Positions 1 to 64,000 of a stretch of DNA of 64,000 nt are shown one piece after another. The stretch comes from a virus. Its lineage: Duplodnaviria > Caudoviricetes. A program made the translations under genes and the position numbers. The DNA lies in IMG/VR virus record IMGVR_UViG_2627853856_000004, positions 1 through 64,000 of that record; one strand, written 5' to 3'. The notes below the pieces were generated by a model, which was given only the letters and a program-made list of their open reading frames with translations, was not told the origin of the DNA and did no database searches. Positions within the stretch are counted from its first letter, which is position 1, and every line of letters starts with the position of its first letter.

Positions 1-192
1 ATGCTGGTTTTCTTCATATCGGTCTATGGATTCCTGGTCATGTTCGTGCTGCCCAGCCTTTCGCGCAACCGCCGCGAGCAGCGCCCTGACGCGCCGATTC
101 TGGCCTTTGCGGGACGGGGGCTGATGGCCGCCTCCGCCACCGGCGCCTGCCTCGCGCTCAGCGCGGCGGCCTGGGGCTCGCTGATCCATTAA
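1..192 (+). CDS. Host small membrane protein (may be truncated at window edge)
   Basis: Two hydrophobic segments; lies outside the att repeat. Confidence 0.5.
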   Translation: MLVFFISVYGFLVMFVLPSLSRNRREQRPDAPILAFAGRGLMAASATGACLALSAAAWGSLIH

Positions 193-197
193 GCGGG

Positions 198-227
198 TTG
201 AAGAGAGCCTCCGTTTTCGGCTATCAG
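198..227 (+). promoter_or_regulatory. Probable native tRNA promoter (TTGAAG-N18-TATCAG)
   Basis: Sigma70-like boxes followed by a GC-rich stretch just before the tRNA 5' fragment at 241. Confidence 0.45.
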
Positions 228-240
228 GCCGGCCTCCGGC

Positions 241-280
241 GCGGGCGTAGCATAGTGGTAATGCTCTAGCCTTCCAAGCT
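241..280 (+). repeat. Left att site: 40-bp copy of the tRNA-Gly 5' half
   Basis: GCGGGCGTAGCATAGTGGTAATGCTCTAGCCTTCCAAGCT is identical to 58834..58873. Confidence 0.95.
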
Positions 281-311
281 CCCCGGATTGGCGGCTTTCT
301 GCGGATTTCGA

Positions 312-370
312 TGTAAAACCCTGCAAAAAGCCGCGCTATCCTTTCAATAGCTTAGCGACACCCTGTAAAA
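312..370 (+). promoter_or_regulatory. Putative integrase arm-type sites and IHF-like site
   Basis: TGTAAAAC/CCCTG(T/C)AAAA repeats recur at 58780..58799; TTTCAATAGCTTA resembles the IHF consensus and is mirrored by TAAGTGCTTGAAT at the other end. Confidence 0.6.
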
Positions 371-1222
371 TTATCCGGTGCCTGGAAACAGCTCGCCCAG
401 GCGATCGGCCGGCAGGTTGCTGATGATCAGTTCGCGTGCCTCAACCTCATTGCCACCGCCGGCGATCGAATAGATCAGCTGCAGTTCGACCATTGCGAAC
501 CCGTCGAACGTGCGGCGGATATCCGGATGGTCATTGATGCTCAGCAGGAAGGTGCCAGCCATGGCGCGCATCATATCGGCCATGACCGCGAACTGGCCGC
601 GATCGAACAGGTCGCGGCCATAGTCGCCCTCGCTGCCGTAATATGGCGGATCGAGATAGAAGAGCGTCTCGGGTCGGTCATAGCGGCCGATCAGGTCCTG
701 CCACGGCAGCCGCTCAATCACGACACCGGCGAGCCGCTCATGGATCGCTTCGAGCAGCGGGCCGAGCTTCGTCACGTCGAAGCCGGCCGGTTCGCCGGGG
801 CTCACGCCGAAGTTACGGCCGGCCACCTTTCCGCCGAACGCGAGGCGCTGCAGATAGAGGAAGCGCGCCGCCCGTTCGAGGTCCGTCATGGTGGATGGAT
901 CGACCCGCGCGAGCTTCTCGAAGCCGGATCGCGTGGTGAGCTGGAAGCGGAGCATGTCGAGGAAGGCGACATAGTGCCGCTGCAGGATGCGGAAGAACGT
1001 CGCTACGTCCTCCGACCAATCGTTGACTACCTCCGCCTTAGCCTTGCGGCCGCGACGCAGGAAGACGCCGCCCATGCCCATGAAGACTTCGGCATAGGTG
1101 TGGTGCGGAACACGATCGATAGCGCGGGTTATCGGCCGGGCCAGCCGGCGCTTGCCGCCGATATAGGCTGCAGCCGGGTGGGTAGATGCGACAAAATCGT
1201 CGAAAAGTAGACTCGACTCCAT
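371..1222 (-). CDS. Dam-like (D12 class) N6-adenine DNA methyltransferase
   Basis: YIGGKRRLA, EVFMGMGGVF and FYLDPPY motifs. Confidence 0.9.
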   Translation of the reverse strand: MESSLLFDDFVASTHPAAAYIGGKRRLARPITRAIDRVPHHTYAEVFMGMGGVFLRRGRKAKAEVVNDWSEDVATFFRILQRHYVAFLDMLRFQLTTRSGFEKLARVDPSTMTDLERAARFLYLQRLAFGGKVAGRNFGVSPGEPAGFDVTKLGPLLEAIHERLAGVVIERLPWQDLIGRYDRPETLFYLDPPYYGSEGDYGRDLFDRGQFAVMADMMRAMAGTFLLSINDHPDIRRTFDGFAMVELQLIYSIAGGGNEVEARELIISNLPADRLGELFPGTG

Positions 1223-1229
1223 ATCCGAT

Positions 1230-1244
1230 GTTCCATATTCGTTC
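1230..1244. promoter_or_regulatory. Alphaproteobacterial LexA (SOS) box
   Basis: GTTC-CATATTC-GTTC matches GTTC-N7-GTTC. Confidence 0.7.
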
Positions 1245-1367
1245 CGCCGTCCGGTGCCGGATGGCGGGATGCGACTCATGTGGCCGCATGGGGACATGGT
1301 GGGTTCTGTCCACCGGCTCGGAGCGTTGGCGCGCTCCGGCCCCCGCCCACCGGGCGAGGGAGATTTT

Positions 1368-1730
1368 GTGTCACGCCGCGTACCGACCACCCTGCATGAT
1401 CTTTGCGAGCTGTATGGAGGCGGGCGCATGCTGGTGCGCTGCTCGAACAGCCAGTGCGGCCGCGCGAGAATTTTTGACGTGCGGGCGATCCGCGACCATT
1501 GGAAGAAGAAGCGCTGGAGCGATCGTTTCCGTGATGTGCCCCTGCATTTCTATTGTGCGATTTGCCGATCGAGACCGGAGCGGTTGCAATGGATCGAGCC
1601 GGGGCCTTACGGCCTCGGCAGCACCATCAAAGCCCCCGCCGCATGTCTCGCGCCCTTTGGGATCAACCCGCTGGCGTGGGCGCTCGCCAGCCCCGAGGAC
1701 CGGGAGCGTTTGATAAAGGCGCGAAGATAG
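1368..1730 (+). CDS. Hypothetical Zn-ribbon protein
   Basis: GTG after GAGGGAG; CSNSQC and CAIC pairs. Confidence 0.6.
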   Translation: MSRRVPTTLHDLCELYGGGRMLVRCSNSQCGRARIFDVRAIRDHWKKKRWSDRFRDVPLHFYCAICRSRPERLQWIEPGPYGLGSTIKAPAACLAPFGINPLAWALASPEDRERLIKARR

Positions 1731-1747
1731 CGAGTGTCACTTTTATG

Positions 1748-1780
1748 TTGACAGTGAAGATGGTGTCTCTTAAAAGAGAC
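1748..1780 (+). promoter_or_regulatory. TA promoter with palindromic operator
   Basis: TTGACA-N17-TAAAAG overlapped by the palindrome GTCTCTT-AA-AAGAGAC (1765..1780). Confidence 0.7.
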
Positions 1781-1782
1781 GA

Positions 1783-2073
1783 ATGAAGACGACGCAAACT
1801 CCGCAGTTCGCCAAGTGGATCGATGGTCTGAAGGACCGCAAGGCGCAGGCCGTCATCCGTATCCGCATCGTGCGGGTCGAGGCTGGGCTGCTCGGCGATG
1901 TGAAGTCGGTCGGCGACGGCGTCAGCGAACTCCGCATCGCCTTCGGCCCCGGCTACCGCGTCTACTTCACCCGTCGCGGCGACGAACTGATCATCCTGCT
2001 GAACGGGGGCGACAAGGGCTCCCAGAGCAGAGACATCGAAGCCGCAAAGAAACTGGCCGCTCAAATCGAATGA
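1783..2073 (+). CDS. RelE/HigB-like addiction module killer toxin
   Basis: GDVKSVGDGVSELRIAFGPGYRVYF...GGDKGSQ signature. Confidence 0.9.
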   Translation: MKTTQTPQFAKWIDGLKDRKAQAVIRIRIVRVEAGLLGDVKSVGDGVSELRIAFGPGYRVYFTRRGDELIILLNGGDKGSQSRDIEAAKKLAAQIE

Positions 2074-2109
2074 GCGGCCTCAACAGCCATTTCGGAGGCA
2101 CTCGAAGCC

Positions 2110-2403
2110 ATGGCTATCACACTGGAAAACTATGACAGCGCCGAGCATTTCACCGATCCGGCGGCACAGGATGAACTTATTCGCGACGCGATCGAGCAGG
2201 GCGACGCCGGCTATCTCGCGCATGCCATCGGCATCGTGCTGCGCGCCAATGGCATGACGAAGGCGCAGAGCGACACCGGCATGAAGCGCCAGGCGCTCTA
2301 TCGCGCCTTCAGCCAGGCGGGCAACCCGACGCTCGACACCTTTCTGAAGGCGCTGAAATCCGCCGGGCTGGAAATCACGATCAAGCACGCCACAGCCGCC
2401 TGA
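2110..2403 (+). CDS. Addiction module antidote (HTH antitoxin)
   Basis: GMTKAQSDTGMKRQALYRAFSQAGNPTLDT HTH; follows the toxin. Confidence 0.9.
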   Translation: MAITLENYDSAEHFTDPAAQDELIRDAIEQGDAGYLAHAIGIVLRANGMTKAQSDTGMKRQALYRAFSQAGNPTLDTFLKALKSAGLEITIKHATAA

Positions 2404-2407
2404 CGAA

Positions 2408-2644
2408 TTACTTCGGCCAGGCAGCGACCGTCCACCAGTGCCGAGCCGCGCAATCCCCATACATGGCGATCACCTGAGCTTCCCAGTCTGCCCGGTCAGG
2501 GTCGCTCGGTGGCATCGGTGGGAGGTCTGGGCATCGCTGCGCCAGATTGGCCTGCAGCCGCACCGTTGGCGCGGATACGCGCGGCGTCGAGCATGACGGC
2601 AACAGCATCAGGAACGCTGCACTCAGCGGGAATAGGCGGGCCAT
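2408..2644 (-). CDS. o-spanin (Rz1-like lipoprotein)
   Basis: Lipobox LPSC, Pro-rich, overlaps the i-spanin in another frame. Confidence 0.7.
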   Translation of the reverse strand: MARLFPLSAAFLMLLPSCSTPRVSAPTVRLQANLAQRCPDLPPMPPSDPDRADWEAQVIAMYGDCAARHWWTVAAWPK

Positions 2645-2891
2645 CTCGGTAAATCTCCCTGATCGTGTTGCGAGTTTCTACGGTCGCAGGTTCGGCCTCG
2701 GCGCGGGCTTGCTCATATCTTGCCGCGCCGGCGTCGACCTTGCCCTGCATCCGCTCGCGCAGCGCATCGCGTGCCTCGACCGCTTTCAGCGCGTCCGCAT
2801 CGGCCTTCCAGTCGCGGACGGTCCACCCGCCCAATAGGCCGGCAAGAAGGACGACTCCCGCCCCGATCGCGAGGATCTGCGGCGGGATCAT
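2496..2891 (-). CDS. i-spanin (Rz-like)
   Basis: N-terminal TM plus coiled coil, downstream of endolysin and holin. Confidence 0.75.
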   Translation of the reverse strand: MIPPQILAIGAGVVLLAGLLGGWTVRDWKADADALKAVEARDALRERMQGKVDAGAARYEQARAEAEPATVETRNTIREIYRDGPPIPAECSVPDAVAVMLDAARIRANGAAAGQSGAAMPRPPTDATERP

Positions 2892-3127
2892 TCCGTCGCC
2901 GCCTTGGCCTTGGCGACGCCCTTATCCTTCGCCGCCACGCCAAAGCCCCCTGCTATCAGGATCGAGCCGAATCCAGCGCCAAACTCGATCGCGTTGAATG
3001 CCTGCTTGTTCAGGTAGATGGCGACGCCCTGATAGACGATCATCGCCAGGACGCCGACTGCCCATAATATCCTTCCAAGCTCGAACTCGTCACCGATGCC
3101 CTTGAGCATGTTCACAAGGCCGCTCAT
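2888..3127 (-). CDS. Holin-like two-TM protein
   Basis: MSGLVNML...; two TMs with basic C-terminus, within the lysis cassette. Confidence 0.65.
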   Translation of the reverse strand: MSGLVNMLKGIGDEFELGRILWAVGVLAMIVYQGVAIYLNKQAFNAIEFGAGFGSILIAGGFGVAAKDKGVAKAKAATE

Positions 3128-3609
3128 GCCTCGTTCCTCGACAGCGCGCCGCCGCCATCGGCGATAAGCACGAGCGCGGTCGGCAGCGCGAGCGTCGCCG
3201 GCCAGCGGAAGCCAAGGACCCGCGCACGGTCGAACTTGGCCTCGCAGACCTTGTCGCCCTGATTGCCGCCGACACCCCAGACGAAGTTCTTGGACACCTT
3301 CATGACGAAGAACACATGGCCGCCGCCGTCGCGATCGAGAATGCAGACAGCGCCGTAGGCGGGCTGACATGCCCGGCCCCAATCGAGCCAGCCTTTCGCC
3401 CGGTACCAATGCTTCGGCAGCGCAAAGCCCGCTTTCTGAAGGACATGGCCGACGAACACGCCGCACCAGGGCGTTGCATCGTCAAACCACCAAGCCTTCA
3501 GGCCCTTGAGCCATCCGGCTATCACTGCGCTGTTGCCCGGTCCGGGCACCTCGCGAAGCCCGATCAACTGTAGCGCATACGTCATCCATGCCAGTGACGC
3601 TGTCGTCAT
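3124..3609 (-). CDS. Endolysin candidate, TIGR02594 (NlpC/P60/CHAP-like) family
   Basis: PWCGVFV, GHVFFV and GGNQ motifs. Confidence 0.8.
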   Translation of the reverse strand: MTTASLAWMTYALQLIGLREVPGPGNSAVIAGWLKGLKAWWFDDATPWCGVFVGHVLQKAGFALPKHWYRAKGWLDWGRACQPAYGAVCILDRDGGGHVFFVMKVSKNFVWGVGGNQGDKVCEAKFDRARVLGFRWPATLALPTALVLIADGGGALSRNEA

Positions 3610-3677
3610 TGGAACCTCCTTCAGGGTGTGAGTTGTCGATGGTGAGCCGCCGCCCGCTTAGGCCGTGCAGCGATGGG

Positions 3678-4046
3678 TCATTTCGCTCGCAGGATAGTTT
3701 CCAGCATGTCGGGCGGCAGCGTGCCGCTGGGGAACGCCCGCTTGAGCAAGTCAGGAAAGGTGGACCCTATCAGCGCCTTCGCATGCCCGATGACGGGCGC
3801 GTCCGGCCGATGCTGGCCGATATCGTTGACGAGAAGGAAACACACCGCGACTAGGCAATCGACCTGCCGGACGTAGTCAATCTGCCCACCCGCCAGTTGC
3901 TCGACTCTGGCTTCAAGCCGCGCGATCCTGCCCCTGCGATGACGGATAGCCCAGACGATACCTCGGCCAAGGATGGCCAGCACACCGCCGGACGCCGTGA
4001 CGACGGCGGCGGCTTCCCCGCCCGACATGCCCCCCGTGTCGGTCAT
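3678..4046 (-). CDS. Membrane protein (holin/antiholin-like)
   Basis: N-terminal TM plus coiled coil, upstream of the endolysin. Confidence 0.5.
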   Translation of the reverse strand: MTDTGGMSGGEAAAVVTASGGVLAILGRGIVWAIRHRRGRIARLEARVEQLAGGQIDYVRQVDCLVAVCFLLVNDIGQHRPDAPVIGHAKALIGSTFPDLLKRAFPSGTLPPDMLETILRAK

Positions 4047-4049
4047 GGA

Positions 4050-4424
4050 TCAGAACTCCCGCTTGAAGTGGATGCCGATTGTGGTGCCGGTGACGATCAG
4101 GTTGACCCGCGCGATCGTGCGGGCCGCGCCGGGGTCGCGGTCCTGCACGATCGACACGGCGACCGACGACAGGATGATCGTCCCCATCCGCGTGCCGATC
4201 ACCTGCGCCGCGTTCGGATGCTGGCCGAACGCCAGCGCCATCGGCCCCACTTCGCGGCACGTTCCGCGATCGAGGCAGCGCACCGTCCAGGCGGCGTCGA
4301 TCGCCGACACGGCGACGGCCGCCTTCTGTTCGTCGGGAAGGTCGGCGATCCGCTCGCCGATCGAGCGCGCAGCGGCCGGTGATGCGCAGCCCAGCAACAG
4401 GGCCGCGACAATGGCGGTTTTCAT
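4050..4424 (-). CDS. Secreted/membrane hypothetical protein
   Basis: Signal peptide MKTAIVAALLLGCASPAAA. Confidence 0.55.
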   Translation of the reverse strand: MKTAIVAALLLGCASPAAARSIGERIADLPDEQKAAVAVSAIDAAWTVRCLDRGTCREVGPMALAFGQHPNAAQVIGTRMGTIILSSVAVSIVQDRDPGAARTIARVNLIVTGTTIGIHFKREF

Positions 4425-4489
4425 GGATCTTCTCCGGGCAATAAAAAGCCCGCGCGAGGCGGGCCAAAACACAGATGATGGAGAGCCGA

Positions 4490-4825
4490 TCAGCCGGCAG
4501 GCGAGGCCCAGGGCAACGGCGGGGTGACCATCGGCGGCGACACTTGCACCGCTATCTGGCCTTCGATCGACTCGATGACCGCATCCATGCCTGCGTCGCC
4601 CATCGCCGATTGCGCCCAGCCGATCACCACCTCGGGCGTAAGCTGCTCATAGGGCGTGAAGTTCTCGTCGTCCGCGAACGGGATATTCTGCGCCCCGTAA
4701 CGGGTCGCGACATAAGTGCCGTCCGTGCCGTTGACCCGCCAATGGATGCAGGACACGACATTGGTGAAGCCTTCTACCTCGGGAAAGCAGTCGATCTGCT
4801 CGACGATCCATTGATAGCTGATCAT
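4490..4825 (-). CDS. Tail-fibre-associated small protein
   Basis: VVSCIHWR...FTPYEQLT...VIGW...PLPW pattern often seen beside fibre genes. Confidence 0.6.
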   Translation of the reverse strand: MISYQWIVEQIDCFPEVEGFTNVVSCIHWRVNGTDGTYVATRYGAQNIPFADDENFTPYEQLTPEVVIGWAQSAMGDAGMDAVIESIEGQIAVQVSPPMVTPPLPWASPAG

Positions 4826-5061
4826 GCCCCCTTCTCCGTGCGGGGCTTGGGGGCGCCACGGCTCGCGGCGCGACGCTGCTGCCGGTTCGGGACATCTGCT
4901 GCACCGGACGCCTCCGCGCTGGCGGCCGCGATCTGCGCGTCCGCCTGCGCCTTGATGTCGCACAGCAGGGGAAAGGCACCCGATGATGTCGGCAGCTGGC
5001 CGAGGGTGTTGATGATCCCCTGCACCGCCTCAACGTCCAGTTCGAGTTTGATTTTGGTCAC
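4822..5061 (-). CDS. Hypothetical fibre-associated protein
   Basis: RBS AGGAG; stop overlaps the next start. Confidence 0.55.
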   Translation of the reverse strand: MTKIKLELDVEAVQGIINTLGQLPTSSGAFPLLCDIKAQADAQIAAASAEASGAADVPNRQQRRAASRGAPKPRTEKGA

Positions 5062-5075
5062 GATCGTCTCCTTGG

Positions 5076-8000
5076 TTAAGCTGCTGCGATGGTGGTGACG
5101 GTGCCCGAAGAGCCCCGATATTTCAGGGCGCCGGCCTCGACATAGAGCTGGCCGCCGCTGATGTTGGTGGTAGGCGCGGTGCCGTTGGCGAGGCCGATGA
5201 CGCGCAGGGCGGAAGTTCCCACCGCCGTAACCCCGAGCATGAAGTTTCCGCCCTCGAAACGCGCGCGCGCTGTGGCACCATCGCCGAGGATCAGAGCTTT
5301 CCCGGTGTCTGCGTAGATGAACCCATTCCCGGATGTATCCACCTGCATCACCAGATCGGCGAGCGTGTTGCCCACGAGGATACGCGCTGCGCTCGCCCCC
5401 GAATCGCGAAACGCGCCGAGCAAGGCTCCGCCGCTATCGACTACCGTAAGCTTGCCGATGCTCGTTGGCGTGCCGATCGTGACATGCCCAGTAGTGTGAA
5501 AGCGTACCTTTTCGCCGAGCGATCCCGGATTGAACGTGATCGGCTCACCCGTCGTGCTGCCGAACGAAACACCCGAACTAACCCCGTAGCTTAGGATGCC
5601 GTAGGCCTTGGCGGTCGAGCCCCACTTGATCGGGAAATTGGTGTCCTCACGAACGTCCAGGCGAGCATCGCTAATCGTGGTCGTGCCGATTAACACATGG
5701 CCTGCGAAATGGTTGGGGGCCGTGCCCACCATAAAAGCATTCCAGCGGCCTGTCGCCGCGGCGAGGGCACCAAAGAAGCCGTAATTATTCGCCGCACCCG
5801 TGAGGCCGGGTTCCGCCTTAAACCCGTACTGATTAGTTACGGTCGAACCTGCTCCAATGGTGCCTTGATCGGCGCGAAACTGTGCGAGGTCTGTCAGCGT
5901 GAACGATGCGGCCTGAGTGCCCAGGTTTGAAAAATAACCGACAGCTTGGCTGGTAACGTCAGATTGCGCTACACCCGAAGCACGGAAGGCATAGGAGCTT
6001 GTCGAGCCCGATAAATTCTTCTGATTGAAGAAGTTGGTACGGGCCTCGGGGCTACCGCCCATGCTGATCGAGCCGTCAAAGCGCGAGAATGCACTTCCTG
6101 CGCCATAGAAAGCGTAGGTCGCGCCTCCTCCGGAGGCGGCATTCTGGTTCGTATAATAGGCATAATGCGTCTTGCCCGAGGTGACGGCGGCCGCATCCGC
6201 CGCGTAAAATGCGTAGTTGTTCGTAGCGCCGATGAGGGTGCCGGAAGCCAAAAATCCGTACTGTCGCGTTACGGTCGAGCCCGCGCCGAGCGTGCTTTGA
6301 TTGGCCCCGAAGTGCACAAGGTCGCTTAGCGTGAAGGCCGCGGCGGCTGTCTGTGCCTGTGAGCGAAAATAATATGCAGACGTTACATCGGACTGGACAG
6401 TTCCATCAGAAAAGTGCGCGGCGGAAGTTGTGGCCCCGGTGATGGCCTTGCCATTGCGGAAACTGTAGCCGGTCAGCGCCGTTACACCGAGGCCGAGCGA
6501 TCCATTCTCGATGCGCATCCACTCGGTGCCCGCTTGATTGCGCCACACATGCTTTGTGAATTCGGAGCGCAATTCCGTTACAGCCGAGCCGCTGCCGAAG
6601 GTGGCGAAGGGTGCACCGCTGTTGTCGTTTAACGACAGGTTGAGACCGGCATTTGCCGTCCCCGTCCCGAGCATAAGAGCAGCAGCCGCCGCCGCGCCGG
6701 TCGCCAAGTTCTTGATACGGTTGACGATCGACCCGGCCGACGACTTCTGGATATCGAAGTCATAGGCAGCGGCCGCGCCCACGCCGATCCCGGTGCCATC
6801 GAAACGAACCGTCTCGACCCCGCCGAGCGCGAGCGCGAGGCTATTGGCGCCGGGGCGAAAGAAGCCGGTGTCGAGATCGGACGCGAACTTGATCGCGGGC
6901 GCGGCCGCATCGCCGTCCCCAAAGCCGTTCATCACCAGCCCGGCAGACAGCGCAGCCGCCGACGCACTGGTAGCGGCTTCCCCCGCCTTGGTCGTCGCGA
7001 TGCCCGCCTGCGTCGTTGCGGTGGTGGCAGATGCCGCCGCCGCCGACGCGCTGCCCCCGGCGGCCGCAGCCGATCCCGCCGCCGTCCCTTGCGAAGTCGC
7101 GGCATCGGTCGCGCTCGCGGCAGCGGCGGATGCGGAGCCGGCGGCGGCGGTCGCCGAACCGGCGGCGGCCGTCGCGCTGGTGGCGGCATCGCCCGCCTTC
7201 GTAGTCGCTATGCCCCCTTGCGTCGTCGCGGTCGCGGCCGAACCGGCGGCGGCGGTTGCGCTGCCGGCAGCGGCCGTGGCGCTGTCCTCGGCTTCGGTTT
7301 CCGATTCGGCTGCAGATGCGGCAAGGCTGGCAGCGGCCGCCGCGCTGGTCGATGCGTTGGTCGCCATGCTGGTGGCGGTGCCCGCACTGGTCGCGGCCGA
7401 TGCCGCGCTGGTCGCCGCGTCGCTCGCCTTCGTGGTGGCGATACCGGCCTGCGTCGTCGCGGTCGCGGCCGAACCGGCGGCCGCCGTCGCACTGTCGGCC
7501 GCGTCGCCCGCCGAACCATCGGCCGCCGTCGCGGAGCCGGCGGCGGCGGTCGCGCTGGTCGCCGCCTCGGCGGCCCTGGTCGCGGCGGTCCCCGCCTGCG
7601 TCGTCGCCGTGGCGGCCGAGCCGCTGGCGGCCGTCGCGCTGGCGGCGGCCGCTGTCTCGCTGGCCGATGCGGCACCGGCTGAGGCATCCGCCGCCGTCGC
7701 CGAACCCGAAGCGTCAGCCGCGCTCGCCGAGGCCTCACCCGCCTTCGTGGATGCGATGCCGGCTTGCGTCCCGGCCGTGGTCGCGGACGTCGCCGCCTCG
7801 CTGGCCTTGGTGGTGGCGATACCCGCCTGTGTCGTCGCGGCCGTCGCTGAACCGGCGGCCGCGCTCGCGCTGCCGGCGGCGGCTGTCGCGCTCGCGTCCG
7901 CCTCGCCGGCGCTATCTGCCGCGTCGATCGCCTCATTGGCCGAGGTTGAAGCGGCGCTTGCGGCGGCGGCGGCGCTTGCCGCCGCCTCGCCCGCCTTGGT

Positions 8001-9515
8001 TGTCGCGATCCCCGCCTGCGTCGTCGCGGTCGCAGCCGAGCCACTGGCGGCGGTCGCACTGCCGGCCGAGGCCGTCGCGCTGGTCGCCGCAGCGGCCGCC
8101 GAACCATCGGCGGCGGCGGCGCTGGTTGCCGCTTCCGCTGCCTTCGTGGTGGCGATATCCGCTTGGCCCAATGCTGTCGCAGCGGCGCTGGCGGCGGCGC
8201 TGGCGCTTGCGGCCGAGGCGGCGGCGCTATCGTCCGCATCCTCGGCCGAGCCGGCCGCAGCCGTGGCCGAGCCGGCCGCAGCTGTCGCGCTCGCGGCGGC
8301 ACCATCTGCCGACCCATCAGCGGCCCCCGCCGAGCCCGAAGACGCGGCCGCGCTGGCAGCCGCCTCGCCAGCCTTCGCCGTGGCGATCCCGGCCTGTGTG
8401 GTCGCGGTCGTGGCCGAGCCTGCAGCCGCGCTCGCGCTGCCCGCTGAAGCGGTCGCGCTGGTCGCGGCGGCATCCGCCGAGCCATCGGCCGCATCGGCGC
8501 TGGCGGATGCCTCACTGGCCTTGGTCGCGGCTATGCCTGCCTGCGTCGCTGCCGTCGCCGCCGATCCCCCAGCTGCGCTCGCGCTCCCCGCCGAGGCCGT
8601 GGCGCTGCCGGCGGCATCATCCGCCGAGGCATCAGCCGCCGTCGCCGATCCGGCCGCAGCAGTGGCGCTGCCGGCGGCGGCATCGGCGGACGCATCGGCC
8701 GCCGTCGCCGAGCCCGACGCAGCGGTGGCGCTGCCGGCGGCCTCGCCCGCCTTCGTGGTGGCAATGGCCGCCTGTGCCGCCGCCGTCTCGGCGCTGCCCG
8801 TCGCGGCCGTGGCGCTGCCGGCAGCTGCCGTCGCGCTCCCGGCCGCATCGTCCGCCGATCCTTCAGCCGCCGCCGCCGACGCTGCCGCCGCGCCCGCGCT
8901 CGCGGCGGCGTCATCCTTCGCCGCGATCAGCTCGGCCGTCGCGTCGCTTTGCGGTATCTCGAAATCCAGCACCGCCGTGGTGCGCGTCCCCACGTTAGTG
9001 ACGCGGGCCGGCTGACCGCCAGGCACAGTCACGACCGCGCCGACATCGACAGTCGCCGGGCTGCCGCGCTCGACGAAGTTCACCCGGTTCGACGCCTGCA
9101 CGATCGTCACCGCGACATAGGGCGAGGGCGAGATGCTGACCGGCGGCGATTCGACGGGGCTTAGGGCGGGCGAGCGCGACACGAACAGCGCGCCATCGCT
9201 CAACACGGTGCGGCCGTCCTCGACCACTTCCGCGATCTGAAGCCGCATGGCGCCCTCCACCGCGTCGGCGAACAGCGCCTCGGTATCGGCGCCGACAAAG
9301 GCAAGCAGCACGCTATCGCCGGCCGCGACCGCCGACACGCTCTTCAGCACCACGGCGCCGACCGCGCGATACGCCGTCATCACGAAGGTGCGATCGGTGA
9401 GGTCGATCGGATCGCCATCGACTTCGGTCACCAGCGTCAGTTCGACCGGAAAGGTCTCGCCGGCATAGATCGTCACATCGCCTTCGACAGAAAAGCGGGC
9501 GCGGATTCTCGTCAT
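5076..9515 (-). CDS. Long tail fibre / receptor-binding protein
   Basis: Ala/Ser/Thr repeat shaft (lambda Stf-like), [10 protein letters not shown] motif, beta-rich C-terminus; position after the tail-tip genes. Confidence 0.85.
6950..8920 (-). repeat. Coding repeats ([19 protein letters not shown]-like units) in the tail fibre
   Basis: Degenerate tandem repeats visible in DNA and protein; boundaries approximate. Confidence 0.85.
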
Positions 9516-9539
9516 CTATTTTACCCCGTGCGTGGAAGA

Positions 9540-10058
9540 TTAGGCGGTGGGCCATTCTATCTTTGCGGCGGCCGCGAACTCGGCGAGCGAGCGCGCCTGC
9601 CGGGCCGCTTCCTTGGCCGCCGTCCTGACCGCTTCGAGCGGCACCGCGTGCGCCAGTTCGGCAGCGCGGTCGGCTTCGGCGCGCTCGATCACGCGCGCCG
9701 CCAGCGTCTTGAGGGGGATATCCTTCAACCGCGCTTCGGCGTCGAGGAAGGGCGTCGGGCCTTTCAGGTCGCGAGCCTCGGCCTCTTTGGCCGCATAGAC
9801 GCGCGCCAGCGCCTCGTCTTTGACGGGGCGGCGCGCTGCCGCCTCGGCGTCGATCCTGCGCAGCAAAGGTCGGCGGATCACATCGAAGTCGTAGCTTTCC
9901 TTGATGCCATCCTTGGCAATCTCATAGCTGCGAAAGCTGCCCTCGATCTCCAGCGGGATGAGCCGCCCGCTATCGGTGTTCGCGGCCAGCTCACTTTCAT
10001 GAACGTGAAGGATATCGCCCTGACCCGTGATCGGGTCGAGCATCACATAACTGCCCAT
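9540..10058 (-). CDS. Tail accessory / fibre assembly-like protein
   Basis: Position; YAAKEAEAR...PFLDAEA pattern. Confidence 0.55.
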   Translation of the reverse strand: MGSYVMLDPITGQGDILHVHESELAANTDSGRLIPLEIEGSFRSYEIAKDGIKESYDFDVIRRPLLRRIDAEAAARRPVKDEALARVYAAKEAEARDLKGPTPFLDAEARLKDIPLKTLAARVIERAEADRAAELAHAVPLEAVRTAAKEAARQARSLAEFAAAAKIEWPTA

Positions 10059-12232
10059 CAGTTGTTCCTTTTTGCTGCATCGACGGTCATCACCGCATCG
10101 GACAGGAGGATGCCTGCGCCGCCGCCGCGCCAGCGCATGCGAATTATGAAGGTGACCGGGTAACTGCCCGACGAAAGCGAGACGATCGCACCGGCAACGC
10201 AGGTCGCCTGATAGTCGCCAGCGCCGCCCGACGATCCCATGCCGTATTTCACCCCGTCGATCGTGACCGCGAATTCGTGATCGGGGATTGAGCCTGAGTA
10301 ATTTTGCGCGCCATTGGCCTGAATGATCACCGAAACCGGCTGATCGATGGTCAGGCTGATCGCCGACCCGACGTTGACGAAGGCGCCAGAGCCCGCGACC
10401 GCCGACCCGATCTGCGTTCCCGCCCGCGTCGCGAGCGCGCCGACCTGTACGGCGAGCGAGCCGACCATGTTCGACTTCACCGTGCCGTTGCTGTTCAGGG
10501 CATCGGTGATACGGCCGTCGGTTAATTCGGTCGGCCGACTGTCGACCAGTGACCAGCTCGCCTTCGTGCCGGCAACTTCATCGATCTTGTTGAGCAGGGC
10601 TTGCCGGGCGCTATAAACGTCGTTGAACCGTGTCCGGAACGTACTCGCGACAATCGTCGTGTTGCCGGTGAGGTTGTTCCACGCGACCGCGCTGGTCAGG
10701 CCGCCCAGGTAGCTTGTGAGGGTCGTGACCGCATTGTTGTAGCTGGTGCGCTGGGAGGTGATCCCGTAGGCCAGCGCTTGCGACGATATACCGCTCTGCT
10801 CATTAAGGATCGCGGCATATTCCCTGATAAGGAAAGGCTTCTCACCGGGCGTCAACAGCGCATCGTTCGCGATATCGGCCAAGGTCGCGAGAGCGGCGGT
10901 CAGACCCGGATCGGCAGCCTGATAGAGTGACCAATAGGTGACGTTCGGCGGCGCGTTGCCGGCGGTCGGCGTCGTGCTGACATACAGGTATCGCGCACCG
11001 GTGGTGGGGCTGAAGACTATATGACCTTCGCGATAGGTCTCCCCCGCGTCATAGGTGCCCCGGTCGATCAGCTCGGCCGTGAACGCCACATCGCTCAGCG
11101 CGTGAACTTCCCATGTCCGTTCGGCCTGCACCGCCATGCGCCAATAGGGTTGCCCGACCGCGATCTGCGCGACATCGCCGACCGGCGGCCAAGCGGTGCC
11201 GTCGCTGCGCAGCGTCGTTGCCGGTGCGCCGATCGCGATAGGCACCACAAACAGCTGCCCCATCCACGATACGCCCGCGACCGCATTCACGCTGGCCGCG
11301 ATCCGCTGGATGATGTCGCGCAGCGTCACTTGCTCCGCGAGGTAAATCGACAGGTTCCACGGCCGCGATATGTCGAGCGCATCGACCGATGCTTCCGAGA
11401 CCCGGCTGACAAAACCGCGCAACTCGGCAAGCCGCTTGATCAGCTGGCCCGGCTTGCGCACCCAGCCATCACTGCCGGCGGCATCGCCCCGGAGCATGTA
11501 GCTGGGCAAGCCCTGCAGCGGAGCGCCATGGCGTACAAGGCCGAGGGCGTTGCACGTCGCCCACTTGCCCGGCGGAATGGCGGCCGCGACCAGTGCAGCG
11601 AGGCTGGCATGATTGCCGGTCGCGGCGCCGAAGCGATTGAGCTTTTCGAGCGCGGTATCGATCCCCTGCACCGTGCCATAGCTCGACAGCTGCAGGACGT
11701 TGTTGGCGCTGTCGATCAGCACGCCGGGCGCATAACGTGGCTGGCCCAGGCTGAGCGGCTTCGGCGTTCCCTTCTGCGCCGCCTCGCCCTCGATGCCCGT
11801 CGTGCCGGCGTAGAGGTCGAGCACCGGCGTATCGAGCCAGCGGTCATCTACCGCGAACTCAATCGCCGCCGTCAGTTCGTCGATCCGGGGTTGCCCCGTC
11901 ACGATCCCGTCAAAGCGCTGGGTGAAGCCCGCCCACGCCGCGCCGACCTCGCCCGTCCAGAGCTGCAGCCGGGCATCGGCCAGCGCGAGGCGCGGCAGCG
12001 TGGGGAACGCTTCGGTCATCAGCGTGAGGTTCGATGACGGTGTATCGATTACGCCGTCGAAGCTGCCCGAGAAGAAATCGTACCGCAGCTTCGGTAGCTC
12101 GGCGATGGCCGGCCACCACAGCTGTCCGTTCAGATGACAGACCGCCGGATGATCGTGGCTGGCTGCGCGCAGCGTCACGGTTGCGGCAGCCACCGGATCA
12201 TAGGCGTCGATCTGGATCAGGGTGGCGAGCAT
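10058..12232 (-). CDS. Tail tip / hub protein
   Basis: Large ORF after the distal tail genes; KPLSLG motif. Confidence 0.7.
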   Translation of the reverse strand: MLATLIQIDAYDPVAAATVTLRAASHDHPAVCHLNGQLWWPAIAELPKLRYDFFSGSFDGVIDTPSSNLTLMTEAFPTLPRLALADARLQLWTGEVGAAWAGFTQRFDGIVTGQPRIDELTAAIEFAVDDRWLDTPVLDLYAGTTGIEGEAAQKGTPKPLSLGQPRYAPGVLIDSANNVLQLSSYGTVQGIDTALEKLNRFGAATGNHASLAALVAAAIPPGKWATCNALGLVRHGAPLQGLPSYMLRGDAAGSDGWVRKPGQLIKRLAELRGFVSRVSEASVDALDISRPWNLSIYLAEQVTLRDIIQRIAASVNAVAGVSWMGQLFVVPIAIGAPATTLRSDGTAWPPVGDVAQIAVGQPYWRMAVQAERTWEVHALSDVAFTAELIDRGTYDAGETYREGHIVFSPTTGARYLYVSTTPTAGNAPPNVTYWSLYQAADPGLTAALATLADIANDALLTPGEKPFLIREYAAILNEQSGISSQALAYGITSQRTSYNNAVTTLTSYLGGLTSAVAWNNLTGNTTIVASTFRTRFNDVYSARQALLNKIDEVAGTKASWSLVDSRPTELTDGRITDALNSNGTVKSNMVGSLAVQVGALATRAGTQIGSAVAGSGAFVNVGSAISLTIDQPVSVIIQANGAQNYSGSIPDHEFAVTIDGVKYGMGSSGGAGDYQATCVAGAIVSLSSGSYPVTFIIRMRWRGGGAGILLSDAVMTVDAAKRNN

Positions 12233-13029
12233 CAGATCAGGCTCACCATGTTGAACCCCGACTGCCACGCATCGGCCTTGCGCCACACGGCATTGATCTC
12301 ACCGACGCAGAAGCCGAAATAGGCCCGACGCTGGCGCATCGCATGCTCGGCAGGGTCGGTGATAACCGCCAGCATGTCGGTGTTGCCGAGCGCTTCGATC
12401 AGCGGCAGCACGGCGGCTTCGGCTTCGCTCTTGTGGATCGACTGGAAGGTTAGCCCGAGCGTGCGTAACTTCTTGCCACGCGCCCGCTTCAGCACGCCGA
12501 GCCGGCTCAAGTCGATCGAACCCGTGTCGCGAATCCCGAAGGCGGCGGGGAACGAGAAATTGCGGGCGAGAGGCACGGCAGCACCCAGCACCACGCGCCC
12601 GATCGTCGCCTGCCCACCGGCCAGACCAGCGATCGTGAACCGCCAGTAGCGGGACGCCGGCGGCGGACTTGCCGGCGCCTGCCACAGCGCGACGCCTCGA
12701 TCGTTTTTCGGCATCTCGCTGCCGGCAAGAAACGGCAGCGTTGCCCCCACCCATGCGCCGCCGGGAAAGCCCGAGCCAAGAGCGGCCGTGCTTGCCTCGA
12801 CCTTCAGCGTCATGGTGCCCGTCGCGCCGTCGCAGCCGAACAGCATGGCCGTATCGCACAACACGTCCGCGCCCATATCGACGGTCAACGTTGCCGAGCT
12901 GCCCGCCGTGCTCTTCCAGACGATGCCCATATAGTCGTTGCCGACATAGGCCGGATCGTAGCCGGGCGCGGTTCCGCTGGCCGTCGCCGACGATATCGGC
13001 TCCGGCTTCAAAATCAGGACATTCGACAT
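12232..13029 (-). CDS. Distal tail-like protein
   Basis: Position after the TMP; SRYWRFTI, IGRVVLG. Confidence 0.6.
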   Translation of the reverse strand: MSNVLILKPEPISSATASGTAPGYDPAYVGNDYMGIVWKSTAGSSATLTVDMGADVLCDTAMLFGCDGATGTMTLKVEASTAALGSGFPGGAWVGATLPFLAGSEMPKNDRGVALWQAPASPPPASRYWRFTIAGLAGGQATIGRVVLGAAVPLARNFSFPAAFGIRDTGSIDLSRLGVLKRARGKKLRTLGLTFQSIHKSEAEAAVLPLIEALGNTDMLAVITDPAEHAMRQRRAYFGFCVGEINAVWRKADAWQSGFNMVSLI

Positions 13030-13032
13030 GCG

Positions 13033-13395
13033 CTATCCGAACAGTTCGAGGTTGGTTGCTTCGTCTTCGAGATCGATCTCGAACCGGGCCGGGATGCAGG
13101 CCATGTTGGCGGCCTGATCGGAGTCGACCAGCTGATAGGTGGGCAGCCCGGTGGTCGGGTCGATCCACAGCACATCCTGCACCGGCACCGTGAAACGGCG
13201 GCGCTCGACGCCAAGCAGCGCGCCGCGCTGATCGATGGCGGCCTGCGCGTCGGCCTGCGTATCGAAGAAGCCCTCGGCCGGCGGCGAGCCTTGGTCGCGC
13301 GCGCCGGGATAGCGCGTCTTGATCGTCGCGCTCTGCCAGGTGAGATTGACCGCTTCGCGCGATGCCGCGGCGATGTCGGACGGCAACGCAGCCAT
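13033..13395 (-). CDS. Tail protein
   Basis: Coupled to the TMP stop. Confidence 0.55.
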   Translation of the reverse strand: MAALPSDIAAASREAVNLTWQSATIKTRYPGARDQGSPPAEGFFDTQADAQAAIDQRGALLGVERRRFTVPVQDVLWIDPTTGLPTYQLVDSDQAANMACIPARFEIDLEDEATNLELFG

Positions 13396-16300
13396 CAGCC
13401 GAACTGCCTCATGCCGCCGAGGAAGCCTGTCCCGCCATTGGCCCGCAACGCCGCGAGAATGCCGTCAAGCGTGCCCTGCTGCGTCGCCGTCTGCTGGCTG
13501 ATTTGCGACAGCAGATCGACGCTCGCCTGCGTCGCGGTCGATATCTTCTCGGCGAACGGATCGCTGGCAGGGCCGCCGATCGGAACGGCATTGTCGATCG
13601 CCGCGATGGCCTTGGTGGTCGCCGCCTGGATCTGATCGAACGCCGCGAAGAAGTTGCTGGTCGAACCATATAGCTGCCGCTCGATATCGAGATAGGTCTG
13701 CGCGGCCGCCTGATAGGCCGATTGGTCGATGCTCGAACCCGCATTGATCTTGTCGAGGAACGGCTTGAGCGCCGCTTCGGCCATCGCCTCCTGATCGCGC
13801 AGCGACAGTGGCGACGCGGAGCCCATCCCGAGCGCCTGCAGGAAGTCCTTCAGATCGGCCGAAGCCGCGCGCGTCGTATTCTTCACCTCGTCCAGTTCGA
13901 GATTATAGAGCTTCTGCGCTTCCGCCATCTGCTCGGCCGAGGCGCCGCCCTCGCGAAGCGCGTCGACGGTCCGTTCCCACTTGTCGTTGAGCGCATCGAT
14001 CGCCGCGCCGAGTGGATCGAGCCGGGCTTTGAGGCTCTTCGGCACACCTTCGATCAGGCCGGCCTTCATCACCGCGTCTTCCAAGTCCTGATCGGATTTC
14101 AGGATATTCTTTGCCGCCTGCGAAATCCCGTCGATCACCGCGCCCGACAGCATCTGCTTGATCGCATATTCGATCGCCGCCTGCTGATCGTCGTCGAACT
14201 CCATCGCGCCCTTGGCGATCTTGAGCGAGGTGCCGCCGGTGTTCACGCGATAGTCGCCGTGACGCTGGCCGATCGTGATATCCGGGGCGCTCAACAGATT
14301 GCCGCCCAGCTGCTCGATGATCGATTCGAGGCTGCCAACCACGGAAGACGCGCTCGCGCTAGCTGCCTTCTTCGCGCTGCCGCTGTTGCCCGTCGCATCG
14401 CCCGCCGACAGCGCGCCATCCTTGAAGGATATCGTGGATGCGCCCCATTTCACTTTCGTAAAGGCGCTCCCCAGTGCCGAACCGAGCAGGCCGCCGGCGA
14501 TTGAGCCGAGCGGACCGGCGAAGCCCGCAAGCTTGCCGAGCGACTTGCCCATGGACTTGCCAAGCATTTCGCCGGCTTTCTCGCCCAGCGCCCCGCCAGC
14601 CATGCCGCCAAACTGCGACGCTTTCGACGACCCGATAAGGCCGCCGGCCTGCGCGCCGAGAGCAGCGCCCGCGAGCATGCGCCCGATCGACTGCGTGAAC
14701 TCGCCCGACAGACCGAAGATGCCGCCAATGGTTTTGTCGAGCTTGCCGACCGACTCTGCCGTTTCGCCATCCTTTCCGGCAATGCCGCTATTCTTCCAGA
14801 TGCTCCCGCCCTTCGTAAGCATATCGAGATAGGGCGAGGTCGAACGCCCACCGCCGGCAACGGAGAATAGATCGCCGATCAGCTTGCCTGCCTTGCCGCC
14901 GATCAGGTCGGTCATGATATCGGCGACATCCTCGACGGCGCGCTTGTTCACGTCCTTCCAATAGTCGGCCGTTTCGCGGATTGCGGCACGCTGCGCCTCG
15001 CCGATGTCCTGCGCCTCGCTCGCGCGTGTCGTCAGGTCGCCCGTCCCCAGCTGGGCCTTCACGGCGGCTGCCAGCTTCCCGTCCGGGTCCATGCCCGCGA
15101 CCTGCACGTTGAGCTTGAGCCGGCTTGCCTCGGCCGGGCCGATGGTGCCCTTGCTCTGCAGATGGTCGATCTCGCGCAGCGCCTCGACATATTCCCATGT
15201 CGCGGTGGAGACGCTGCCATATTTGTCCCGCAGCGAGTCGAGGCTGCTCGTCAGGTCGCTGGCTGTCTTTTCGGCCTCGCGCTCTGCATCGGACTGCGCC
15301 TTGGTGGCGGCCTTCTTCGCCGCCTCGGCCGCGCGATCCTTCTTTCGCTGCGCCTCGGCGGACGCGTAGGCGCGTCCGGCTGCCCCTTCTGCGATCATAT
15401 CGCCGAGCGACGTGAAACCGGGCCGGCTGTCGAGGTCGCGCATCGTGTCGCGCATCTCGCGCGGTTTGGGAGCTGGCGTGCCCGGCGTGAGATATTCGAC
15501 CGTCGCGTCAAAGATATCGCGTGCGGATTTAGCGTTGGTGTAGCCGTCCGCCAGCCTTCCAACCGAGTCCGCGAGACGGTCCACCGCGTCGCGCGACGCG
15601 TCATATGTGCCGGTGCTGGTCGCAAGCCCACGCGTTGCGTCGCCGACCGCATCCCCCAAGCGGAAGAACGCGCCCGACAGGCCTTCCCCGTCTTCCTTCT
15701 TGTTGCCGCCGACGCTGCCGGCGAGCGCATCGAGCAGGGCTTGCTGCGCTTCAGCCGTTTTGCCCATCTCAGCGAGATTGCCGATGGTGGTCAGCGTCTC
15801 GACGCCGAGGAACTTGAACCCCTTCGACAGCCCCGTCACCTCGCCCTGCGCGAGGTTCTGCAGCACCGTGCCGACCTTCTCCACATTCGATGTGAGATCG
15901 CCGCCATAGACCGCCGACAGATCGGCTGCGCTCTCGATCGCCCGCTTGAAGGTCGATCCGGCTACACCGTCGAAAGAGGCCAGGACCTGTTCGGCCTTCA
16001 TGATCTCTTCCGCCGGCGTCGCCCAAACACCTTCCATGTCGTTGGCGAAGCCGACCAGCTCATCGCGCGCCATACCGGTGTTGTTGCCGGTCGCCTTCAG
16101 GACGGCATCGATCCCGCGCACCGCCCGCTCATAGGTCTCGGCCTCGGCGATTCCGTTCATCATCGCGAGCGTCACGGCGCCGAGGCCGGCGGCCGTGATG
16201 AGCGCCGTACCCGAAAGCCCCGTCAATGCACCGCCCAGGACAGGCACCCGCGATGCTGCCTGCTGCAGTCCGCCGCCGATGCCATCGCTCAGGTTCCGGC

Positions 16301-16424
16301 CGATGACGCTGCCCGTGCTGCCGAAGCGGCGCTCCGCATCGCCGAGCGTGCGGCCCAGCTCCGCCGAGAAGTTCTGGCCGTTCATCTTCAGGCGGGCAAC
16401 AATATCCATGCGTACCGGCTCCAA
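13395..16424 (-). CDS. Tape measure protein (prophage 1)
   Basis: 1009 aa, Ala/Gly-rich and helical, in the tail operon. Confidence 0.9.
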   Translation of the reverse strand: MEPVRMDIVARLKMNGQNFSAELGRTLGDAERRFGSTGSVIGRNLSDGIGGGLQQAASRVPVLGGALTGLSGTALITAAGLGAVTLAMMNGIAEAETYERAVRGIDAVLKATGNNTGMARDELVGFANDMEGVWATPAEEIMKAEQVLASFDGVAGSTFKRAIESAADLSAVYGGDLTSNVEKVGTVLQNLAQGEVTGLSKGFKFLGVETLTTIGNLAEMGKTAEAQQALLDALAGSVGGNKKEDGEGLSGAFFRLGDAVGDATRGLATSTGTYDASRDAVDRLADSVGRLADGYTNAKSARDIFDATVEYLTPGTPAPKPREMRDTMRDLDSRPGFTSLGDMIAEGAAGRAYASAEAQRKKDRAAEAAKKAATKAQSDAEREAEKTASDLTSSLDSLRDKYGSVSTATWEYVEALREIDHLQSKGTIGPAEASRLKLNVQVAGMDPDGKLAAAVKAQLGTGDLTTRASEAQDIGEAQRAAIRETADYWKDVNKRAVEDVADIMTDLIGGKAGKLIGDLFSVAGGGRSTSPYLDMLTKGGSIWKNSGIAGKDGETAESVGKLDKTIGGIFGLSGEFTQSIGRMLAGAALGAQAGGLIGSSKASQFGGMAGGALGEKAGEMLGKSMGKSLGKLAGFAGPLGSIAGGLLGSALGSAFTKVKWGASTISFKDGALSAGDATGNSGSAKKAASASASSVVGSLESIIEQLGGNLLSAPDITIGQRHGDYRVNTGGTSLKIAKGAMEFDDDQQAAIEYAIKQMLSGAVIDGISQAAKNILKSDQDLEDAVMKAGLIEGVPKSLKARLDPLGAAIDALNDKWERTVDALREGGASAEQMAEAQKLYNLELDEVKNTTRAASADLKDFLQALGMGSASPLSLRDQEAMAEAALKPFLDKINAGSSIDQSAYQAAAQTYLDIERQLYGSTSNFFAAFDQIQAATTKAIAAIDNAVPIGGPASDPFAEKISTATQASVDLLSQISQQTATQQGTLDGILAALRANGGTGFLGGMRQFG

Positions 16425-16425
16425 T

Positions 16426-16454
16426 GAAAAGGGCGCCGGTTTCCCGACGCCCTT
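16426..16454. terminator. Hairpin with A-tract (terminator-like on the minus strand)
   Basis: AAAAGGGCG-CCGGTTTCCCGA-CGCCCTT. Confidence 0.45.
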
Positions 16455-16500
16455 CGTAGTGCTAACTCCCTCGGGTCACTGACCGGGGAGAGGTCTAACT

Positions 16501-16692
16501 ATGCGCGTCGTTTTCCACGTCCTGATCGCCATCTCTTGCCTGATCGGCGGCCTTGCTCTGCTGCTCGCCGGTTTCAGCGGCGCAATGTCGGCAGTCCAGC
16601 AAGCAGCGATTGCGGCCATGGTCTCCGCCTGGGTGATCATCTTCCACGTTGTCAGTTCGATGCTCGATCGCCGGTTCATCGCCGAGGGCTGA
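16501..16692 (+). CDS. Small two-TM moron protein, antisense to the tail operon
   Basis: RBS GGAGAGG; 63 aa hydrophobic; fills the gap exactly. Confidence 0.65.
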   Translation: MRVVFHVLIAISCLIGGLALLLAGFSGAMSAVQQAAIAAMVSAWVIIFHVVSSMLDRRFIAEG

Positions 16693-17412
16693 TCAGCCGA
16701 TCTTACCGCGCACCTCATCTCGCGCGGCCATGATCATCCGCGACTGCTGATCGAACACTTGGGCCATCCGGCTGCCCGATCCGCGCATCACGCTCTCGAC
16801 CGAGAACTTCTGCTGGAAGGCGAAGGGCGCAACCAGCACGAAGATCGGCACGGACATTTCGCCGCGCTGATAACCGCGCTTCGCATCGGCCGCCGTGCGC
16901 TTGCGGGTGATGGTCCGATAGCTGCCGCTGCGGGCGTTCAACGTCCCCTTCGCCACCAGCAGCGCCGGCTTGTTCCCACCGCGATACACATATTGCAGGC
17001 GTTGCCCGTTCTGGCGCTCCCACTCGCCCGGCGTCAGATCGCGCGTGCGGCCGCGCGATCCGGCAGCGGGCAGCGGGATCGCGAGATATCCGCCCGTCTT
17101 GGAGGTGACCGTCCCGCGTCCCGTCAGAAACTCGATCGCGCCGCGCGTCCGCTCACCGCCATTGACGTAGATGAACCCGGCCGGCTCGCGGGCAATCTGG
17201 CGCTTGCCCTTCGGGCGGACATCCGAAGCCCATGCACGCCAGAGCTTCCCCCGCGCCGCGACCTCCGTCGCGCGCTCCAACTCTTTTTCATATTCGCGGG
17301 TGACGATCGTGACCGTCTCTTTGGCCGCGTACAGCATCCCCCGGATCGTCGCCTCGCGGGCATCGCGCAGGGCCGGGGCATCAAGCACCAGGTCGGCAAA
17401 TCTATCCGCCAT
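16693..17412 (-). CDS. DUF6441-like tail/neck protein
   Basis: YLAIPLPAAG and VPIFVLV motifs. Confidence 0.7.
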   Translation of the reverse strand: MADRFADLVLDAPALRDAREATIRGMLYAAKETVTIVTREYEKELERATEVAARGKLWRAWASDVRPKGKRQIAREPAGFIYVNGGERTRGAIEFLTGRGTVTSKTGGYLAIPLPAAGSRGRTRDLTPGEWERQNGQRLQYVYRGGNKPALLVAKGTLNARSGSYRTITRKRTAADAKRGYQRGEMSVPIFVLVAPFAFQQKFSVESVMRGSGSRMAQVFDQQSRMIMAARDEVRGKIG

Positions 17413-17689
17413 CCTGCAGCATCCCGTCGAGAAGAGTGAAGGCTTCCATCAATCCCGCCGGCTGATCGGCCGGCCCGCCGGAGCAGGGCAAAGGGCGGCC
17501 GGAATAGATACCCGCCTGGGCGCGGCAAAAGCGCCAGAGATCGACCACGCCCCATATCCATTGCGGGACGATCAGGCGGGGGTTTTCGCTCCACGCTTCA
17601 CCGCCGATGAGCCACCCTTTTTCGATCGTGCGCCCGAAGTCGAAATCGGCCGGGCGTCGGCGGACTTCGAGGGCGCCACGAAGTTTTTT
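17402..17689 (-). CDS. -1 frameshift extension of the tail assembly chaperone (gpGT-like)
   Basis: Slippery A AAA AAC (17683..17689) opens a stop-free frame ending LPCSGGPADQPAGLMEAFTLLDGMLQDGG*. Confidence 0.8.
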   Translation of the reverse strand, partial: KKLRGALEVRRRPADFDFGRTIEKGWLIGGEAWSENPRLIVPQWIWGVVDLWRFCRAQAGIYSGRPLPCSGGPADQPAGLMEAFTLLDGMLQDGG

Positions 17690-18255
17690 AGCTGCGTGCC
17701 CGCCTGCAGCATCGCATAGGCTTCGCGCCCCGCGAACTTCATGAGCAACGACGGGATCGAGCCGGCAGCCGGCAGCGTCACCAGCCTGTCAGGACCCGCC
17801 GCATAGGGCAGGGCTTCGGGGAGATTTTCCCATCCGACGCAGAAACGACGGAAGGCCAGCAGCGGCACCAGCTGGTGCCGCCGATTATACTGCGCGACCA
17901 GGGCGCGATATTCCGGCCAGTGTTCGGTCAGGACCTCGCGCGCCACGGCGAGCTTCTGACGCTCATCGGGCGGCAGGACCGCATCGCCTTCAAGCGCCTG
18001 TTCGGCCGCCGCGAGCGCGAGCCACTCGTCCCGGCCGGGATCATCGCCCATCAGCGTCACGATACCGTCGTTGAACGCCCGCATCAGATCTCCGCCGAAA
18101 ACATGGCCGGCGCGATATTCGCCGGCCAGTTCGGCTTCGAGCAGATCCCGCTCGATGACGGTGCCGGGGCGGAGATAGAAGGCCGGCGACGTCTCATCGC
18201 CTTGGTCGAAACAGGCCGGCACATAGCGCACCGGCGTGGTGGATGTTGGGATCAT
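17572..18255 (-). CDS. Tail assembly chaperone (gpG-like)
   Basis: Follows the tail tube gene; VGWEN motif; slippery site near its end. Confidence 0.8.
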   Translation of the reverse strand: MIPTSTTPVRYVPACFDQGDETSPAFYLRPGTVIERDLLEAELAGEYRAGHVFGGDLMRAFNDGIVTLMGDDPGRDEWLALAAAEQALEGDAVLPPDERQKLAVAREVLTEHWPEYRALVAQYNRRHQLVPLLAFRRFCVGWENLPEALPYAAGPDRLVTLPAAGSIPSLLMKFAGREAYAMLQAGTQLKNFVAPSKSADARPISTSGARSKKGGSSAVKRGAKTPA

Positions 18256-18304
18256 GTCAGTGCCCTGTTGGGGCGGCAGGCCCGGCCCGCCGCCCGCGCG
18301 TCGA

Positions 18305-19534
18305 TCAATAGAAGCAGATCACCATGTCGGTGTTCCGGTCCTGCGCATCGCGCCCGCTGCCGAGCAGGCGATATTCGTTCTGCTCCGACCGCATCTTCTG
18401 CCGCTCGCTCGGCTGACTGCCCGTCGTCTGCACCTTCGGCAGGGTGATGGCGATCCGGTTGCCGGCGGCGCCGAGGAAGCGGATCGCTCCGGTAAACTGC
18501 GTGCCAGCGGCAAGATCGGCCAGCGTGTCGCGTACCGCCACGTGCGTCCCCAGCGGGTCGCAGCTCAGCATCGGAGTGCGGCCGCCAATCACGCCCGGCC
18601 CGAAGCCATAAGGCGTGTTCGGATCGTCCGGGCTGGTGAGATCGCCGCCGGTCTTGATGCTGAAATTGCTGATCGGCAGGGACGTGCGCTTGAGCGAGAA
18701 AGCCGGGCTGATGCCGCTCGGTCCGCGCACCAGCGTCGGTGCGCTGTGGCCGGGATATGCGATATCATCTGGGATAGCGACATCGGTGCGGCCCCGGAAA
18801 ATCCCGCGCAGCTTGAACGTAGCGAAGCCCGGCTTGGCTGTGTTGGCGGACAATTCGTCCATGACAGCACGGCAACCCGTGAACTTCAGCAGCGCGCCAT
18901 CCTCGTAGATGTACAGCGTGCCCGAAGGATGGTCTGCCGCGCGATCCGCCACGCCCTGCGGCGAGGTGCCGGCATAGGTCCAGTTTGCAGGCAGCGCTGC
19001 GCTGCTGTCCGTCGCCAGCGGCGCGCCGAACAGATCGGTGAGCGTTGCCACCTTGCCGGCGGAATAGGCGGTGATCAGCGCGATTGCCCCCGCCGAAGCG
19101 CCGCTCATCAACAGCGGCATACCGACATAGGCGTTGACCGTGGTGTTGAAGCCGGTGCCAAGCGTCGCCGAGCTGGTCGTGCCGCCGGTAAGGGCCGCCG
19201 CCGCGATGGCCGCCGTGAACAAGCCGCGCATGCCCGCGATCGTGAACAGCGCGTGATGCGGAGGCTTGACCAGCGACGTGTATGTGGCGGCCGCACCTTT
19301 CAGCCGCACGCGGATCGAGATATCCGCCGGCTGCCCGATGATCAGCGGCGCACCCGCCACCATGTCGCCGGTCGCCTCGTTCGAGTCTTCGCTGGTGAAC
19401 GGGCTGTTGTAGCTATAGCCGTCCGTCTCGAACGGGAAGGCATCGACGGCCGCCGGGGCGGCATCAACGTCTTCGGTCGTTTCGACCTTCAGCAACATCG
19501 CGACGTTGGAAATGCGGATGATGGATTCGGCCAT
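18305..19534 (-). CDS. Major tail tube protein
   Basis: Position; LLKVETT start, FTGCR motif. Confidence 0.8.
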   Translation of the reverse strand: MAESIIRISNVAMLLKVETTEDVDAAPAAVDAFPFETDGYSYNSPFTSEDSNEATGDMVAGAPLIIGQPADISIRVRLKGAAATYTSLVKPPHHALFTIAGMRGLFTAAIAAAALTGGTTSSATLGTGFNTTVNAYVGMPLLMSGASAGAIALITAYSAGKVATLTDLFGAPLATDSSAALPANWTYAGTSPQGVADRAADHPSGTLYIYEDGALLKFTGCRAVMDELSANTAKPGFATFKLRGIFRGRTDVAIPDDIAYPGHSAPTLVRGPSGISPAFSLKRTSLPISNFSIKTGGDLTSPDDPNTPYGFGPGVIGGRTPMLSCDPLGTHVAVRDTLADLAAGTQFTGAIRFLGAAGNRIAITLPKVQTTGSQPSERQKMRSEQNEYRLLGSGRDAQDRNTDMVICFY

Positions 19535-19548
19535 GACGGCGCTCCTTT

Positions 19549-19977
19549 CTACTGACTCGCGGGATCGCCGCGCCGGGTGGTGAAGATGATGGTGAACGCC
19601 TTCTTGAAGCCCTTGCGCGGCTTGGAGGCGAGCTGGGCCGTGTAGCGTTTGAGCGGCCCTTCCTCGAACCGTTCGGCCAGGCCGTCGATCGGGGGTTCCT
19701 GCATCAGCGCCTGCACGACGGCGGCGTGGATTTCATTCAGCTCGGCCGAGACCTCGCTGCCATGATAGCCCTCGGCATAACATTCGATGTCGAGCGACAT
19801 CGCGTAACGGGTGATCCCGGACTCTTCTTCCAGCGGATCGTCGCCATTGTCCGTCATGCTGAGCGCGGGAAAGTTGGTGGGATCGGCCGAAGGGTCCCGC
19901 TCATATTCGGCGATTCCGGGGATCGACTGCAGGCGCTGATCGAGGATCGCGGCGATGCGCTCGCGGACCGCCGTCAT
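19549..19977 (-). CDS. Tail terminator-like protein
   Basis: MTAVRERI... start; position. Confidence 0.7.
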   Translation of the reverse strand: MTAVRERIAAILDQRLQSIPGIAEYERDPSADPTNFPALSMTDNGDDPLEEESGITRYAMSLDIECYAEGYHGSEVSAELNEIHAAVVQALMQEPPIDGLAERFEEGPLKRYTAQLASKPRKGFKKAFTIIFTTRRGDPASQ

Positions 19978-20282
19978 CGCGCCTGCTCCACGATCGCAAA
20001 CCATGCATCAACCGGATCGCGATCGGTCACGTCCTGCACGCGCCAGAGCTGGCGGCCGTCGTCGATCGTGTCGCCCTTTTCCGGCCGCCTGGGCAGGGAG
20101 ACGCGCTTGATCTCGAAGCCGATCATGGTGACGGTTGCGCCCGGTCCCATGAACGGCTCGCCGGGCATATCCTCGCGGATCGCCGAGATGGGATCGTTGA
20201 GCGCGATCCCGCTCCCCGCATAAGTGACGGACACGGCAAACGCCGCGTCGATCGCCGCAGATGCCGTGTCCCAGATACTCAC
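19974..20282 (-). CDS. Head-tail joining protein (gpFII-like)
   Basis: PEKGDTI motif; position. Confidence 0.7.
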   Translation of the reverse strand: MSIWDTASAAIDAAFAVSVTYAGSGIALNDPISAIREDMPGEPFMGPGATVTMIGFEIKRVSLPRRPEKGDTIDDGRQLWRVQDVTDRDPVDAWFAIVEQAR

Positions 20283-20632
20283 TTGGCGTCGCTCGGCGCC
20301 AGCTGATCGACAGTGATCTGTTCACCGGTCAGTCCGAGCGAGGCGCTGGCATCTTCCAGCATTTCGCCCTCGGCAAGGTCGCGCGGTTGCAGCTCGGCCG
20401 TGTCGGCAACATCGACTGGCGGGCGCGGCTGACGCGGCTTGCTGCCGCCCTTCCGCCCGTTATCGTCATGGTCGAGCGGGTCCGCCCTGACAGCGCCGCC
20501 ACGCTCAACGAGCAGCGCCGCACGCTCCGTCGTGGTATCCCCGCCAACGACAAGGGTTTCCCCCGCATCCGCGAATATCCAGTTGCCGTCGACCAGCTTT
20601 CTATCGGCGGTGTTAAGGGTGATCTTCTTCAT
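20279..20632 (-). CDS. Hypothetical head-associated protein
   Basis: RBS AAGGAG; position. Confidence 0.55.
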   Translation of the reverse strand: MKKITLNTADRKLVDGNWIFADAGETLVVGGDTTTERAALLVERGGAVRADPLDHDDNGRKGGSKPRQPRPPVDVADTAELQPRDLAEGEMLEDASASLGLTGEQITVDQLAPSDAK

Positions 20633-20731
20633 GGGAATCTCCTTTCCAGGCCGTCGCACACGGCGGCCTGAAAAAGAGGGCGGCCCCGGCAAACCGGAAC
20701 CGCCCCCTCTCGTTCATTATGATCAGCTAGA

Positions 20732-21190
20732 TCAGGTAAGGATCACGCCTGCCGCTCGAAGCTCGGCGAGCAGGATATTGAGCTTGACGACGACCGCCGC
20801 GACGTTGTCGCCGCCACCTGCATCGGCGATAGCTGCGCCAGCAGCCGCGATCCGGGGAACAAGTACAACCTTCGCCAGCGCAACCGTCGAAACCTTGTCT
20901 TCGACAAAGACGCCGACCAGCATGTTGCCAGTGGCCGTCTTGGTGATCTTCTTGGCCGTGGCATCCCAATAAGCGGAATCGCCGGCAGCCGCCGCCTGGT
21001 TGGTGGCATGCACCGCCGCTGCCAATTCAAACACGCCACGGCGGCGCCCGATAAAGGGTTCACCTTCATCAGCGTCGATCGTAGCGACGACAAATAGAGC
21101 ACCGATCAGGACACCGCGAAGGGCGACGACACCCCCGGCGGGAGCAATGAGAGGAAGGGCATCGCCTTCCGGCTGAATAATACGAGCCAT
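20732..21190 (-). CDS. DUF2190 capsid cement/decoration protein
   Basis: GVFEL, GDSAYWD, TATGNMLVG motifs after the capsid gene. Confidence 0.85.
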   Translation of the reverse strand: MARIIQPEGDALPLIAPAGGVVALRGVLIGALFVVATIDADEGEPFIGRRRGVFELAAAVHATNQAAAAGDSAYWDATAKKITKTATGNMLVGVFVEDKVSTVALAKVVLVPRIAAAGAAIADAGGGDNVAAVVVKLNILLAELRAAGVILT

Positions 21191-21205
21191 AGTCTTTCAC
21201 TCCAA

Positions 21206-21238
21206 ACGACAAGGGCGGCCCGAAGCCGCCCTTGTCGT
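21206..21238. terminator. Hairpin after the capsid gene
   Basis: ACGACAAGGGCGGC-CCGAA-GCCGCCCTTGTCGT. Confidence 0.55.
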
Positions 21239-21283
21239 GATTTCAGAATCTTCCGATGCGCCGGAACGCTTCGGATTGATGGT

Positions 21284-23359
21284 TTAGGCGACGCCGGTGC
21301 TGCGACCGGCCGATCGAGAGTTGACACCGCCGACGCCATAATCGAACCGCACCTTCCACTCGGTGCCGTCCACCCGCCAGCCTTCCTCACTGTCGAGGAA
21401 CGGTTCCTGCACACCGTCGAGGAAGGCAACCTCGATCGCCGGCGCGATGTTCGGATCGGCGAAGCTGTACCACGGGGTGCCCGTCAGCCTTGGCGTCCCG
21501 ACAACATCCTGGAACATGCCGGCCACCATGTTGGGCTTCTGCAACTTGTTTGCGGTATCCGGATCATATTCGGACCGATTGATGACGTCGACCGTGCCAC
21601 GCAGGCTGAGCGGCCCGAGCCAGACGGCCGGGCGGATGTCGAGAAATTCATTCCCGCTCAAGTCGAGCTGGCTTCCCATCAGCACCGCCATTGCATCGAA
21701 GGCAACAACGGACGGCGCCCCCGTGCCGACATTCAGGTGGTCCACATGGAACAGCGCCTTGCCGTCGTTCATCGTCGGCCCAAAGCCGCCATTCTGCGCG
21801 AGTAGGGCATAGACGTCCTTCTCGATCGACAGCTTCGCCGCACGGCCGAGATCGACGGCCAGGCCCGAAAAGGCGTCCATATCGTCGTTGACGATCGCCT
21901 GTCGCGACAGGGCGATGATATTGCCCTTCGTCTTTGCGGTGATCGTTTCCTTCGCAGCGTCGGGGATCGGCTTGTTCTGGAACTCGCCATTTTCCAGCAG
22001 ATCGTCGAGGCTGCTGAAGGTGCCGCGCAGATAGCGGTTGTGCGCCCGGAAATCGGACACGGAGCCGACGCCGCAGAAGCGCGACCACGTATCGGGCGTG
22101 ATCGCATAGGCTGCCTGCAGCACCTTGTGCATCACGTTCTCCAAAAGAACGGGAAACTCACTGGTGGTCTGATAGGAGCTGGAGCCCTGCGCGCCGATCG
22201 CCATCTTGACGATCACGTCGCGATCGTAACTCGCACAGCGGATGCCCGCCATATCGAGCGACATACGCGCCAGCTCGACATTGCGAATGCCGCGGAACTC
22301 GCCCGGATCGAGGTCGATCTTATCGCCGCGCGCCTTTGCGGCCGCGTTGATGAGGCCCGCGAGACCCGCGCGATGGATGATCGAGTTCATCGCGCCGATC
22401 TTGAATTTCTCGCGCGCGTCCTGCGTCACAACGGCGGGTCCGCTATGCCCGATGCCGACCGCATCGCCGGCCTCGGCGAGCTTGTCGAGGATCACGCCGC
22501 GTGCGTCTTCGAGCGACTTGCCCTCGGCGATCAGCGTGTCGGCCAGGGCCGTGCCCAGCTTGTGCTTCTCGACCAGAGCGCGAATCCCGCTGATGCGCGT
22601 GCGCTCGGCCGTGACTGCGGCGGCCGAAGCCGTGCTGGCGAGCGCCTGGGCGGCTTCGGTCGTGATCGTGTCAGGTGCCTGGTTGCCCGGCACCGTGTCA
22701 TTACCCTGTGGGTGGGGCATGTCATTACCTTTCGGCTTGGGACCGGCAAAGGCCGGCCGGGTGGTGCCCATCGCCATGGCGGCGATGCGCGAACTATCGG
22801 GCGCCTTGCGGAACCCGAATTGCTTGATGTCGAAAGCGGCCACCTGGGCGGCGGCGACTTCGACCGAACTGATCGACGTGATGAACTTCTGGTCGAGCGC
22901 CTCGCTCGCGGTCAGCCAGGTCTCTGCGTCGAGCATCGGGATCAGCGTCGCCGCGTCGATTCCCGTCTGCTTGGCGTAGATGCTGACCATGATGTCGCGG
23001 AGCTGGTCGAGCCGATCGGCCGCACTGCGTAGCTCGATCGCGTCGCCACAGGCGCAGTCCCACGGATTGTGGATCATCATCAGGGCGTTATCGGCCATGA
23101 CGATCTCTCCACCCGCCATGGCGATGATCGAGCCCATCGAGGCCGCCAGACCATCGACATAGGTGGTGACCTTTCGGCCCTTGGCGCGCTCGCGCGTGAT
23201 CGCGTTGAATATCGCGATCCCCTCCATGACTAGGCCACCGGGGCTGTTGATCCGGATGTCGAGATCGTCGTCACCCGCCGATATCAGCGGAATAAGCCGG
23301 GTCGCTTCGAGCCCGTCCCACCAGTCGCCGATCACCCCGTAAACAAGGATTTCTGTCAT
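21284..23359 (-). CDS. ClpP-like prohead protease / major capsid fusion
   Basis: INSPGG, GLAASMGS, MMIHNP, ETWL followed by a capsid domain (SRQAIVNDD). Confidence 0.92.
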   Translation of the reverse strand: MTEILVYGVIGDWWDGLEATRLIPLISAGDDDLDIRINSPGGLVMEGIAIFNAITRERAKGRKVTTYVDGLAASMGSIIAMAGGEIVMADNALMMIHNPWDCACGDAIELRSAADRLDQLRDIMVSIYAKQTGIDAATLIPMLDAETWLTASEALDQKFITSISSVEVAAAQVAAFDIKQFGFRKAPDSSRIAAMAMGTTRPAFAGPKPKGNDMPHPQGNDTVPGNQAPDTITTEAAQALASTASAAAVTAERTRISGIRALVEKHKLGTALADTLIAEGKSLEDARGVILDKLAEAGDAVGIGHSGPAVVTQDAREKFKIGAMNSIIHRAGLAGLINAAAKARGDKIDLDPGEFRGIRNVELARMSLDMAGIRCASYDRDVIVKMAIGAQGSSSYQTTSEFPVLLENVMHKVLQAAYAITPDTWSRFCGVGSVSDFRAHNRYLRGTFSSLDDLLENGEFQNKPIPDAAKETITAKTKGNIIALSRQAIVNDDMDAFSGLAVDLGRAAKLSIEKDVYALLAQNGGFGPTMNDGKALFHVDHLNVGTGAPSVVAFDAMAVLMGSQLDLSGNEFLDIRPAVWLGPLSLRGTVDVINRSEYDPDTANKLQKPNMVAGMFQDVVGTPRLTGTPWYSFADPNIAPAIEVAFLDGVQEPFLDSEEGWRVDGTEWKVRFDYGVGGVNSRSAGRSTGVA

Positions 23360-24867
23360 TTCGCGTCCCTCTGTTCGGTGTGCTTGTCCAGTGACACCGC
23401 GTTGCCGACCGCAGTCACCTTGCGGGGATCACTGTCGAAGGTCAGGCCGAGTGCGTCGAAACGCTGCGCGTCTTCGGCCCATTCGGTGAAGAAGGTGTCG
23501 GGATCGTGCCCGCGTTCGCGGACCGCCTCCGAAGGCGTCATCTGGCCCGAGCGGATCGCGTCGCGGATCGCCGGCACCTCGCTGGCCGGATCGAGCATCG
23601 GAACGCGGGGCGGCGTCCAGCGCATCGTGACCCCCTTCAGATCCTCGCCCATCATGTCGAGCGCATCGAACGTCCAGCGCTGCACCGCGCCGCAAAACTG
23701 CGGGATGAACATGAGCCACTGGTGCGTCGCGTTCTTGCGATAAAAATTGAGCCGGCCGAGACGGCCCGAGATGAAGCTGACCCCCGACAGATCGCCGGTC
23801 ATGATCTCATAGGGAACGCCGAGCCCTGCGGAGATGGCGTGGAGCGAGACGCTCGAATAATCCTTGTAACCGTCGACCGTCGGCGGATTGGCGAACTCGA
23901 TCTTCCCGTCCCCCGGCATGTCATAGATCATGCCCGGCTCGATGCTCTCCAGCTCGGCGCTGTCGTCATCCTCGTCATTGTCGTTGGCGAGCGCTTCGGC
24001 GCTGTCCGGATCGCCGAAGCGGAACGCCGCAAAGCATGCCGCTATCTTCTGCCGAAGCCCCTGCGCATCCTCATAGTCGGCGAAGTCCTTCATCCGCAGG
24101 ATGACGGGCGCGAGCCATGGAACGCCATGCTCCTGCTCGGGCCGATCGGCGCGGAATACATGCGCGACATCGCTAGCCGGCACGAACTTCGACGTGCTCG
24201 ATCCGGGCCTGATCGAGCCGGGGTGATTCGAGTAGAGCCAGTATCCGCGACGGCGGCCGAGCTGGTCGAACTCGATCCCGTTGATGATGTATCCACCGTC
24301 GGCCAGCGGGCCGTGCTTGCCCATGTCGATATAGTCGGCTTCGAGCAGCTGAAGCTGGAACGGCAGCGGCAGACGATCGCTTGCCCGGCGCCAGCGTCGG
24401 CGCATCACGATCGCGCCGCCGGTCACGATCGCCTTGGCCGCCTGCAATTGGAGGCCATAGAGATCATGGCGGCCGGCCGCGTCGCAGTCGGCCCCATCAA
24501 GATGGGCGCGGACCTTGGCGGTCAGCACCGGATCATGCTTGCCGTCGCGGTAGAGCTGGAAGGTGATTCCCTCCCCGACGATGTGCTCGGCATGCGCCGC
24601 AACGCCACTCGACGCATGCGGATTGTTCCGCACTAGATCGTGCGAAATGCCGCGCAGAGCCATCATCGTGCGCGGGCTCAGCTCGGCATTGGCATCGCGG
24701 ACCTTGCGGCGCCAGCTGGTCGAGCGGCGACCCTGCGTCGCGCCATCATATTCGGCGCTGACTCGGTGCAGCTTTCCTAGTACCAGGCGCGCATGCTCGC
24801 GCTTCGCCGCCCAGCGCGGCGACACGGCCTCAATGGCGCGATCGAGTGCGCTACGCTGGCGCATCAC
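23356..24867 (-). CDS. Lambda-family portal protein
   Basis: DLVRNN, LQLLEAD, GIEFD, GVPWLAP motifs. Confidence 0.92.
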   Translation of the reverse strand: MMRQRSALDRAIEAVSPRWAAKREHARLVLGKLHRVSAEYDGATQGRRSTSWRRKVRDANAELSPRTMMALRGISHDLVRNNPHASSGVAAHAEHIVGEGITFQLYRDGKHDPVLTAKVRAHLDGADCDAAGRHDLYGLQLQAAKAIVTGGAIVMRRRWRRASDRLPLPFQLQLLEADYIDMGKHGPLADGGYIINGIEFDQLGRRRGYWLYSNHPGSIRPGSSTSKFVPASDVAHVFRADRPEQEHGVPWLAPVILRMKDFADYEDAQGLRQKIAACFAAFRFGDPDSAEALANDNDEDDDSAELESIEPGMIYDMPGDGKIEFANPPTVDGYKDYSSVSLHAISAGLGVPYEIMTGDLSGVSFISGRLGRLNFYRKNATHQWLMFIPQFCGAVQRWTFDALDMMGEDLKGVTMRWTPPRVPMLDPASEVPAIRDAIRSGQMTPSEAVRERGHDPDTFFTEWAEDAQRFDALGLTFDSDPRKVTAVGNAVSLDKHTEQRDAK

Positions 24868-25088
24868 AAGCCGCTCCGATACGCGGCGAACCGCTTGCGG
24901 CGTACCCCTGTCGCGACATTGAGCTGCGATGCGATGACCCGCTCAGCCGCCATCAGCGCGTCGGTGGACTGATAGGTGACCTCGCGCCCATCGGCGAAGC
25001 GCACCTTCATGACGCCCGATGCGATGTGCGACCGGATCGTGGTCAGGTCATTCTCGGAATAGGCCACCGTCAATTCCTCTTCAGCCAT
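24864..25088 (-). CDS. gpW-like head completion protein
   Basis: ASGVMKVRFADGREVTY between terminase and portal. Confidence 0.8.
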   Translation of the reverse strand: MAEEELTVAYSENDLTTIRSHIASGVMKVRFADGREVTYQSTDALMAAERVIASQLNVATGVRRKRFAAYRSGL

Positions 25089-27181
25089 GATCCGGTTGCC
25101 CGGCCCGTCAGCTTGTTCACGCCGCGTCGTTTCTTCTTCTGAGCAGCCGGCGCGGAGACGGCACGCGTGCCACCTTCCGCGCCGCGCCCCTGACCATCGG
25201 GCCGATCTCGCGCTGTTTCGTCGATCGCCCCCGATGCGGATGGCTTGATGCTGGCGCTATCGAGCGCCGCCGGTTGCGGGCCGTCGTCGTTCCTCGCCGC
25301 CATGAAGCTCTCCAGATCCTGTTCGGGCACCCGATACTCGGCCGGCACCCAACGCATATGCGTGCGCGTCCCCGCAAACGGCGGGCGCATCAGCGTAGCG
25401 ATCGATTGCACCAGCAAATCGAGCGTTTCATTCCGGGGCCTGATCTTGACCCACTTGCCCTTCTGCTTTTCCTCGGCAGTCAGTTCGTCGAGATACTGAT
25501 CGGCCAGCCCGTGCGGCAGGTGGATATATCCCGGCCCAGGCTGCTCCCGGCGGATGCGAGCGTCTAAAATGTTCTTCAGCTTATGGACGTTTACCGTCCA
25601 CCGCGCCGGGCTGTTCCGCTTCACCCCACCCCGTGTCTTCTGGTCGGAGCGACGGGCGCGGCTTATCAGCTCGGCCTTCGGATTGTTGCCACCTTGCAAC
25701 AGCGTGACCCGCTGCTGGTGGATGCCGGCCGCGACGCACATATGCCAGAACCCGGTCGGCAGATCGGATTCGCCGCCGCGCGCATCGACCGCGACCGATA
25801 GCGGCGGCGGGCTCTGCCCCGACCCGTCCGCGAGCGGCCAAGTGCGGCTGAACAGCGGCAGCAGCGCCGCCCAATGTTCGCGATATTTCAGCGGCTGCAA
25901 GCCGGTCAGCCCATCGTTCAAAGTCTCGATCGCCCAGCGATCAATCAGCCAGGTCTCGTTGCCCTCTCCGACGCCGACCGCCGCGCACTCGAAGCGATTG
26001 TGCTGCACATCGACCAGCAGCAGGATAACCTTCACCCCGCCCGGCACGGTGCCGATCTTCCATCCTGCCTCGCGCCGTGCGCCTAGTTCGTCGATCGTCA
26101 GCGGCTTCTCGCCTGCCAGCTGCGACCGATAATTCTGCCCGCCGCGCGAATTGAAGAAACCGATCAGCGGTGCTTCGTCCTGCCGCGCCTCCCAGGCGAT
26201 CTGGGCGTTGCGCCATTCGAGCGCCAGTTTCGGCCAGCTGGTGACGTTCAGCAGGCCGTCGACCCGGAAGCCCCGCCGACGCCGCCCGACCTTCATGTTG
26301 GTCTGGACGAACCCGCGATTGGGCAGCCCGATCAGACTTTCCAGCAGCCTGCGCCGGTCGTCCGGCTGCAGGATGCACCCGTTCGCCGGGCAGATCACAT
26401 GCGCGCTCGCCTCGGCCTGCTCCGCCGTGCCCTTGTCGTCGAACTTCAGATCGCGCCGGATATCCAGCTCGATGCGTTCGTCGCAACTCGGGCAGATCGG
26501 CCGCAGCCTTTCGTCAGTGCCCTGGGCGACGAAGGCTTCGACGCCGCCGCCATCCTCGCGCGCCGGCGAGCTGCTGATGAATTTCTTGTCGCGACCTTCG
26601 AACCATGTCGCGCGTGCGTCGAGCAATGTCGGCGCGGAGCCCTGCCCCTCGATGTCGTCGGGGATGGCGTCGAAGTCGTCGAGCCATCCACGCGGCACCG
26701 GCCGCGCGCGGAACTCCGAAGCCACCGGCCAGATCGAGGTCAGCAGCATCGCCCGAAATTGTTTCAGGAAGATGTTGTCAGCGCCGATCTCCGGCAGCAG
26801 CTGCGCCTTCACTACCGGCGTCTGCTGGATCATCGGCGCCACGCGGCGCACGACGAAATCCTGCATCAGCGATTTGCTGGGCTGGCAGATCATGAAGCCG
26901 GCCGGATCATGTTCAACCGACCAGCCCATCCAACCCAGCCCGATCTCGGACTTCCCCGCCTGCGCCGGCGCCATAAGCCCGACCTCAGCGGTTTCCGGAT
27001 CGCTCAGCGCGTCCATGATCTCCGGCTGCCAAGGCGCTACCTCGGGATCATAGCTCCGGTGCTCGATCGCCCATTCGCTCACCGTCATCGGCCGCTTCGG
27101 CCGGATCAGCTTCGCCACCGGGCGCAGCAGAACCGCCGCCGTCGCGAAGGGCGGGATCGGCTTGATCGGTTGGAACAGCAT
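25070..27181 (-). CDS. Terminase large subunit (GpA family)
   Basis: AQAGKSE Walker A, Zn motif, VDVQ, RNETLD. Confidence 0.93.
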   Translation of the reverse strand: MLFQPIKPIPPFATAAVLLRPVAKLIRPKRPMTVSEWAIEHRSYDPEVAPWQPEIMDALSDPETAEVGLMAPAQAGKSEIGLGWMGWSVEHDPAGFMICQPSKSLMQDFVVRRVAPMIQQTPVVKAQLLPEIGADNIFLKQFRAMLLTSIWPVASEFRARPVPRGWLDDFDAIPDDIEGQGSAPTLLDARATWFEGRDKKFISSSPAREDGGGVEAFVAQGTDERLRPICPSCDERIELDIRRDLKFDDKGTAEQAEASAHVICPANGCILQPDDRRRLLESLIGLPNRGFVQTNMKVGRRRRGFRVDGLLNVTSWPKLALEWRNAQIAWEARQDEAPLIGFFNSRGGQNYRSQLAGEKPLTIDELGARREAGWKIGTVPGGVKVILLLVDVQHNRFECAAVGVGEGNETWLIDRWAIETLNDGLTGLQPLKYREHWAALLPLFSRTWPLADGSGQSPPPLSVAVDARGGESDLPTGFWHMCVAAGIHQQRVTLLQGGNNPKAELISRARRSDQKTRGGVKRNSPARWTVNVHKLKNILDARIRREQPGPGYIHLPHGLADQYLDELTAEEKQKGKWVKIRPRNETLDLLVQSIATLMRPPFAGTRTHMRWVPAEYRVPEQDLESFMAARNDDGPQPAALDSASIKPSASGAIDETARDRPDGQGRGAEGGTRAVSAPAAQKKKRRGVNKLTGRATGSWLKRN

Positions 27182-27755
27182 CGCTCAGCTTTTCAAGTTG
27201 GTCGGCGACCCAGCCCAAGTCGGCCTCGACTATCCTTTGCAACGTCGCGAGCGCATCGCGCGCCAGCGTGATTTTTTTCGACACACGGTCGGGTAGGCTG
27301 AGAAACCGCCGCTGAAATTCGACGGCCATCTGCCCCAGCGCGGTCTCGACTTCCGCCCGCCGCACGAAATCGCCGCGCAGCACGCCGAGCTTGATCGCCG
27401 CGATCTCCGCTTCGATCAGCTGCTGCTGATCCTTCGCGGTCAGCTCTGGCCGGTCGGGCTGGGCCGAGGCAGCGGCGTCGCCGAGCAAGTTCAAACCGAA
27501 CTGACGGACATCGAGCGCGCGCTGCCGGGCAGCTTCATCGGCCTTGCGCTGCAAGTCGCGGATGAACAGCGCAGCCGCGCCTAGGTCGATTTCCCACGCA
27601 ACTCCACGATCGCCCCGCGTGATGATCGGGAAGTCGGGATTGTCGTCGATATACTTCTTGATCGTCGGCTCGGACCCGAGCCCCGGCATCGCAACCAGTT
27701 CAGACAGATTGCCGATCATGCGCGGCCGCTCAGCATTCGCGCCGTCGTCGATCAT
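27048..27755 (-). CDS. Terminase small subunit
   Basis: N-terminal wHTH plus coiled coil upstream of the large subunit; start uncertain. Confidence 0.75.
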   Translation of the reverse strand: MIDDGANAERPRMIGNLSELVAMPGLGSEPTIKKYIDDNPDFPIITRGDRGVAWEIDLGAAALFIRDLQRKADEAARQRALDVRQFGLNLLGDAAASAQPDRPELTAKDQQQLIEAEIAAIKLGVLRGDFVRRAEVETALGQMAVEFQRRFLSLPDRVSKKITLARDALATLQRIVEADLGWVADQLEKLSDAVPTDQADPALRDGGGSAAPGGEADPAEAADDGERMGDRAPEL

Positions 27756-27813
27756 CGATCCGAACCCAAAAGAGAAAAAGAGCAATCCCGGAAAAACCGG
27801 ACACTCACGTTTC

Positions 27814-27858
27814 ATGCGCCTTTGCGCCCCGCATAGCGCAGGTGCCCAGGAAGGACCC
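27814..27858 (-). other. Putative cos site (cosQ plus cosN)
   Basis: Minus strand GGGTCCT (lambda cosQ sequence), then ATGCG-GGGCGCAAAGG-CGCAT dyad, just upstream of terS. Confidence 0.65.
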
Positions 27859-28174
27859 AAAGGGTGGGGGTGGGTCTATGCCACCCCCACCCGGCGGGCT
27901 TCGCTCCGGGGGCATTATCGGTCGCTGCGGTGATCATGCCGCCCGGCCCACGGAACGGAACGGACGACATGACCAGCGAAGCGGTCGAAAAGCACCGCGC
28001 CCGCCGAGCAAGGGAGCAGGGCGGGCGCGGTCAGGCTTAGGAGAGGATGCCTGAAAGGCCGTTGGTGCCTCGCGTCCATAGCGGTGCCCCAACGTAGGAA
28101 TAAATAGGCCCATTCACCCCTAGAAACGAACACGGAAAAGTTCACGCCGCGCAAGTTCTAGGGCTTGACGGCCT

Positions 28175-28681
28175 CTAGGCCCCGAAACTCCTAGCGTTCA
28201 GCGCATTGGCTATCGCGGTGATGGCGCGGCCATAGCGCATCCGGAGCGCGTCGGTGGTCCATCCCTTGCCGTCACGGCCAAGGCGGCGAAGCACCGCCGG
28301 CCATTCGATCCGCGAGCGGTTGCCGAGCGCGAGCTGCATCAACGCGATGCCGACGATCCGCCGCGCGATACCAGCCTCGACCCACGCCGCCACCCAGCCC
28401 ATCGCCTCGTCCGCCCGCTCGACATCGGCGCGCGCCATGCCGCACGTCACCAGCACCTTGTCGGCATCCCCTGCGTCGGCGATCTCGGGCCGATACTGCC
28501 GCCACATCGCCAACGTGCCGGGATGCAGCCAGCCCCACTCACGATCCGACGATCGCATCAGCACCTCCATCGCCGCCCGCAGCCGTTCCTCGACCGCATT
28601 GAAGTCGTGAAACGCCTGCTGAAGCCCCGGAACCATCGCGGAAGGATCATGGAATGATCCAGCACCATCACTCACCATCAC
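28175..28681 (-). CDS. Probable late transcription activator
   Basis: Q-like position between replication and packaging; C-terminal HTH-like segment. Confidence 0.6.
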   Translation of the reverse strand: MMVSDGAGSFHDPSAMVPGLQQAFHDFNAVEERLRAAMEVLMRSSDREWGWLHPGTLAMWRQYRPEIADAGDADKVLVTCGMARADVERADEAMGWVAAWVEAGIARRIVGIALMQLALGNRSRIEWPAVLRRLGRDGKGWTTDALRMRYGRAITAIANALNARSFGA

Positions 28682-28716
28682 AAAACCCCTTATCTCAATT
28701 ACTTAACCCAACCCTC

Positions 28717-28895
28717 GGAAGGGTTGGAAGGATTGGAAGGATAGATAGGGTTTGTGTGCGCACATCCGCGCGCACACCCGCACCCCCGCACATGGAAGCC
28801 CAGCAAGAAAACCCTTCCAACCCTTCCAGACGCGCAGAAATCCGCCATTTCACCCTTCCGTTAACCCTTCCGCCACCCTTCCACCCGGAAGGGTT
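28717..28895. repeat. Iteron-like origin (GGAAGGGTT/AACCCTTCC-type, about 9 copies in both orientations)
   Basis: Direct and inverted 9-mers immediately after the helicase stop. Confidence 0.7.
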
Positions 28896-31194
28896 ACAAC
28901 ACCGGTTCGCCATCATCGGAGGTGCGGAACCCGTCGTCCGGGTCGCCCCAATTGCCCGCGCGATCGTCGGGTGGCGGCGTCGGCGGCGGCGCGGCCGAGG
29001 CGTCATCATCGACGCTGAAGCTGGTCCGCGCCTTGCCGGTTGCGGCGTCCACGAACTCGTCAGGGTCGCGCACGATGCGCATGCCCAGCCAGTACATCCC
29101 GTCGCTCTGTTTCTTCTGATAGCCCTTGGAGGACATCGCCCGGCTAAAGCCCTTCTGCTTCCACTCGGTCTCGTCCGCGCATTTGCACCACGCCTGAAAC
29201 AGCTCGTAGAGCTTCGACGATCGCGCCGTGCTTTCCGGGTCGGGCACGGTGCAGAGCTTGAGGAAGCGCGCCAGCGGGTCATTCTCCGCGCGATATTGCG
29301 CCGTGTCCTTGGTCACGTCCTCCGGCTCGATCAGCCCGTTCGCCAGATAGTCGAGCAGGCCGGCGACCAAGCGGTTGAAGATGCCGCTCAGCTCGGGCGC
29401 CATCTTGTCCTTCAGGTACGGGTCCTTCTGCCGCGATCCGTGCGGGTTGGTCTCGTCTATGACGCGCTCGCCCCAATGGATCAGCTTCACGCGCCGCCAG
29501 ATGCCGTCATCCGTCTGCCGGATGTCGGGCTTGTGATTGCCCTGCACCGTCAGCTTGAACTGGATCTTCAGATTGAAGAAACCGCGATTGAGGTGGCGCA
29601 CCGGCACCGGCTCGCCGCCGGTCACCAGCTTGATCAGGCCGGTCGATAGCTTGGCCCCTTCGTCGGGCTCCGACGTGCGCAGCAGGCGCACACCGCCCAG
29701 CTTGGCGAGGTCGGGCGAGGCCTGATCGCCGCGCTTCTTGATGCCCTGGTCGAGGAAGCTCTCGATCGGGATGGTGTCGCTATAGTCGCCGAGCGCCTCG
29801 CACCACATATCCATAACGGTCGATTTGCCGTTGCCGCCTAGACCGTACCAGAAGTGGAGCATCTGCAGCCCGACCTCGCTGGTCATCGAATAGCCGCCCC
29901 ACGCGTGGATATAGCGGCGCTTGGCGGCGATCGGCTGCGCCCACTGGATCAGATCGTCATAGATCGGGCACAGCGCCCCCGGCCGCCCATCGGCCGGCGG
30001 ATCATAGATGACCGGAGCGAGCTTGCTCAGCAGATCGTCGCGCCGGTGCGGCGTAAGCTTCACCTCCGCCCGATAGCGTTCCTTGCCGTCCACGATGCCC
30101 AGCGGCACCTTCTTGAAGCGCAGCGTGCCGTTCAGCACGTTGATGGCGAGCGGGTCTGTATCGAACTGATCGACGCGCACCGCGAGCCAGCTGCGCGCGA
30201 TCTGCGCGATGGCGGACAGCTTGCCCGACGCCTCCGACGTGCGCCCCCATTTCTTGATCAGGTCCGACCACAGCGGGTTGCCGCGTGCGTCGGTGACATA
30301 ATCCATGGCATCGTCGCACTCGCCCGTCTCGATATACAGCGCCAGCTGCTTCTTTTCGCGAACCGTAAGGTCCTCGATCGCGACATGATCGATGTCGGGC
30401 CGCTTCACCCCGCTGCCGCCAACGAACGCCGCCTCGTCCTGTATGGCGCGCACCGTGTCGAACACGGCCTGCATCACGACGGCCGGCACGCTCTTTTCGT
30501 CCTGATCGAGCGCGGCCCAGCGGCGGCCGTCCCACCCCATCCAACCCAGCGCCGGCGACCAGCGGAAGTCGCGGCCAAATCGCGCGCGGAACCGCTCGGC
30601 ATTGCCCAGGTCGGTATGCGGGAAGAACAGGCACTCGCGGTTGATCTCGTCCGCGTCGCGCTCGTCCTCATCCCCCCCGCCCCCTTCTTCAGCGTCAGGG
30701 CCGCTCCCTTCCGAACGGAAGCTTTGCAGGGCTTCCCCCGAGGCCGGGGGCGGGGGGCGCAGGCGAGAGGCGGCCGAGGGCGAGGACCTAGATCGCGAAG
30801 CCCGCGCGCGGGCCGCTTCCTCGATCTCGCGAAGGTCGCGCGGTTTCGCCTGCCCATCGCGCAGCCCGCGATCGAGCGTGGAGCGCGCGCCGTCCGGATC
30901 GTCATTGCCGGGCATCCGGTCGATCACGTCCTGTATCGCCGCGCGCGCCACGCCCTCGCTCAGCGCGCCGGCCGCGACCAGCGAGCCCATCTTAAGCCCG
31001 GCATGATAGATGCCTTGGTTGCGGCCGTTATATTGCCCGCCACCCTTCGGCGTCGCCGCCAATTCGCGGCACTCGCCGTCCAAGGCCGTCAATGCGTACT
31101 TTCGCACCGCATCGGAAGCGTCCGGAAGGGTCGCGCCTGTTCCCCCGGAGGGGGAGGAAGGGGAGGCCGAGGAAGAGGGGGGAGACGATGCGGA
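28894..31194 (-). pseudogene. C-terminal part of the split PrimPol-helicase: P4/D5-family SF3 helicase
   Basis: TDLGNAERF, GLGGNGKS, IKLVTGGE, GIWRR; in frame with the PrimPol half once the insertion is removed. Confidence 0.9.
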
Positions 31195-31241
31195 TGTAGC
31201 GCGACAAGAGGTTCTGGAGTCTTGGACAAGAGGTTTTAGAG
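31195..31241 (+). repeat. Element end with two tandem transposase sites
   Basis: GACAAGAGGTTCTGGAG (31203) and GACAAGAGGTTTTAGAG (31225), 22-bp period. Confidence 0.85.
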
Positions 31242-31274
31242 CACTCAATCGCGACGACATGGCTCCTCTTAGCA

Positions 31275-31309
31275 GCCGTTGAAGGGTCAATCAAAGGCCC
31301 TTCAACGGC
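31275..31309. terminator. Hairpin after the last gene of the element
   Basis: GCCGTTGAAGGG-N11-CCCTTCAACGGC. Confidence 0.5.
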
Positions 31310-31321
31310 CCCTTCCGAGTG

Positions 31322-32077
31322 TTAAACCTCGGCCCCGAAGCTCGCCTTGAAGCGCGCCAGAATCCCGTCAGCCTGATCATGTCGGATAACGGTTGGCGCA
31401 AACAGAATGTCACCGCGATTCATAGTGGAGACGGACCGCTCGCCCGAATATGGGCAGGTTGCCGTATGCACCTCCTGATAATGCCGCAGGCGTACTATGG
31501 TGGCTTTGTCTATGGTGCAGGCACCGCCGGGTACGATCGTGTTATCCTGTCCATTCTTCAGGCGTGATAGAGCAACGATCGGATCGAGCAGCCGCCCAGC
31601 CATGACACTGAACTCGGCAATGAACTGCTCGACCAGGATATCATGGGCGGTTCTCACAAAGCTCTGCCAGGCCTCTCCACGGGCTTCGCTAAGCGCAGGC
31701 TTCTCCGCATAGATCGAGGCGATCTCATCATCGATTCGCGATAGGGCCTGCTCAACAAGTGAGACGCCCGCGCGCCAAGCGTCCTCAGCCGCCCGAAACT
31801 CCGCCTGTCGGTTTACTGCGGCGGATATCACGTCCCCTCCGGCTTCAACTGTCGGATCGGCAGCGATAGCAGCGACCAGCCCGTCATCGACATTAGCAGG
31901 CGGACTTGGTTTGGTGGCGTGAAGAGCAGACAGCCTACCCTGAAGCGCCGCGCGGCGGGTTTCGACCTCATCGACGCGAGATTTGATAGCGTCCTCGTCG
32001 GCGTCACGCCGCTGATACTCGCAATAGATGGCCGCGACTTTATTGAGATAAGGCGGCAGTGTGGTTGTGCTTTTCAT
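31322..32077 (-). CDS. Coiled-coil hypothetical protein
   Basis: RBS GGAG; 251 aa, heptad-rich N-terminal two thirds. Confidence 0.7.
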   Translation of the reverse strand: MKSTTTLPPYLNKVAAIYCEYQRRDADEDAIKSRVDEVETRRAALQGRLSALHATKPSPPANVDDGLVAAIAADPTVEAGGDVISAAVNRQAEFRAAEDAWRAGVSLVEQALSRIDDEIASIYAEKPALSEARGEAWQSFVRTAHDILVEQFIAEFSVMAGRLLDPIVALSRLKNGQDNTIVPGGACTIDKATIVRLRHYQEVHTATCPYSGERSVSTMNRGDILFAPTVIRHDQADGILARFKASFGAEV

Positions 32078-32104
32078 AGTTACTCCATTGTGGCTTGGGT
32101 GAAA

Positions 32105-35032
32105 TTATCGACCGGGCAGGCGCAGGCCGAAGTCTGAAAGCTGAGATGGGAGCGCGGAGGTGCCGAGTTTGGCGACGGCCGCGATCAGCTCTTGCTGGCC
32201 CGACAGCAGACGCGACAAAAGGTCGTTGCCTTCGTCAACGCCAGTGGCGGTTTCTTTCGCCGCCTGAAGAGCCTCCTGCGCCGCGCGTTGGGCCGCCTGG
32301 GCTCGATCAGTCTCAAGCTTGATGATCGCGTCCAGCTCGGTTTTAGTGCTGGAGCGGTCGCCCGTATATTCAGCCCCCGCCGTGCCGAAGAATTGCCGAT
32401 CCAATTCTAGGAGCCGGCGACGCAAATCGGCATACTGCCCCGATGCTCCCTCAATGCCCGCCTCGGCATCGGCACGCGCCTTCGCTACCTGAGCGAGAAG
32501 CGCGTTACGCTTATCGACCGCTGAGCCTTCGGCCAGCTCGCCGAAGTTGAGATCGTCTAGCAGCGCCTTCAACGGCTCGATGCGGCTGCTCAGAACCTTG
32601 TCGAACGCAGCCGCGCGCTCTTTCGCGTTGAGCTCCTCCAATTTGACCAGGTCGAAGCCATATTCTTTTGCGACGCGCAGCCTGTCCGCTGCCTGCTGTT
32701 CGAACGCCTTGAATTCGCGCTGCATGATCGAACCGAGGCCACCGAGAAGATCTTCGACCTCTTGGACCTTCAAAGCCTCGCGCACCGACTTCTCTACGTC
32801 GGGCGAAGATTGGAGCGCCTTCTGCACCTGGGCAGAGACCCCGACGATGCCGCCATCCTTGATCGCGTCGAAAACGGCCGCCATTACGGCTTCCGCTTCA
32901 CTTTTGCCGTAATTCGTTGTGCCAGCCCCCTTGGTCAGGCCTGAACCGCTTGGGTCAACGACGAACTTGTCTTTCCGCACGCCGATGGAAACTTTGAAAT
33001 CGCCGAGCTGGCCGCCGAGCTGATCTACGATCTGCTGAAGAACATCGCCGACATTGCCCGCCAGCCCCTTCGCAGCTTGGATGCGACTCTGGCTATTACC
33101 GGATGTTCCGGTGACGCCGGCTTCCCCATTGACGTTGCCGATTGTCGCGGAGCCCTTTTTGACCGTCGCGAACATACCGCCCACCAGCGAGCCGAGCATG
33201 CCGCCCGCAATCGCGCCTAGCGGCCCTGCCGCTCCGCCAAGGAAGCCTCCGAGTTTGCCGCCCACGGCCTTGCCGATCTCCGGGCCGATTAATTTTCCGG
33301 CCTCTTTGCCGAAGATGCCTCCAAGCGCTCCGCCTACCCTATTCGCGGTGCCCCCGCCGACGAGACTGCCATATTGTGAGCCCAGGCTAGCGGCCGCGCT
33401 GATCTCACCAACCTTCTCACCCCAGGCCTTAAACAGCTTGCCCATCTCGCTGTCGGGCCCGAAATTCTCCTTGAACGACGATTTGAGTTCCGCGCCGAGC
33501 TTTGCATAGCCTCGATCGAAGGAAGCGCCGCCGAACAGCTTTTCGCCCGTAGCGCTTATTTTTGAACCCGCACCGAGGTTATCTAGCGTCTTGCCCAGCG
33601 CCTTCGACACGGAAGGGAACAGGTTCTCGATCGATTTCCGAGCACCCTTGCCCAACTGCTCGCCCGCCTGATCGAGTGACGAGCTGAGCACCTGCACTGG
33701 TCCCGAGACCATATCGCGGAAGGCTTGCGACGAAGCCTTGGTCAGACCGTCCTGATATGCCTTTGCGACATCCTCATCGAGCTTAATGCGCGCATCTCGC
33801 ATGGCGCGCTCTGCCTCAAGGCGCAGCTGGTCCGCCTTAGCGTCGCTGATCATCTTCGCCTGGGTGAGTTTTTCGATATTTTTAAGCCGCTCGGCATATT
33901 CATTCTGTATCGCCGCGAGCGGGTCTAGATCCTTAAGCACTGAGCCCAGCGTGCTATCCAGGCTCTTCGGCTTCGGCGTCTTCACGTCCTTCTTGAACAC
34001 CGATGGTAATTTGCCGGTGTCGAGAGCCCTGTCGATCTCACCCGCCGTGACTTCCTTCGCAGCGGCGGCGGCAAGATCGATAACCGCCTGCCGGAATTGC
34101 TCCGCCGTTACGTTCAGGCCCTTGAAGTCAGTCTTTTCACTGAAGTTGAGCGCACTCTGCACAGCCTTCTGACGATCACCGTCGGTTTTGGCGTCGCCGA
34201 CGCGCTTAAGTTCGAAATAAGTGGCTGCATTGCGGCGGCGAGCCTCAACCGCACCGCTCAATCCGTCAGAAGCGAACCCCCTCAGGGTAGACAGAATGCC
34301 GGAGTTCTCGTTGGCGTCCTGCAGCGTCTTGCCAGCACTGGTCCGCGCCTGGCCGGCTTCGCCACGAAGATTGATCGCGGTCAGCCGGGCATTTGCGATC
34401 AGCAAAGCATTTTGCTTGTCGATTTTACCCGACGTGAGATCGAAGATGCCGCCGAGCGCACTCTGAGCGTCCGCCAGGCCGGAGCTGCCCGTTTCTGCGG
34501 CCTTGGCGGCTTCACCGGTTTCGAACAGCTTGGAAGCGAAAACGCCAGCGATGGCAACGATCGAGATGAACGCCGCGCCCAAGGGCCCTGATAGCGCCCG
34601 GCCGAGAATACCGACCTTGCCACCCATGTCGGACATCGCCGCCGTTACCTGCGCGGCTTGCTGACCGAAAATTAGAAAGCCGTTGGTCCCGGACGCGACC
34701 TGAACGCCGACATCGCTGATCTGATACCCCAGATTGCGCATACCAAATTGCGCCTGTCGCGCCGCGCCGGTCGCCTCGCGTTGCGCGGCGGCTGCCGCTC
34801 GCGAAGCCGATGACAAACGGCCGGTGGCTTCAGCAGACCGCTGCGCCTCGCCTGCCTGCCGGCGCAGCTCGGCGGCATTTGCGCTGCTGTCGGCGCTGAG
34901 CTTTCGCGTTTCGGCAGACGCGCTACCGATCGAACCCTTCAACCCGTCAATGGCAGATTGCGACGCGCGCGCCGTACCGACCAGGCCGGACCCGTCACCC
35001 TTTAGAACGACACCGAATACGAGCTGGGTCAT
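32105..35032 (-). CDS. Tape measure protein (element-encoded)
   Basis: NLGYQISDVGVQVASG...GQQ motif; C-terminal half aligns by eye with the prophage 1 TMP. Confidence 0.88.
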   Translation of the reverse strand: MTQLVFGVVLKGDGSGLVGTARASQSAIDGLKGSIGSASAETRKLSADSSANAAELRRQAGEAQRSAEATGRLSSASRAAAAAQREATGAARQAQFGMRNLGYQISDVGVQVASGTNGFLIFGQQAAQVTAAMSDMGGKVGILGRALSGPLGAAFISIVAIAGVFASKLFETGEAAKAAETGSSGLADAQSALGGIFDLTSGKIDKQNALLIANARLTAINLRGEAGQARTSAGKTLQDANENSGILSTLRGFASDGLSGAVEARRRNAATYFELKRVGDAKTDGDRQKAVQSALNFSEKTDFKGLNVTAEQFRQAVIDLAAAAAKEVTAGEIDRALDTGKLPSVFKKDVKTPKPKSLDSTLGSVLKDLDPLAAIQNEYAERLKNIEKLTQAKMISDAKADQLRLEAERAMRDARIKLDEDVAKAYQDGLTKASSQAFRDMVSGPVQVLSSSLDQAGEQLGKGARKSIENLFPSVSKALGKTLDNLGAGSKISATGEKLFGGASFDRGYAKLGAELKSSFKENFGPDSEMGKLFKAWGEKVGEISAAASLGSQYGSLVGGGTANRVGGALGGIFGKEAGKLIGPEIGKAVGGKLGGFLGGAAGPLGAIAGGMLGSLVGGMFATVKKGSATIGNVNGEAGVTGTSGNSQSRIQAAKGLAGNVGDVLQQIVDQLGGQLGDFKVSIGVRKDKFVVDPSGSGLTKGAGTTNYGKSEAEAVMAAVFDAIKDGGIVGVSAQVQKALQSSPDVEKSVREALKVQEVEDLLGGLGSIMQREFKAFEQQAADRLRVAKEYGFDLVKLEELNAKERAAAFDKVLSSRIEPLKALLDDLNFGELAEGSAVDKRNALLAQVAKARADAEAGIEGASGQYADLRRRLLELDRQFFGTAGAEYTGDRSSTKTELDAIIKLETDRAQAAQRAAQEALQAAKETATGVDEGNDLLSRLLSGQQELIAAVAKLGTSALPSQLSDFGLRLPGR

Positions 35033-36021
35033 CAGCCGGGAAACATCTCGCGTTGCGCCTGCTGATGTGCCTGGCCGAATGTCAGGCCAGACGATGCGGT
35101 CATGAGCTGCGAAGCGCGCTCAGCGACAGCGATCCGTCGCTTCGCGATCGGATCATCGGTCTGTTCCGCGAGGCTGACGAAGGTGTTGCGGTTATGCTCG
35201 GCCGCCAAAGCATCTGCGAACGACAATGTAGGATCGGCGGCGCTGGCACGCGAAGCAAGCGCGATGGCACCGACCCGCGCCGAACCGGCCTGCCCTGCTT
35301 GGCGGCGAAGATTGGCAATTTCGGCCTCTGTGGTTGCTTCCCTCATCGCTTCACCGAACGAGAGCGCCGGTCGATCAAGCTGGAGATCGACCGCGCGACG
35401 CACGCGCGCCAGGCGCGCGGCCTGCTTGGGATCGGCGCAGCCTTCGGCAAGACTGATAAAGGCCATCTGCTTGCTGGCATGCTCACGCGCCGCCTGGACT
35501 GACAATTGCGGGCGATCTGCCATGAGCATTTGCATATGACCGTGAAGCGTTGCGCGCAGCGGCGCGGCTTCGATTGTCACCGCTGATGCTGAGCGAGCTT
35601 CGCCGAATGCGAGCGTTCCCAAGCCTTTCACGGCCGGAGCGGCAGCGCCCAGGAATCCGACATGACGAAGATAATATTGGCCGCGCTTCGGGTTGCCCGG
35701 ATGCTGCGGAGGATAAAAGGACGCAGAGACTTTCCGATATAGCCCCTTGCGCACCGCCTCAGCCATTTCAGGCACCATCTCCGATGGATCGGCAACAATA
35801 TGCTCGCCGTCCATTCTTAGGCCGCCAATCCAGCCATAAGCCGGAGCGTCCATCTTAGGATGTCCCACGACTATTGGGGCCGGGTCAGATTTCGGATCGT
35901 AAGAGGCTACGATGCCGGCGAGATCAGTGGCGCTAAAGGAGACTTTCTCGCCTTCCATGCTCTCAAAGCTACCTGCACGAAATATCTTGATCGGCGAATA
36001 TGAAGCGGCCGGAGAGATCAT
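35032..36021 (-). CDS. Mu-like protease/scaffold (I/Z-type) with repeated C-terminal motif
   Basis: IFRAG, APIVVGHP, PAYGWI, YRKVSASFY, YLRHVGFLGAAAPAVKGL. Confidence 0.85.
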   Translation of the reverse strand: MISPAASYSPIKIFRAGSFESMEGEKVSFSATDLAGIVASYDPKSDPAPIVVGHPKMDAPAYGWIGGLRMDGEHIVADPSEMVPEMAEAVRKGLYRKVSASFYPPQHPGNPKRGQYYLRHVGFLGAAAPAVKGLGTLAFGEARSASAVTIEAAPLRATLHGHMQMLMADRPQLSVQAAREHASKQMAFISLAEGCADPKQAARLARVRRAVDLQLDRPALSFGEAMREATTEAEIANLRRQAGQAGSARVGAIALASRASAADPTLSFADALAAEHNRNTFVSLAEQTDDPIAKRRIAVAERASQLMTASSGLTFGQAHQQAQREMFPG

Positions 36022-36728
36022 TGTTCGGTTTCCTTGGAAGAGGTGTCGGGCGGGCAGACCTGGCCAAGCCAGAGATCGACGATTTCCTGCCGCGCCTGCT
36101 CAATGGCCGGTCCCTCGGCGCCGGCTTCGATGAGGGCGCCAGTCGCAATGTCGGCGGCGTCTTCCACAAGGCAAAGCTCGCGGGGCCTGGGCAGTGGTCC
36201 AGGATTGATGCCGAAGCCCTCGGTTGAATTGTTGACCAGTTCGGACGTGTAGGGCCGCGTTGATCCAATGATCACAGCGGCCGTAGAGATACTGATTTGA
36301 CCAACCCGCGCAGCGGCGATGACGCTAGCTCGCTTTGCTCGCCGTATGGAGGCATGTGCCGTCGCGATTTGCAGTCGGCACGAAGCGTATTGCTCAATCA
36401 GGATTTGGAAGGCCTGGTCGCCGACCAGCTCCGCAACGCGATGCGGCCTGTTGGACAGGCGCGCCGGTATGTAGATTTCTTGCCCGCCGAACCGCTCGCA
36501 GAGCAGCAATACGTTCGCTGCGCCGATATACTCGGCCAATTCCCGCATTTGCGGCCCCCAGGTCCGGTCGATCCGCACGTTGAGCGGGATCGGAAAGTCT
36601 GAGAGCTTCGGTAATAGATGGCGCGGGATTTGATCGTCATTGACGGCGTTGGGGGGACCGCCAGCGGTCGGTAACGCCCCATTTCCTGTCGATGCAGATT
36701 GTGCCAACATCTTGCCGCCCCGTCGCAT
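36018..36728 (-). CDS. Mor/C-like transcription activator (paralogue 2)
   Basis: ELAEYIG...ERFGGQEIYIP; start uncertain. Confidence 0.75.
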   Translation of the reverse strand: MRRGGKMLAQSASTGNGALPTAGGPPNAVNDDQIPRHLLPKLSDFPIPLNVRIDRTWGPQMRELAEYIGAANVLLLCERFGGQEIYIPARLSNRPHRVAELVGDQAFQILIEQYASCRLQIATAHASIRRAKRASVIAAARVGQISISTAAVIIGSTRPYTSELVNNSTEGFGINPGPLPRPRELCLVEDAADIATGALIEAGAEGPAIEQARQEIVDLWLGQVCPPDTSSKETEQ

Positions 36729-36795
36729 TGCCCGGTGCGATGATCATGCGGCGAGGGAATTGAGATGCGCGCGTGCCAGTGCGCGGGCAACGAAA

Positions 36796-37275
36796 TCAGG
36801 CTTCGGCGAACATATCGATTTGGCGAGGGTCAACCTTGCGGCCGATCGCGGGCGGTTCGGCTCCTAGCCCTTCCTGGGTTCGGTTGACCAGCTTCGAAGC
36901 ATAGTCGCGCCGAACTCCCATGATACGCGCCGCGTGCGCCACGGTCAGCATGTCGCTGCGCACCGCCGCGATAATACTCGCGCGTCGTGCGACATTCAAA
37001 GCATAGCGCGCAGTGGGAATAGCCAGTGTCAGGCGACCGTAAACGAAACTGATCGCACGTGATTTCGCCGCACCGATCAGCGGGTGAAACGGATTCTTGG
37101 CGGCATCGATCGGAATGTAGACATCCTGCCCGCCATAACGCTCGCTGATAATAAGCGTGTCATATGCCCCAATATGGTCGGCCATCTCGCGCATTTGCGC
37201 GCTCCAGCCGGGGCCAGGCTGGACATCCCGAGGGATCGGGATGTCCGCCAGTTCTTTATAGGGAAAGCCGTCCAC
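36796..37275 (-). CDS. Mor/C-like transcription activator (paralogue 1)
   Basis: EMADHIG...ERYGGQDVYIP plus C-terminal HTH. Confidence 0.75.
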   Translation of the reverse strand: MDGFPYKELADIPIPRDVQPGPGWSAQMREMADHIGAYDTLIISERYGGQDVYIPIDAAKNPFHPLIGAAKSRAISFVYGRLTLAIPTARYALNVARRASIIAAVRSDMLTVAHAARIMGVRRDYASKLVNRTQEGLGAEPPAIGRKVDPRQIDMFAEA

Positions 37276-37280
37276 AGCGC

Positions 37281-37745
37281 TCAGCCCTGGCCTTGGCTGC
37301 TCTTGTCGCGCTTGATCAGCACATAGAACGGAAGGTCGAGCGTCAACCGCTCGATCACCGACATATCACGTTCTAGAATCCTGATACCGCCGAGCGTCGG
37401 CAAGAGGCGCTCATCGCCTCGGCCGGCATGGATACCGAGCCCGTCACGGCCCGCATTCCACGCGTCGCGGGCTTGGCCCGATTCCGGCGTCAGGGATATC
37501 CAGCGCCGGCCCACGCCGACGACGGGGCGAGGCAGGCGCACGACGCGGGTTCGCATAAACCGCCCCAATGGGGTGTGACCTCGTGGCCTGATCGGGTCGC
37601 AGTCGGGATTGTCGGCGCTAGGGGTGCCTTGACCGAGGCAAGGGCAAATGAAAAGCGGAGAGGCGGAGCCGGGAAGAAATAGCGACAGCGCACCCGCCTG
37701 GCTGCGATCGTCGGGAAGAACGATCTTGATGCGCGCGCCGGTCAT
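37281..37745 (-). CDS. YkuD/L,D-transpeptidase-like protein lacking the catalytic Cys
   Basis: GHTPLG...GLGIHAG...PTLGGIRI. Confidence 0.6.
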   Translation of the reverse strand: MTGARIKIVLPDDRSQAGALSLFLPGSASPLFICPCLGQGTPSADNPDCDPIRPRGHTPLGRFMRTRVVRLPRPVVGVGRRWISLTPESGQARDAWNAGRDGLGIHAGRGDERLLPTLGGIRILERDMSVIERLTLDLPFYVLIKRDKSSQGQG

Positions 37746-38284
37746 AGCGCAGCCCTCCGTCGCGCCAGGAGATCGGCAAGCCGATCTTTAAGCAACTCGG
37801 TCCGCTCTGCTGCGCTCAGCCCACTAGGAACATCCTGATGCCAGCCATGACGTTCAGCCATAGCCTTCAGTGCCTCGATCAGCCGAAAGCCCTGCGCATG
37901 ATTGGCCCAGTGCAGCCGATCGACACCGACCTGTCGCTTGCAAAAGGCCTCTAGCGCGCGCTCGGAGGGATCATTGATAGCGCCGAGCTGATGCAGCGAT
38001 ATCCACATCGCGCGCGCCTTCCGAGCGATAGGATGGCTGGCCGGCCCAGGCCGAGTTGTCGCGCGAACCTGTGATCGAAAACCGAGCCGTTCAAACTCGG
38101 CCACTATGGCGACCAGCTGACCAGCATCACACTGACCGGCGCTGCGCTTACCGGTTATCCTCTCCAGTACGGCGCGATAGTCGTCATCGTCCAGGCCGAG
38201 CGCCTTGCTTGCGAGGTGTACCTTGCCCAGAAGTGCGCGACGATCTGGCGCAACACTCGTATTGTGCGACCTGATCTTAGCCAT
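37742..38284 (-). CDS. gemA: GemA (Mu gp16, DUF1018) regulatory protein
   Basis: VHLASKALGLDDDDYRAVL...TGKRSA; ARAMWISL; LIEALKAM. Confidence 0.9.
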   Translation of the reverse strand: MAKIRSHNTSVAPDRRALLGKVHLASKALGLDDDDYRAVLERITGKRSAGQCDAGQLVAIVAEFERLGFRSQVRATTRPGPASHPIARKARAMWISLHQLGAINDPSERALEAFCKRQVGVDRLHWANHAQGFRLIEALKAMAERHGWHQDVPSGLSAAERTELLKDRLADLLARRRAAL

Positions 38285-38431
38285 TGGACGCCTCCCCGAA
38301 AATTTGACGCTGGAGGCCTTTTGGGCCGCTTAGGGGCGTCAGCCCCACAAATGCGGAGCGACCCTCATGGGAAGGCTTCCCAGCGCCATCGACGATAAGG
38401 AAGGCCGCACGCTCTCCAATGTCCTGTGCCA

Positions 38432-39382
38432 TCAGCGGCCTCCCGCACGAAAATTGCGCCGCTTGGCCGCATCGCGCAGATGCGCGATCGAAATAGGCTG
38501 GCCCGCGCCCGAAGCTGTCAGGCTCGCAATCTCCAATATATGGGTCAGTTCACGCAGCGCGCCCGGCAATGCGCCGATCTTGCGCAGGAATGTGGCTTGC
38601 TCGGCATCGGTGACGCTCCAGGCCGACAGCAGCGCCTCAATATCGCCGGGCAGCGGTTCATATTGAACGTGCCGGTATGAGAACCGGCTGCTCACCTGAG
38701 CTAGTGCGCTTTTCCGACTGTCGAGCTGGCCGACAACCTTGTCATTGCCAAGCAACGCGACGCCCACCTTCGTGCGATCGTGCCAGCCTCGAATTTCGTT
38801 GAGCGCCTTGTCGTTGAGCTCTTGGGCTTCGTCGATGATCAGCAGGCCTTTCTTGCCGCTGATGTGCGCTCGAATCTTTCGCGAGAGCTGTTGCGGGCTG
38901 CCGGTGATTTCACCGAGGCCGATTGCCTCGGCGACTTCCGATGCCATAGTCGCAACGCCCGCCGTAGCGGGCGACATCGTAGCCAGCCATACGTTCGGAT
39001 CGGCGTCGGCCAGGCGCTCCGCGACACGGGTTTTGCCGATGCCGGGCGCGGTTACGATCAGCACGATGCGGCCCGTCTGCGCATATTGAAGCAGGCCAGT
39101 AAGTTGCGTCGCCGTCTGCGTCTCATACCAGCTCGGCACCGCAGGCGCTTGAGCGCCGATCTTTGCCTGGACATCAAGGCGAGCGCGGTAGGCGAGCACT
39201 TTGCCCGCGACCTTCTCATTGCTCCCTCGGTAGCTGCCGCTCGCGAAGAGTGAGAGCGTGCTGTCGGCAACGTCGGTAAGCTTGCCCAAGGCGGGCCAGC
39301 TCAGCGTTTCATCTTCCTTGTGCGTGACTAGCCAGGCGCGCGCGCCCTCAATGTCCACGCTGTTGTCGATTACGATCTGCAT
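38432..39382 (-). CDS. MuB-like AAA+ transposition ATPase
   Basis: N-terminal HTH, PGIGKT, LIIDEAQ, LLGN, SSR. Confidence 0.9.
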   Translation of the reverse strand: MQIVIDNSVDIEGARAWLVTHKEDETLSWPALGKLTDVADSTLSLFASGSYRGSNEKVAGKVLAYRARLDVQAKIGAQAPAVPSWYETQTATQLTGLLQYAQTGRIVLIVTAPGIGKTRVAERLADADPNVWLATMSPATAGVATMASEVAEAIGLGEITGSPQQLSRKIRAHISGKKGLLIIDEAQELNDKALNEIRGWHDRTKVGVALLGNDKVVGQLDSRKSALAQVSSRFSYRHVQYEPLPGDIEALLSAWSVTDAEQATFLRKIGALPGALRELTHILEIASLTASGAGQPISIAHLRDAAKRRNFRAGGR

Positions 39383-39526
39383 GCTACCTGCTCCTTGCTC
39401 CTATGGACGGGAGTAAAAGGCCGCGTCGGGGTTGCAGCCCCGGCGCGGCCGACATCATCGGCGCTATCGCGCGGATGAACTGGAAAGCGCCGAACGGCGC
39501 GATGTTGAAGAGATCGGCGGGCATGA

Positions 39527-39766
39527 TCAGCCGTCTCTCTTCGAACTGAGCGCGATCGGCGCTCCGTTCGGAACAGCCTTCAGCAGTTCCGAAACGTCGT
39601 CCGGCGAAAGCCCTGCCCGCATTATGTCGGCCGCAATCAAGCGACGATCGGCGAGCAGCTCAGCGGCCAAGTCGCGGCGATCGTGACGTCGAATCAGCTC
39701 CGCGACGGCTTCAAGATAGCCGCTCAACTCCGCGCGCCGTAGAACTTCTGCCATATCGATCAGCAC
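39527..39766 (-). CDS. Small hypothetical protein (paralogue B)
   Basis: AELSGYLEAVAELIRR resembles the upstream ORF. Confidence 0.55.
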   Translation of the reverse strand: MLIDMAEVLRRAELSGYLEAVAELIRRHDRRDLAAELLADRRLIAADIMRAGLSPDDVSELLKAVPNGAPIALSSKRDG

Positions 39767-40041
39767 GGCAGATCTCCCGCGAGGCGAAGCAGCGCGATAT
39801 ATTTGCCGAGCCGCGCGCGTGCGGCCCACGGCAAGAGGTTCCCGGTCAGATACGATCGCCGCACCATTGCCTCGGGATCGACCAGCGATGCCGCCAGGGC
39901 GGTCGGGGCTCCACGTCGCAGGAGCGTATCGATCGCGGCGAGGTAGCCCGCCAACTCCGCTGCTTGGGTGCGCGCAATATCGCCCGAAAGATCGGCGCTA
40001 TCGATCAAGATATTATCGTTGGATGTAGTCGGGCCTGCCAT
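39760..40041 (-). CDS. Small hypothetical protein (paralogue A)
   Basis: AELAGYLAAIDTLLRR. Confidence 0.55.
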   Translation of the reverse strand: MAGPTTSNDNILIDSADLSGDIARTQAAELAGYLAAIDTLLRRGAPTALAASLVDPEAMVRRSYLTGNLLPWAARARLGKYIALLRLAGDLPC

Positions 40042-40048
40042 AAACAGC

Positions 40049-42004
40049 TCAGTCCCCCACCGCGCGCAGCCGAGCGCCGCGCAGGAGGTTGTCCAGAAAT
40101 GGCTGTTCAACGCCCGCTTCAACCGGCATTGAAGCGGGCTTCAACGCCGCCGCAGTTTGCCCGCGATGCCGCACAGGACGAACGACGGATGCGGTCGGCG
40201 TGGGAGATGGCTGGCGCGGCTGCGCATATGCCTCTGCGACCTTCTCCGCGACTACGAGATCATGCGCCCGCTCGGCCTCGCGAAATTTGCGACGCCAATC
40301 GGCCTCTTGTTTCGCCCGTCGAGTAGCACCGGCTCGATCGAAGAAACCCGTCGCTTCAATGACGGGCGCTGCACAGACATACTCGCCTGTCGTCCGGTAG
40401 ATGTGGATTTCGCCGTGGAGATTGTCGGGATCGAACCGAACCGTGACCTTCTTGCCGGCGAAATTGTGTAATTCCGGCGTCCAGTAGCGGTTTCCATCGA
40501 GGGTGACGGCTCCATTATGACGGTCGCAACTACGATCCTCGGCGACAAGAAGGGCCAGGCGCATCTGTTCGGCCGTCGCCTTTCCAATCGGCGCGGTTTC
40601 ATAGGAAGCCGAGAAAGCTGCATCGAAGCTCGCGCCGTTCGCTGCCTCGCTTCTACGACCGGCGCGCGCGTTCAGTGCTGCGACGCGACGCCGGACATGC
40701 TCGGCAAATTCGTCGAGCGGAATGGCGCGCTCACGGTAATTTTCCGGCTTCGCATCGGGTTTGTTGCCAGTGTAAGCGCCGGACATCGCGGGATGCTTGG
40801 CGATGTCGTCGCACATATCACGCCAGGCGCGCTCAATCGGCTTCGAAGATCCGCGATACGGCAGCGCCCAATGGATACGAATGCCCAACGCGGTCAGCAC
40901 GCCGGTCGGATCGGTATCCTTGATCTTAAACCTATAGCGGGATTTCGCGCCGCCAGTGATCGCCTTCGATGCGAAGGCGCGCCCATTGTCGAGCACACAT
41001 TCGAGGGGAATGCCCCAGTCGTCAAACAAGTCGGCGAAGGCAAGGCGGGTCAACAACGTGTTTTCGGTCTCACCGATCCGCCACGCCAGCAGCTTGCGGC
41101 TATAGATATCCTGGATGCCGACCATGACCGGCCGACCAACCCGGCCATCGGGCCAGCGAACGAACACATCGAACATATGGCCGTCGATATTGACGGCCTT
41201 CATCGCGTGAAGGTCTTTGACGGTCCGCGATTGCGCCGGGACAGAGCGACGTAGTGCCTCCCGTCCATTCCGCTTCGCGATCTTCAGCGACCGCTCAACC
41301 TCTTTCTCTAGCCGGCGCTGGAGGGTGCGCGGGTGCGGCAGCTCCATGCCACGCGGTGCGGCATAGTCCTCCAAAAGCCTGTAATAGCAGGACGCGAAGG
41401 TCGGCTGCTCAGGCCGAAGATAATCGGACTTGAGTATCTGCCACGCGTTGGCGTCGATCTCGACTTCTTTGCCGCCGCCAACGCGTCGCGGAGCGAGAAA
41501 GGGCAGCCGATCACTGAGCGCAACCGATTTGATCTCGGCGAACCAGTTGTGAATCGTGGCGGGCGAACCGCCCCATCGAACAATAGCCTCGCGGATCGCA
41601 ATCGTTTTGGTTGCGCCGCTTTCAACAGCCCGTTCGATGTCGAGAATGATCGCAAGACGGCGCTCGGCCTCTGCCTTTACGCCTTCCGATTGCCGCGCAA
41701 ACCAGTCCCATGCCTGCTCGACCTGGGGCGCATCGTTGGCAGCATCGGGCATGGAAGAAAGCGCGAGCTTCGTTTCCAGCGCTTGGCGCGCTGGTGCCGG
41801 CAGAAGATCAATGTGATATTCGAGCCCGCCACCGCGCCCCACGCGCTTCCGCGCGAGCGGAAGCCCGTAATCGCCACGGCGGACCGCCCAGCGCTCAACC
41901 GCGGCTAGATCAGATACCTGCCGCTTGTTCCGCGGCAAGCCCGGAAGGCTCAGCTCGGCCAGTTCGGCGGCTGAGAGCCATTCAACGGACGGCGCGGCGC
42001 TCAA
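40049..42004 (-). CDS. MuA-like DDE transposase
   Basis: Mu DNA-binding N-terminus (GRGGGLEYH), NIDGH, LDNGRAF, KPIER, RFDPDNL. Confidence 0.95.
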   Translation of the reverse strand: MSAAPSVEWLSAAELAELSLPGLPRNKRQVSDLAAVERWAVRRGDYGLPLARKRVGRGGGLEYHIDLLPAPARQALETKLALSSMPDAANDAPQVEQAWDWFARQSEGVKAEAERRLAIILDIERAVESGATKTIAIREAIVRWGGSPATIHNWFAEIKSVALSDRLPFLAPRRVGGGKEVEIDANAWQILKSDYLRPEQPTFASCYYRLLEDYAAPRGMELPHPRTLQRRLEKEVERSLKIAKRNGREALRRSVPAQSRTVKDLHAMKAVNIDGHMFDVFVRWPDGRVGRPVMVGIQDIYSRKLLAWRIGETENTLLTRLAFADLFDDWGIPLECVLDNGRAFASKAITGGAKSRYRFKIKDTDPTGVLTALGIRIHWALPYRGSSKPIERAWRDMCDDIAKHPAMSGAYTGNKPDAKPENYRERAIPLDEFAEHVRRRVAALNARAGRRSEAANGASFDAAFSASYETAPIGKATAEQMRLALLVAEDRSCDRHNGAVTLDGNRYWTPELHNFAGKKVTVRFDPDNLHGEIHIYRTTGEYVCAAPVIEATGFFDRAGATRRAKQEADWRRKFREAERAHDLVVAEKVAEAYAQPRQPSPTPTASVVRPVRHRGQTAAALKPASMPVEAGVEQPFLDNLLRGARLRAVGD

Positions 42005-42930
42005 CGCTGCGCCTCCTCGTCGAGCAATCGCCGCAGCTCGGCTTTCATGCCCGGTGTCATGCTCTTGACCAGCTCGACGGTCGCCAGTCGCTTGCGCCTG
42101 AGATCGAGCCGATCCCAGTTCATGAAGAACCGCTGATAAAAGGCGTTCGCTTCGACGGCTTCCGTTCGCGTGGCCTTGCTCGTGCTGATGCCGAGCTGCA
42201 CCATTGCCGCATCCACCGAAGCGAAATCCGGGTCAGCCAGGATGATCTCGATCACCTGGCGTCGGCCATCTTCGCCGACGATGCTGGCGATCTTCGCCAT
42301 GTTCGTGAGCTGCTCGCCGAGCCGGTGAGTGTTCAGGGCTTCGGCAAGGTCAAGAAACGGCTCGGCGATCCTACGATAAATCACGCGATAATGGCGCAAC
42401 GACCGCTCGGAAATTCCCGCCCTCTCGGCGGCAATGGCATCCCATTTTGATGCTACGGCAATCGTGGCCGTAGCATCGTGAGGGAACGCATCGGCGTTCC
42501 AACGGGCTCTGGCACCACGCGTCTGGCGGCTTTCTCCAGCCCGATCGCCGTACTGTTCAGCTTCGGCGATCTTCGCCAGCTCATTCAAAAAAATTGCGCG
42601 CTCAATCGGCCGCAACTCACGGTGATCAATATTCTCCGACAGTTCGAGGCGGCGCAACTCGACAGCGGCAGTGCTGCTGTCCGCAATTTGGATAGCGTCG
42701 ATAGCGCTCAAGCCTGCCAATTCGGCACCGCGTAACCGGTGAAGACCAGCAACGAGCGTCCAGGCCAGCGCGGCACGATTGCCATTGCGGCGAACGTGAA
42801 TGGGATCGTGCTGACCCTCGGCGGCCATGCTGGCCCCGAGCCGCGCTGCGTGATCCGCGTGGTAGAATCCTACGCGCTCACCGACAGCTATGTTGGCAAG
42901 CGGCAATCGCAAGATGGCGCGCGCGGTCAT
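42001..42930 (-). CDS. ParB N-terminal domain protein
   Basis: LVAGLHRL, ELSENI motifs. Confidence 0.8.
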   Translation of the reverse strand: MTARAILRLPLANIAVGERVGFYHADHAARLGASMAAEGQHDPIHVRRNGNRAALAWTLVAGLHRLRGAELAGLSAIDAIQIADSSTAAVELRRLELSENIDHRELRPIERAIFLNELAKIAEAEQYGDRAGESRQTRGARARWNADAFPHDATATIAVASKWDAIAAERAGISERSLRHYRVIYRRIAEPFLDLAEALNTHRLGEQLTNMAKIASIVGEDGRRQVIEIILADPDFASVDAAMVQLGISTSKATRTEAVEANAFYQRFFMNWDRLDLRRKRLATVELVKSMTPGMKAELRRLLDEEAQR

Positions 42931-43433
42931 GGCTGTGCTCGCCAGAACTGATCGAGCGCAATCCAGAACCGATGAATCGACGATTTTGGAGGAACACGCC
43001 CTGGCCCGAACTGAGCAGCAAGCATTTCCTGAAGGCGACGCACCGGCATCTCGCGGTGCCAGCTGATCAACGCCCGGCGCACCTCCTGATCCGGCCAGAA
43101 ATGGGGCTTCTTTACGATGAGATGCCACGCCGCTTCGACAGCCTCGACCCTCCGGCGCGACAGTTGATTAACTGCGCTGGAATCGAGCGACCGGAGCCCC
43201 ATCACGATATATGCGATGTCGGCTCCGGTAGTGGCGATTGCGCGGAGATAGTCTGCATCGGGCGAACGTCGCCCGGCCTCATATGCGAGCTGCGAATTAA
43301 GGCTCTGACCGCCCAGCGCGGCTAAAGCGACCGGTGCAAAGCCCAGACGCTCGCGCTCCAGACGCAGCCGATCGCCTCCCGCCCGTCGGGCCTCAACCAT
43401 TCTGGCCGCATGGCTCGCCCCCGCGCTCGCCAT
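42927..43433 (-). CDS. XRE HTH protein
   Basis: GDRLRLERERLG...YEAGRRSPDADYL. Confidence 0.75.
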   Translation of the reverse strand: MASAGASHAARMVEARRAGGDRLRLERERLGFAPVALAALGGQSLNSQLAYEAGRRSPDADYLRAIATTGADIAYIVMGLRSLDSSAVNQLSRRRVEAVEAAWHLIVKKPHFWPDQEVRRALISWHREMPVRRLQEMLAAQFGPGRVPPKSSIHRFWIALDQFWRAQP

Positions 43434-43678
43434 TAGTTCGCCTTTGCGATCCGCATGGCTTCCGACAACGGCGTGTTGTCGGCGACAATTATTCCGTCCT
43501 TGAGGCCGAGAATGACCGCGACTTTATGCGCATCCCCGCGTGCACCCTTCAGCTTGCCCGAAAGAACGCCACGCACGACCGGAACCGGCACGTCGAGCTC
43601 TCCGGCTACATCTACGGCAGTCTTTCCAATTCGCGCCAAACGGTCGCGAACCTCTTCCACTTGGAGTAAACTTGCCAT
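43433..43678 (-). CDS. Ner/Cro-like DNA-binding protein (BcepMu gp16-like)
   Basis: VLSGKLKGARGDAHKVAVILGLK, divergent from the repressor. Confidence 0.8.
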   Translation of the reverse strand: MASLLQVEEVRDRLARIGKTAVDVAGELDVPVPVVRGVLSGKLKGARGDAHKVAVILGLKDGIIVADNTPLSEAMRIAKAN

Positions 43679-43755
43679 AACGTAACTGCTCCATGGTTCG
43701 GATATCAGCACTATGGTGGCGAAATCAGAACCATGCAAGCGAAAGTGAGCAAACA

Positions 43756-44421
43756 TTGTCTATTGGGGCGCGTCTGAAGGCAGAGCGATTGAGGCTTGGG
43801 CTCAGCCAGACCTATTTTGCTCAGATAGCCGGTGCATCAAAGAGTGCTCAGATTAGCTGGGAGAAGGATGAATCGTCGCCTACCGCGAAGGCATTGGTGT
43901 CGTTTCGCGAGGTGGGGGCCGACATCCCGTTTATATTATTTGGCGAACGCCGATCGGGGCAATCGGCGGAAGTCGATTCGCATTATGCAGCCAAGGTTCA
44001 CGAACTAAAGGACCAAGTCGTCAATCCTGGCAAATATATGGCCGATGATGCGCTATCGCAGGCCGCCTCTTTCCACATTGTCCAGCGAGCTGCGGACGCC
44101 CTGGGACGCATAGCAACTTCGACCGACCCGCTAATCAGCGATCAAACCAAAGCGCTGGCTGACGATATCCTCCGCATTCATTGTAATGACGCAGCTGCGG
44201 CAGAGCGGCGGTCTGCCCGGTATGCAGCTGTCGTCGCAGATCGTAATCGTGCGGAGCACGATCTCCGGGATGCGCTAGGAGGCGTTGGGCTGAAAATTGG
44301 TCCTGACTTAAATCAAGCCTTACTGACGTTAATCGTGGATTATCGGATTGATGCTCGGGAGATACTTGGCCTTCTTCAAGCGTTGAAACTAGAATTAAAG
44401 GCTAACGCCGATGCTGCCTGA
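43756..44421 (+). CDS. XRE repressor of the Mu-type element
   Basis: SIGARLKAERLRLGLSQ...WEKDESSP; start uncertain. Confidence 0.8.
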   Translation: MSIGARLKAERLRLGLSQTYFAQIAGASKSAQISWEKDESSPTAKALVSFREVGADIPFILFGERRSGQSAEVDSHYAAKVHELKDQVVNPGKYMADDALSQAASFHIVQRAADALGRIATSTDPLISDQTKALADDILRIHCNDAAAAERRSARYAAVVADRNRAEHDLRDALGGVGLKIGPDLNQALLTLIVDYRIDAREILGLLQALKLELKANADAA

Positions 44422-44788
44422 TGGTGTCACCTTGGCCGACATTGCTGCCGATCTTAGTAAGCCCGAACGGTATGTCCGGCTTGCCCTCGCGAACATGCTT
44501 GCCGCCGAGAAGGAGCATGGCCCGCTTGCTCTCCGCATTGGGAAAATGGGTACGGGGCAAATACCCCACTATCGGCTCGATACCGTCAGCGAAATCGAAT
44601 TACTCGATGCGTCGCTCACTCATCATTTCCCGGTGCAATCCTTTAACGGTCGAAACCATTTGGCGTTGGTTACCGAAGGTGAGGAGTCGGATATCCTCCG
44701 CGAAGAGCATTGGAGCCAAGGCAAAATGACCTGCTTAGAGCTTGCTGAATTGCTTGGTCAGATCCGAGCCAAGGGGAGACGAAGATAG
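44411..44788 (+). CDS. Hypothetical cargo protein
   Basis: Overlaps the repressor stop; 125 aa. Confidence 0.6.
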   Translation: MLPDGVTLADIAADLSKPERYVRLALANMLAAEKEHGPLALRIGKMGTGQIPHYRLDTVSEIELLDASLTHHFPVQSFNGRNHLALVTEGEESDILREEHWSQGKMTCLELAELLGQIRAKGRRR

Positions 44789-44906
44789 AAACCGTTGCGA
44801 TCTGGCGTTCATCCGCTATATTATTTTGGTCATTCGGCAGCTCCGCCGCGTCGATCTAATTTGGCCTGGGATGACACGGGCCCGAAGAAAGACGAAATAG
44901 GCAAAT

Positions 44907-44934
44907 CAGGCCCCGCTTTGGCGGGGCCTTTTTA
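44907..44934 (+). terminator. Rho-independent terminator
   Basis: AGGCCCCGC-TTTG-GCGGGGCCT-TTTT. Confidence 0.75.
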
Positions 44935-45014
44935 TTCGGATATTCTCAATCAACCCGTTAAGCTATCGCGTGCCGGTCTGACAGCCGCGCGAGACGATTT
45001 GAACGAGGTGAGAG

Positions 45015-45317
45015 ATGCGCGAGACAAAAGAACACCGAAGCGATGGCGATCTGCTGAGCGACGCAACGGCTCGCCTACATCACGCGACTGGCGGACTCAA
45101 TTTTCACTTGGAGATGTTTGGTAACGAGTTGGCTAAGCGCGAGGGTTATCGCGAGTACAAGGCCATGGACGCCATTCATTTTTACCTGATGACCAAGCAT
45201 GGTTGGCTACCGCGTGATATCCGATCGATGTCATTCGACGATTTGCGCTTCGCCCTAGGCGAGGAAATGGCTGGCTGGACGCTTCCGCACAACCTGCGCA
45301 ATAGTTATCCGGGATAA
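45015..45317 (+). CDS. Hypothetical cargo protein
   Basis: RBS GAGGTG; 100 aa. Confidence 0.65.
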   Translation: MRETKEHRSDGDLLSDATARLHHATGGLNFHLEMFGNELAKREGYREYKAMDAIHFYLMTKHGWLPRDIRSMSFDDLRFALGEEMAGWTLPHNLRNSYPG

Positions 45318-45669
45318 ATCTAAAACAGCGCCAGCGACCGCGAGGCGTTCAGGTCGCTGGCGGACAATCTGCGGCCGACCGTCTTCGTGGCTTGCCGTTG
45401 CCGCTGATTGGCAGAAATTCCCTCCCAGTTTCGCTAATGCCCGACCGTGCTGCATCGTGGCTACGCTCGCGGCAGAACGTTTATTACGTTGGGTTTTAAA
45501 GATTTCCCGCCGCCCAGCTCACCGCATTTCGGTTCAGCCAAGTTAATTATAGGATTCTGGAGAGCTGGAAGCCAAAAGCCGGTCGTTGAAAGCCAGTTGA
45601 AAGCGCAGTTTTCCGCCATTAAGAGGTCTTTCAAAGGTCGCGGGCGGCAAGCCTCTTAGAACGCGCAAA

Positions 45670-45865
45670 CTCCAGCTTCTCTTGTCAAAATCGCGCGGAT
45701 TCTGCCTTTGACTCCAGACACAGCATTTAACGGCAGATTTTGCCGGTAGTGCCGTACAGGATGCCTGATATGCCCGAATTACGGGGCGATTTTCGCCGAC
45801 CCAGTTTGACCCCGCATACCCCGGCATGCCCCGGATTAGAGTCTAGATTCTCTTGTCATCTCACA
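45670..45865 (-). repeat. Element end with two spaced transposase sites
   Basis: Reverse complements GACAAGAGAATCTAGAC (45841..45857) and GACAAGAGAAGCTGGAG (45670..45686); terminal CA. Confidence 0.8.
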
Positions 45866-46569
45866 GCGGACGCCGGCGTGCCGCCGGCGGCGCCGGTTTG
45901 TTTGGCGAGCGCACCGCCTGCGGCGGCCGCCTTCGGCTTGCGCTCGCGCAGGGCTTGGACGAGCGCTGCCGGCGCATCGACGGGGTCGATATCATGCTGC
46001 CCGCCCCGCCAGCGATAGCGGCCCTCGCTGCCATCCTCGCGATACAGCACGGACGGGGGCGCGACGATGTAGCCGCCCTTTCCGCGCACATCGACATGCC
46101 GCGGCAAATTGCCCCGGTTGATGATCGGGTCGCCTTCGGGCTGCCGATAGATGACATGCACCCCGTCAGACTGGGTTATTGAGGTGAGCGATACGGGCAG
46201 TTCGCAGCCGATCTGCTCTTCGGTCGCCGCCTTCAGGCTGATCAGGTCGAATATCTCGCCGGTCGACTCATCGACGCGCGGATCGAAGTCGAGCGCGAAC
46301 CACTTATTGCCGCCCATCGCCAGGCCGATCATCGCCTGCGGATGCTGGCGCCACCAGGCGCGAATGCGCCCCTCATCGGTGGTCGCGTCGTTACAGCCTT
46401 TCCCGGTATAGGGCGACTTGGCCTTGTACAGCTTCGGCTTCGGCCCATCGGCGGTCTGCACCGTCAGCGTCTCGTCGCGCTCACGGCATGGGAACACCTT
46501 CCATCCCCGCCGCGCATAACGCAGCGCCGCCGTACACATCGGCGACGGCAGCTGCTCCACAACACCCAT
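45856..46569 (-). pseudogene. N-terminal part of the split gene: bifunctional primase-polymerase (Prim-Pol) domain
   Basis: ALRYARRGWKVFPC, ATTDE...WW, LDFD, HVIY, DVRGKGGYIVAPPS; stop codon supplied by the element end. Confidence 0.9.
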
Positions 46570-46655
46570 CGAAAACACCCCGCCCCTTGAGATACGCTGC
46601 AATCAGGCCGTCTTTCCGGCTGTCACGCCCCTGCGCGGGCGTTGGCGGCAATCGG

Positions 46656-47084
46656 CTAGAAGGGCACGTCGTCGTCATCGTCACCCGCTAAGGCCGCCGC
46701 TGCGGCCCGCTCGGTCCGCGCCAGGCGGTCGCGTTCCCACTCTTCAGCCAGCAGGCGATGTTGATCGGTGGCATGCGCGGCGAGGTCGTAACCGTCTTCG
46801 ATCGCCAATCTGAACTGTTCCTGATGTCGATAGATATCGGTGCAGGCCGCGTTGAGCGGCCCTTTGCCGCAGTCCATGCCGGCGAGGCGTTCGTCGATCG
46901 GGTCACGATATTTCGCCGGCAACGTGCGCACGTCGAGATGGCTGGCCGGATCACTATCTTCCCGGTTGGCGGCGGCATCCAGCGCATACCAATAGGTCAT
47001 CGGGAACGCTTGTTTATAAATATGGTAGATGCGCCGACCGCCGCACATCAGCCAGCCGTCGCGCCCCTTTTTGCTCTCATTCAT
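46656..47084 (-). CDS. Hypothetical protein with SSB-like acidic tail
   Basis: Ends DDDDDVPF. Confidence 0.6.
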   Translation of the reverse strand: MNESKKGRDGWLMCGGRRIYHIYKQAFPMTYWYALDAAANREDSDPASHLDVRTLPAKYRDPIDERLAGMDCGKGPLNAACTDIYRHQEQFRLAIEDGYDLAAHATDQHRLLAEEWERDRLARTERAAAAALAGDDDDDVPF

Positions 47085-47110
47085 GCTGGTAGTCTCCGCT
47101 CGGCTGTAGC

Positions 47111-47602
47111 TTAGAAGGGAACGTCGTCGTCGAGATCGCCGCCGGCAAAAGGATCGGCCTTGCTGCCACCGCCGGCATCGTTGCCCCAGCCGCCGCCTTG
47201 CCCCCCGCCGGCCGCGCCGTTGCCGGAATCCGATCGGCCCCCACCCGCCTGAGCGCCATCGAGCATCACCAGCACGGCGTTGAAGCCCTGCAGGACGATC
47301 TCGGTCGAATATTTCTCGACGCCGGCGTTGTCGGTCCATTTGCGGGTCGCGAGCTGGCCTTCGAGATAGACCTTGCTCCCCTTGCGCAGATAGCGCTCGG
47401 CGACGTTCGCCAGCCCCTCGCTGAAGATCGCGACGCGGTGCCATTCGACCTTGTCCCGCCGCTCGCCGCTGCCCTTGTCCTTCCACTGTTCGGACGTGGC
47501 GACGGTCAGGTTGACCACCTTGCCGCCATTCTGAAAGGACCGGCTTTCCGGATCGCGGCCGAGGTTGCCGAGCAAGATCACCTTGTTGACGCTGCCGGCC
47601 AT
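47111..47602 (-). CDS. ssb: Single-stranded DNA-binding protein
   Basis: [19 protein letters not shown]...EWHRV...DDDVPF. Confidence 0.95.
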
Positions 47603-47958
47603 TAAGCCGCCCTCGCCGCGACGTGCGGGCAAGCGCCAGAGATGCAGGAGCCGTGCCTGCGCGCGTCCCGAACCATTTCTGCATGGCAGGAGCAGCTTGC
47701 TACTGCCGCCTTCGCGTGGTCGACCGGAACGAGCTGAAGCATCGGCCCGAGAAAGTCCCAGCCGTGAGCGTAAATTTCATCGGGCAGGCAATCGATCGCC
47801 ACGATTAGATCGTGATCGAGTATTTCCCGCGTATCACCCGGCCGCCAATCGTCGAGCAATCGCGCGCTATCGAAATGAGATAGCAAGGCATCGACGCGGC
47901 GCGTCGGCCCCGGAGCGATGCCGTCTATCGTGGCTTGGCCGTAAAGTATGGTTATCAT
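47602..47958 (-). CDS. Hypothetical protein
   Basis: Coupled start/stop in the operon. Confidence 0.5.
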
Positions 47959-48665
47959 GACTCACCTCCCATTGCCGCCAGCAGCGGCGCCTCACCCTTC
48001 GCCCCGAACCGAGCGGCATCGCTCGCCCGCGTCAGGCGTTTCTTCGTCCCGGCCGCGATCGGCCGGATTGGCATCGGATCGGCGCCCTTGCGCCATAGGA
48101 AGACGGCATAGGCGGTCGCGGTGCCGCCCTTCGGCTCCCACCGCCCCAGGTGCATCGGCACGCGTTCGATGAACGGCGCCAACAGTGTCATGGGCTGGGC
48201 TCCATAGAGCAGCTCGAAGCGACCCTCCGTTTCGAGGAATTGCAGGCGCAGCAGCATCGCCACGCCCCGCCGCGCGCGCTGCAGGCCCAGCTCGATGAAC
48301 TCGGCCGCCGTGGCGAAGGGCGGATTGGTCGCTATCCAGTCGGGCGCGTAACCGGCGAACGGCTCCCTCGTATCGAGGAAGTCGATCGTCACGCCATGGC
48401 CGTGCGGATAAACATCGCTCGCGAACACGTCGGCGAAATAGTCGCGGAACGGCTCGGCCATATGGCCCTGTCCGCACGCCGGCTCCCACACGGTCCGCGC
48501 CTCGGGATCGAGCAGCAGGATCGCCTCCGCCATCGCCCGCGCAGCCCAGGGCGGCGTCGGCAGGAAGTTGAGCTGGCGATAGATCGCGGTCTGCGGATCG
48601 TCTCCCTCGACCTCGGCGGGGGCATGCGCCGCCATGACGGCGGTGGACATCGCCGGACCGGTCAT
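47955..48665 (-). CDS. SAM-dependent amino-methyltransferase
   Basis: PTPPW, WEPACGQG, TNPPF. Confidence 0.8.
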   Translation of the reverse strand: MTGPAMSTAVMAAHAPAEVEGDDPQTAIYRQLNFLPTPPWAARAMAEAILLLDPEARTVWEPACGQGHMAEPFRDYFADVFASDVYPHGHGVTIDFLDTREPFAGYAPDWIATNPPFATAAEFIELGLQRARRGVAMLLRLQFLETEGRFELLYGAQPMTLLAPFIERVPMHLGRWEPKGGTATAYAVFLWRKGADPMPIRPIAAGTKKRLTRASDAARFGAKGEAPLLAAMGGES

Positions 48666-49063
48666 GCCGCAGTCCCATTCGCCACGATGCCGATGATATC
48701 TGCATGGCAGGGCGCGCAATGGTCGCACTTCTCACGGAAGGGCTTACCGGCGGCATGCTTATCGCACAGCTTGCACCAGCAGCCGAGATCACGCCCGCGC
48801 AGCGGCTCGAGGAAATCGGGATTCAGCGTAACCAGCGCCATTAGCTGGCCGACGAACATATCCAGGCAACGGTCAAGACTGGCCGGCGTGCGCAGCCGCA
48901 CGCACGGCATGGGATAGCCGCGATGGCCGAACGCCTGCATATGCTGGGTAGCGTTGAACATATTGCCATAGGCAGTCGACCGGTCGACCTTGCGGGCGGT
49001 CGGCGGCATACGCCAGCCTTTCGCGCGCGACAGTTGGATGCGGACAGGCTCAACCATGGACAT
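48662..49063 (-). CDS. DUF4326 protein
   Basis: RIQLSRAKGWRMP, LRGRDLGCWC, CHAD. Confidence 0.8.
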   Translation of the reverse strand: MSMVEPVRIQLSRAKGWRMPPTARKVDRSTAYGNMFNATQHMQAFGHRGYPMPCVRLRTPASLDRCLDMFVGQLMALVTLNPDFLEPLRGRDLGCWCKLCDKHAAGKPFREKCDHCAPCHADIIGIVANGTAA

Positions 49064-49409
49064 GCGCCTCAACCATCTGCGCGACATGCGCGGGCACATC
49101 GAAGAAGCCGAGCTTGCCGGGGCAGGGGATCAGCTCGATCGGCCGCGCATTGCGCAGCACGAAGCCATATTTCCCATGGAACCACCGGCTATCCGATGCC
49201 GACACGCAATCGACGATCTCGACCATGCCGACGATGCCGCCCAGCGGCAGCTGATGCTCGCGGATGAACTCGCGGTCCTCTTCGAGCGACAGGCTCGCGT
49301 GGATCAGCACGGCGCCCCGATAGTTCGTGCGCCAGTCGCGGTTTTCCACATCCTTCCCGTCGTGCAGGATGTGGTGGCACCATGGCTGCCGAATGCTCAG
49401 CGCCTTCAT
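49050..49409 (-). CDS. ASCH domain protein
   Basis: ALSIRQPW...GKDVENR...LIHAS. Confidence 0.88.
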   Translation of the reverse strand: MKALSIRQPWCHHILHDGKDVENRDWRTNYRGAVLIHASLSLEEDREFIREHQLPLGGIVGMVEIVDCVSASDSRWFHGKYGFVLRNARPIELIPCPGKLGFFDVPAHVAQMVEAHVHG

Positions 49410-50497
49410 GCCGGGAACCCGTTATGCTCGACGCCATCGAGCAGCCGCCCGGTGATCTTCTTCGTTCCCCGGAACATTGTGCCGGCCGGCGCGGTCAGCA
49501 GGGGCGCGAACACCCCCCATTGCTTGAACAGGAACGGGACCCCGGCTTCCGCGCATAGATCGCGCAGCAGGCGAACCCATTCAGGGTCCATCGGTCGTGC
49601 CCCGGCGCCGCTCTCGCCGCCGGCGACAACCCAATCGAGCTTCCGCGTCAATTGCCCATCCCCGCCATGGCGGCGGCAACCGGGATCATAGCCTGCGAAA
49701 CTATCGCAGGCGCAGTCGCCCCAACATTCGGGGCTAAGCACGTCTTCGCCTTGCACGCCGGTCAGATCGATAAACCCCAGCAACGGCTCGGCGGAGATCC
49801 ACCGCAACGCGGCCGGCGTCGCGAGCAAATCCGGGATGCGTTCATCTGCCGTCCGCTGATCCTCGACCGATACGCCGAGCCATACATTGGGGAGCGGCTG
49901 CCGGGGCCAAGCTGGCCGACCGATCAGATTGCCATCCTTTGTCCAGAAGCGGTCTCGATCGAAGAGTTCGCCGGCGGCGAGGGTGATTTCGTCGATCGCG
50001 AGGTTGATTTGATCCCATCGATCGCCCGGCCGGGTCTCGGCGGGGATTTCGATTACATCACTGCCGCCAAGGTCTAGGCGCCGCGCCGGTGCCGGCTGCC
50101 ATGTCTCGGCGAAGTACGCCCGCATCCGGTCCGCGCGTTTCGTTAACACCTGAAACTGATGATGCGGGCAGAGCGCCATGACCGCGAAAACGCGGTCGAT
50201 CCATTCATCCGGCACCGCCTCATGGAACAGGTCGCCATGGGCTACGACGAAGATACGGCGCGGCCGCGTCCAGCGCAGCGGCTGCATCAGCCATTCGTCG
50301 TTGAAGCGGACCTTGCCGGTCCACACCGGCCCCGCCTTACTATCGACCGTCAGCCCAGCCCGCGACGGGTGATGCCGCAGCCGCGTGCCCGCCAGCTTCA
50401 TGGCGTAGCAGTTCGTGCAACCCGCGCTGTGGACCGAGCAGCCAGTGATCGGGTTCCACGTCGCGTCGGTCCATTCGATTGACGTTCCATCAGCCAT
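49406..50497 (-). CDS. DUF5131 (Gp37/Gp68) protein
   Basis: IEWTDATWNP, GCTNCYA, LTKR, GGESG, FKQWG. Confidence 0.9.
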   Translation of the reverse strand: MADGTSIEWTDATWNPITGCSVHSAGCTNCYAMKLAGTRLRHHPSRAGLTVDSKAGPVWTGKVRFNDEWLMQPLRWTRPRRIFVVAHGDLFHEAVPDEWIDRVFAVMALCPHHQFQVLTKRADRMRAYFAETWQPAPARRLDLGGSDVIEIPAETRPGDRWDQINLAIDEITLAAGELFDRDRFWTKDGNLIGRPAWPRQPLPNVWLGVSVEDQRTADERIPDLLATPAALRWISAEPLLGFIDLTGVQGEDVLSPECWGDCACDSFAGYDPGCRRHGGDGQLTRKLDWVVAGGESGAGARPMDPEWVRLLRDLCAEAGVPFLFKQWGVFAPLLTAPAGTMFRGTKKITGRLLDGVEHNGFPA

Positions 50498-50681
50498 GAG
50501 CCGCCTCCAATGCGTCGGGAAGATGCAGGCCGGCTTCGAGCCCGGCCGCGCAGGCGCGCAGACGTTGCGCGGCGAAGGCCAGCTCGCCGGCCGGCACGTC
50601 GAGGCCGGCGCCGCTCTTCACGGCATCGGCTTCGGCAGTCAGCCAGGCGACGGCTGCCGCGATCTCGGGGCTGGGCTTCAT
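50490..50681 (-). CDS. Hypothetical protein
   Basis: Coupled in the early operon. Confidence 0.5.
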   Translation of the reverse strand: MKPSPEIAAAVAWLTAEADAVKSGAGLDVPAGELAFAAQRLRACAAGLEAGLHLPDALEAAHG

Positions 50682-50929
50682 CGCGCCAGCGCCTTCAGGT
50701 CGGCGAGTCGCGCTTCGAGCCGCGCGATCGTCTCGGGCAGCCGCAGCATCCGATGATAGTGCGTGTTGTCGAGGCGGCGCAGCTCTTCGGCCTGAGCGGG
50801 GGTCCGCTCCGCAGCAGGGATCGCGCGCAACGTGTCCATATAAGTGCGCAATTCGGCCATGCTCAAGCCGGTGCGCTTATTGCCACCCTGTTGCCGGGGC
50901 GGGCGCCGATACTTCACCGTCGCCATCAT
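50678..50929 (-). CDS. Hypothetical protein
   Basis: Coupled in the early operon. Confidence 0.5.
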   Translation of the reverse strand: MMATVKYRRPPRQQGGNKRTGLSMAELRTYMDTLRAIPAAERTPAQAEELRRLDNTHYHRMLRLPETIARLEARLADLKALAR

Positions 50930-51486
50930 TGGCCGACCCGCTTGAAAGCGTCCACGACGAATGCCCACAGCTCGCCCGCGCTCAGCTGGAAGCGGTCGAA
51001 CGACTGATCGAACTCGTAACCATGCTCGATCAGCGACGCCGCATGAACCGTCCCTTCGGTCAGCTTCGTCATGAGCGTGATCACCACGCCTTCATTCGGC
51101 GTGTCGTGATACTGCAGCATCGGCATGAAGTAGCGCTGGCCTATCTGATGCACTTCCAGCTGCGGGTCATCGACATGAACGCGGCCCGCGACATAGGAAA
51201 GCCGGCCGCCCTTCTCTGATCGCGGCCCGTCATGGGAGATCAGGTCGTGGCCGCCTCTTGGGTCCTCGATCACCTTCCAGCGCCGATTGATCTGCGTGCC
51301 AGCGATCACTTGGCTCTCGAACGAGAAGCGGTGGTTATGGATCGCCGACTGCGCAAAGCAGCTCCGCCGGGGCAGATCAGGATGCCAGACATGCAACCGC
51401 TGATGCTCCGGCAGTTTCACCTGTATGAAGCCGAGACCATGCAAGCTGATCTGTTCGGCAACCGCCGCGAAGTCCTTCCCGTTCAC
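50926..51486 (-). CDS. Cupin-like hypothetical protein
   Basis: RLHVW...IHNHRFSFESQV...YH His pattern. Confidence 0.55.
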   Translation of the reverse strand: MNGKDFAAVAEQISLHGLGFIQVKLPEHQRLHVWHPDLPRRSCFAQSAIHNHRFSFESQVIAGTQINRRWKVIEDPRGGHDLISHDGPRSEKGGRLSYVAGRVHVDDPQLEVHQIGQRYFMPMLQYHDTPNEGVVITLMTKLTEGTVHAASLIEHGYEFDQSFDRFQLSAGELWAFVVDAFKRVGQ

Positions 51487-51824
51487 GCCACTTTCCTCTG
51501 CTGTGTTTCCCATGCGCGCGCCCACAGGCGGGCAATCTCAATCGGCACGCCGACGCTCTCCGCGATCACTGGCAACAGGCTGGTGCCGTGATGGTCGAGC
51601 CGCGCGTCAAAGGCTTCGCGGCGATCCCCGAAGGGCTCGCCATCCGGGCCGATACAGTCCGGGCAGACGTGGAGCTTGTCTCGGCCGCTCGGCACCAGCT
51701 TCCAGCCGATGGGCAGATCGGCTCGGCTGAGCGCGCCGCTGCGCGCGTTGCGATGCTCGATCGTCTCGCCCTCGGCACCGCAGCCGTCGCAACGAGCGAT
51801 GCAAGGGAAGCCGTGGAAAATCAC
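51483..51824 (-). CDS. Zn-finger hypothetical protein
   Basis: CDGC...CPDC. Confidence 0.5.
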   Translation of the reverse strand: MIFHGFPCIARCDGCGAEGETIEHRNARSGALSRADLPIGWKLVPSGRDKLHVCPDCIGPDGEPFGDRREAFDARLDHHGTSLLPVIAESVGVPIEIARLWARAWETQQRKVA

Positions 51825-52450
51825 CGCTTCACCCCCTCGACCACGCTGGTCGCGTTGCGCGACGACAGGATCGTGATGATCCGCCCCGGTGCCCAAGGGC
51901 TGATCTCGTTCGAGATGAAGCGGTCGGCGACCAGACACTTGAGCAGATAGCTCGCGCGGTTGCCGTCAGAGAGGCCGGCCTTGAGCGCCAGTTCCTTGTT
52001 CGTCGGGCAGGGCAGCGCCTTCTTCGCGTAAGCCTTCAGCACGGTCAGCAATCGCGCCTGATCGTCGTCGCGCGGCGGTATCTCGCGCGCGATGCGCATC
52101 GGTGCCGGCGGCGGCGTCCAGGGCTTGTCGAGCCGACGGATCACATACTGCACCGGCGACTTCGAGCTATCGTGGAACGCGAACACGATCTTGCGATCGT
52201 CGAGGTCGCGCACCGCCTCCGGCACCTTCGACCATTTCGGCAGACAACCCTCGGCATAGCCCAGCTCCGCGCCTGCAGCGGCCGACTTCACCCAGGCGAT
52301 CACCGCATCGAGCGGCATCGCCGAGCCGGTCGCACCGAAGCGCACTGGCTCCATCGCGCCGACCATGCGGGTCCGCCCGTCCTGAGCAACGGCTGAACCT
52401 GTCGAAGCCGGCGCCGAAGGATCGTTCGCGGGGAGCGCAGCCGCCATCAT
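51821..52450 (-). CDS. Winged-HTH hypothetical protein
   Basis: PCPTNKELA motif. Confidence 0.55.
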   Translation of the reverse strand: MMAAALPANDPSAPASTGSAVAQDGRTRMVGAMEPVRFGATGSAMPLDAVIAWVKSAAAGAELGYAEGCLPKWSKVPEAVRDLDDRKIVFAFHDSSKSPVQYVIRRLDKPWTPPPAPMRIAREIPPRDDDQARLLTVLKAYAKKALPCPTNKELALKAGLSDGNRASYLLKCLVADRFISNEISPWAPGRIITILSSRNATSVVEGVKR

Positions 52451-53052
52451 CGACGCGGCTCCGGCAGTTCGATGCCCAGGGCGTTGGCAAGGCAGCTGAC
52501 GATATCGGCGGCCGAGCCGCGATCGAGCGCGAGCGAGATGCCCTGCCCGGTCAGTATATAGCGATTCTCGCCCTCGCCACGGATGCAGCGGAACAGCTTG
52601 CCGACGTCTCGCGCGCCGAGCGTGCCGTGGATGATCGGCGACGACGGGGCTGGGGAGGCACTCGCGGCCCCGTCGTCACCTTCCGCTGCCGGGAGAGTCT
52701 CCGGGGGAAGCCCGGCGGCAGAATAGCTATTCGTCCAATCGCGCAGCCGGATCAGGCCGCCCGTCAGGTTGTAGATCACAAGGCCCTGTTCGGCGTGCAG
52801 CTTCGCGGTTCCCGCCAGCACACCGCCCAGGTCGATGCCAGCCGCCTCGATCGCAATGGACAGGTCGGCCGGATCGCTCATCAACCAATCGGCCAGCTTC
52901 ACCTGCGCCATCGTCAGCGACATATCGGCGGGCACGCCCCACCGGCTGCGCGCGTGCATGATCAGCTCGAGTCCAGTTGCTTCGCGCTCGATCAGCGATG
53001 CCGGAATGTCGAATCCCGCCGCGCGCGGATGCGCGCTATCACCCCCCACCAT
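52447..53052 (-). CDS. Hypothetical protein
   Basis: Operon position. Confidence 0.45.
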   Translation of the reverse strand: MVGGDSAHPRAAGFDIPASLIEREATGLELIMHARSRWGVPADMSLTMAQVKLADWLMSDPADLSIAIEAAGIDLGGVLAGTAKLHAEQGLVIYNLTGGLIRLRDWTNSYSAAGLPPETLPAAEGDDGAASASPAPSSPIIHGTLGARDVGKLFRCIRGEGENRYILTGQGISLALDRGSAADIVSCLANALGIELPEPRR

Positions 53053-53054
53053 GC

Positions 53055-53549
53055 TCACCCCTCCGCCTCGATCCGTTCGAGCAGCGCCCGCACCTCCGCC
53101 GCCTTCGACACAAGCTGGTCGGCCTCGGCCACCAGCGCCCCTCGGCGCACGTCCTCGGCGCAGAGTTTCCCATCGGCCAGCGCCACCGCCATCGCCGTGG
53201 ACACGTCCGAAAATTCCTTGATCAGCTCGGCTAACCGCAGATGCGCTTCGGTCGATCCGGGCAGCACGACGTTGGCGACGAACGATCCGCCGTTGCGCGC
53301 GCACATTTCGCGCGTGACGTGCGGCCAGCCGGGCAGGCCGACGGTGCGCGCTTCCAGATCGAGAGCAGCGTCAACCGGGATGAACGTGTCGACGTTGACC
53401 AGCGCATAGTCGCTGAAGGACTGCTGCCGCTTTATGCGCCGGCTATATTCGGCCGCGCGCGCCTGTCCGCCGGCCGCGTCGATCAGCTCGCCGGTGGCGA
53501 CCTTCAGCGACTGTCGCCGGGAATCATGCTGCACCATACGGTCACGCAT
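53055..53549 (-). CDS. CII-like regulatory protein
   Basis: LIDAAGG...KEFSDV...ALADG; downstream of cro. Confidence 0.6.
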   Translation of the reverse strand: MRDRMVQHDSRRQSLKVATGELIDAAGGQARAAEYSRRIKRQQSFSDYALVNVDTFIPVDAALDLEARTVGLPGWPHVTREMCARNGGSFVANVVLPGSTEAHLRLAELIKEFSDVSTAMAVALADGKLCAEDVRRGALVAEADQLVSKAAEVRALLERIEAEG

Positions 53550-53850
53550 CGATCCGCTCCCCGGTAAAACTCAGTGCATTACCGCTGGTGGCGGCGATCA
53601 TTTCGGACTCCAAACCACCGTTATGAGCAGGGCTTGGCGACGGACCATCGGAAGCGTGATCGTTGGGGGCGGAGCCGCCGGCTTGCCGCGTGGCGTCAAC
53701 GATAACGCCGTCTGCCCAATCGCCGCGAATGTCGAAGAAGCGGCCGATCTCCTCGGCGAGGTAATCCGCGAGAATGATGACCAGCCGCCAGCCCAGCCAG
53801 CCGAGCGCGACGATCAGGCCTCCGACTGTGAGCCCCCCCGCGTCCATCAT
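53542..53850 (-). CDS. Hypothetical membrane protein
   Basis: N-terminal TM; coupled to cro. Confidence 0.4.
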   Translation of the reverse strand: MMDAGGLTVGGLIVALGWLGWRLVIILADYLAEEIGRFFDIRGDWADGVIVDATRQAGGSAPNDHASDGPSPSPAHNGGLESEMIAATSGNALSFTGERIDA

Positions 53851-54122
53851 GGCGCTGTCGCCGGCACGAGCGGCAGCTGCGGCTCATCAGCTATCGCTTC
53901 GAGCGCGCTCGCCAGCTCCTCTGACTTGCCGCGCGCGGCCGCAGCCAGGCACACATGATCGAACCGAGCCTTGGACATGCCGATGCGGCGCCAGCTATCG
54001 ACGGTCGATGTCGGGGTGAAGGTGAAGCCGGATACGGTGCCGGTGCCGCCGAGGGCATCAAGCACCACGACGGCGCGCGCGCCGTCGAGGGCAAAGGGTT
54101 CGGGGAGGGTTTGTCCGTCCAT
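53847..54122 (-). CDS. Cro-like protein
   Basis: LDALGGT...STVDSWRRIG, divergent from cI. Confidence 0.75.
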   Translation of the reverse strand: MDGQTLPEPFALDGARAVVVLDALGGTGTVSGFTFTPTSTVDSWRRIGMSKARFDHVCLAAAARGKSEELASALEAIADEPQLPLVPATAP

Positions 54123-54128
54123 GGGCTG

Positions 54129-54196
54129 CTACATCCGATAATCGGATGTAGATTACAAGCAGAATTATCCGATTATAGGCGTTGCGATAATCGGAT
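54129..54196. promoter_or_regulatory. Operator cluster (OR-like)
   Basis: Palindrome CTACATCCGAT-A-ATCGGATGTAG plus two degenerate copies. Confidence 0.8.
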
Positions 54197-54215
54197 GGGT
54201 CGCCTTGATGGCGAA

Positions 54216-54803
54216 ATGGAAGAAACGCCGGCACAATGGGTCAAGCGCCGCATGGTCGAAAAGGGCCTGCGTCAGGTCGACCTCGCCAACGCGATCGGCG
54301 CCAACAACCCGAACAAGATCAGCAAGGCGTTCGCGGGCGATCGGCAGTTCAAGGTCCATGAGATGGACATCCTCCGCGCCCTGCTCGCGGAGGGACCACC
54401 CGCGACGCCGGTTGACGGCTCTGCAGTGCGGTACATCCCGTTTGTCGGAAAGGTGCCAGGCGGAAACTGGCGTGAGGCGGTTCAGCAGGCGCTGGGGACT
54501 ATCCCCGTCGCGGCGGAAGGAATGCCCGTCAATGCCGTAGCGCTGAAAGTCGTGGGCGACTCAATGAACAGGCTGGTGGATGACGGGGGCTATATCATCT
54601 TTGACCCCGATGACCGCTCGCTTTTCCCCGACAAATTCTATGTCATTCAGAACGCCGAGGGTGAGACCACCTTCAAGCAATTCAAGTCCGATCCGGCGAG
54701 GCTGGTGCCCTGCTCACTCAATCCGGCGTATCAGGACATATTGATCGGCGATCAGCCCTTCTCGATCGTCGGCCGCGTGATCGCCTTTCACGGCCGGCTA
54801 TAG
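54216..54803 (+). CDS. CI-like repressor (XRE plus S24 peptidase)
   Basis: HTH; VPGG cleavage region; GDSM Ser; TFK Lys. Confidence 0.9.
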   Translation: MEETPAQWVKRRMVEKGLRQVDLANAIGANNPNKISKAFAGDRQFKVHEMDILRALLAEGPPATPVDGSAVRYIPFVGKVPGGNWREAVQQALGTIPVAAEGMPVNAVALKVVGDSMNRLVDDGGYIIFDPDDRSLFPDKFYVIQNAEGETTFKQFKSDPARLVPCSLNPAYQDILIGDQPFSIVGRVIAFHGRL

Positions 54804-54810
54804 GCCAGCG

Positions 54811-55005
54811 TCAGGCGGCCTGCTCTTCAATGGAGAAAACTTTCTCCATCCCGCCGGGCACGATGGTGAACCACTGCCCCCACTCGTCATAGGCGCCCAA
54901 GCCCAGCTCGATCGCATCGCGGCGCGCATGTTCCCGATCGTCGCGCCAAGGCGCACTCGGCTTCCCAAAACACGTCACCCGATACCATCGAACTGCTGTA
55001 CGCAT
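54811..55005 (-). CDS. Small protein preceded by an SOS box
   Basis: RBS GAAGG; 64 aa, Trp-rich. Confidence 0.7.
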   Translation of the reverse strand: MRTAVRWYRVTCFGKPSAPWRDDREHARRDAIELGLGAYDEWGQWFTIVPGGMEKVFSIEEQAA

Positions 55006-55040
55006 CCTTCACCCCCTCTGAGTCGCGGCGATGAAATGTG

Positions 55041-55055
55041 GAACATTGGCAGAAC
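55041..55055. promoter_or_regulatory. LexA (SOS) box
   Basis: GAAC-ATTGGCA-GAAC, next to a minus-strand TTGACG at 55059..55064. Confidence 0.7.
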
Positions 55056-55080
55056 AAACGTCAATAAGGTCAATCACATA

Positions 55081-55128
55081 ATCCGATAGTCGGATTTTCC
55101 ATTTGCTATTAAGCTCCGATTATCGGAT
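55081..55128. promoter_or_regulatory. Operator pair (OL-like)
   Basis: ATCCGATAGTCGGAT and TCCGATTATCGGAT match the OR consensus. Confidence 0.8.
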
Positions 55129-55158
55129 ATGCCGACCGTCACAACGACGGAGGCAGCA

Positions 55159-55467
55159 ATGCACAGTTCCCAATTCGATCCCCTCGGCAGCGTCACCGAT
55201 TGGCTGAAGGCCCGCACGTACCGCGCCCCGCAGCAGAAGGACTGGACGCCCGAAGATAACCTCTTCGTGGACTATCATCGCCACGCCGAGGCCGCCGGTC
55301 TCGCGCCCAGCGAGCGGGTCGATCGCGAGACCTTCCGCAACGAACTCCACGCCATGTCCGATCGCGGCCCGGATCACCGTCTGGCGAAGGCCGAGGGATC
55401 AAGCCTCGAACGCTGGGTCGATTGCTGGCCGCGCACCTTGCGCCACGCCCAAAGGCTGGCCGCATGA
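55159..55467 (+). CDS. Hypothetical protein (homologue at 61894..62250)
   Basis: RBS GGAGG; WTP..L..DY and CWPR shared. Confidence 0.7.
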   Translation: MHSSQFDPLGSVTDWLKARTYRAPQQKDWTPEDNLFVDYHRHAEAAGLAPSERVDRETFRNELHAMSDRGPDHRLAKAEGSSLERWVDCWPRTLRHAQRLAA

Positions 55468-55736
55468 TCATCGTGATCCACGGCCCGCCGGCCTGCGGCA
55501 AAACCTTCAACCGCGAGCGGCTGCGCGAGCACTTCGGCTGCCGGCGTATCGTCGACAGCTGGGACGCGTATAGCGGACAGGGCGACGGCCGCAGTCAGCG
55601 CCTGCGCGACGGCGACCTGATCCTGACGTGCGACAGCCCGGAAGCGATCTACGGATCGAAGGCGCTACGCGGGATGTCCTATGGCGTCCACGCCTTCGAA
55701 GCGGCGATCGAAGCCGCCGGCGGGCGGATCAGCTGA
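55464..55736 (+). CDS. Small P-loop protein
   Basis: IHGPPACGKT. Confidence 0.6.
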   Translation: MIIVIHGPPACGKTFNRERLREHFGCRRIVDSWDAYSGQGDGRSQRLRDGDLILTCDSPEAIYGSKALRGMSYGVHAFEAAIEAAGGRIS

Positions 55737-56068
55737 TGCGCTGTTATCGCACCAGCACCGGCCTGTTCGTCGGCACTCAGGCGGAGGGCGGCGACGCCTT
55801 CTCGCGGATCGTCGTGCCCGACGACAAGCCCGCCCTGCTCAACTTCCTGAACGCCCTCGCGGGCGAGCAGCAACCCGAGCCAGCCGAGCGCGTCACGCCT
55901 TCGGCACCGCCTCCCATCCAGCCTGCACCGTCGCGCCAACCGACCGGGCCGATCACACTAGCCGACGCCGAGACCTTCATTCAGGAGGCCGACCACCGTC
56001 AGCTCGCCAGCCTCGCCGAGAACGTCATCCTGCGCATGCGCGAGTTGGGCAAGGGCGCGGGGCTATGA
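55736..56068 (+). CDS. Hypothetical protein
   Basis: TGATG coupling. Confidence 0.55.
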   Translation: MRCYRTSTGLFVGTQAEGGDAFSRIVVPDDKPALLNFLNALAGEQQPEPAERVTPSAPPPIQPAPSRQPTGPITLADAETFIQEADHRQLASLAENVILRMRELGKGAGL

Positions 56069-56268
56069 GGCGACTTCGCCTGATCGAATGGGGGCCGACG
56101 AAAGGGGAACGCGTCGCCAGTGGCGAATGCGCCATCGCCGGCTGTCGCGCACCGACCGATGGAGTCGTTACGCCCTATTGCCGCGTTCACAGGACCACCT
56201 TTGCCGGTTCGCCGTCGCCCTATCCATTCACGCCAGCCGGCCGCATGACGATCGGAGGGCGGCCATGA
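56065..56268 (+). CDS. Small Cys/His hypothetical protein
   Basis: ATGA coupling at both ends. Confidence 0.45.
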   Translation: MRRLRLIEWGPTKGERVASGECAIAGCRAPTDGVVTPYCRVHRTTFAGSPSPYPFTPAGRMTIGGRP

Positions 56269-56735
56269 CCCCCGCGCCCGCCATGACGCAAGATGGCTTC
56301 CATCCGGCCTTTGCCGAACTGGCCGAGCATATGCTCCGCGAGCGCGAGCGAGCTTGGCCCGATATGGTCAAGGCCGGCAAGCTGCCTCAGGGCACGGCCA
56401 GCCACCGCCTGTTCGTCCTGCGCTCGATCGCCGAAATCTGGCGGTGCGCGGCCGACAATCTCAACCCGAAGCGGCACTTCATGGGCGTCACCCGCGCCGA
56501 GGCGCTCGAAGAACTCGCGGTCGCGATCGACGCAGCCGAGACCCGCTGCCGCCACAAGCCAGAAGACGCCCAGCGCCAACTGCAGCGCGATCAGCTGATC
56601 GCCATGCGCTGGTGGCACGCCCGCTATCCCGCCGGCCGCACCTCCTACGCCATGAACATGCTTCTAATGGTCAAGCACGAGGCCAACCAGCTCGCGCAGG
56701 CGGCCGCCACCCCCGAGCAAAGGAACGCCGCATGA
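56265..56735 (+). CDS. Hypothetical protein (homologue at 61341..61778)
   Basis: R...P..V..GK, IA..WR.AAD, RD.L.AM.WW shared. Confidence 0.7.
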   Translation: MTPAPAMTQDGFHPAFAELAEHMLRERERAWPDMVKAGKLPQGTASHRLFVLRSIAEIWRCAADNLNPKRHFMGVTRAEALEELAVAIDAAETRCRHKPEDAQRQLQRDQLIAMRWWHARYPAGRTSYAMNMLLMVKHEANQLAQAAATPEQRNAA

Positions 56736-56923
56736 GCGAACGTCCGTTCATCGCTTGGTATGGGCAAGGCCCGCTGCCTGCAACCGGTTCGACCGTGGTG
56801 GAGGTCCAGCTGCGAATCGGCACGGTCCACGCCGAGCGGGCTGACTTTATCATGTGGTACTGGTGCCGCCGCTCAAAGACATCGTTCGATGTCGTCGCTT
56901 ATCGCTTGCCTGCGGCTGACTAA
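56732..56923 (+). CDS. Hypothetical protein
   Basis: ATGA coupling; DVVAYRL end. Confidence 0.5.
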   Translation: MSERPFIAWYGQGPLPATGSTVVEVQLRIGTVHAERADFIMWYWCRRSKTSFDVVAYRLPAAD

Positions 56924-56927
56924 GGCC

Positions 56928-57293
56928 GTGGACCATGCCCCCGCTATAAAGCCCGCTGGCGGAAATAGCGCCCCTCCCAGCCGTAACCGGACCTGTGCGG
57001 AGTGCCTCGCGCCCTATGCTAGCCCGCAGCCGGGACAGCTATTCTGCTCCCCGGCGCACCGCTTGGCCTTTCAGGATCGCATGCGCATCCGGGGCCGCCA
57101 GCTCGTCCCGCTCGAACTCGCGGTGATGGCAACGCGGCAAGGCCGCATCGGCGACAAGGATGCCGGCGTCCGTGCGGCGCGATCCGCCAACCGCCTCAAG
57201 CGCCAGTGGATCGTTGAGGATCGTGACGCCGGCCGGATGCCGATGGATCAATATATCCGCCGGCTGCTCAAGCATCACGATCTGCCGATATGA
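56928..57293 (+). CDS. Zn-binding hypothetical protein (homologue at 60589..60963)
   Basis: CAEC...LFCS.AHR.AFQ.RMRIRGRQL shared. Confidence 0.7.
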   Translation: MDHAPAIKPAGGNSAPPSRNRTCAECLAPYASPQPGQLFCSPAHRLAFQDRMRIRGRQLVPLELAVMATRQGRIGDKDAGVRAARSANRLKRQWIVEDRDAGRMPMDQYIRRLLKHHDLPI

Positions 57294-57502
57294 ACGCGCA
57301 GTCGGCCATGAAGGGCGCTCGCGCCTATCCCGGCAAGGTCGCGATCCGCCACGCGGTCGAGGCCGCGCGCGACCTCGGCCTTGACGTGGCCGGGATCGAA
57401 GTCACCCTAGACGGTACGATTCGCATACTCGAAGCCCGCGCCCAGCCGGCGATGAAATCAGAGTCGCTGTTCGATCAGCTCGAAGCCGAGGGAAAGATAT
57501 GA
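57290..57502 (+). CDS. Excisionase candidate
   Basis: Small ORF (IEVTLDGTIRI) upstream of the integrase. Confidence 0.5.
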   Translation: MNAQSAMKGARAYPGKVAIRHAVEAARDLGLDVAGIEVTLDGTIRILEARAQPAMKSESLFDQLEAEGKI

Positions 57503-57690
57503 ACGATCCGGAACGGCAAACGCCCCCGATCGACTGGACCTATAACGCGAACGGCCACACTGGCATGATCCCGCAGGCGTCTGAAGAAGAGGCGATGGCG
57601 CTGATTGATGGCCGGCCAGCTGTGCTGGTCGGCTATTCGTTCGACTTCGACGCCAGGGCCATCAAGTACCGCGCGCTCTATCTCCCATGA
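57499..57690 (+). CDS. Hypothetical protein
   Basis: Coupled to the integrase start. Confidence 0.45.
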   Translation: MNDPERQTPPIDWTYNANGHTGMIPQASEEEAMALIDGRPAVLVGYSFDFDARAIKYRALYLP

Positions 57691-58784
57691 TCGAAGGCGT
57701 CCACTATGTCCGCAGTGCCAAGCCCGGCAAGCCCGTGCGCTGGTACGTCTATGCGTGGCGCGGCGGCCCCGTCATCCTGAAGGCTGACGGCCCGACCAAG
57801 CCTAAGCTCGGCAGGGCTGAAGTCGCCGCCATCGCGGCAGCGCACGAAGATCAGAAAGCGGTCAAGGCCGACATGCTCGCCGGCGTCGCCCGCGCATGGC
57901 AACGCAGCCCCGAATGGCTGGGCCTTGCCAGTTCGACCCGCACCCTTTGGGGCGGCGAACTGGACCTGATCGAGGCCAAATGGGGCACGTTACCGATCGG
58001 CCTTTGGAACGATTACCGCATGGTCGCCAAGGTGATCGCATGGCGCGACAGCCGCGCCGCCACCCCGCGCGCCGCCGATCAGGGCGTCAAGGTTCTATCC
58101 GAGCTGCTGAAGTTCGCCAAGCTGCGCGCCATGATCAAGATCAACGTCGCCGCCGACGTGCCGGGCATCTATCGCGCCGCCGATCGCGCGGAGATCATCT
58201 GGACGCCTGAAGATCTGGAGAAGGCCGAGGCGGCCGCCATCGCGATCGAGCGGCCGCGCGCGCTGGATATCATCCGCCTCGCCTGTCTCACCGGTATGCG
58301 TCGCGCCGATCTCGCCGCCCTGACATGGGACGAGGTCTCGGATCATGCCATCATCCGCACGGCGCTGAAGCGCAGCCGGGGCCGCCGGCGGCGCGCAGTC
58401 ATCCCGATGCACCCCGAACTCGCCAAGCTGCTCGCCGAACTGCGCAAGCTGCCCCGCGCCGAAGGCGTCAATCATGTGCTGGTCGGCGCGCGCGGACGCC
58501 CTTGGAAACCGGAAAGCATCACCGAAGCCGTCATCGCCATCACGAAGGCTGGCGGCATCGCCGAGCCGGCCGTGCCCGAACTAGACCAGCCGGAACGCCG
58601 CAAGCACTTGCACGACTGCCGGGGCACCTTCGTGACGCACCTGTGCCGGGCAGGGCTTACCGACGAAGAGATCGCCAACATCGCGGCATGGTCGGTCGAA
58701 AGCGTCAGCCGAATCCGTCGCACCTATGTTGACGACGCGGCCGTTGTGGTGGCATTGAGCGAACGGATCAGGCGGGCGTTGTAA
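57687..58784 (+). CDS. int: Tyrosine integrase
   Basis: TGMRRAD, HDCRGT, W and Y residues in catalytic positions; adjacent to att. Confidence 0.92.
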   Translation: MIEGVHYVRSAKPGKPVRWYVYAWRGGPVILKADGPTKPKLGRAEVAAIAAAHEDQKAVKADMLAGVARAWQRSPEWLGLASSTRTLWGGELDLIEAKWGTLPIGLWNDYRMVAKVIAWRDSRAATPRAADQGVKVLSELLKFAKLRAMIKINVAADVPGIYRAADRAEIIWTPEDLEKAEAAAIAIERPRALDIIRLACLTGMRRADLAALTWDEVSDHAIIRTALKRSRGRRRRAVIPMHPELAKLLAELRKLPRAEGVNHVLVGARGRPWKPESITEAVIAITKAGGIAEPAVPELDQPERRKHLHDCRGTFVTHLCRAGLTDEEIANIAAWSVESVSRIRRTYVDDAAVVVALSERIRRAL

Positions 58785-58833
58785 AACGCCCTGTAAAACG
58801 AGGTGGCGATATGGCTGCTAAGTGCTTGAATAT

Positions 58834-58907
58834 GCGGGCGTAGCATAGTGGTAATGCTCTAGCCTTCCAAGCTAGCTAGGAGGGTTCGATTCCCTTCGCC
58901 CGCTCCA
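58834..58907 (+). tRNA. tRNA-Gly (TCC)
   Basis: Cloverleaf: GCGGGCG/CGCCCGC, CTAGC-CTTCCAA-GCTAG, TTCGATT loop, CCA end. Confidence 0.97.
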
Positions 58908-60489
58908 GCAATACAGTACCAGTGTCGATGTTGGGGCTTCCCGCAGCCAGGGCGAGGATGTTCGCCAAGCGGCCTGTGATCTCGATTTCCACGCCGCGCG
59001 GCCCCTCGGCTGGCTTCACCGTGATTCGTTCGATAAGGCTGCGCAGGACCGGCGCGGCTTCCTCCCGGTTGTCTGCATCGCCGGTCAGGGTGCGGGCGAG
59101 GTCGTCCATCTGGCGGCGATAGTCGTCGATGATTGACGGGTGGAGCGCGACGACGTTGTGGGCCTCGATCTCTCGCATGTCCTCGGCAAGGCGGTCGCGA
59201 TCGGCGCGGGCCTTGCCCAGCGCGGCGCGGATTTCGGCGAAGTCGCTGCCGCCTTCGGCAACGGCGGCAACGAGGCGGTCGACTTTGCGCGATGCCTCGG
59301 CGTGGCGGCGCTCGATTTGTGCGCGATCGCGACGGGCGGCGGTCGCCGCCTCGGCGCTCGCCCGGTGGTATTCGGCGACGTAGATGCTGACCAGTTCGGG
59401 ATCGAGCATCTGTTCCTGCAATCCGCCGATCACGCGGGCCTCAAGCCGATCGACGGTGATCATCCGGCTATTGGTGCAGCCGCCGCCGTCACGTTCACGG
59501 CTGCAGCCCATCTTGTGCGCGGTCACGACGCTGTAGCCGCCGCCGCAGATGCCGCAGACTACCAGCCCCGAGAGAAGCCGCTTGGGCCGGCGATGCAGAA
59601 CGGGTTTCAGGGTGGCGACGCTTTCGAAGCGATGTGCGACGGCCCGCCATAGCGCCTCGTCGACGATGCGAAGGTGCGGCACCGGCTCGACAAGCCATTC
59701 GCTCTGCGGGTTCGCGCGGATCCGCACCTTGCGGCTCATGGGGTCTGTCACCTTGCTGGTGCGATTGTGGACCAGCTCGCCCCGATAGAGCCGGTTGATC
59801 AGCATCCCGTTGTGCCGGGTTCGATCGCCGTGAATGGTCGAGGCGCGCCATGTGCCGCCACTCGGTCCGGCTATGCCATCGGCGTTGAGGCGGAGCGCGA
59901 TCGCGCGAGCGTTCGATCCGTCCGCATATTCGGTGAAGATCCGCCGGACGATCACCGCCTGATCGGGATCTATCTCGCGCAGGCCGCGAATCACCTCGCC
60001 GCGCTCGTCGAAGCGGTTGGCGCGGCGGTAGCCAAAGGCGAGGCCGGCGGGCGCGCGTCCCTGCGCGACCACGCCGCGCTGGGCGCGCTTGATGTTGAAC
60101 GCCAGATCCTTGCGCTGCTGCGCGTCGAGGAAGCCTTTGACCCAGCCCTTGATGTCGTCGATCTCGCCGTCGGCGAGCGTGAACAGCCGGACCTTGGCGC
60201 AAGTGAGCTGCTCGCGGATCGAATAGGCGTCGCCCTGGTGCCGCGCTATGCGGCTGGTCGACTCGGCCAGAACCTGATCGATGCCGCCGGCGGTGGCGCG
60301 CGCCAACATGGCGTTGAGGCCGGGCCGTTGGCTGATGCCGGCCGCGCCGCTGATCGCATAGTCCGTATAGACGTCAACGATCTCCCAGCCTTCCGCATGC
60401 GCGCGCTCACGGCAAATGCGGATCTGGTCCTCAATCGACCGGGCGTTTTGAAGGTCGCTGCTAAAGCGGGCGTAAATCAGGGTGCGCAT
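58876..60489 (-). CDS. Large serine recombinase (prophage 2)
   Basis: IYARFSS, SRIAR, LLSGLVVCGICG Zn ribbon, coiled coil. Confidence 0.92.
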   Translation of the reverse strand: MRTLIYARFSSDLQNARSIEDQIRICRERAHAEGWEIVDVYTDYAISGAAGISQRPGLNAMLARATAGGIDQVLAESTSRIARHQGDAYSIREQLTCAKVRLFTLADGEIDDIKGWVKGFLDAQQRKDLAFNIKRAQRGVVAQGRAPAGLAFGYRRANRFDERGEVIRGLREIDPDQAVIVRRIFTEYADGSNARAIALRLNADGIAGPSGGTWRASTIHGDRTRHNGMLINRLYRGELVHNRTSKVTDPMSRKVRIRANPQSEWLVEPVPHLRIVDEALWRAVAHRFESVATLKPVLHRRPKRLLSGLVVCGICGGGYSVVTAHKMGCSRERDGGGCTNSRMITVDRLEARVIGGLQEQMLDPELVSIYVAEYHRASAEAATAARRDRAQIERRHAEASRKVDRLVAAVAEGGSDFAEIRAALGKARADRDRLAEDMREIEAHNVVALHPSIIDDYRRQMDDLARTLTGDADNREEAAPVLRSLIERITVKPAEGPRGVEIEITGRLANILALAAGSPNIDTGTVLLERAKGIEPS

Positions 60490-60592
60490 GCGAATCGGCT
60501 TTCTCGGTTCGCGCGCGAGCGTCGCGGCGCGCGGCGGCGCGCGCAAGCGCCTTGGCAAGTTCGACCAGAGCGGGATCGGGCTTGCGGCTCAT
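60461..60592 (-). CDS. Small basic protein (possible directionality factor)
   Basis: MSRKPDPALVELAKALAR..., directly upstream of the recombinase. Confidence 0.4.
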   Translation of the reverse strand: MSRKPDPALVELAKALARAAARRDARARTEKADSHAHPDLRPL

Positions 60593-60963
60593 AGCGGCAG
60601 ATCGAAATGCTTGGCGTAGCGGGTGACATAGTCGACCATCGACATCCGGCGCGCGGCCTTGTCCTCGGCCGCCCACCGGGCGATCAGGCGCTGATAGACC
60701 GCGCGCGCCGCCTTGCCCGTCTCGCGGGCGGCGGCGTCGCCGGCAGTGCCGCTGCGGGTCATCCGGTCGGCCATGGCGTAGGGGAGCAGCTGACGGCCCC
60801 GGATCCGCATGCGCTGCTGAAAGGCCCTGCGGTGCGCGGTGGAGCAAAACAGCTTTCCCCGCTGTACGCCGGTCAGGGGCGCAGGGCATTCGGCGCAGCG
60901 GCAAGGATTGCCGACGACGGGCTGTGCGACGCTATGGGGCGTTTCGGGGGAGGCGTGGGCCAC
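60589..60963 (-). CDS. Zn-binding hypothetical protein
   Basis: Homologous to 56928..57293. Confidence 0.7.
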   Translation of the reverse strand: MAHASPETPHSVAQPVVGNPCRCAECPAPLTGVQRGKLFCSTAHRRAFQQRMRIRGRQLLPYAMADRMTRSGTAGDAAARETGKAARAVYQRLIARWAAEDKAARRMSMVDYVTRYAKHFDLPL

Positions 60964-60966
60964 GGC

Positions 60967-61344
60967 TCAAGGTTTCGACTGATCGCCGGTAACATCGGGC
61001 TCGTCGAGCGCCATGATCAGGTCGGCAATCTCGCCGGCTTGATAGGCTGGAAGTTTGCCGTGCTCGATCAGGATCTTGGCGACGTTATCCCGGTTCCGAT
61101 CTTGGCGTATCATCCATTCGGCCATGTCAGCGTAGTCGGTGTTGTCCCAGACCGCGCCTATTCCGCCGCATTCGCTACAGCCACCGCCAAGGACACACCG
61201 CAGGACGGCACTGTGCGGATATGAGCCGACGGGATAGCCGTCTTCCGTCTCGTAGCACCCCGAGCATGGACTCCAGAAGCCATCGCCGTTGATCTCGACC
61301 AGCTCGCGCACGTGCTCGCCGATGGTGAGCAACGGGTCGGTCAT
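60967..61344 (-). CDS. Zn-finger hypothetical protein
   Basis: CSGC...GCSECGG. Confidence 0.6.
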   Translation of the reverse strand: MTDPLLTIGEHVRELVEINGDGFWSPCSGCYETEDGYPVGSYPHSAVLRCVLGGGCSECGGIGAVWDNTDYADMAEWMIRQDRNRDNVAKILIEHGKLPAYQAGEIADLIMALDEPDVTGDQSKP

Positions 61345-61778
61345 GCTGCCTCCTGACGGCGCGGGGTGCCGCGCATCTTGTGGGTGAGTTCGACCATCGT
61401 GAGCGGTCCGCGAGGGTGGCGGCGGAGCCACCACATCATCGCGAACAGGCAATCACGCCGATCGGCCAGCATCGGATTGAGCGGACTTTTCGCTGCCAGT
61501 GCGTGCGCCCCGGCATAAGCCGCCGCGAGCGCGCCGTGCATGTCGACATCGTCGACGGCGATCGGCTGATCGGGCAAGGTGCAGTCCGCGGCATGACGCC
61601 AGAGGCGGGCGATCTCCGACATGATAAGGATCCCGCGATCGGCATCCTCCTGCGTCATCTTGCCCTCGCCGACACGGGCCGGATAGTTGGAGATGCGCTG
61701 GTCGCGCATCCAAGCGGCATAGGCCGCAAGGTCCGGATGGCAGTGAAGCGCGAAGCGGGGCGGCGGCTCACCGATCAT
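61341..61778 (-). CDS. Hypothetical protein
   Basis: Homologous to 56265..56735. Confidence 0.7.
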   Translation of the reverse strand: MIGEPPPRFALHCHPDLAAYAAWMRDQRISNYPARVGEGKMTQEDADRGILIMSEIARLWRHAADCTLPDQPIAVDDVDMHGALAAAYAGAHALAAKSPLNPMLADRRDCLFAMMWWLRRHPRGPLTMVELTHKMRGTPRRQEAA

Positions 61779-61893
61779 AGCAGGCCGCGCATCCAGGCGA
61801 TCGCGACGCCGAAGCCCATGTAGAGGACGAGCGCGCCCGCCGCCGCGACGGTGATCATCCAGCCTTCGGGCTCGGGCTGCGGCTCGATGCGCA

Positions 61894-62250
61894 TCAGTTG
61901 AAGGCCCCGAGCTGCCGCGCGGGGATCAGGTAGCGCGGCCAGCACATTTCATAGCGTTTGACCGCGCCCACCTGACACAGCAGCTCGCGCGGCTCGCGAT
62001 CGCATCGCTTGGCAAGATCGGCGCCGAACGCCTGCTCGTCCTGGATCTGGTCGGCGGCGACGCCGGTCAGGCCGCAGAACTCGCGATAGTCCGAATAAAG
62101 GATCGTCAACGGGGTCCAGCCCGTGATCTTCTTCGGCAGTTCGGTGCGCTGCTTGAACCAGCTATCGATGGTGAGATTTACGCGCTTATCGATCTTGGCG
62201 CGGGTGCGGCGGCGAGCGGGTGTCGCGGCCGGGAGAGATGGGCTGTGCAT
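61894..62250 (-). CDS. Hypothetical protein
   Basis: Homologous to 55159..55467. Confidence 0.7.
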   Translation of the reverse strand: MHSPSLPAATPARRRTRAKIDKRVNLTIDSWFKQRTELPKKITGWTPLTILYSDYREFCGLTGVAADQIQDEQAFGADLAKRCDREPRELLCQVGAVKRYEMCWPRYLIPARQLGAFN

Positions 62251-62281
62251 CGGTGCCTCCGTCTGTTGAACGGGGCACCAT

Positions 62282-62321
62282 CTACAAATCTTTTGTTATA
62301 TTGGCAACAAAAGTTTTGTTA
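62282..62321. promoter_or_regulatory. Putative prophage 2 operators
   Basis: CTACAAATCTTTTGTTA and CAACAAAAGTTTTGTTA resemble CTACAAAAATAGTTGTAG at 63965. Confidence 0.55.
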
Positions 62322-62732
62322 TCAGTCGTCGGGGTATGTCTCGTCGGGCCAAAAATCCACGTCCTCTATGGGATCTGCGGCGACGTCCCGCTCTGGCAGC
62401 ACAGGTTCCGAGCCGTCGAAAGTCGCGCGAATTATCGCGCCTTGGGGCGCGGCTGATTGGAAGATTGCCAAGACGTCTAGCCCGGCGCGAATCTTTGACC
62501 CGACCAAGGCGCAGCGGTCAGCCGTTAGATAGCCGATTTGTATTCCGCGAGCCGACATCACCATGATGGCGCGGGGGTCGACAGGGTTGTCGGGTTCAGG
62601 CGCTAGAATAACGCGCTCGCCGGGCTTGCAGGTTGCGATCTCGAATCGGCGTGGGATTGCCCCCCGCAGTCGTGGTTTGCGGTTAGGGTAGTCCGCGCCA
62701 ACGACGACCAGAGATAGCGTCGTTATAGGCAT
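62322..62732 (-). CDS. HIRAN domain protein
   Basis: VVG...LAPEPDNPVDPRAI...IGYL. Confidence 0.85.
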   Translation of the reverse strand: MPITTLSLVVVGADYPNRKPRLRGAIPRRFEIATCKPGERVILAPEPDNPVDPRAIMVMSARGIQIGYLTADRCALVGSKIRAGLDVLAIFQSAAPQGAIIRATFDGSEPVLPERDVAADPIEDVDFWPDETYPDD

Positions 62733-62738
62733 CTCGGG

Positions 62739-63263
62739 TTAGTTGCCTAACACCACGCGCCGGGTCTGGCCGCCTTTGACGCTTACTTTCGCCATGAGCG
62801 CGCCGCCTTGTGTTTGCGCTACATATCGCCCTGGAACCGTCCAAGTGACTATGGAGATAACGTAGTAGCTGCCGTCCGGAACGCCATCGAACTGAAAGTA
62901 TCCTTGGCCATCGCATCGCGTCGTTCGAGTCGAACGTATGTAGCCGACCGGCGGTTCTTCAAGTCGCGGATAAGAGTGGACGTCACGGTAGCCCTGCTGA
63001 TCGACGCCGTAGATCCTCGATATCCGTTCGTCCGCATAGGCAGATTGCGGGACGAGCGTGACTTCAAGGGCGGCGCATGTGCGCGGCTCTCCTCCGCGGG
63101 TACGCAATAGGGCTGTGCCGGTTACGGTGTTCCTGCCGTCAACCGCGGCCCACGCGACGTCGGAGTCCGCCCAGGCTGGCCAACTTACCGTCGGTTGATC
63201 CTGCGCACTCGCTTCTGCCGAATGCAGCAGAAGCGCCGCGGCGGCAGCCCATAGTAATTTCAT
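62739..63263 (-). CDS. Secreted transthyretin-like fold protein
   Basis: Signal peptide; CDGQGYFQFDGVPDGSYYV. Confidence 0.7.
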   Translation of the reverse strand: MKLLWAAAAALLLHSAEASAQDQPTVSWPAWADSDVAWAAVDGRNTVTGTALLRTRGGEPRTCAALEVTLVPQSAYADERISRIYGVDQQGYRDVHSYPRLEEPPVGYIRSTRTTRCDGQGYFQFDGVPDGSYYVISIVTWTVPGRYVAQTQGGALMAKVSVKGGQTRRVVLGN

Positions 63264-63271
63264 ACCCCCTC

Positions 63272-63955
63272 CTAGAGCCGACGGCCAAGCCAAACGACGC
63301 GACCGAGTAGATAGATATCCTCGGCACTCACCTCTTGATTCTCCACGTCTTTGTTATCCGAAATAACCAGGACCTTGTCAGGCCCGATTGCCCGTAAGCG
63401 CTTGATCGCGCCAGCACCGTAGAGGCTGATCGCCCAAATCCGATCCTGCATATTTAATGTGCGCTGCATGGTGTCGACGATGACGAGGTCGTTATCGAGC
63501 ATCGTCGGAAACATGCTGTCGCCCGCGCCGCTCGCGACGAACACTCTGTCGGCGGGCGATCGGGTAATGCGACTGAGCAGGCTTGCATCAAAATCAAGCG
63601 TGCCTTCCTCGACATAGTCGTCGATGTTGGCACCCGGCCCCATCGAATAGCTGAGATCGACTTGGCGGAGTGCGACCGAATTCTCCGCTGTTGCTGAGAC
63701 CGTTAGCTCGCGGGCAGAGGGTTTTGGCGCATCTTGCTCGAAGGCCATCGCCACATAGCGCAACCAATGCGGGATCCTCTTGGCTCCCGGTTGCTCAAAT
63801 CCGGATATCAACTGCTGCGACAGTTTGAGGTGGCTCCCGTCAGCTATGGCAAACGCCTTTGCACGCTCAGCCAAAGTGCCGGTCGACCATCCACGCGCCT
63901 CGCGATTAGAGCGGATCCAAGCGCTAGCTTCGCGCGGGTCGGTCGGAACATCCAT
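63272..63955 (-). CDS. CI-like repressor (XRE plus S24) of prophage 2
   Basis: HTH; SMGPG; GDSMFPT; IKRL. Confidence 0.9.
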   Translation of the reverse strand: MDVPTDPREASAWIRSNREARGWSTGTLAERAKAFAIADGSHLKLSQQLISGFEQPGAKRIPHWLRYVAMAFEQDAPKPSARELTVSATAENSVALRQVDLSYSMGPGANIDDYVEEGTLDFDASLLSRITRSPADRVFVASGAGDSMFPTMLDNDLVIVDTMQRTLNMQDRIWAISLYGAGAIKRLRAIGPDKVLVISDNKDVENQEVSAEDIYLLGRVVWLGRRL

Positions 63956-63964
63956 CCGACAGCG

Positions 63965-63982
63965 CTACAAAAATAGTTGTAG
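63965..63982. promoter_or_regulatory. Operator palindrome upstream of the repressor
   Basis: CTACAA-AAATAG-TTGTAG; another CTACAAAA at 63991. Confidence 0.6.
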
Positions 63983-64000
63983 ATGCGCGCCTACAAAACT

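Follow-up and report, generated by a model that had tools for sequence, protein, structure and literature searches.

A compact Mu-type element with its own tape measure gene as a candidate phage satellite that multiplies by transposition

A 64,000-nucleotide stretch of a caudoviricete record (IMG/VR IMGVR_UViG_2627853856_000004, positions 1 to 64,000; here called the window) contains, within a gene of a siphovirus prophage, a Mu-type element of 14,671 bp (31195–45865). It could be a complete transposable phage, the remains of one, a transposon, or, as the first-pass annotation proposed, a satellite that amplifies by transposition and exploits the morphogenesis of a helper. The genes and relatives described below make it a good candidate for the last of these, and place it in a compact (13–15 kb) Mu-type lineage whose members probably behave as phage satellites.

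The limits of the element were read directly. It starts with TG and ends with CA, and is bounded by two identical copies of a 5-bp target duplication, GCGGA (31190–31194 on the left and 45866–45870 on the right). The late-gene (S) end (31195–31240, plus strand) consists of the TG terminus (31195–31196) and two MuA-type sites (31203–31218 and 31225–31240), and the repressor-side (c) end (45671–45865, minus strand) of two further sites (45671–45686 and 45842–45857) and the CA terminus (45864–45865). The end-site pattern, GACAAGAG-N2-(T/G)(C/T)T(A/G)GA, was taken from the first-pass annotation, and by our own estimate about 0.3 occurrences would be expected by chance in the genome. A search of both strands of the whole 4,631,488-base genome found four, all of them at the ends of the element and in inverted orientation (31203 and 31225 on the plus strand, 45671 and 45842 on the minus strand); the ends, duplication and sites described from the letters alone are thus real, and the sites are unique to this element genome-wide.

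In-silico excision of the element together with a single GCGGA copy yields one open frame of 1010 amino acids. Its two halves, at 28894–31194 (C-terminal part) and 45871–46602 (N-terminal part), both on the minus strand, align to successive parts of a single primase profile, phrog_1156 (positions 211–838 and 10–199, respectively). The element splits the primase gene of the siphovirus prophage cleanly, and the insertion looks fresh; apart from it the gene is intact, and the contig is 121 kb long. There is one copy in the genome, which counts against the satellite reading. At the DNA level the element has no relatives in the phage collection and only two short, chance-level matches among 40 related genomes, and no Rfam family matches the region 31000–46100 at E ≤ 0.01.

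With a MuA-family DDE transposase and a MuB ATPase as well as TG...CA termini, inverted sites and a 5-bp duplication, the element is of Mu type. MuA (651 aa; 40049–42004, minus strand) matches PF02914, PF09039, PF09299 and PF02316, and MuB (316 aa; 38432–39382, minus strand), used below as the marker of the compact clade, matches PF09077 and AAA_22. Between them are two small tandem ORFs of 93 and 75 residues with a weak mutual likeness (39527–40041, minus strand); in other members of the clade the distance from MuA to MuB is 68–76 bp. Also on the minus strand are GemA (37742–38284; PF06252, E 2e-35), a ParB-like protein (42001–43128; phrog_3264, E 2e-27) and a Ner-like HTH protein (43433–43756; phrog_925, E 3e-10). 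A candidate HTH repressor, matching HTH_3 and several repressor PHROGs, is encoded divergently from the early operon (43693–44421, plus strand), and beyond it a stretch of lower GC content (0.556 at 44001–46000) holds accessory ORFs (44411–45317, plus strand) that match no family in PHROGs, Pfam or PADLOC. Pfam and PHROG profiles agree with every assignment made here in the first reading, namely repressor, Ner-like protein, ParB, MuA, MuB, GemA and two Mor genes. The element ORFs scanned against Pfam and PHROGs included no integrase, primase or replicase family.

One point of the first reading needs correcting. No recognisable lysis cassette had been noted; however, orf154 (37281–37745, minus strand) is L,D-peptidase-like, with Atlas structure TM values of 0.67–0.81 to YkuD clusters, and since this YkuD/Tlde1 fold is common in phages, one lysis-type gene is present. 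The protein has LGG at the position where its homologue on contig C116 of the same genome has HGC, and this loss of the motif could be decay.

The late operon lies on the minus strand and is short. Ahead of its protease gene are two genes for Mor-family late activators, mor159 (36796–37275; phrog_836, E 1.5e-14) and mor236 (36018–36728; phrog_836, E 3e-16; Mor HMM 1.5e-39), which are 38% identical to each other; mor159 shares 50% identity with the lone Mor encoded by the C116 prophage. The stop of mor236 overlaps the start of a Mu I-type head protease of 329 residues with a C-terminal scaffold-like repeat domain (35032–36021; phrog_976, E 4e-61), followed by a tape measure protein (TMP) of 975 residues (32105–35032; PF06791 with 33.8 bits, the cut-off being 30.2; phrog_24 and phrog_8892). 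The ORF coordinates agree with the translational coupling that had been pointed out at both junctions (ATGA at 36018–36021 and TGATG at 35030–35034). The protease aligns end to end with 18 members of its family, including the family's C-terminal motif, and contains an internal repeat (residues 137–232 against 220–325). Comparison of the TMP with its copy on C116 gives a dN/dS of 0.08 at a dS of 1.34. Both TMP and protease/scaffold are present and, on this evidence, appear to be under purifying selection.

The final gene before the S end, orf251 (31322–32077), completes an operon whose description as protease/scaffold, TMP and coiled-coil ORF agrees with phrog_976, PF06791 and structure prediction. 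Its product is predicted to form a long helical, coiled-coil hairpin plus a small β domain (model pLDDT 74). It has no Pfam, PHROG or PADLOC family; Foldseek found no PDB match at E ≤ 0.001, and one homologue was found among 3422 scored candidates, HY78_15715 of Rhizorhabdus wittichii DC-6 (53% identity). A Psu-like identity was considered for orf251 because Atlas features matched it, at 0.95, to a cluster with PF07455 in 79% of its members, and was dropped: the best Pfam hit was HDPD at 16 bits, below the cut-off, the best PDB sequence hit was JetA at E 0.07, and Foldseek gave generic coiled coils only. We also considered that the protease C-terminus, the ends of mor236 or orf251 might derive from other C116 genes, which produced low-complexity and coiled-coil noise matches only; a foreign origin of the protease C-terminus is ruled out, as this terminus is native to the family.

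The first-pass annotation had reported no capsid, portal, terminase or tail tube, and no visible gene debris, and the searches uphold both statements. No terminase, portal, capsid or tail tube family occurs among the element ORFs in Pfam or PHROGs; none of 111 terminase and portal panel proteins from full-length relatives matches the element in six frames; and the same is true of the capsid and tail genes of the C116 prophage, except for the protease and TMP. Neither fused nor broken ORFs are present. The element thus lacks the terminase, portal, major capsid protein and tail tube that a complete transposable phage has of its own.

A clear contrast is provided by full-length Mu-like siphovirus-type prophages from the same bacterial family (for example those in G287, G257 and G416:C3). 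These share with the element an end family (TGTAGCG.GACA.., with paired sites and 5-bp duplications) and an early gene order (ParB-MuA-MuB-GemA-Mor), and their MuA proteins are 50–58% identical to that of the element; the S end of the element is near-identical in three full-length relatives (G416:C3, G287 and G332) and in one compact relative described below (L226). The full-length prophages are 32.9–39.7 kb long and carry terminase, portal, F, capsid, a full tail set and one Mor gene, whereas the virion genes of the 14.7-kb element are limited to protease and TMP, beside a single orphan ORF and two Mor genes. At 32,891 and 39,675 bp, full-length relatives of this end family put the compact elements at 0.33–0.47 of full size.

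Is the compact plan then peculiar to this locus? The first reading had argued against a random deletion, and suggested searching for the same gene order and ends at other insertion sites. Such relatives exist. The closest, in R. wittichii DC-6, is itself compact: a matching order, inferred from locus-tag numbers and not from DNA sequence, comprises MuA (HY78_15670, 84% identical), protease (HY78_15705, 71% over its full length) and the orf251 homologue HY78_15715, with just six tags separating MuA from protease and a single one separating protease from the final ORF. Three further complete or near-complete elements follow the plan: L054 (13,214 bp, duplication GCCGC), L227 (15,380 bp, duplication CCCCT) and L226, whose late end lies at position 13895 of a 14,012-bp contig, making it at least 13.9 kb long. 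A fragment, L086, does so too and has its TMP directly after Mor. A TMP is found in each of these four, and terminase, portal or capsid in none. Their MuB proteins are 61–64% (L054, L226, L227) and 68% (L086) identical to that of the window element.

In an IQ-TREE analysis of MuB with 48 rows, one branch with SH-aLRT 100 unites the five compact elements with two short contigs whose context is unknown; the other 41 rows are full-length loci, none of which falls inside the compact clade. The MuA tree likewise places seven rows, including DC-6, in one clade with support of 100. The nearest full-length prophages fall outside, so that the situation that would have spoken for a remnant, close relatives that are full-length phages differing by unique deletions, is not what is found. 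Because DC-6, three elements and one fragment of a single clade have the same plan, a one-off random deletion is ruled out; the recurrence argues that the compact layout is being kept. Judged on its sequence, the element shows none of the marks of a defective remnant (a unique deletion, truncated or fused genes, full-length close relatives) and appears to have what is generally expected of a satellite, in that virion genes are lacking and a compact plan is kept across independent isolates.

The cargo genes vary in an informative way. TMPs of the members are 975, 931, 1154 and 523 residues long, the shortest belonging to a different PHROG family, and the proteases belong to two families (976 and 328); TMP and protease thus seem to have been swapped between families and yet kept at the same position. 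Of the four elements whose late region can be read, three have a protease, as does DC-6 by protein match; none was recognised in L226. L227 additionally encodes a tail completion protein and shows a weak match to chaperone-like proteins. The four readable elements carry 2, 2, 2 and 3 Mor genes, and each of 82 full-length loci (82 of 82) exactly one.

The lineage is rare. One IMG/VR scan of 2.9 million contigs yielded three loci, to which a few metagenome contigs can be added. Two overlapping samples of 400 genomes each, at order and family level, yielded no compact-clade member, the best MuB match in the 400 family-level genomes being 48%. Nothing was found in scans of genome contigs that used either MuA alone or the orf251 alignment, nor in IMG/VR scans with that alignment or with only the protease. 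Loci outside the clade (L053, L116, L197 and others) contain large ORFs without a PHROG match.

The C116 prophage is the sole other Mu-like phage in the genome, and the only candidate helper seen there. Its TMP is 85% identical in amino acids (78% in nucleotides) to that of the element, and in a search of 1.84 billion cluster representatives it alone exceeded 48% among the 150 matches listed. Against this, its MuA is only 27% identical to that of the element and it is without the element's end sites, which counts against the satellite reading. Unlike its collinear relatives, the prophage lies in two divergent gene blocks, with the structural block (protease to tail, plus strand) apart from the early, terminase and portal block; it may be rearranged, defective or misassembled. 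We note that a cluster of 13-mers in both orientations occurs at C116:23155–23290, and a similar pair on contig C90; these may be ends or operators.

Known satellites are built differently in one respect. P4-like, PICI, cf-PICI and PLE satellites have a site-specific integrase and their own replication initiator or primase, PLEs replicating from their own origin. Among the element ORFs scanned, no integrase, primase or replicase family was found, and MuA and MuB are present. P4, with a genome about one third of that of its helper P2, encodes an integrase, a primase/helicase, the delta activator, which switches on the late genes of P2, a size-determining scaffold and Psu, a small helical late protein; the element is similarly about one third to under one half the size of its full-length relatives, and its second Mor may have a role like that of delta. 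Laboratory mini-Mu and Mud derivatives are engineered deletions that retain Mu ends, A and B without morphogenesis genes; they are amplified by transposition and packaged, with flanking host DNA, by the headful machinery of a helper. In contrast, the element comes from a lineage that is natural and conserved and brings a late operon of its own (TMP, protease/scaffold and second Mor).

The closest parallels to the cargo lie elsewhere. According to a recent paper (PMC12987554), PLE satellites of Vibrio cholerae replace the TMP, tail chaperone and hub of the helper with their own in chimeric tails, tmp genes occur in other satellites including cf-PICIs, and predicted integrases are marked in PLE-like elements and cf-PICIs. 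L227 resembles them in pairing its TMP with chaperone-like and tail completion genes. EPIP satellites of Mycolicibacterium are 11 kb long, carry few virion genes and encode TMP and scaffold, their particles having smaller heads and altered tails; they live in actinobacteria, and their genes include those for a serine integrase, the terminase small subunit and a capsid protein but none for a transposase (PMC12822802). Since satellites in both papers carry their own TMP, the cargo of the element is satellite-like. The satellite interpretation of the first-pass annotation is partly supported, given also the recurrence of the compact plan in one MuB clade; possession of a scaffold is only partly general, because L226 has no recognisable protease and L086 has its TMP directly after Mor.

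On this interpretation, derepression would lead to amplification of the element by replicative transposition, and Mor would switch on the short late operon, while the extra Mor paralogue may activate the late genes of a resident helper phage. The helper would provide terminase, portal, capsid and tail parts. The TMP of the element may be incorporated into helper-derived tails, as in PLE satellites, joined in some members by the chaperone-like and tail completion proteins, and the protease/scaffold may act on assembly of the helper capsid, possibly giving heads small enough for a genome whose length ranges from about a third to less than half that of the helper. Mu-type packaging is by the headful from the element end, so that each transfer would include adjacent host DNA. 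We consider the chances about even that the lineage represents a new satellite family combining all these features: Mu-type transposition in place of a site-specific integrase, resident or co-infecting Mu-like helpers, chimeric tails with its own TMP, a second Mor that triggers helper late genes, and carriage of host DNA as natural generalised transducers.

Other explanations must be weighed against this one. The element might be a large transposon independent of any helper, which lost virion formation long ago and persists by intracellular Mu-type transposition and by riding other vehicles, its TMP, protease and extra Mor serving, for example, to spoil phage assembly in defence or competition. 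A full transposition module with intact ends can move without a helper, the element sits in another prophage's primase and inactivates it, and C116 differs in its ends and has only a distant MuA. Interference with tail assembly by prophage- or island-borne genes is reported (PMC11364771), and PLE11 carries a factor of this kind (PMC12987554). Yet the TMP is full-length, under purifying selection (dN/dS 0.08) and, as a near-copy of a TMP of working type, no truncated decoy; members retain Mor-driven late operons and sizes of 13–15 kb, which would be pointless for a pure transposon; building parts (chaperone-like and tail completion genes) occur among them; and PADLOC on 10 element proteins gave a best match of just E 0.001 and 17 bits, which speaks against a defence role. 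We regard such a transposon as unlikely.

Decay is much less probable still. It would have the element descend from an ordinary full-length Mu-like phage by a loss of the head genes and most tail genes so recent that its ORFs are still open. Such deletion derivatives do occur among relatives, as in L062, where a tail protein comes directly after a fused terminase-small/tail-assembly ORF. The single copy and the missing catalytic-type motif of orf154 could be read in the same way. However, DC-6 has the same plan at 84, 71 and 53% protein identity, and L054, L226, L227 and L086 belong to the same clade without full-length members; fused or broken ORFs and debris are absent, the protease has its family's native C-terminal motif, and TMP and protease have been replaced in place by other families, unlike neutral decay. 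From these comparisons a defective prophage appears largely refuted. It is scarcely credible, finally, that the missing genes of a single two-part virus lie elsewhere, such as in the C116 structural block, or that the locus is an assembly artefact. That block is indeed separate and divergent from the early/terminase/portal block, and the TMPs are 85% identical; but both Mu ends and a perfect 5-bp duplication lie within a gene that is intact apart from the insertion, on a contig of 121 kb, and L054 and L227 are likewise bounded by duplications in different sequence contexts. Moreover, MuA, MuB, Mor, protease and TMP are all present on C116 as well, which makes the two paralogous sets and not complementary halves.

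The satellite families named in the literature cited here integrate by recombinases (PMC12822802), and our full-text searches found no literature linking phage satellites to Mu-type or replicative transposition. If the satellite reading is true, a satellite amplified by transposition would represent an additional way for satellites to multiply and spread, and, by analogy with laboratory mini-Mu, neighbouring host genes would be moved at high frequency. The reading is directly testable, as at least one member resides in a cultured, named strain, R. wittichii DC-6. The lineage would be an independent, alphaproteobacterial case of satellites with their own tape measure proteins, and would offer a compact natural system for probing what a satellite gains from carrying its own TMP and protease/scaffold.

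The window corresponds to 7379–71378 of contig C12 of the genome; in window coordinates, the element occupies 31195–45865 (14,671 bp). Read directly, its first bases are TG and its last CA, and GCGGA is present on both flanks (31190–31194 and 45866–45870). The 16-base end-site pattern occurs four times on the two strands of the whole 4,631,488-base genome, always inside the element, with two copies at each end in inverted orientation; the 8-base core alone occurs 63 times genome-wide, so that the specificity resides in the full 16-base pattern. When the element is deleted in silico together with a single GCGGA copy, one open frame of 1010 aa results, and its two halves align with successive stretches of a single PHROG primase profile (45871–46602 to positions 10–199, and 28894–31194 to positions 211–838). 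Around the element lies a tailed prophage, with a large terminase (25070–27181), a portal (23356–24867), a 691-aa protease–major head fusion (phrog_133/phrog_4523; 21284–23359) and tail fibre genes, one of which (1479 aa; 5076–9515) lies in a stretch of 70–72% GC. The ends, the duplication, the restored frame and the surrounding genes together identify a clean Mu-type insertion that splits the primase gene of a different prophage, in agreement with the first-pass annotation, which had nested the element in a siphovirus prophage.

From the repressor-side end, the HTH repressor (43693–44421, plus strand) is followed, all on the minus strand, by a Ner-like protein, an additional HTH ORF, a ParB-like protein, MuA (651 aa; four Pfam domains typical of Mu transposases), two small tandem ORFs of 93 and 75 aa (39527–40041), MuB (316 aa), a 51-aa ORF, GemA, orf154 (37281–37745), two Mor-family proteins (159 aa and 236 aa), a Mu I-type head protease (329 aa; phrog_976, E 4e-61), a tape measure protein (TMP; 975 aa, PF06791 above cut-off and several TMP PHROGs) and, last, the 251-residue orf251, which is without any family. 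No integrase or replicase family was found among these ORFs. The two small ORFs are 52% alike across 27 residues and occupy a 667-bp gap between MuA and MuB; the spacing in other compact elements is 68–76 bp. Between the repressor and the element end (44411–45830), about 1.4 kb has a GC content of 0.556, against 0.60–0.64 elsewhere in the element, and holds four small ORFs in which no Pfam, PHROG or PADLOC family was found; it may be accessory cargo.

Structural comparison assigns orf154 a predicted YkuD/Tlde1 fold (Atlas structural TM 0.67–0.81, clusters mainly viral), a family frequent in phage lysis modules. It reads LGG where its homologue on contig C116 of the same genome (50% identical) has HGC, the motif that contains the catalytic cysteine, and this substitution suggests that orf154 may be an inactive or repurposed peptidase. 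The predicted model of orf251 (pLDDT 74) combines a long helical hairpin and a small beta domain, and a search found no specific structural match for it.

A six-frame search of the element with 111 terminase and portal proteins of full-length relatives and the 56 ORFs called in C116:22000–66000 gave matches solely to genes already named. It thus revealed no head, packaging or tail-tube debris, in keeping with the earlier statement that the late operon lacks capsid, portal, terminase and tail tube; the coupled junctions noted with it are likewise present, as overlaps of Mor with protease (ATGA) and of protease with TMP (TGATG). The protease can be aligned over its whole length with 18 members of its family and shares the C-terminal motif of that family, and no part of the protease, the 236-aa Mor protein or orf251 was found to resemble another phage gene. 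Elsewhere, a Mu-like locus of marine origin that does not belong to the compact clade (L062:10700–14675) encodes a 437-aa ORF in which a terminase-small N-terminus is fused to a tail assembly protein, with a tail protein next, and looks like a true internal deletion derivative. Another locus has a tail sheath gene 8.3 kb past MuA (L247:15323–16729) with no terminase match between them, and may be a further shortened Mu-like element, of myovirus type.

The first-pass annotation, which proposed a satellite, had set against it the case of full-length close relatives from which the element differed by unique deletions, with neither transposition nor packaging of the element; the closest relatives proved to be compact. 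Protein searches of 5.8 billion clusters identified, in Rhizorhabdus wittichii DC-6, a MuA (HY78_15670) 84% identical to that of the window, a protease (HY78_15705) 71% identical over its full length, and HY78_15715, 53% identical to orf251 and its sole homologue among 3422 scored candidates. The locus tags, which run in steps of five, place six genes between MuA and protease and one between protease and last ORF. Judged by these tag numbers, the layout appears to be that of the window, with too little space for a terminase, portal, F and capsid.

MuA and MuB alignment scans of metagenome and IMG/VR contigs yielded four further readable elements. L054 (13,214 bp; ends TGTAATGGGACA...TGTCCCGCTACA, duplication GCCGC) has the gene order ParB, MuA, MuB, GemA, orf101, Mor, orf198, protease (PF10123/phrog_328), TMP (931 aa), another Mor-like gene and an HTH ORF. 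L227 comes from a prophage call in IMG/VR; it measures 15,380 bp and is bounded by the duplication CCCCT. Past Mor it encodes, in order, an ORF weakly similar to tail chaperones, one unknown ORF, a phrog_26 tail completion protein, a TMP of 523 aa that belongs to a different family (phrog_973), another Mor-like gene and a protease with PF10123. L226 is a 14,012-bp contig with a late end nearly identical to that of the window, the other end being off the contig; its late genes are Mor, two unknown ORFs, a 1154-aa TMP and a second Mor-like gene. L086 is a fragment on an 8.1-kb contig (GC 0.57), on which Mor is followed 167 bases on by a TMP and then the contig end.

More distant MuA relatives (50–58% identity) in seven other genomes of the family have a large terminase in 7/7 cases and the usual order early–terminase–portal–F–tail. 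Two of them could be delimited, at 39,675 bp (duplication CTGCA) and 32,891 bp (ACCAG), with ends very like those of the window element. With the remaining loci classed by a tblastn match to the C116 terminase no more than 11 kb past MuA, there are 81 full-length, 61 unclassified (mainly short contigs; one of them, L051, is the L054 element again) and 5 compact loci, among them the window and DC-6.

The compact elements group together. A FastTree of MuB (132 rows, L054 left out) unites the window, L086, L226, L227 and two contigs whose shortness precludes classification (clade support 100), and an IQ-TREE of 48 rows, comprising seven clade rows including L054 and every second full-length-classed locus, recovers the same branch (SH-aLRT 100) against 41 full-length loci. 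The MuA tree joins seven rows, DC-6 among them, in a clade with support 100, and the nearest outside rows (L052, L126, L135) are all full-length. The MuA of L086 falls outside this clade although its MuB falls inside, and a single clade of all eight is rejected (AU p 0.001); the transposase of L086 thus seems to have been exchanged between lineages.

A TMP is present in all five members with a readable late region, and the DC-6 gene between protease and last ORF is probably one also. A head protease, from two PHROG families, occurs in three of the four members with a full late region and in DC-6. By an HMM of ten Mor sequences, largely from the compact elements themselves, there is exactly one Mor in 82/82 full-length-classed loci (most covered only to 10 kb past MuA; they include the C116 prophage and six of the seven fetched relatives, the seventh, G407, being unclassified and also having one), versus 2, 2, 2 and 3 in the window, L054, L226 and L227. 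The Mor-like genes directly past the TMP in L054, L226 and L227 are mutual relatives (32–43%), and orf198 of L054 matches orf190 of L226 at 36%. The TMP of the window is about 38% identical to those of L054 or L226 over the C-terminal 400 residues and unrelated to that of L227. Such divergence indicates that cargo genes have been exchanged for others of like kind in the same position.

The same cell contains a Mu-like prophage on C116, whose genes include both terminase subunits (small and large), portal, F, protease, capsid and a tail set. Apart from the TMP, its proteins are no more than moderately similar to those of the element (MuA 27%, GemA 34%, ParB 35%, Mor 50%, orf154 homologue 50%, protease N-domain 53%), whereas the TMPs are 85% identical across 954 residues (78% in DNA, the likeness beginning at the start codon; dN/dS 0.08, dS 1.34). 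Among 1.84 billion cluster representatives the TMP has 2103 relatives, of which the best, at 84%, is the C116 protein itself; besides it, none exceeds 48% among the 150 listed. The TMP is therefore specifically matched to the co-resident phage, as expected if it must work with C116 tail parts. Some features speak against this prophage as a candidate helper: its ends and transposase differ from those of the element, its genes lie in two divergent blocks, where relatives such as G287 are collinear, and a search for its ends did not locate them. At about 22.9–65 kb of C116 (loci L005 and L006), the minus strand carries early genes, terminase, portal and F (from about 44.5 down to 23.3 kb) and the plus strand protease, capsid and tail (from 44.6 up to 65 kb), which may reflect an inversion, two elements or misassembly. 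A 13-base repeat cluster lies between a methyltransferase gene and small ORFs (C116:23155–23290; two copies per orientation, the inner ones about 60 bp apart), and a similar pair occurs on a 3.6-kb contig (C90:2052–2086); these repeats may be operators or Mu-type ends.

Satellites with TMPs are described elsewhere. According to PMC12822802, the 11-kb EPIP satellites lack most virion genes, have a TMP and show altered tails, and TMPs were otherwise almost unknown in satellites. The satellite classes named there use recombinases; in the element, no integrase or replicase family was found. PMC12987554 describes Vibrio PLEs that encode a TMP, tail chaperone and hub, which replace the helper's counterparts in chimeric tails; a PLE without its own TMP transduces poorly, and predicted tmp genes also occur in other satellites, cf-PICIs included. 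TMP cargo thus has a tested satellite function in PLEs. A full-text search on satellites with Mu-like or transposable phages, TMP, replicative transposition or MuB/helper, in a collection with few of the subscription journals, found no description of a transposing satellite.

A one-off deletion is ruled out by the compact plan of DC-6, L054, L226, L227 and L086 and by their clade. A simple decaying deletion derivative is unlikely: exchange of cargo with kind and position kept is hard to reconcile with neutral decay, and no fused ORF of the L062 type is seen in the compact clade. The main rival, to which we give a minor share of the probability, is a helper-independent transposon using phage-derived genes for competition or defence. 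The compact plan is, however, conserved and monophyletic, with satellite-type cargo matched to a resident phage, and for this reason a phage satellite is the best supported reading and, in our judgement, a moderately probable one. The three complete compact elements measure 13.2–15.4 kb and the full-length ones 32.9–39.7 kb, a ratio of 0.33–0.47 that recalls small-capsid satellites, and in such a satellite the protease/scaffold could act on capsid assembly.
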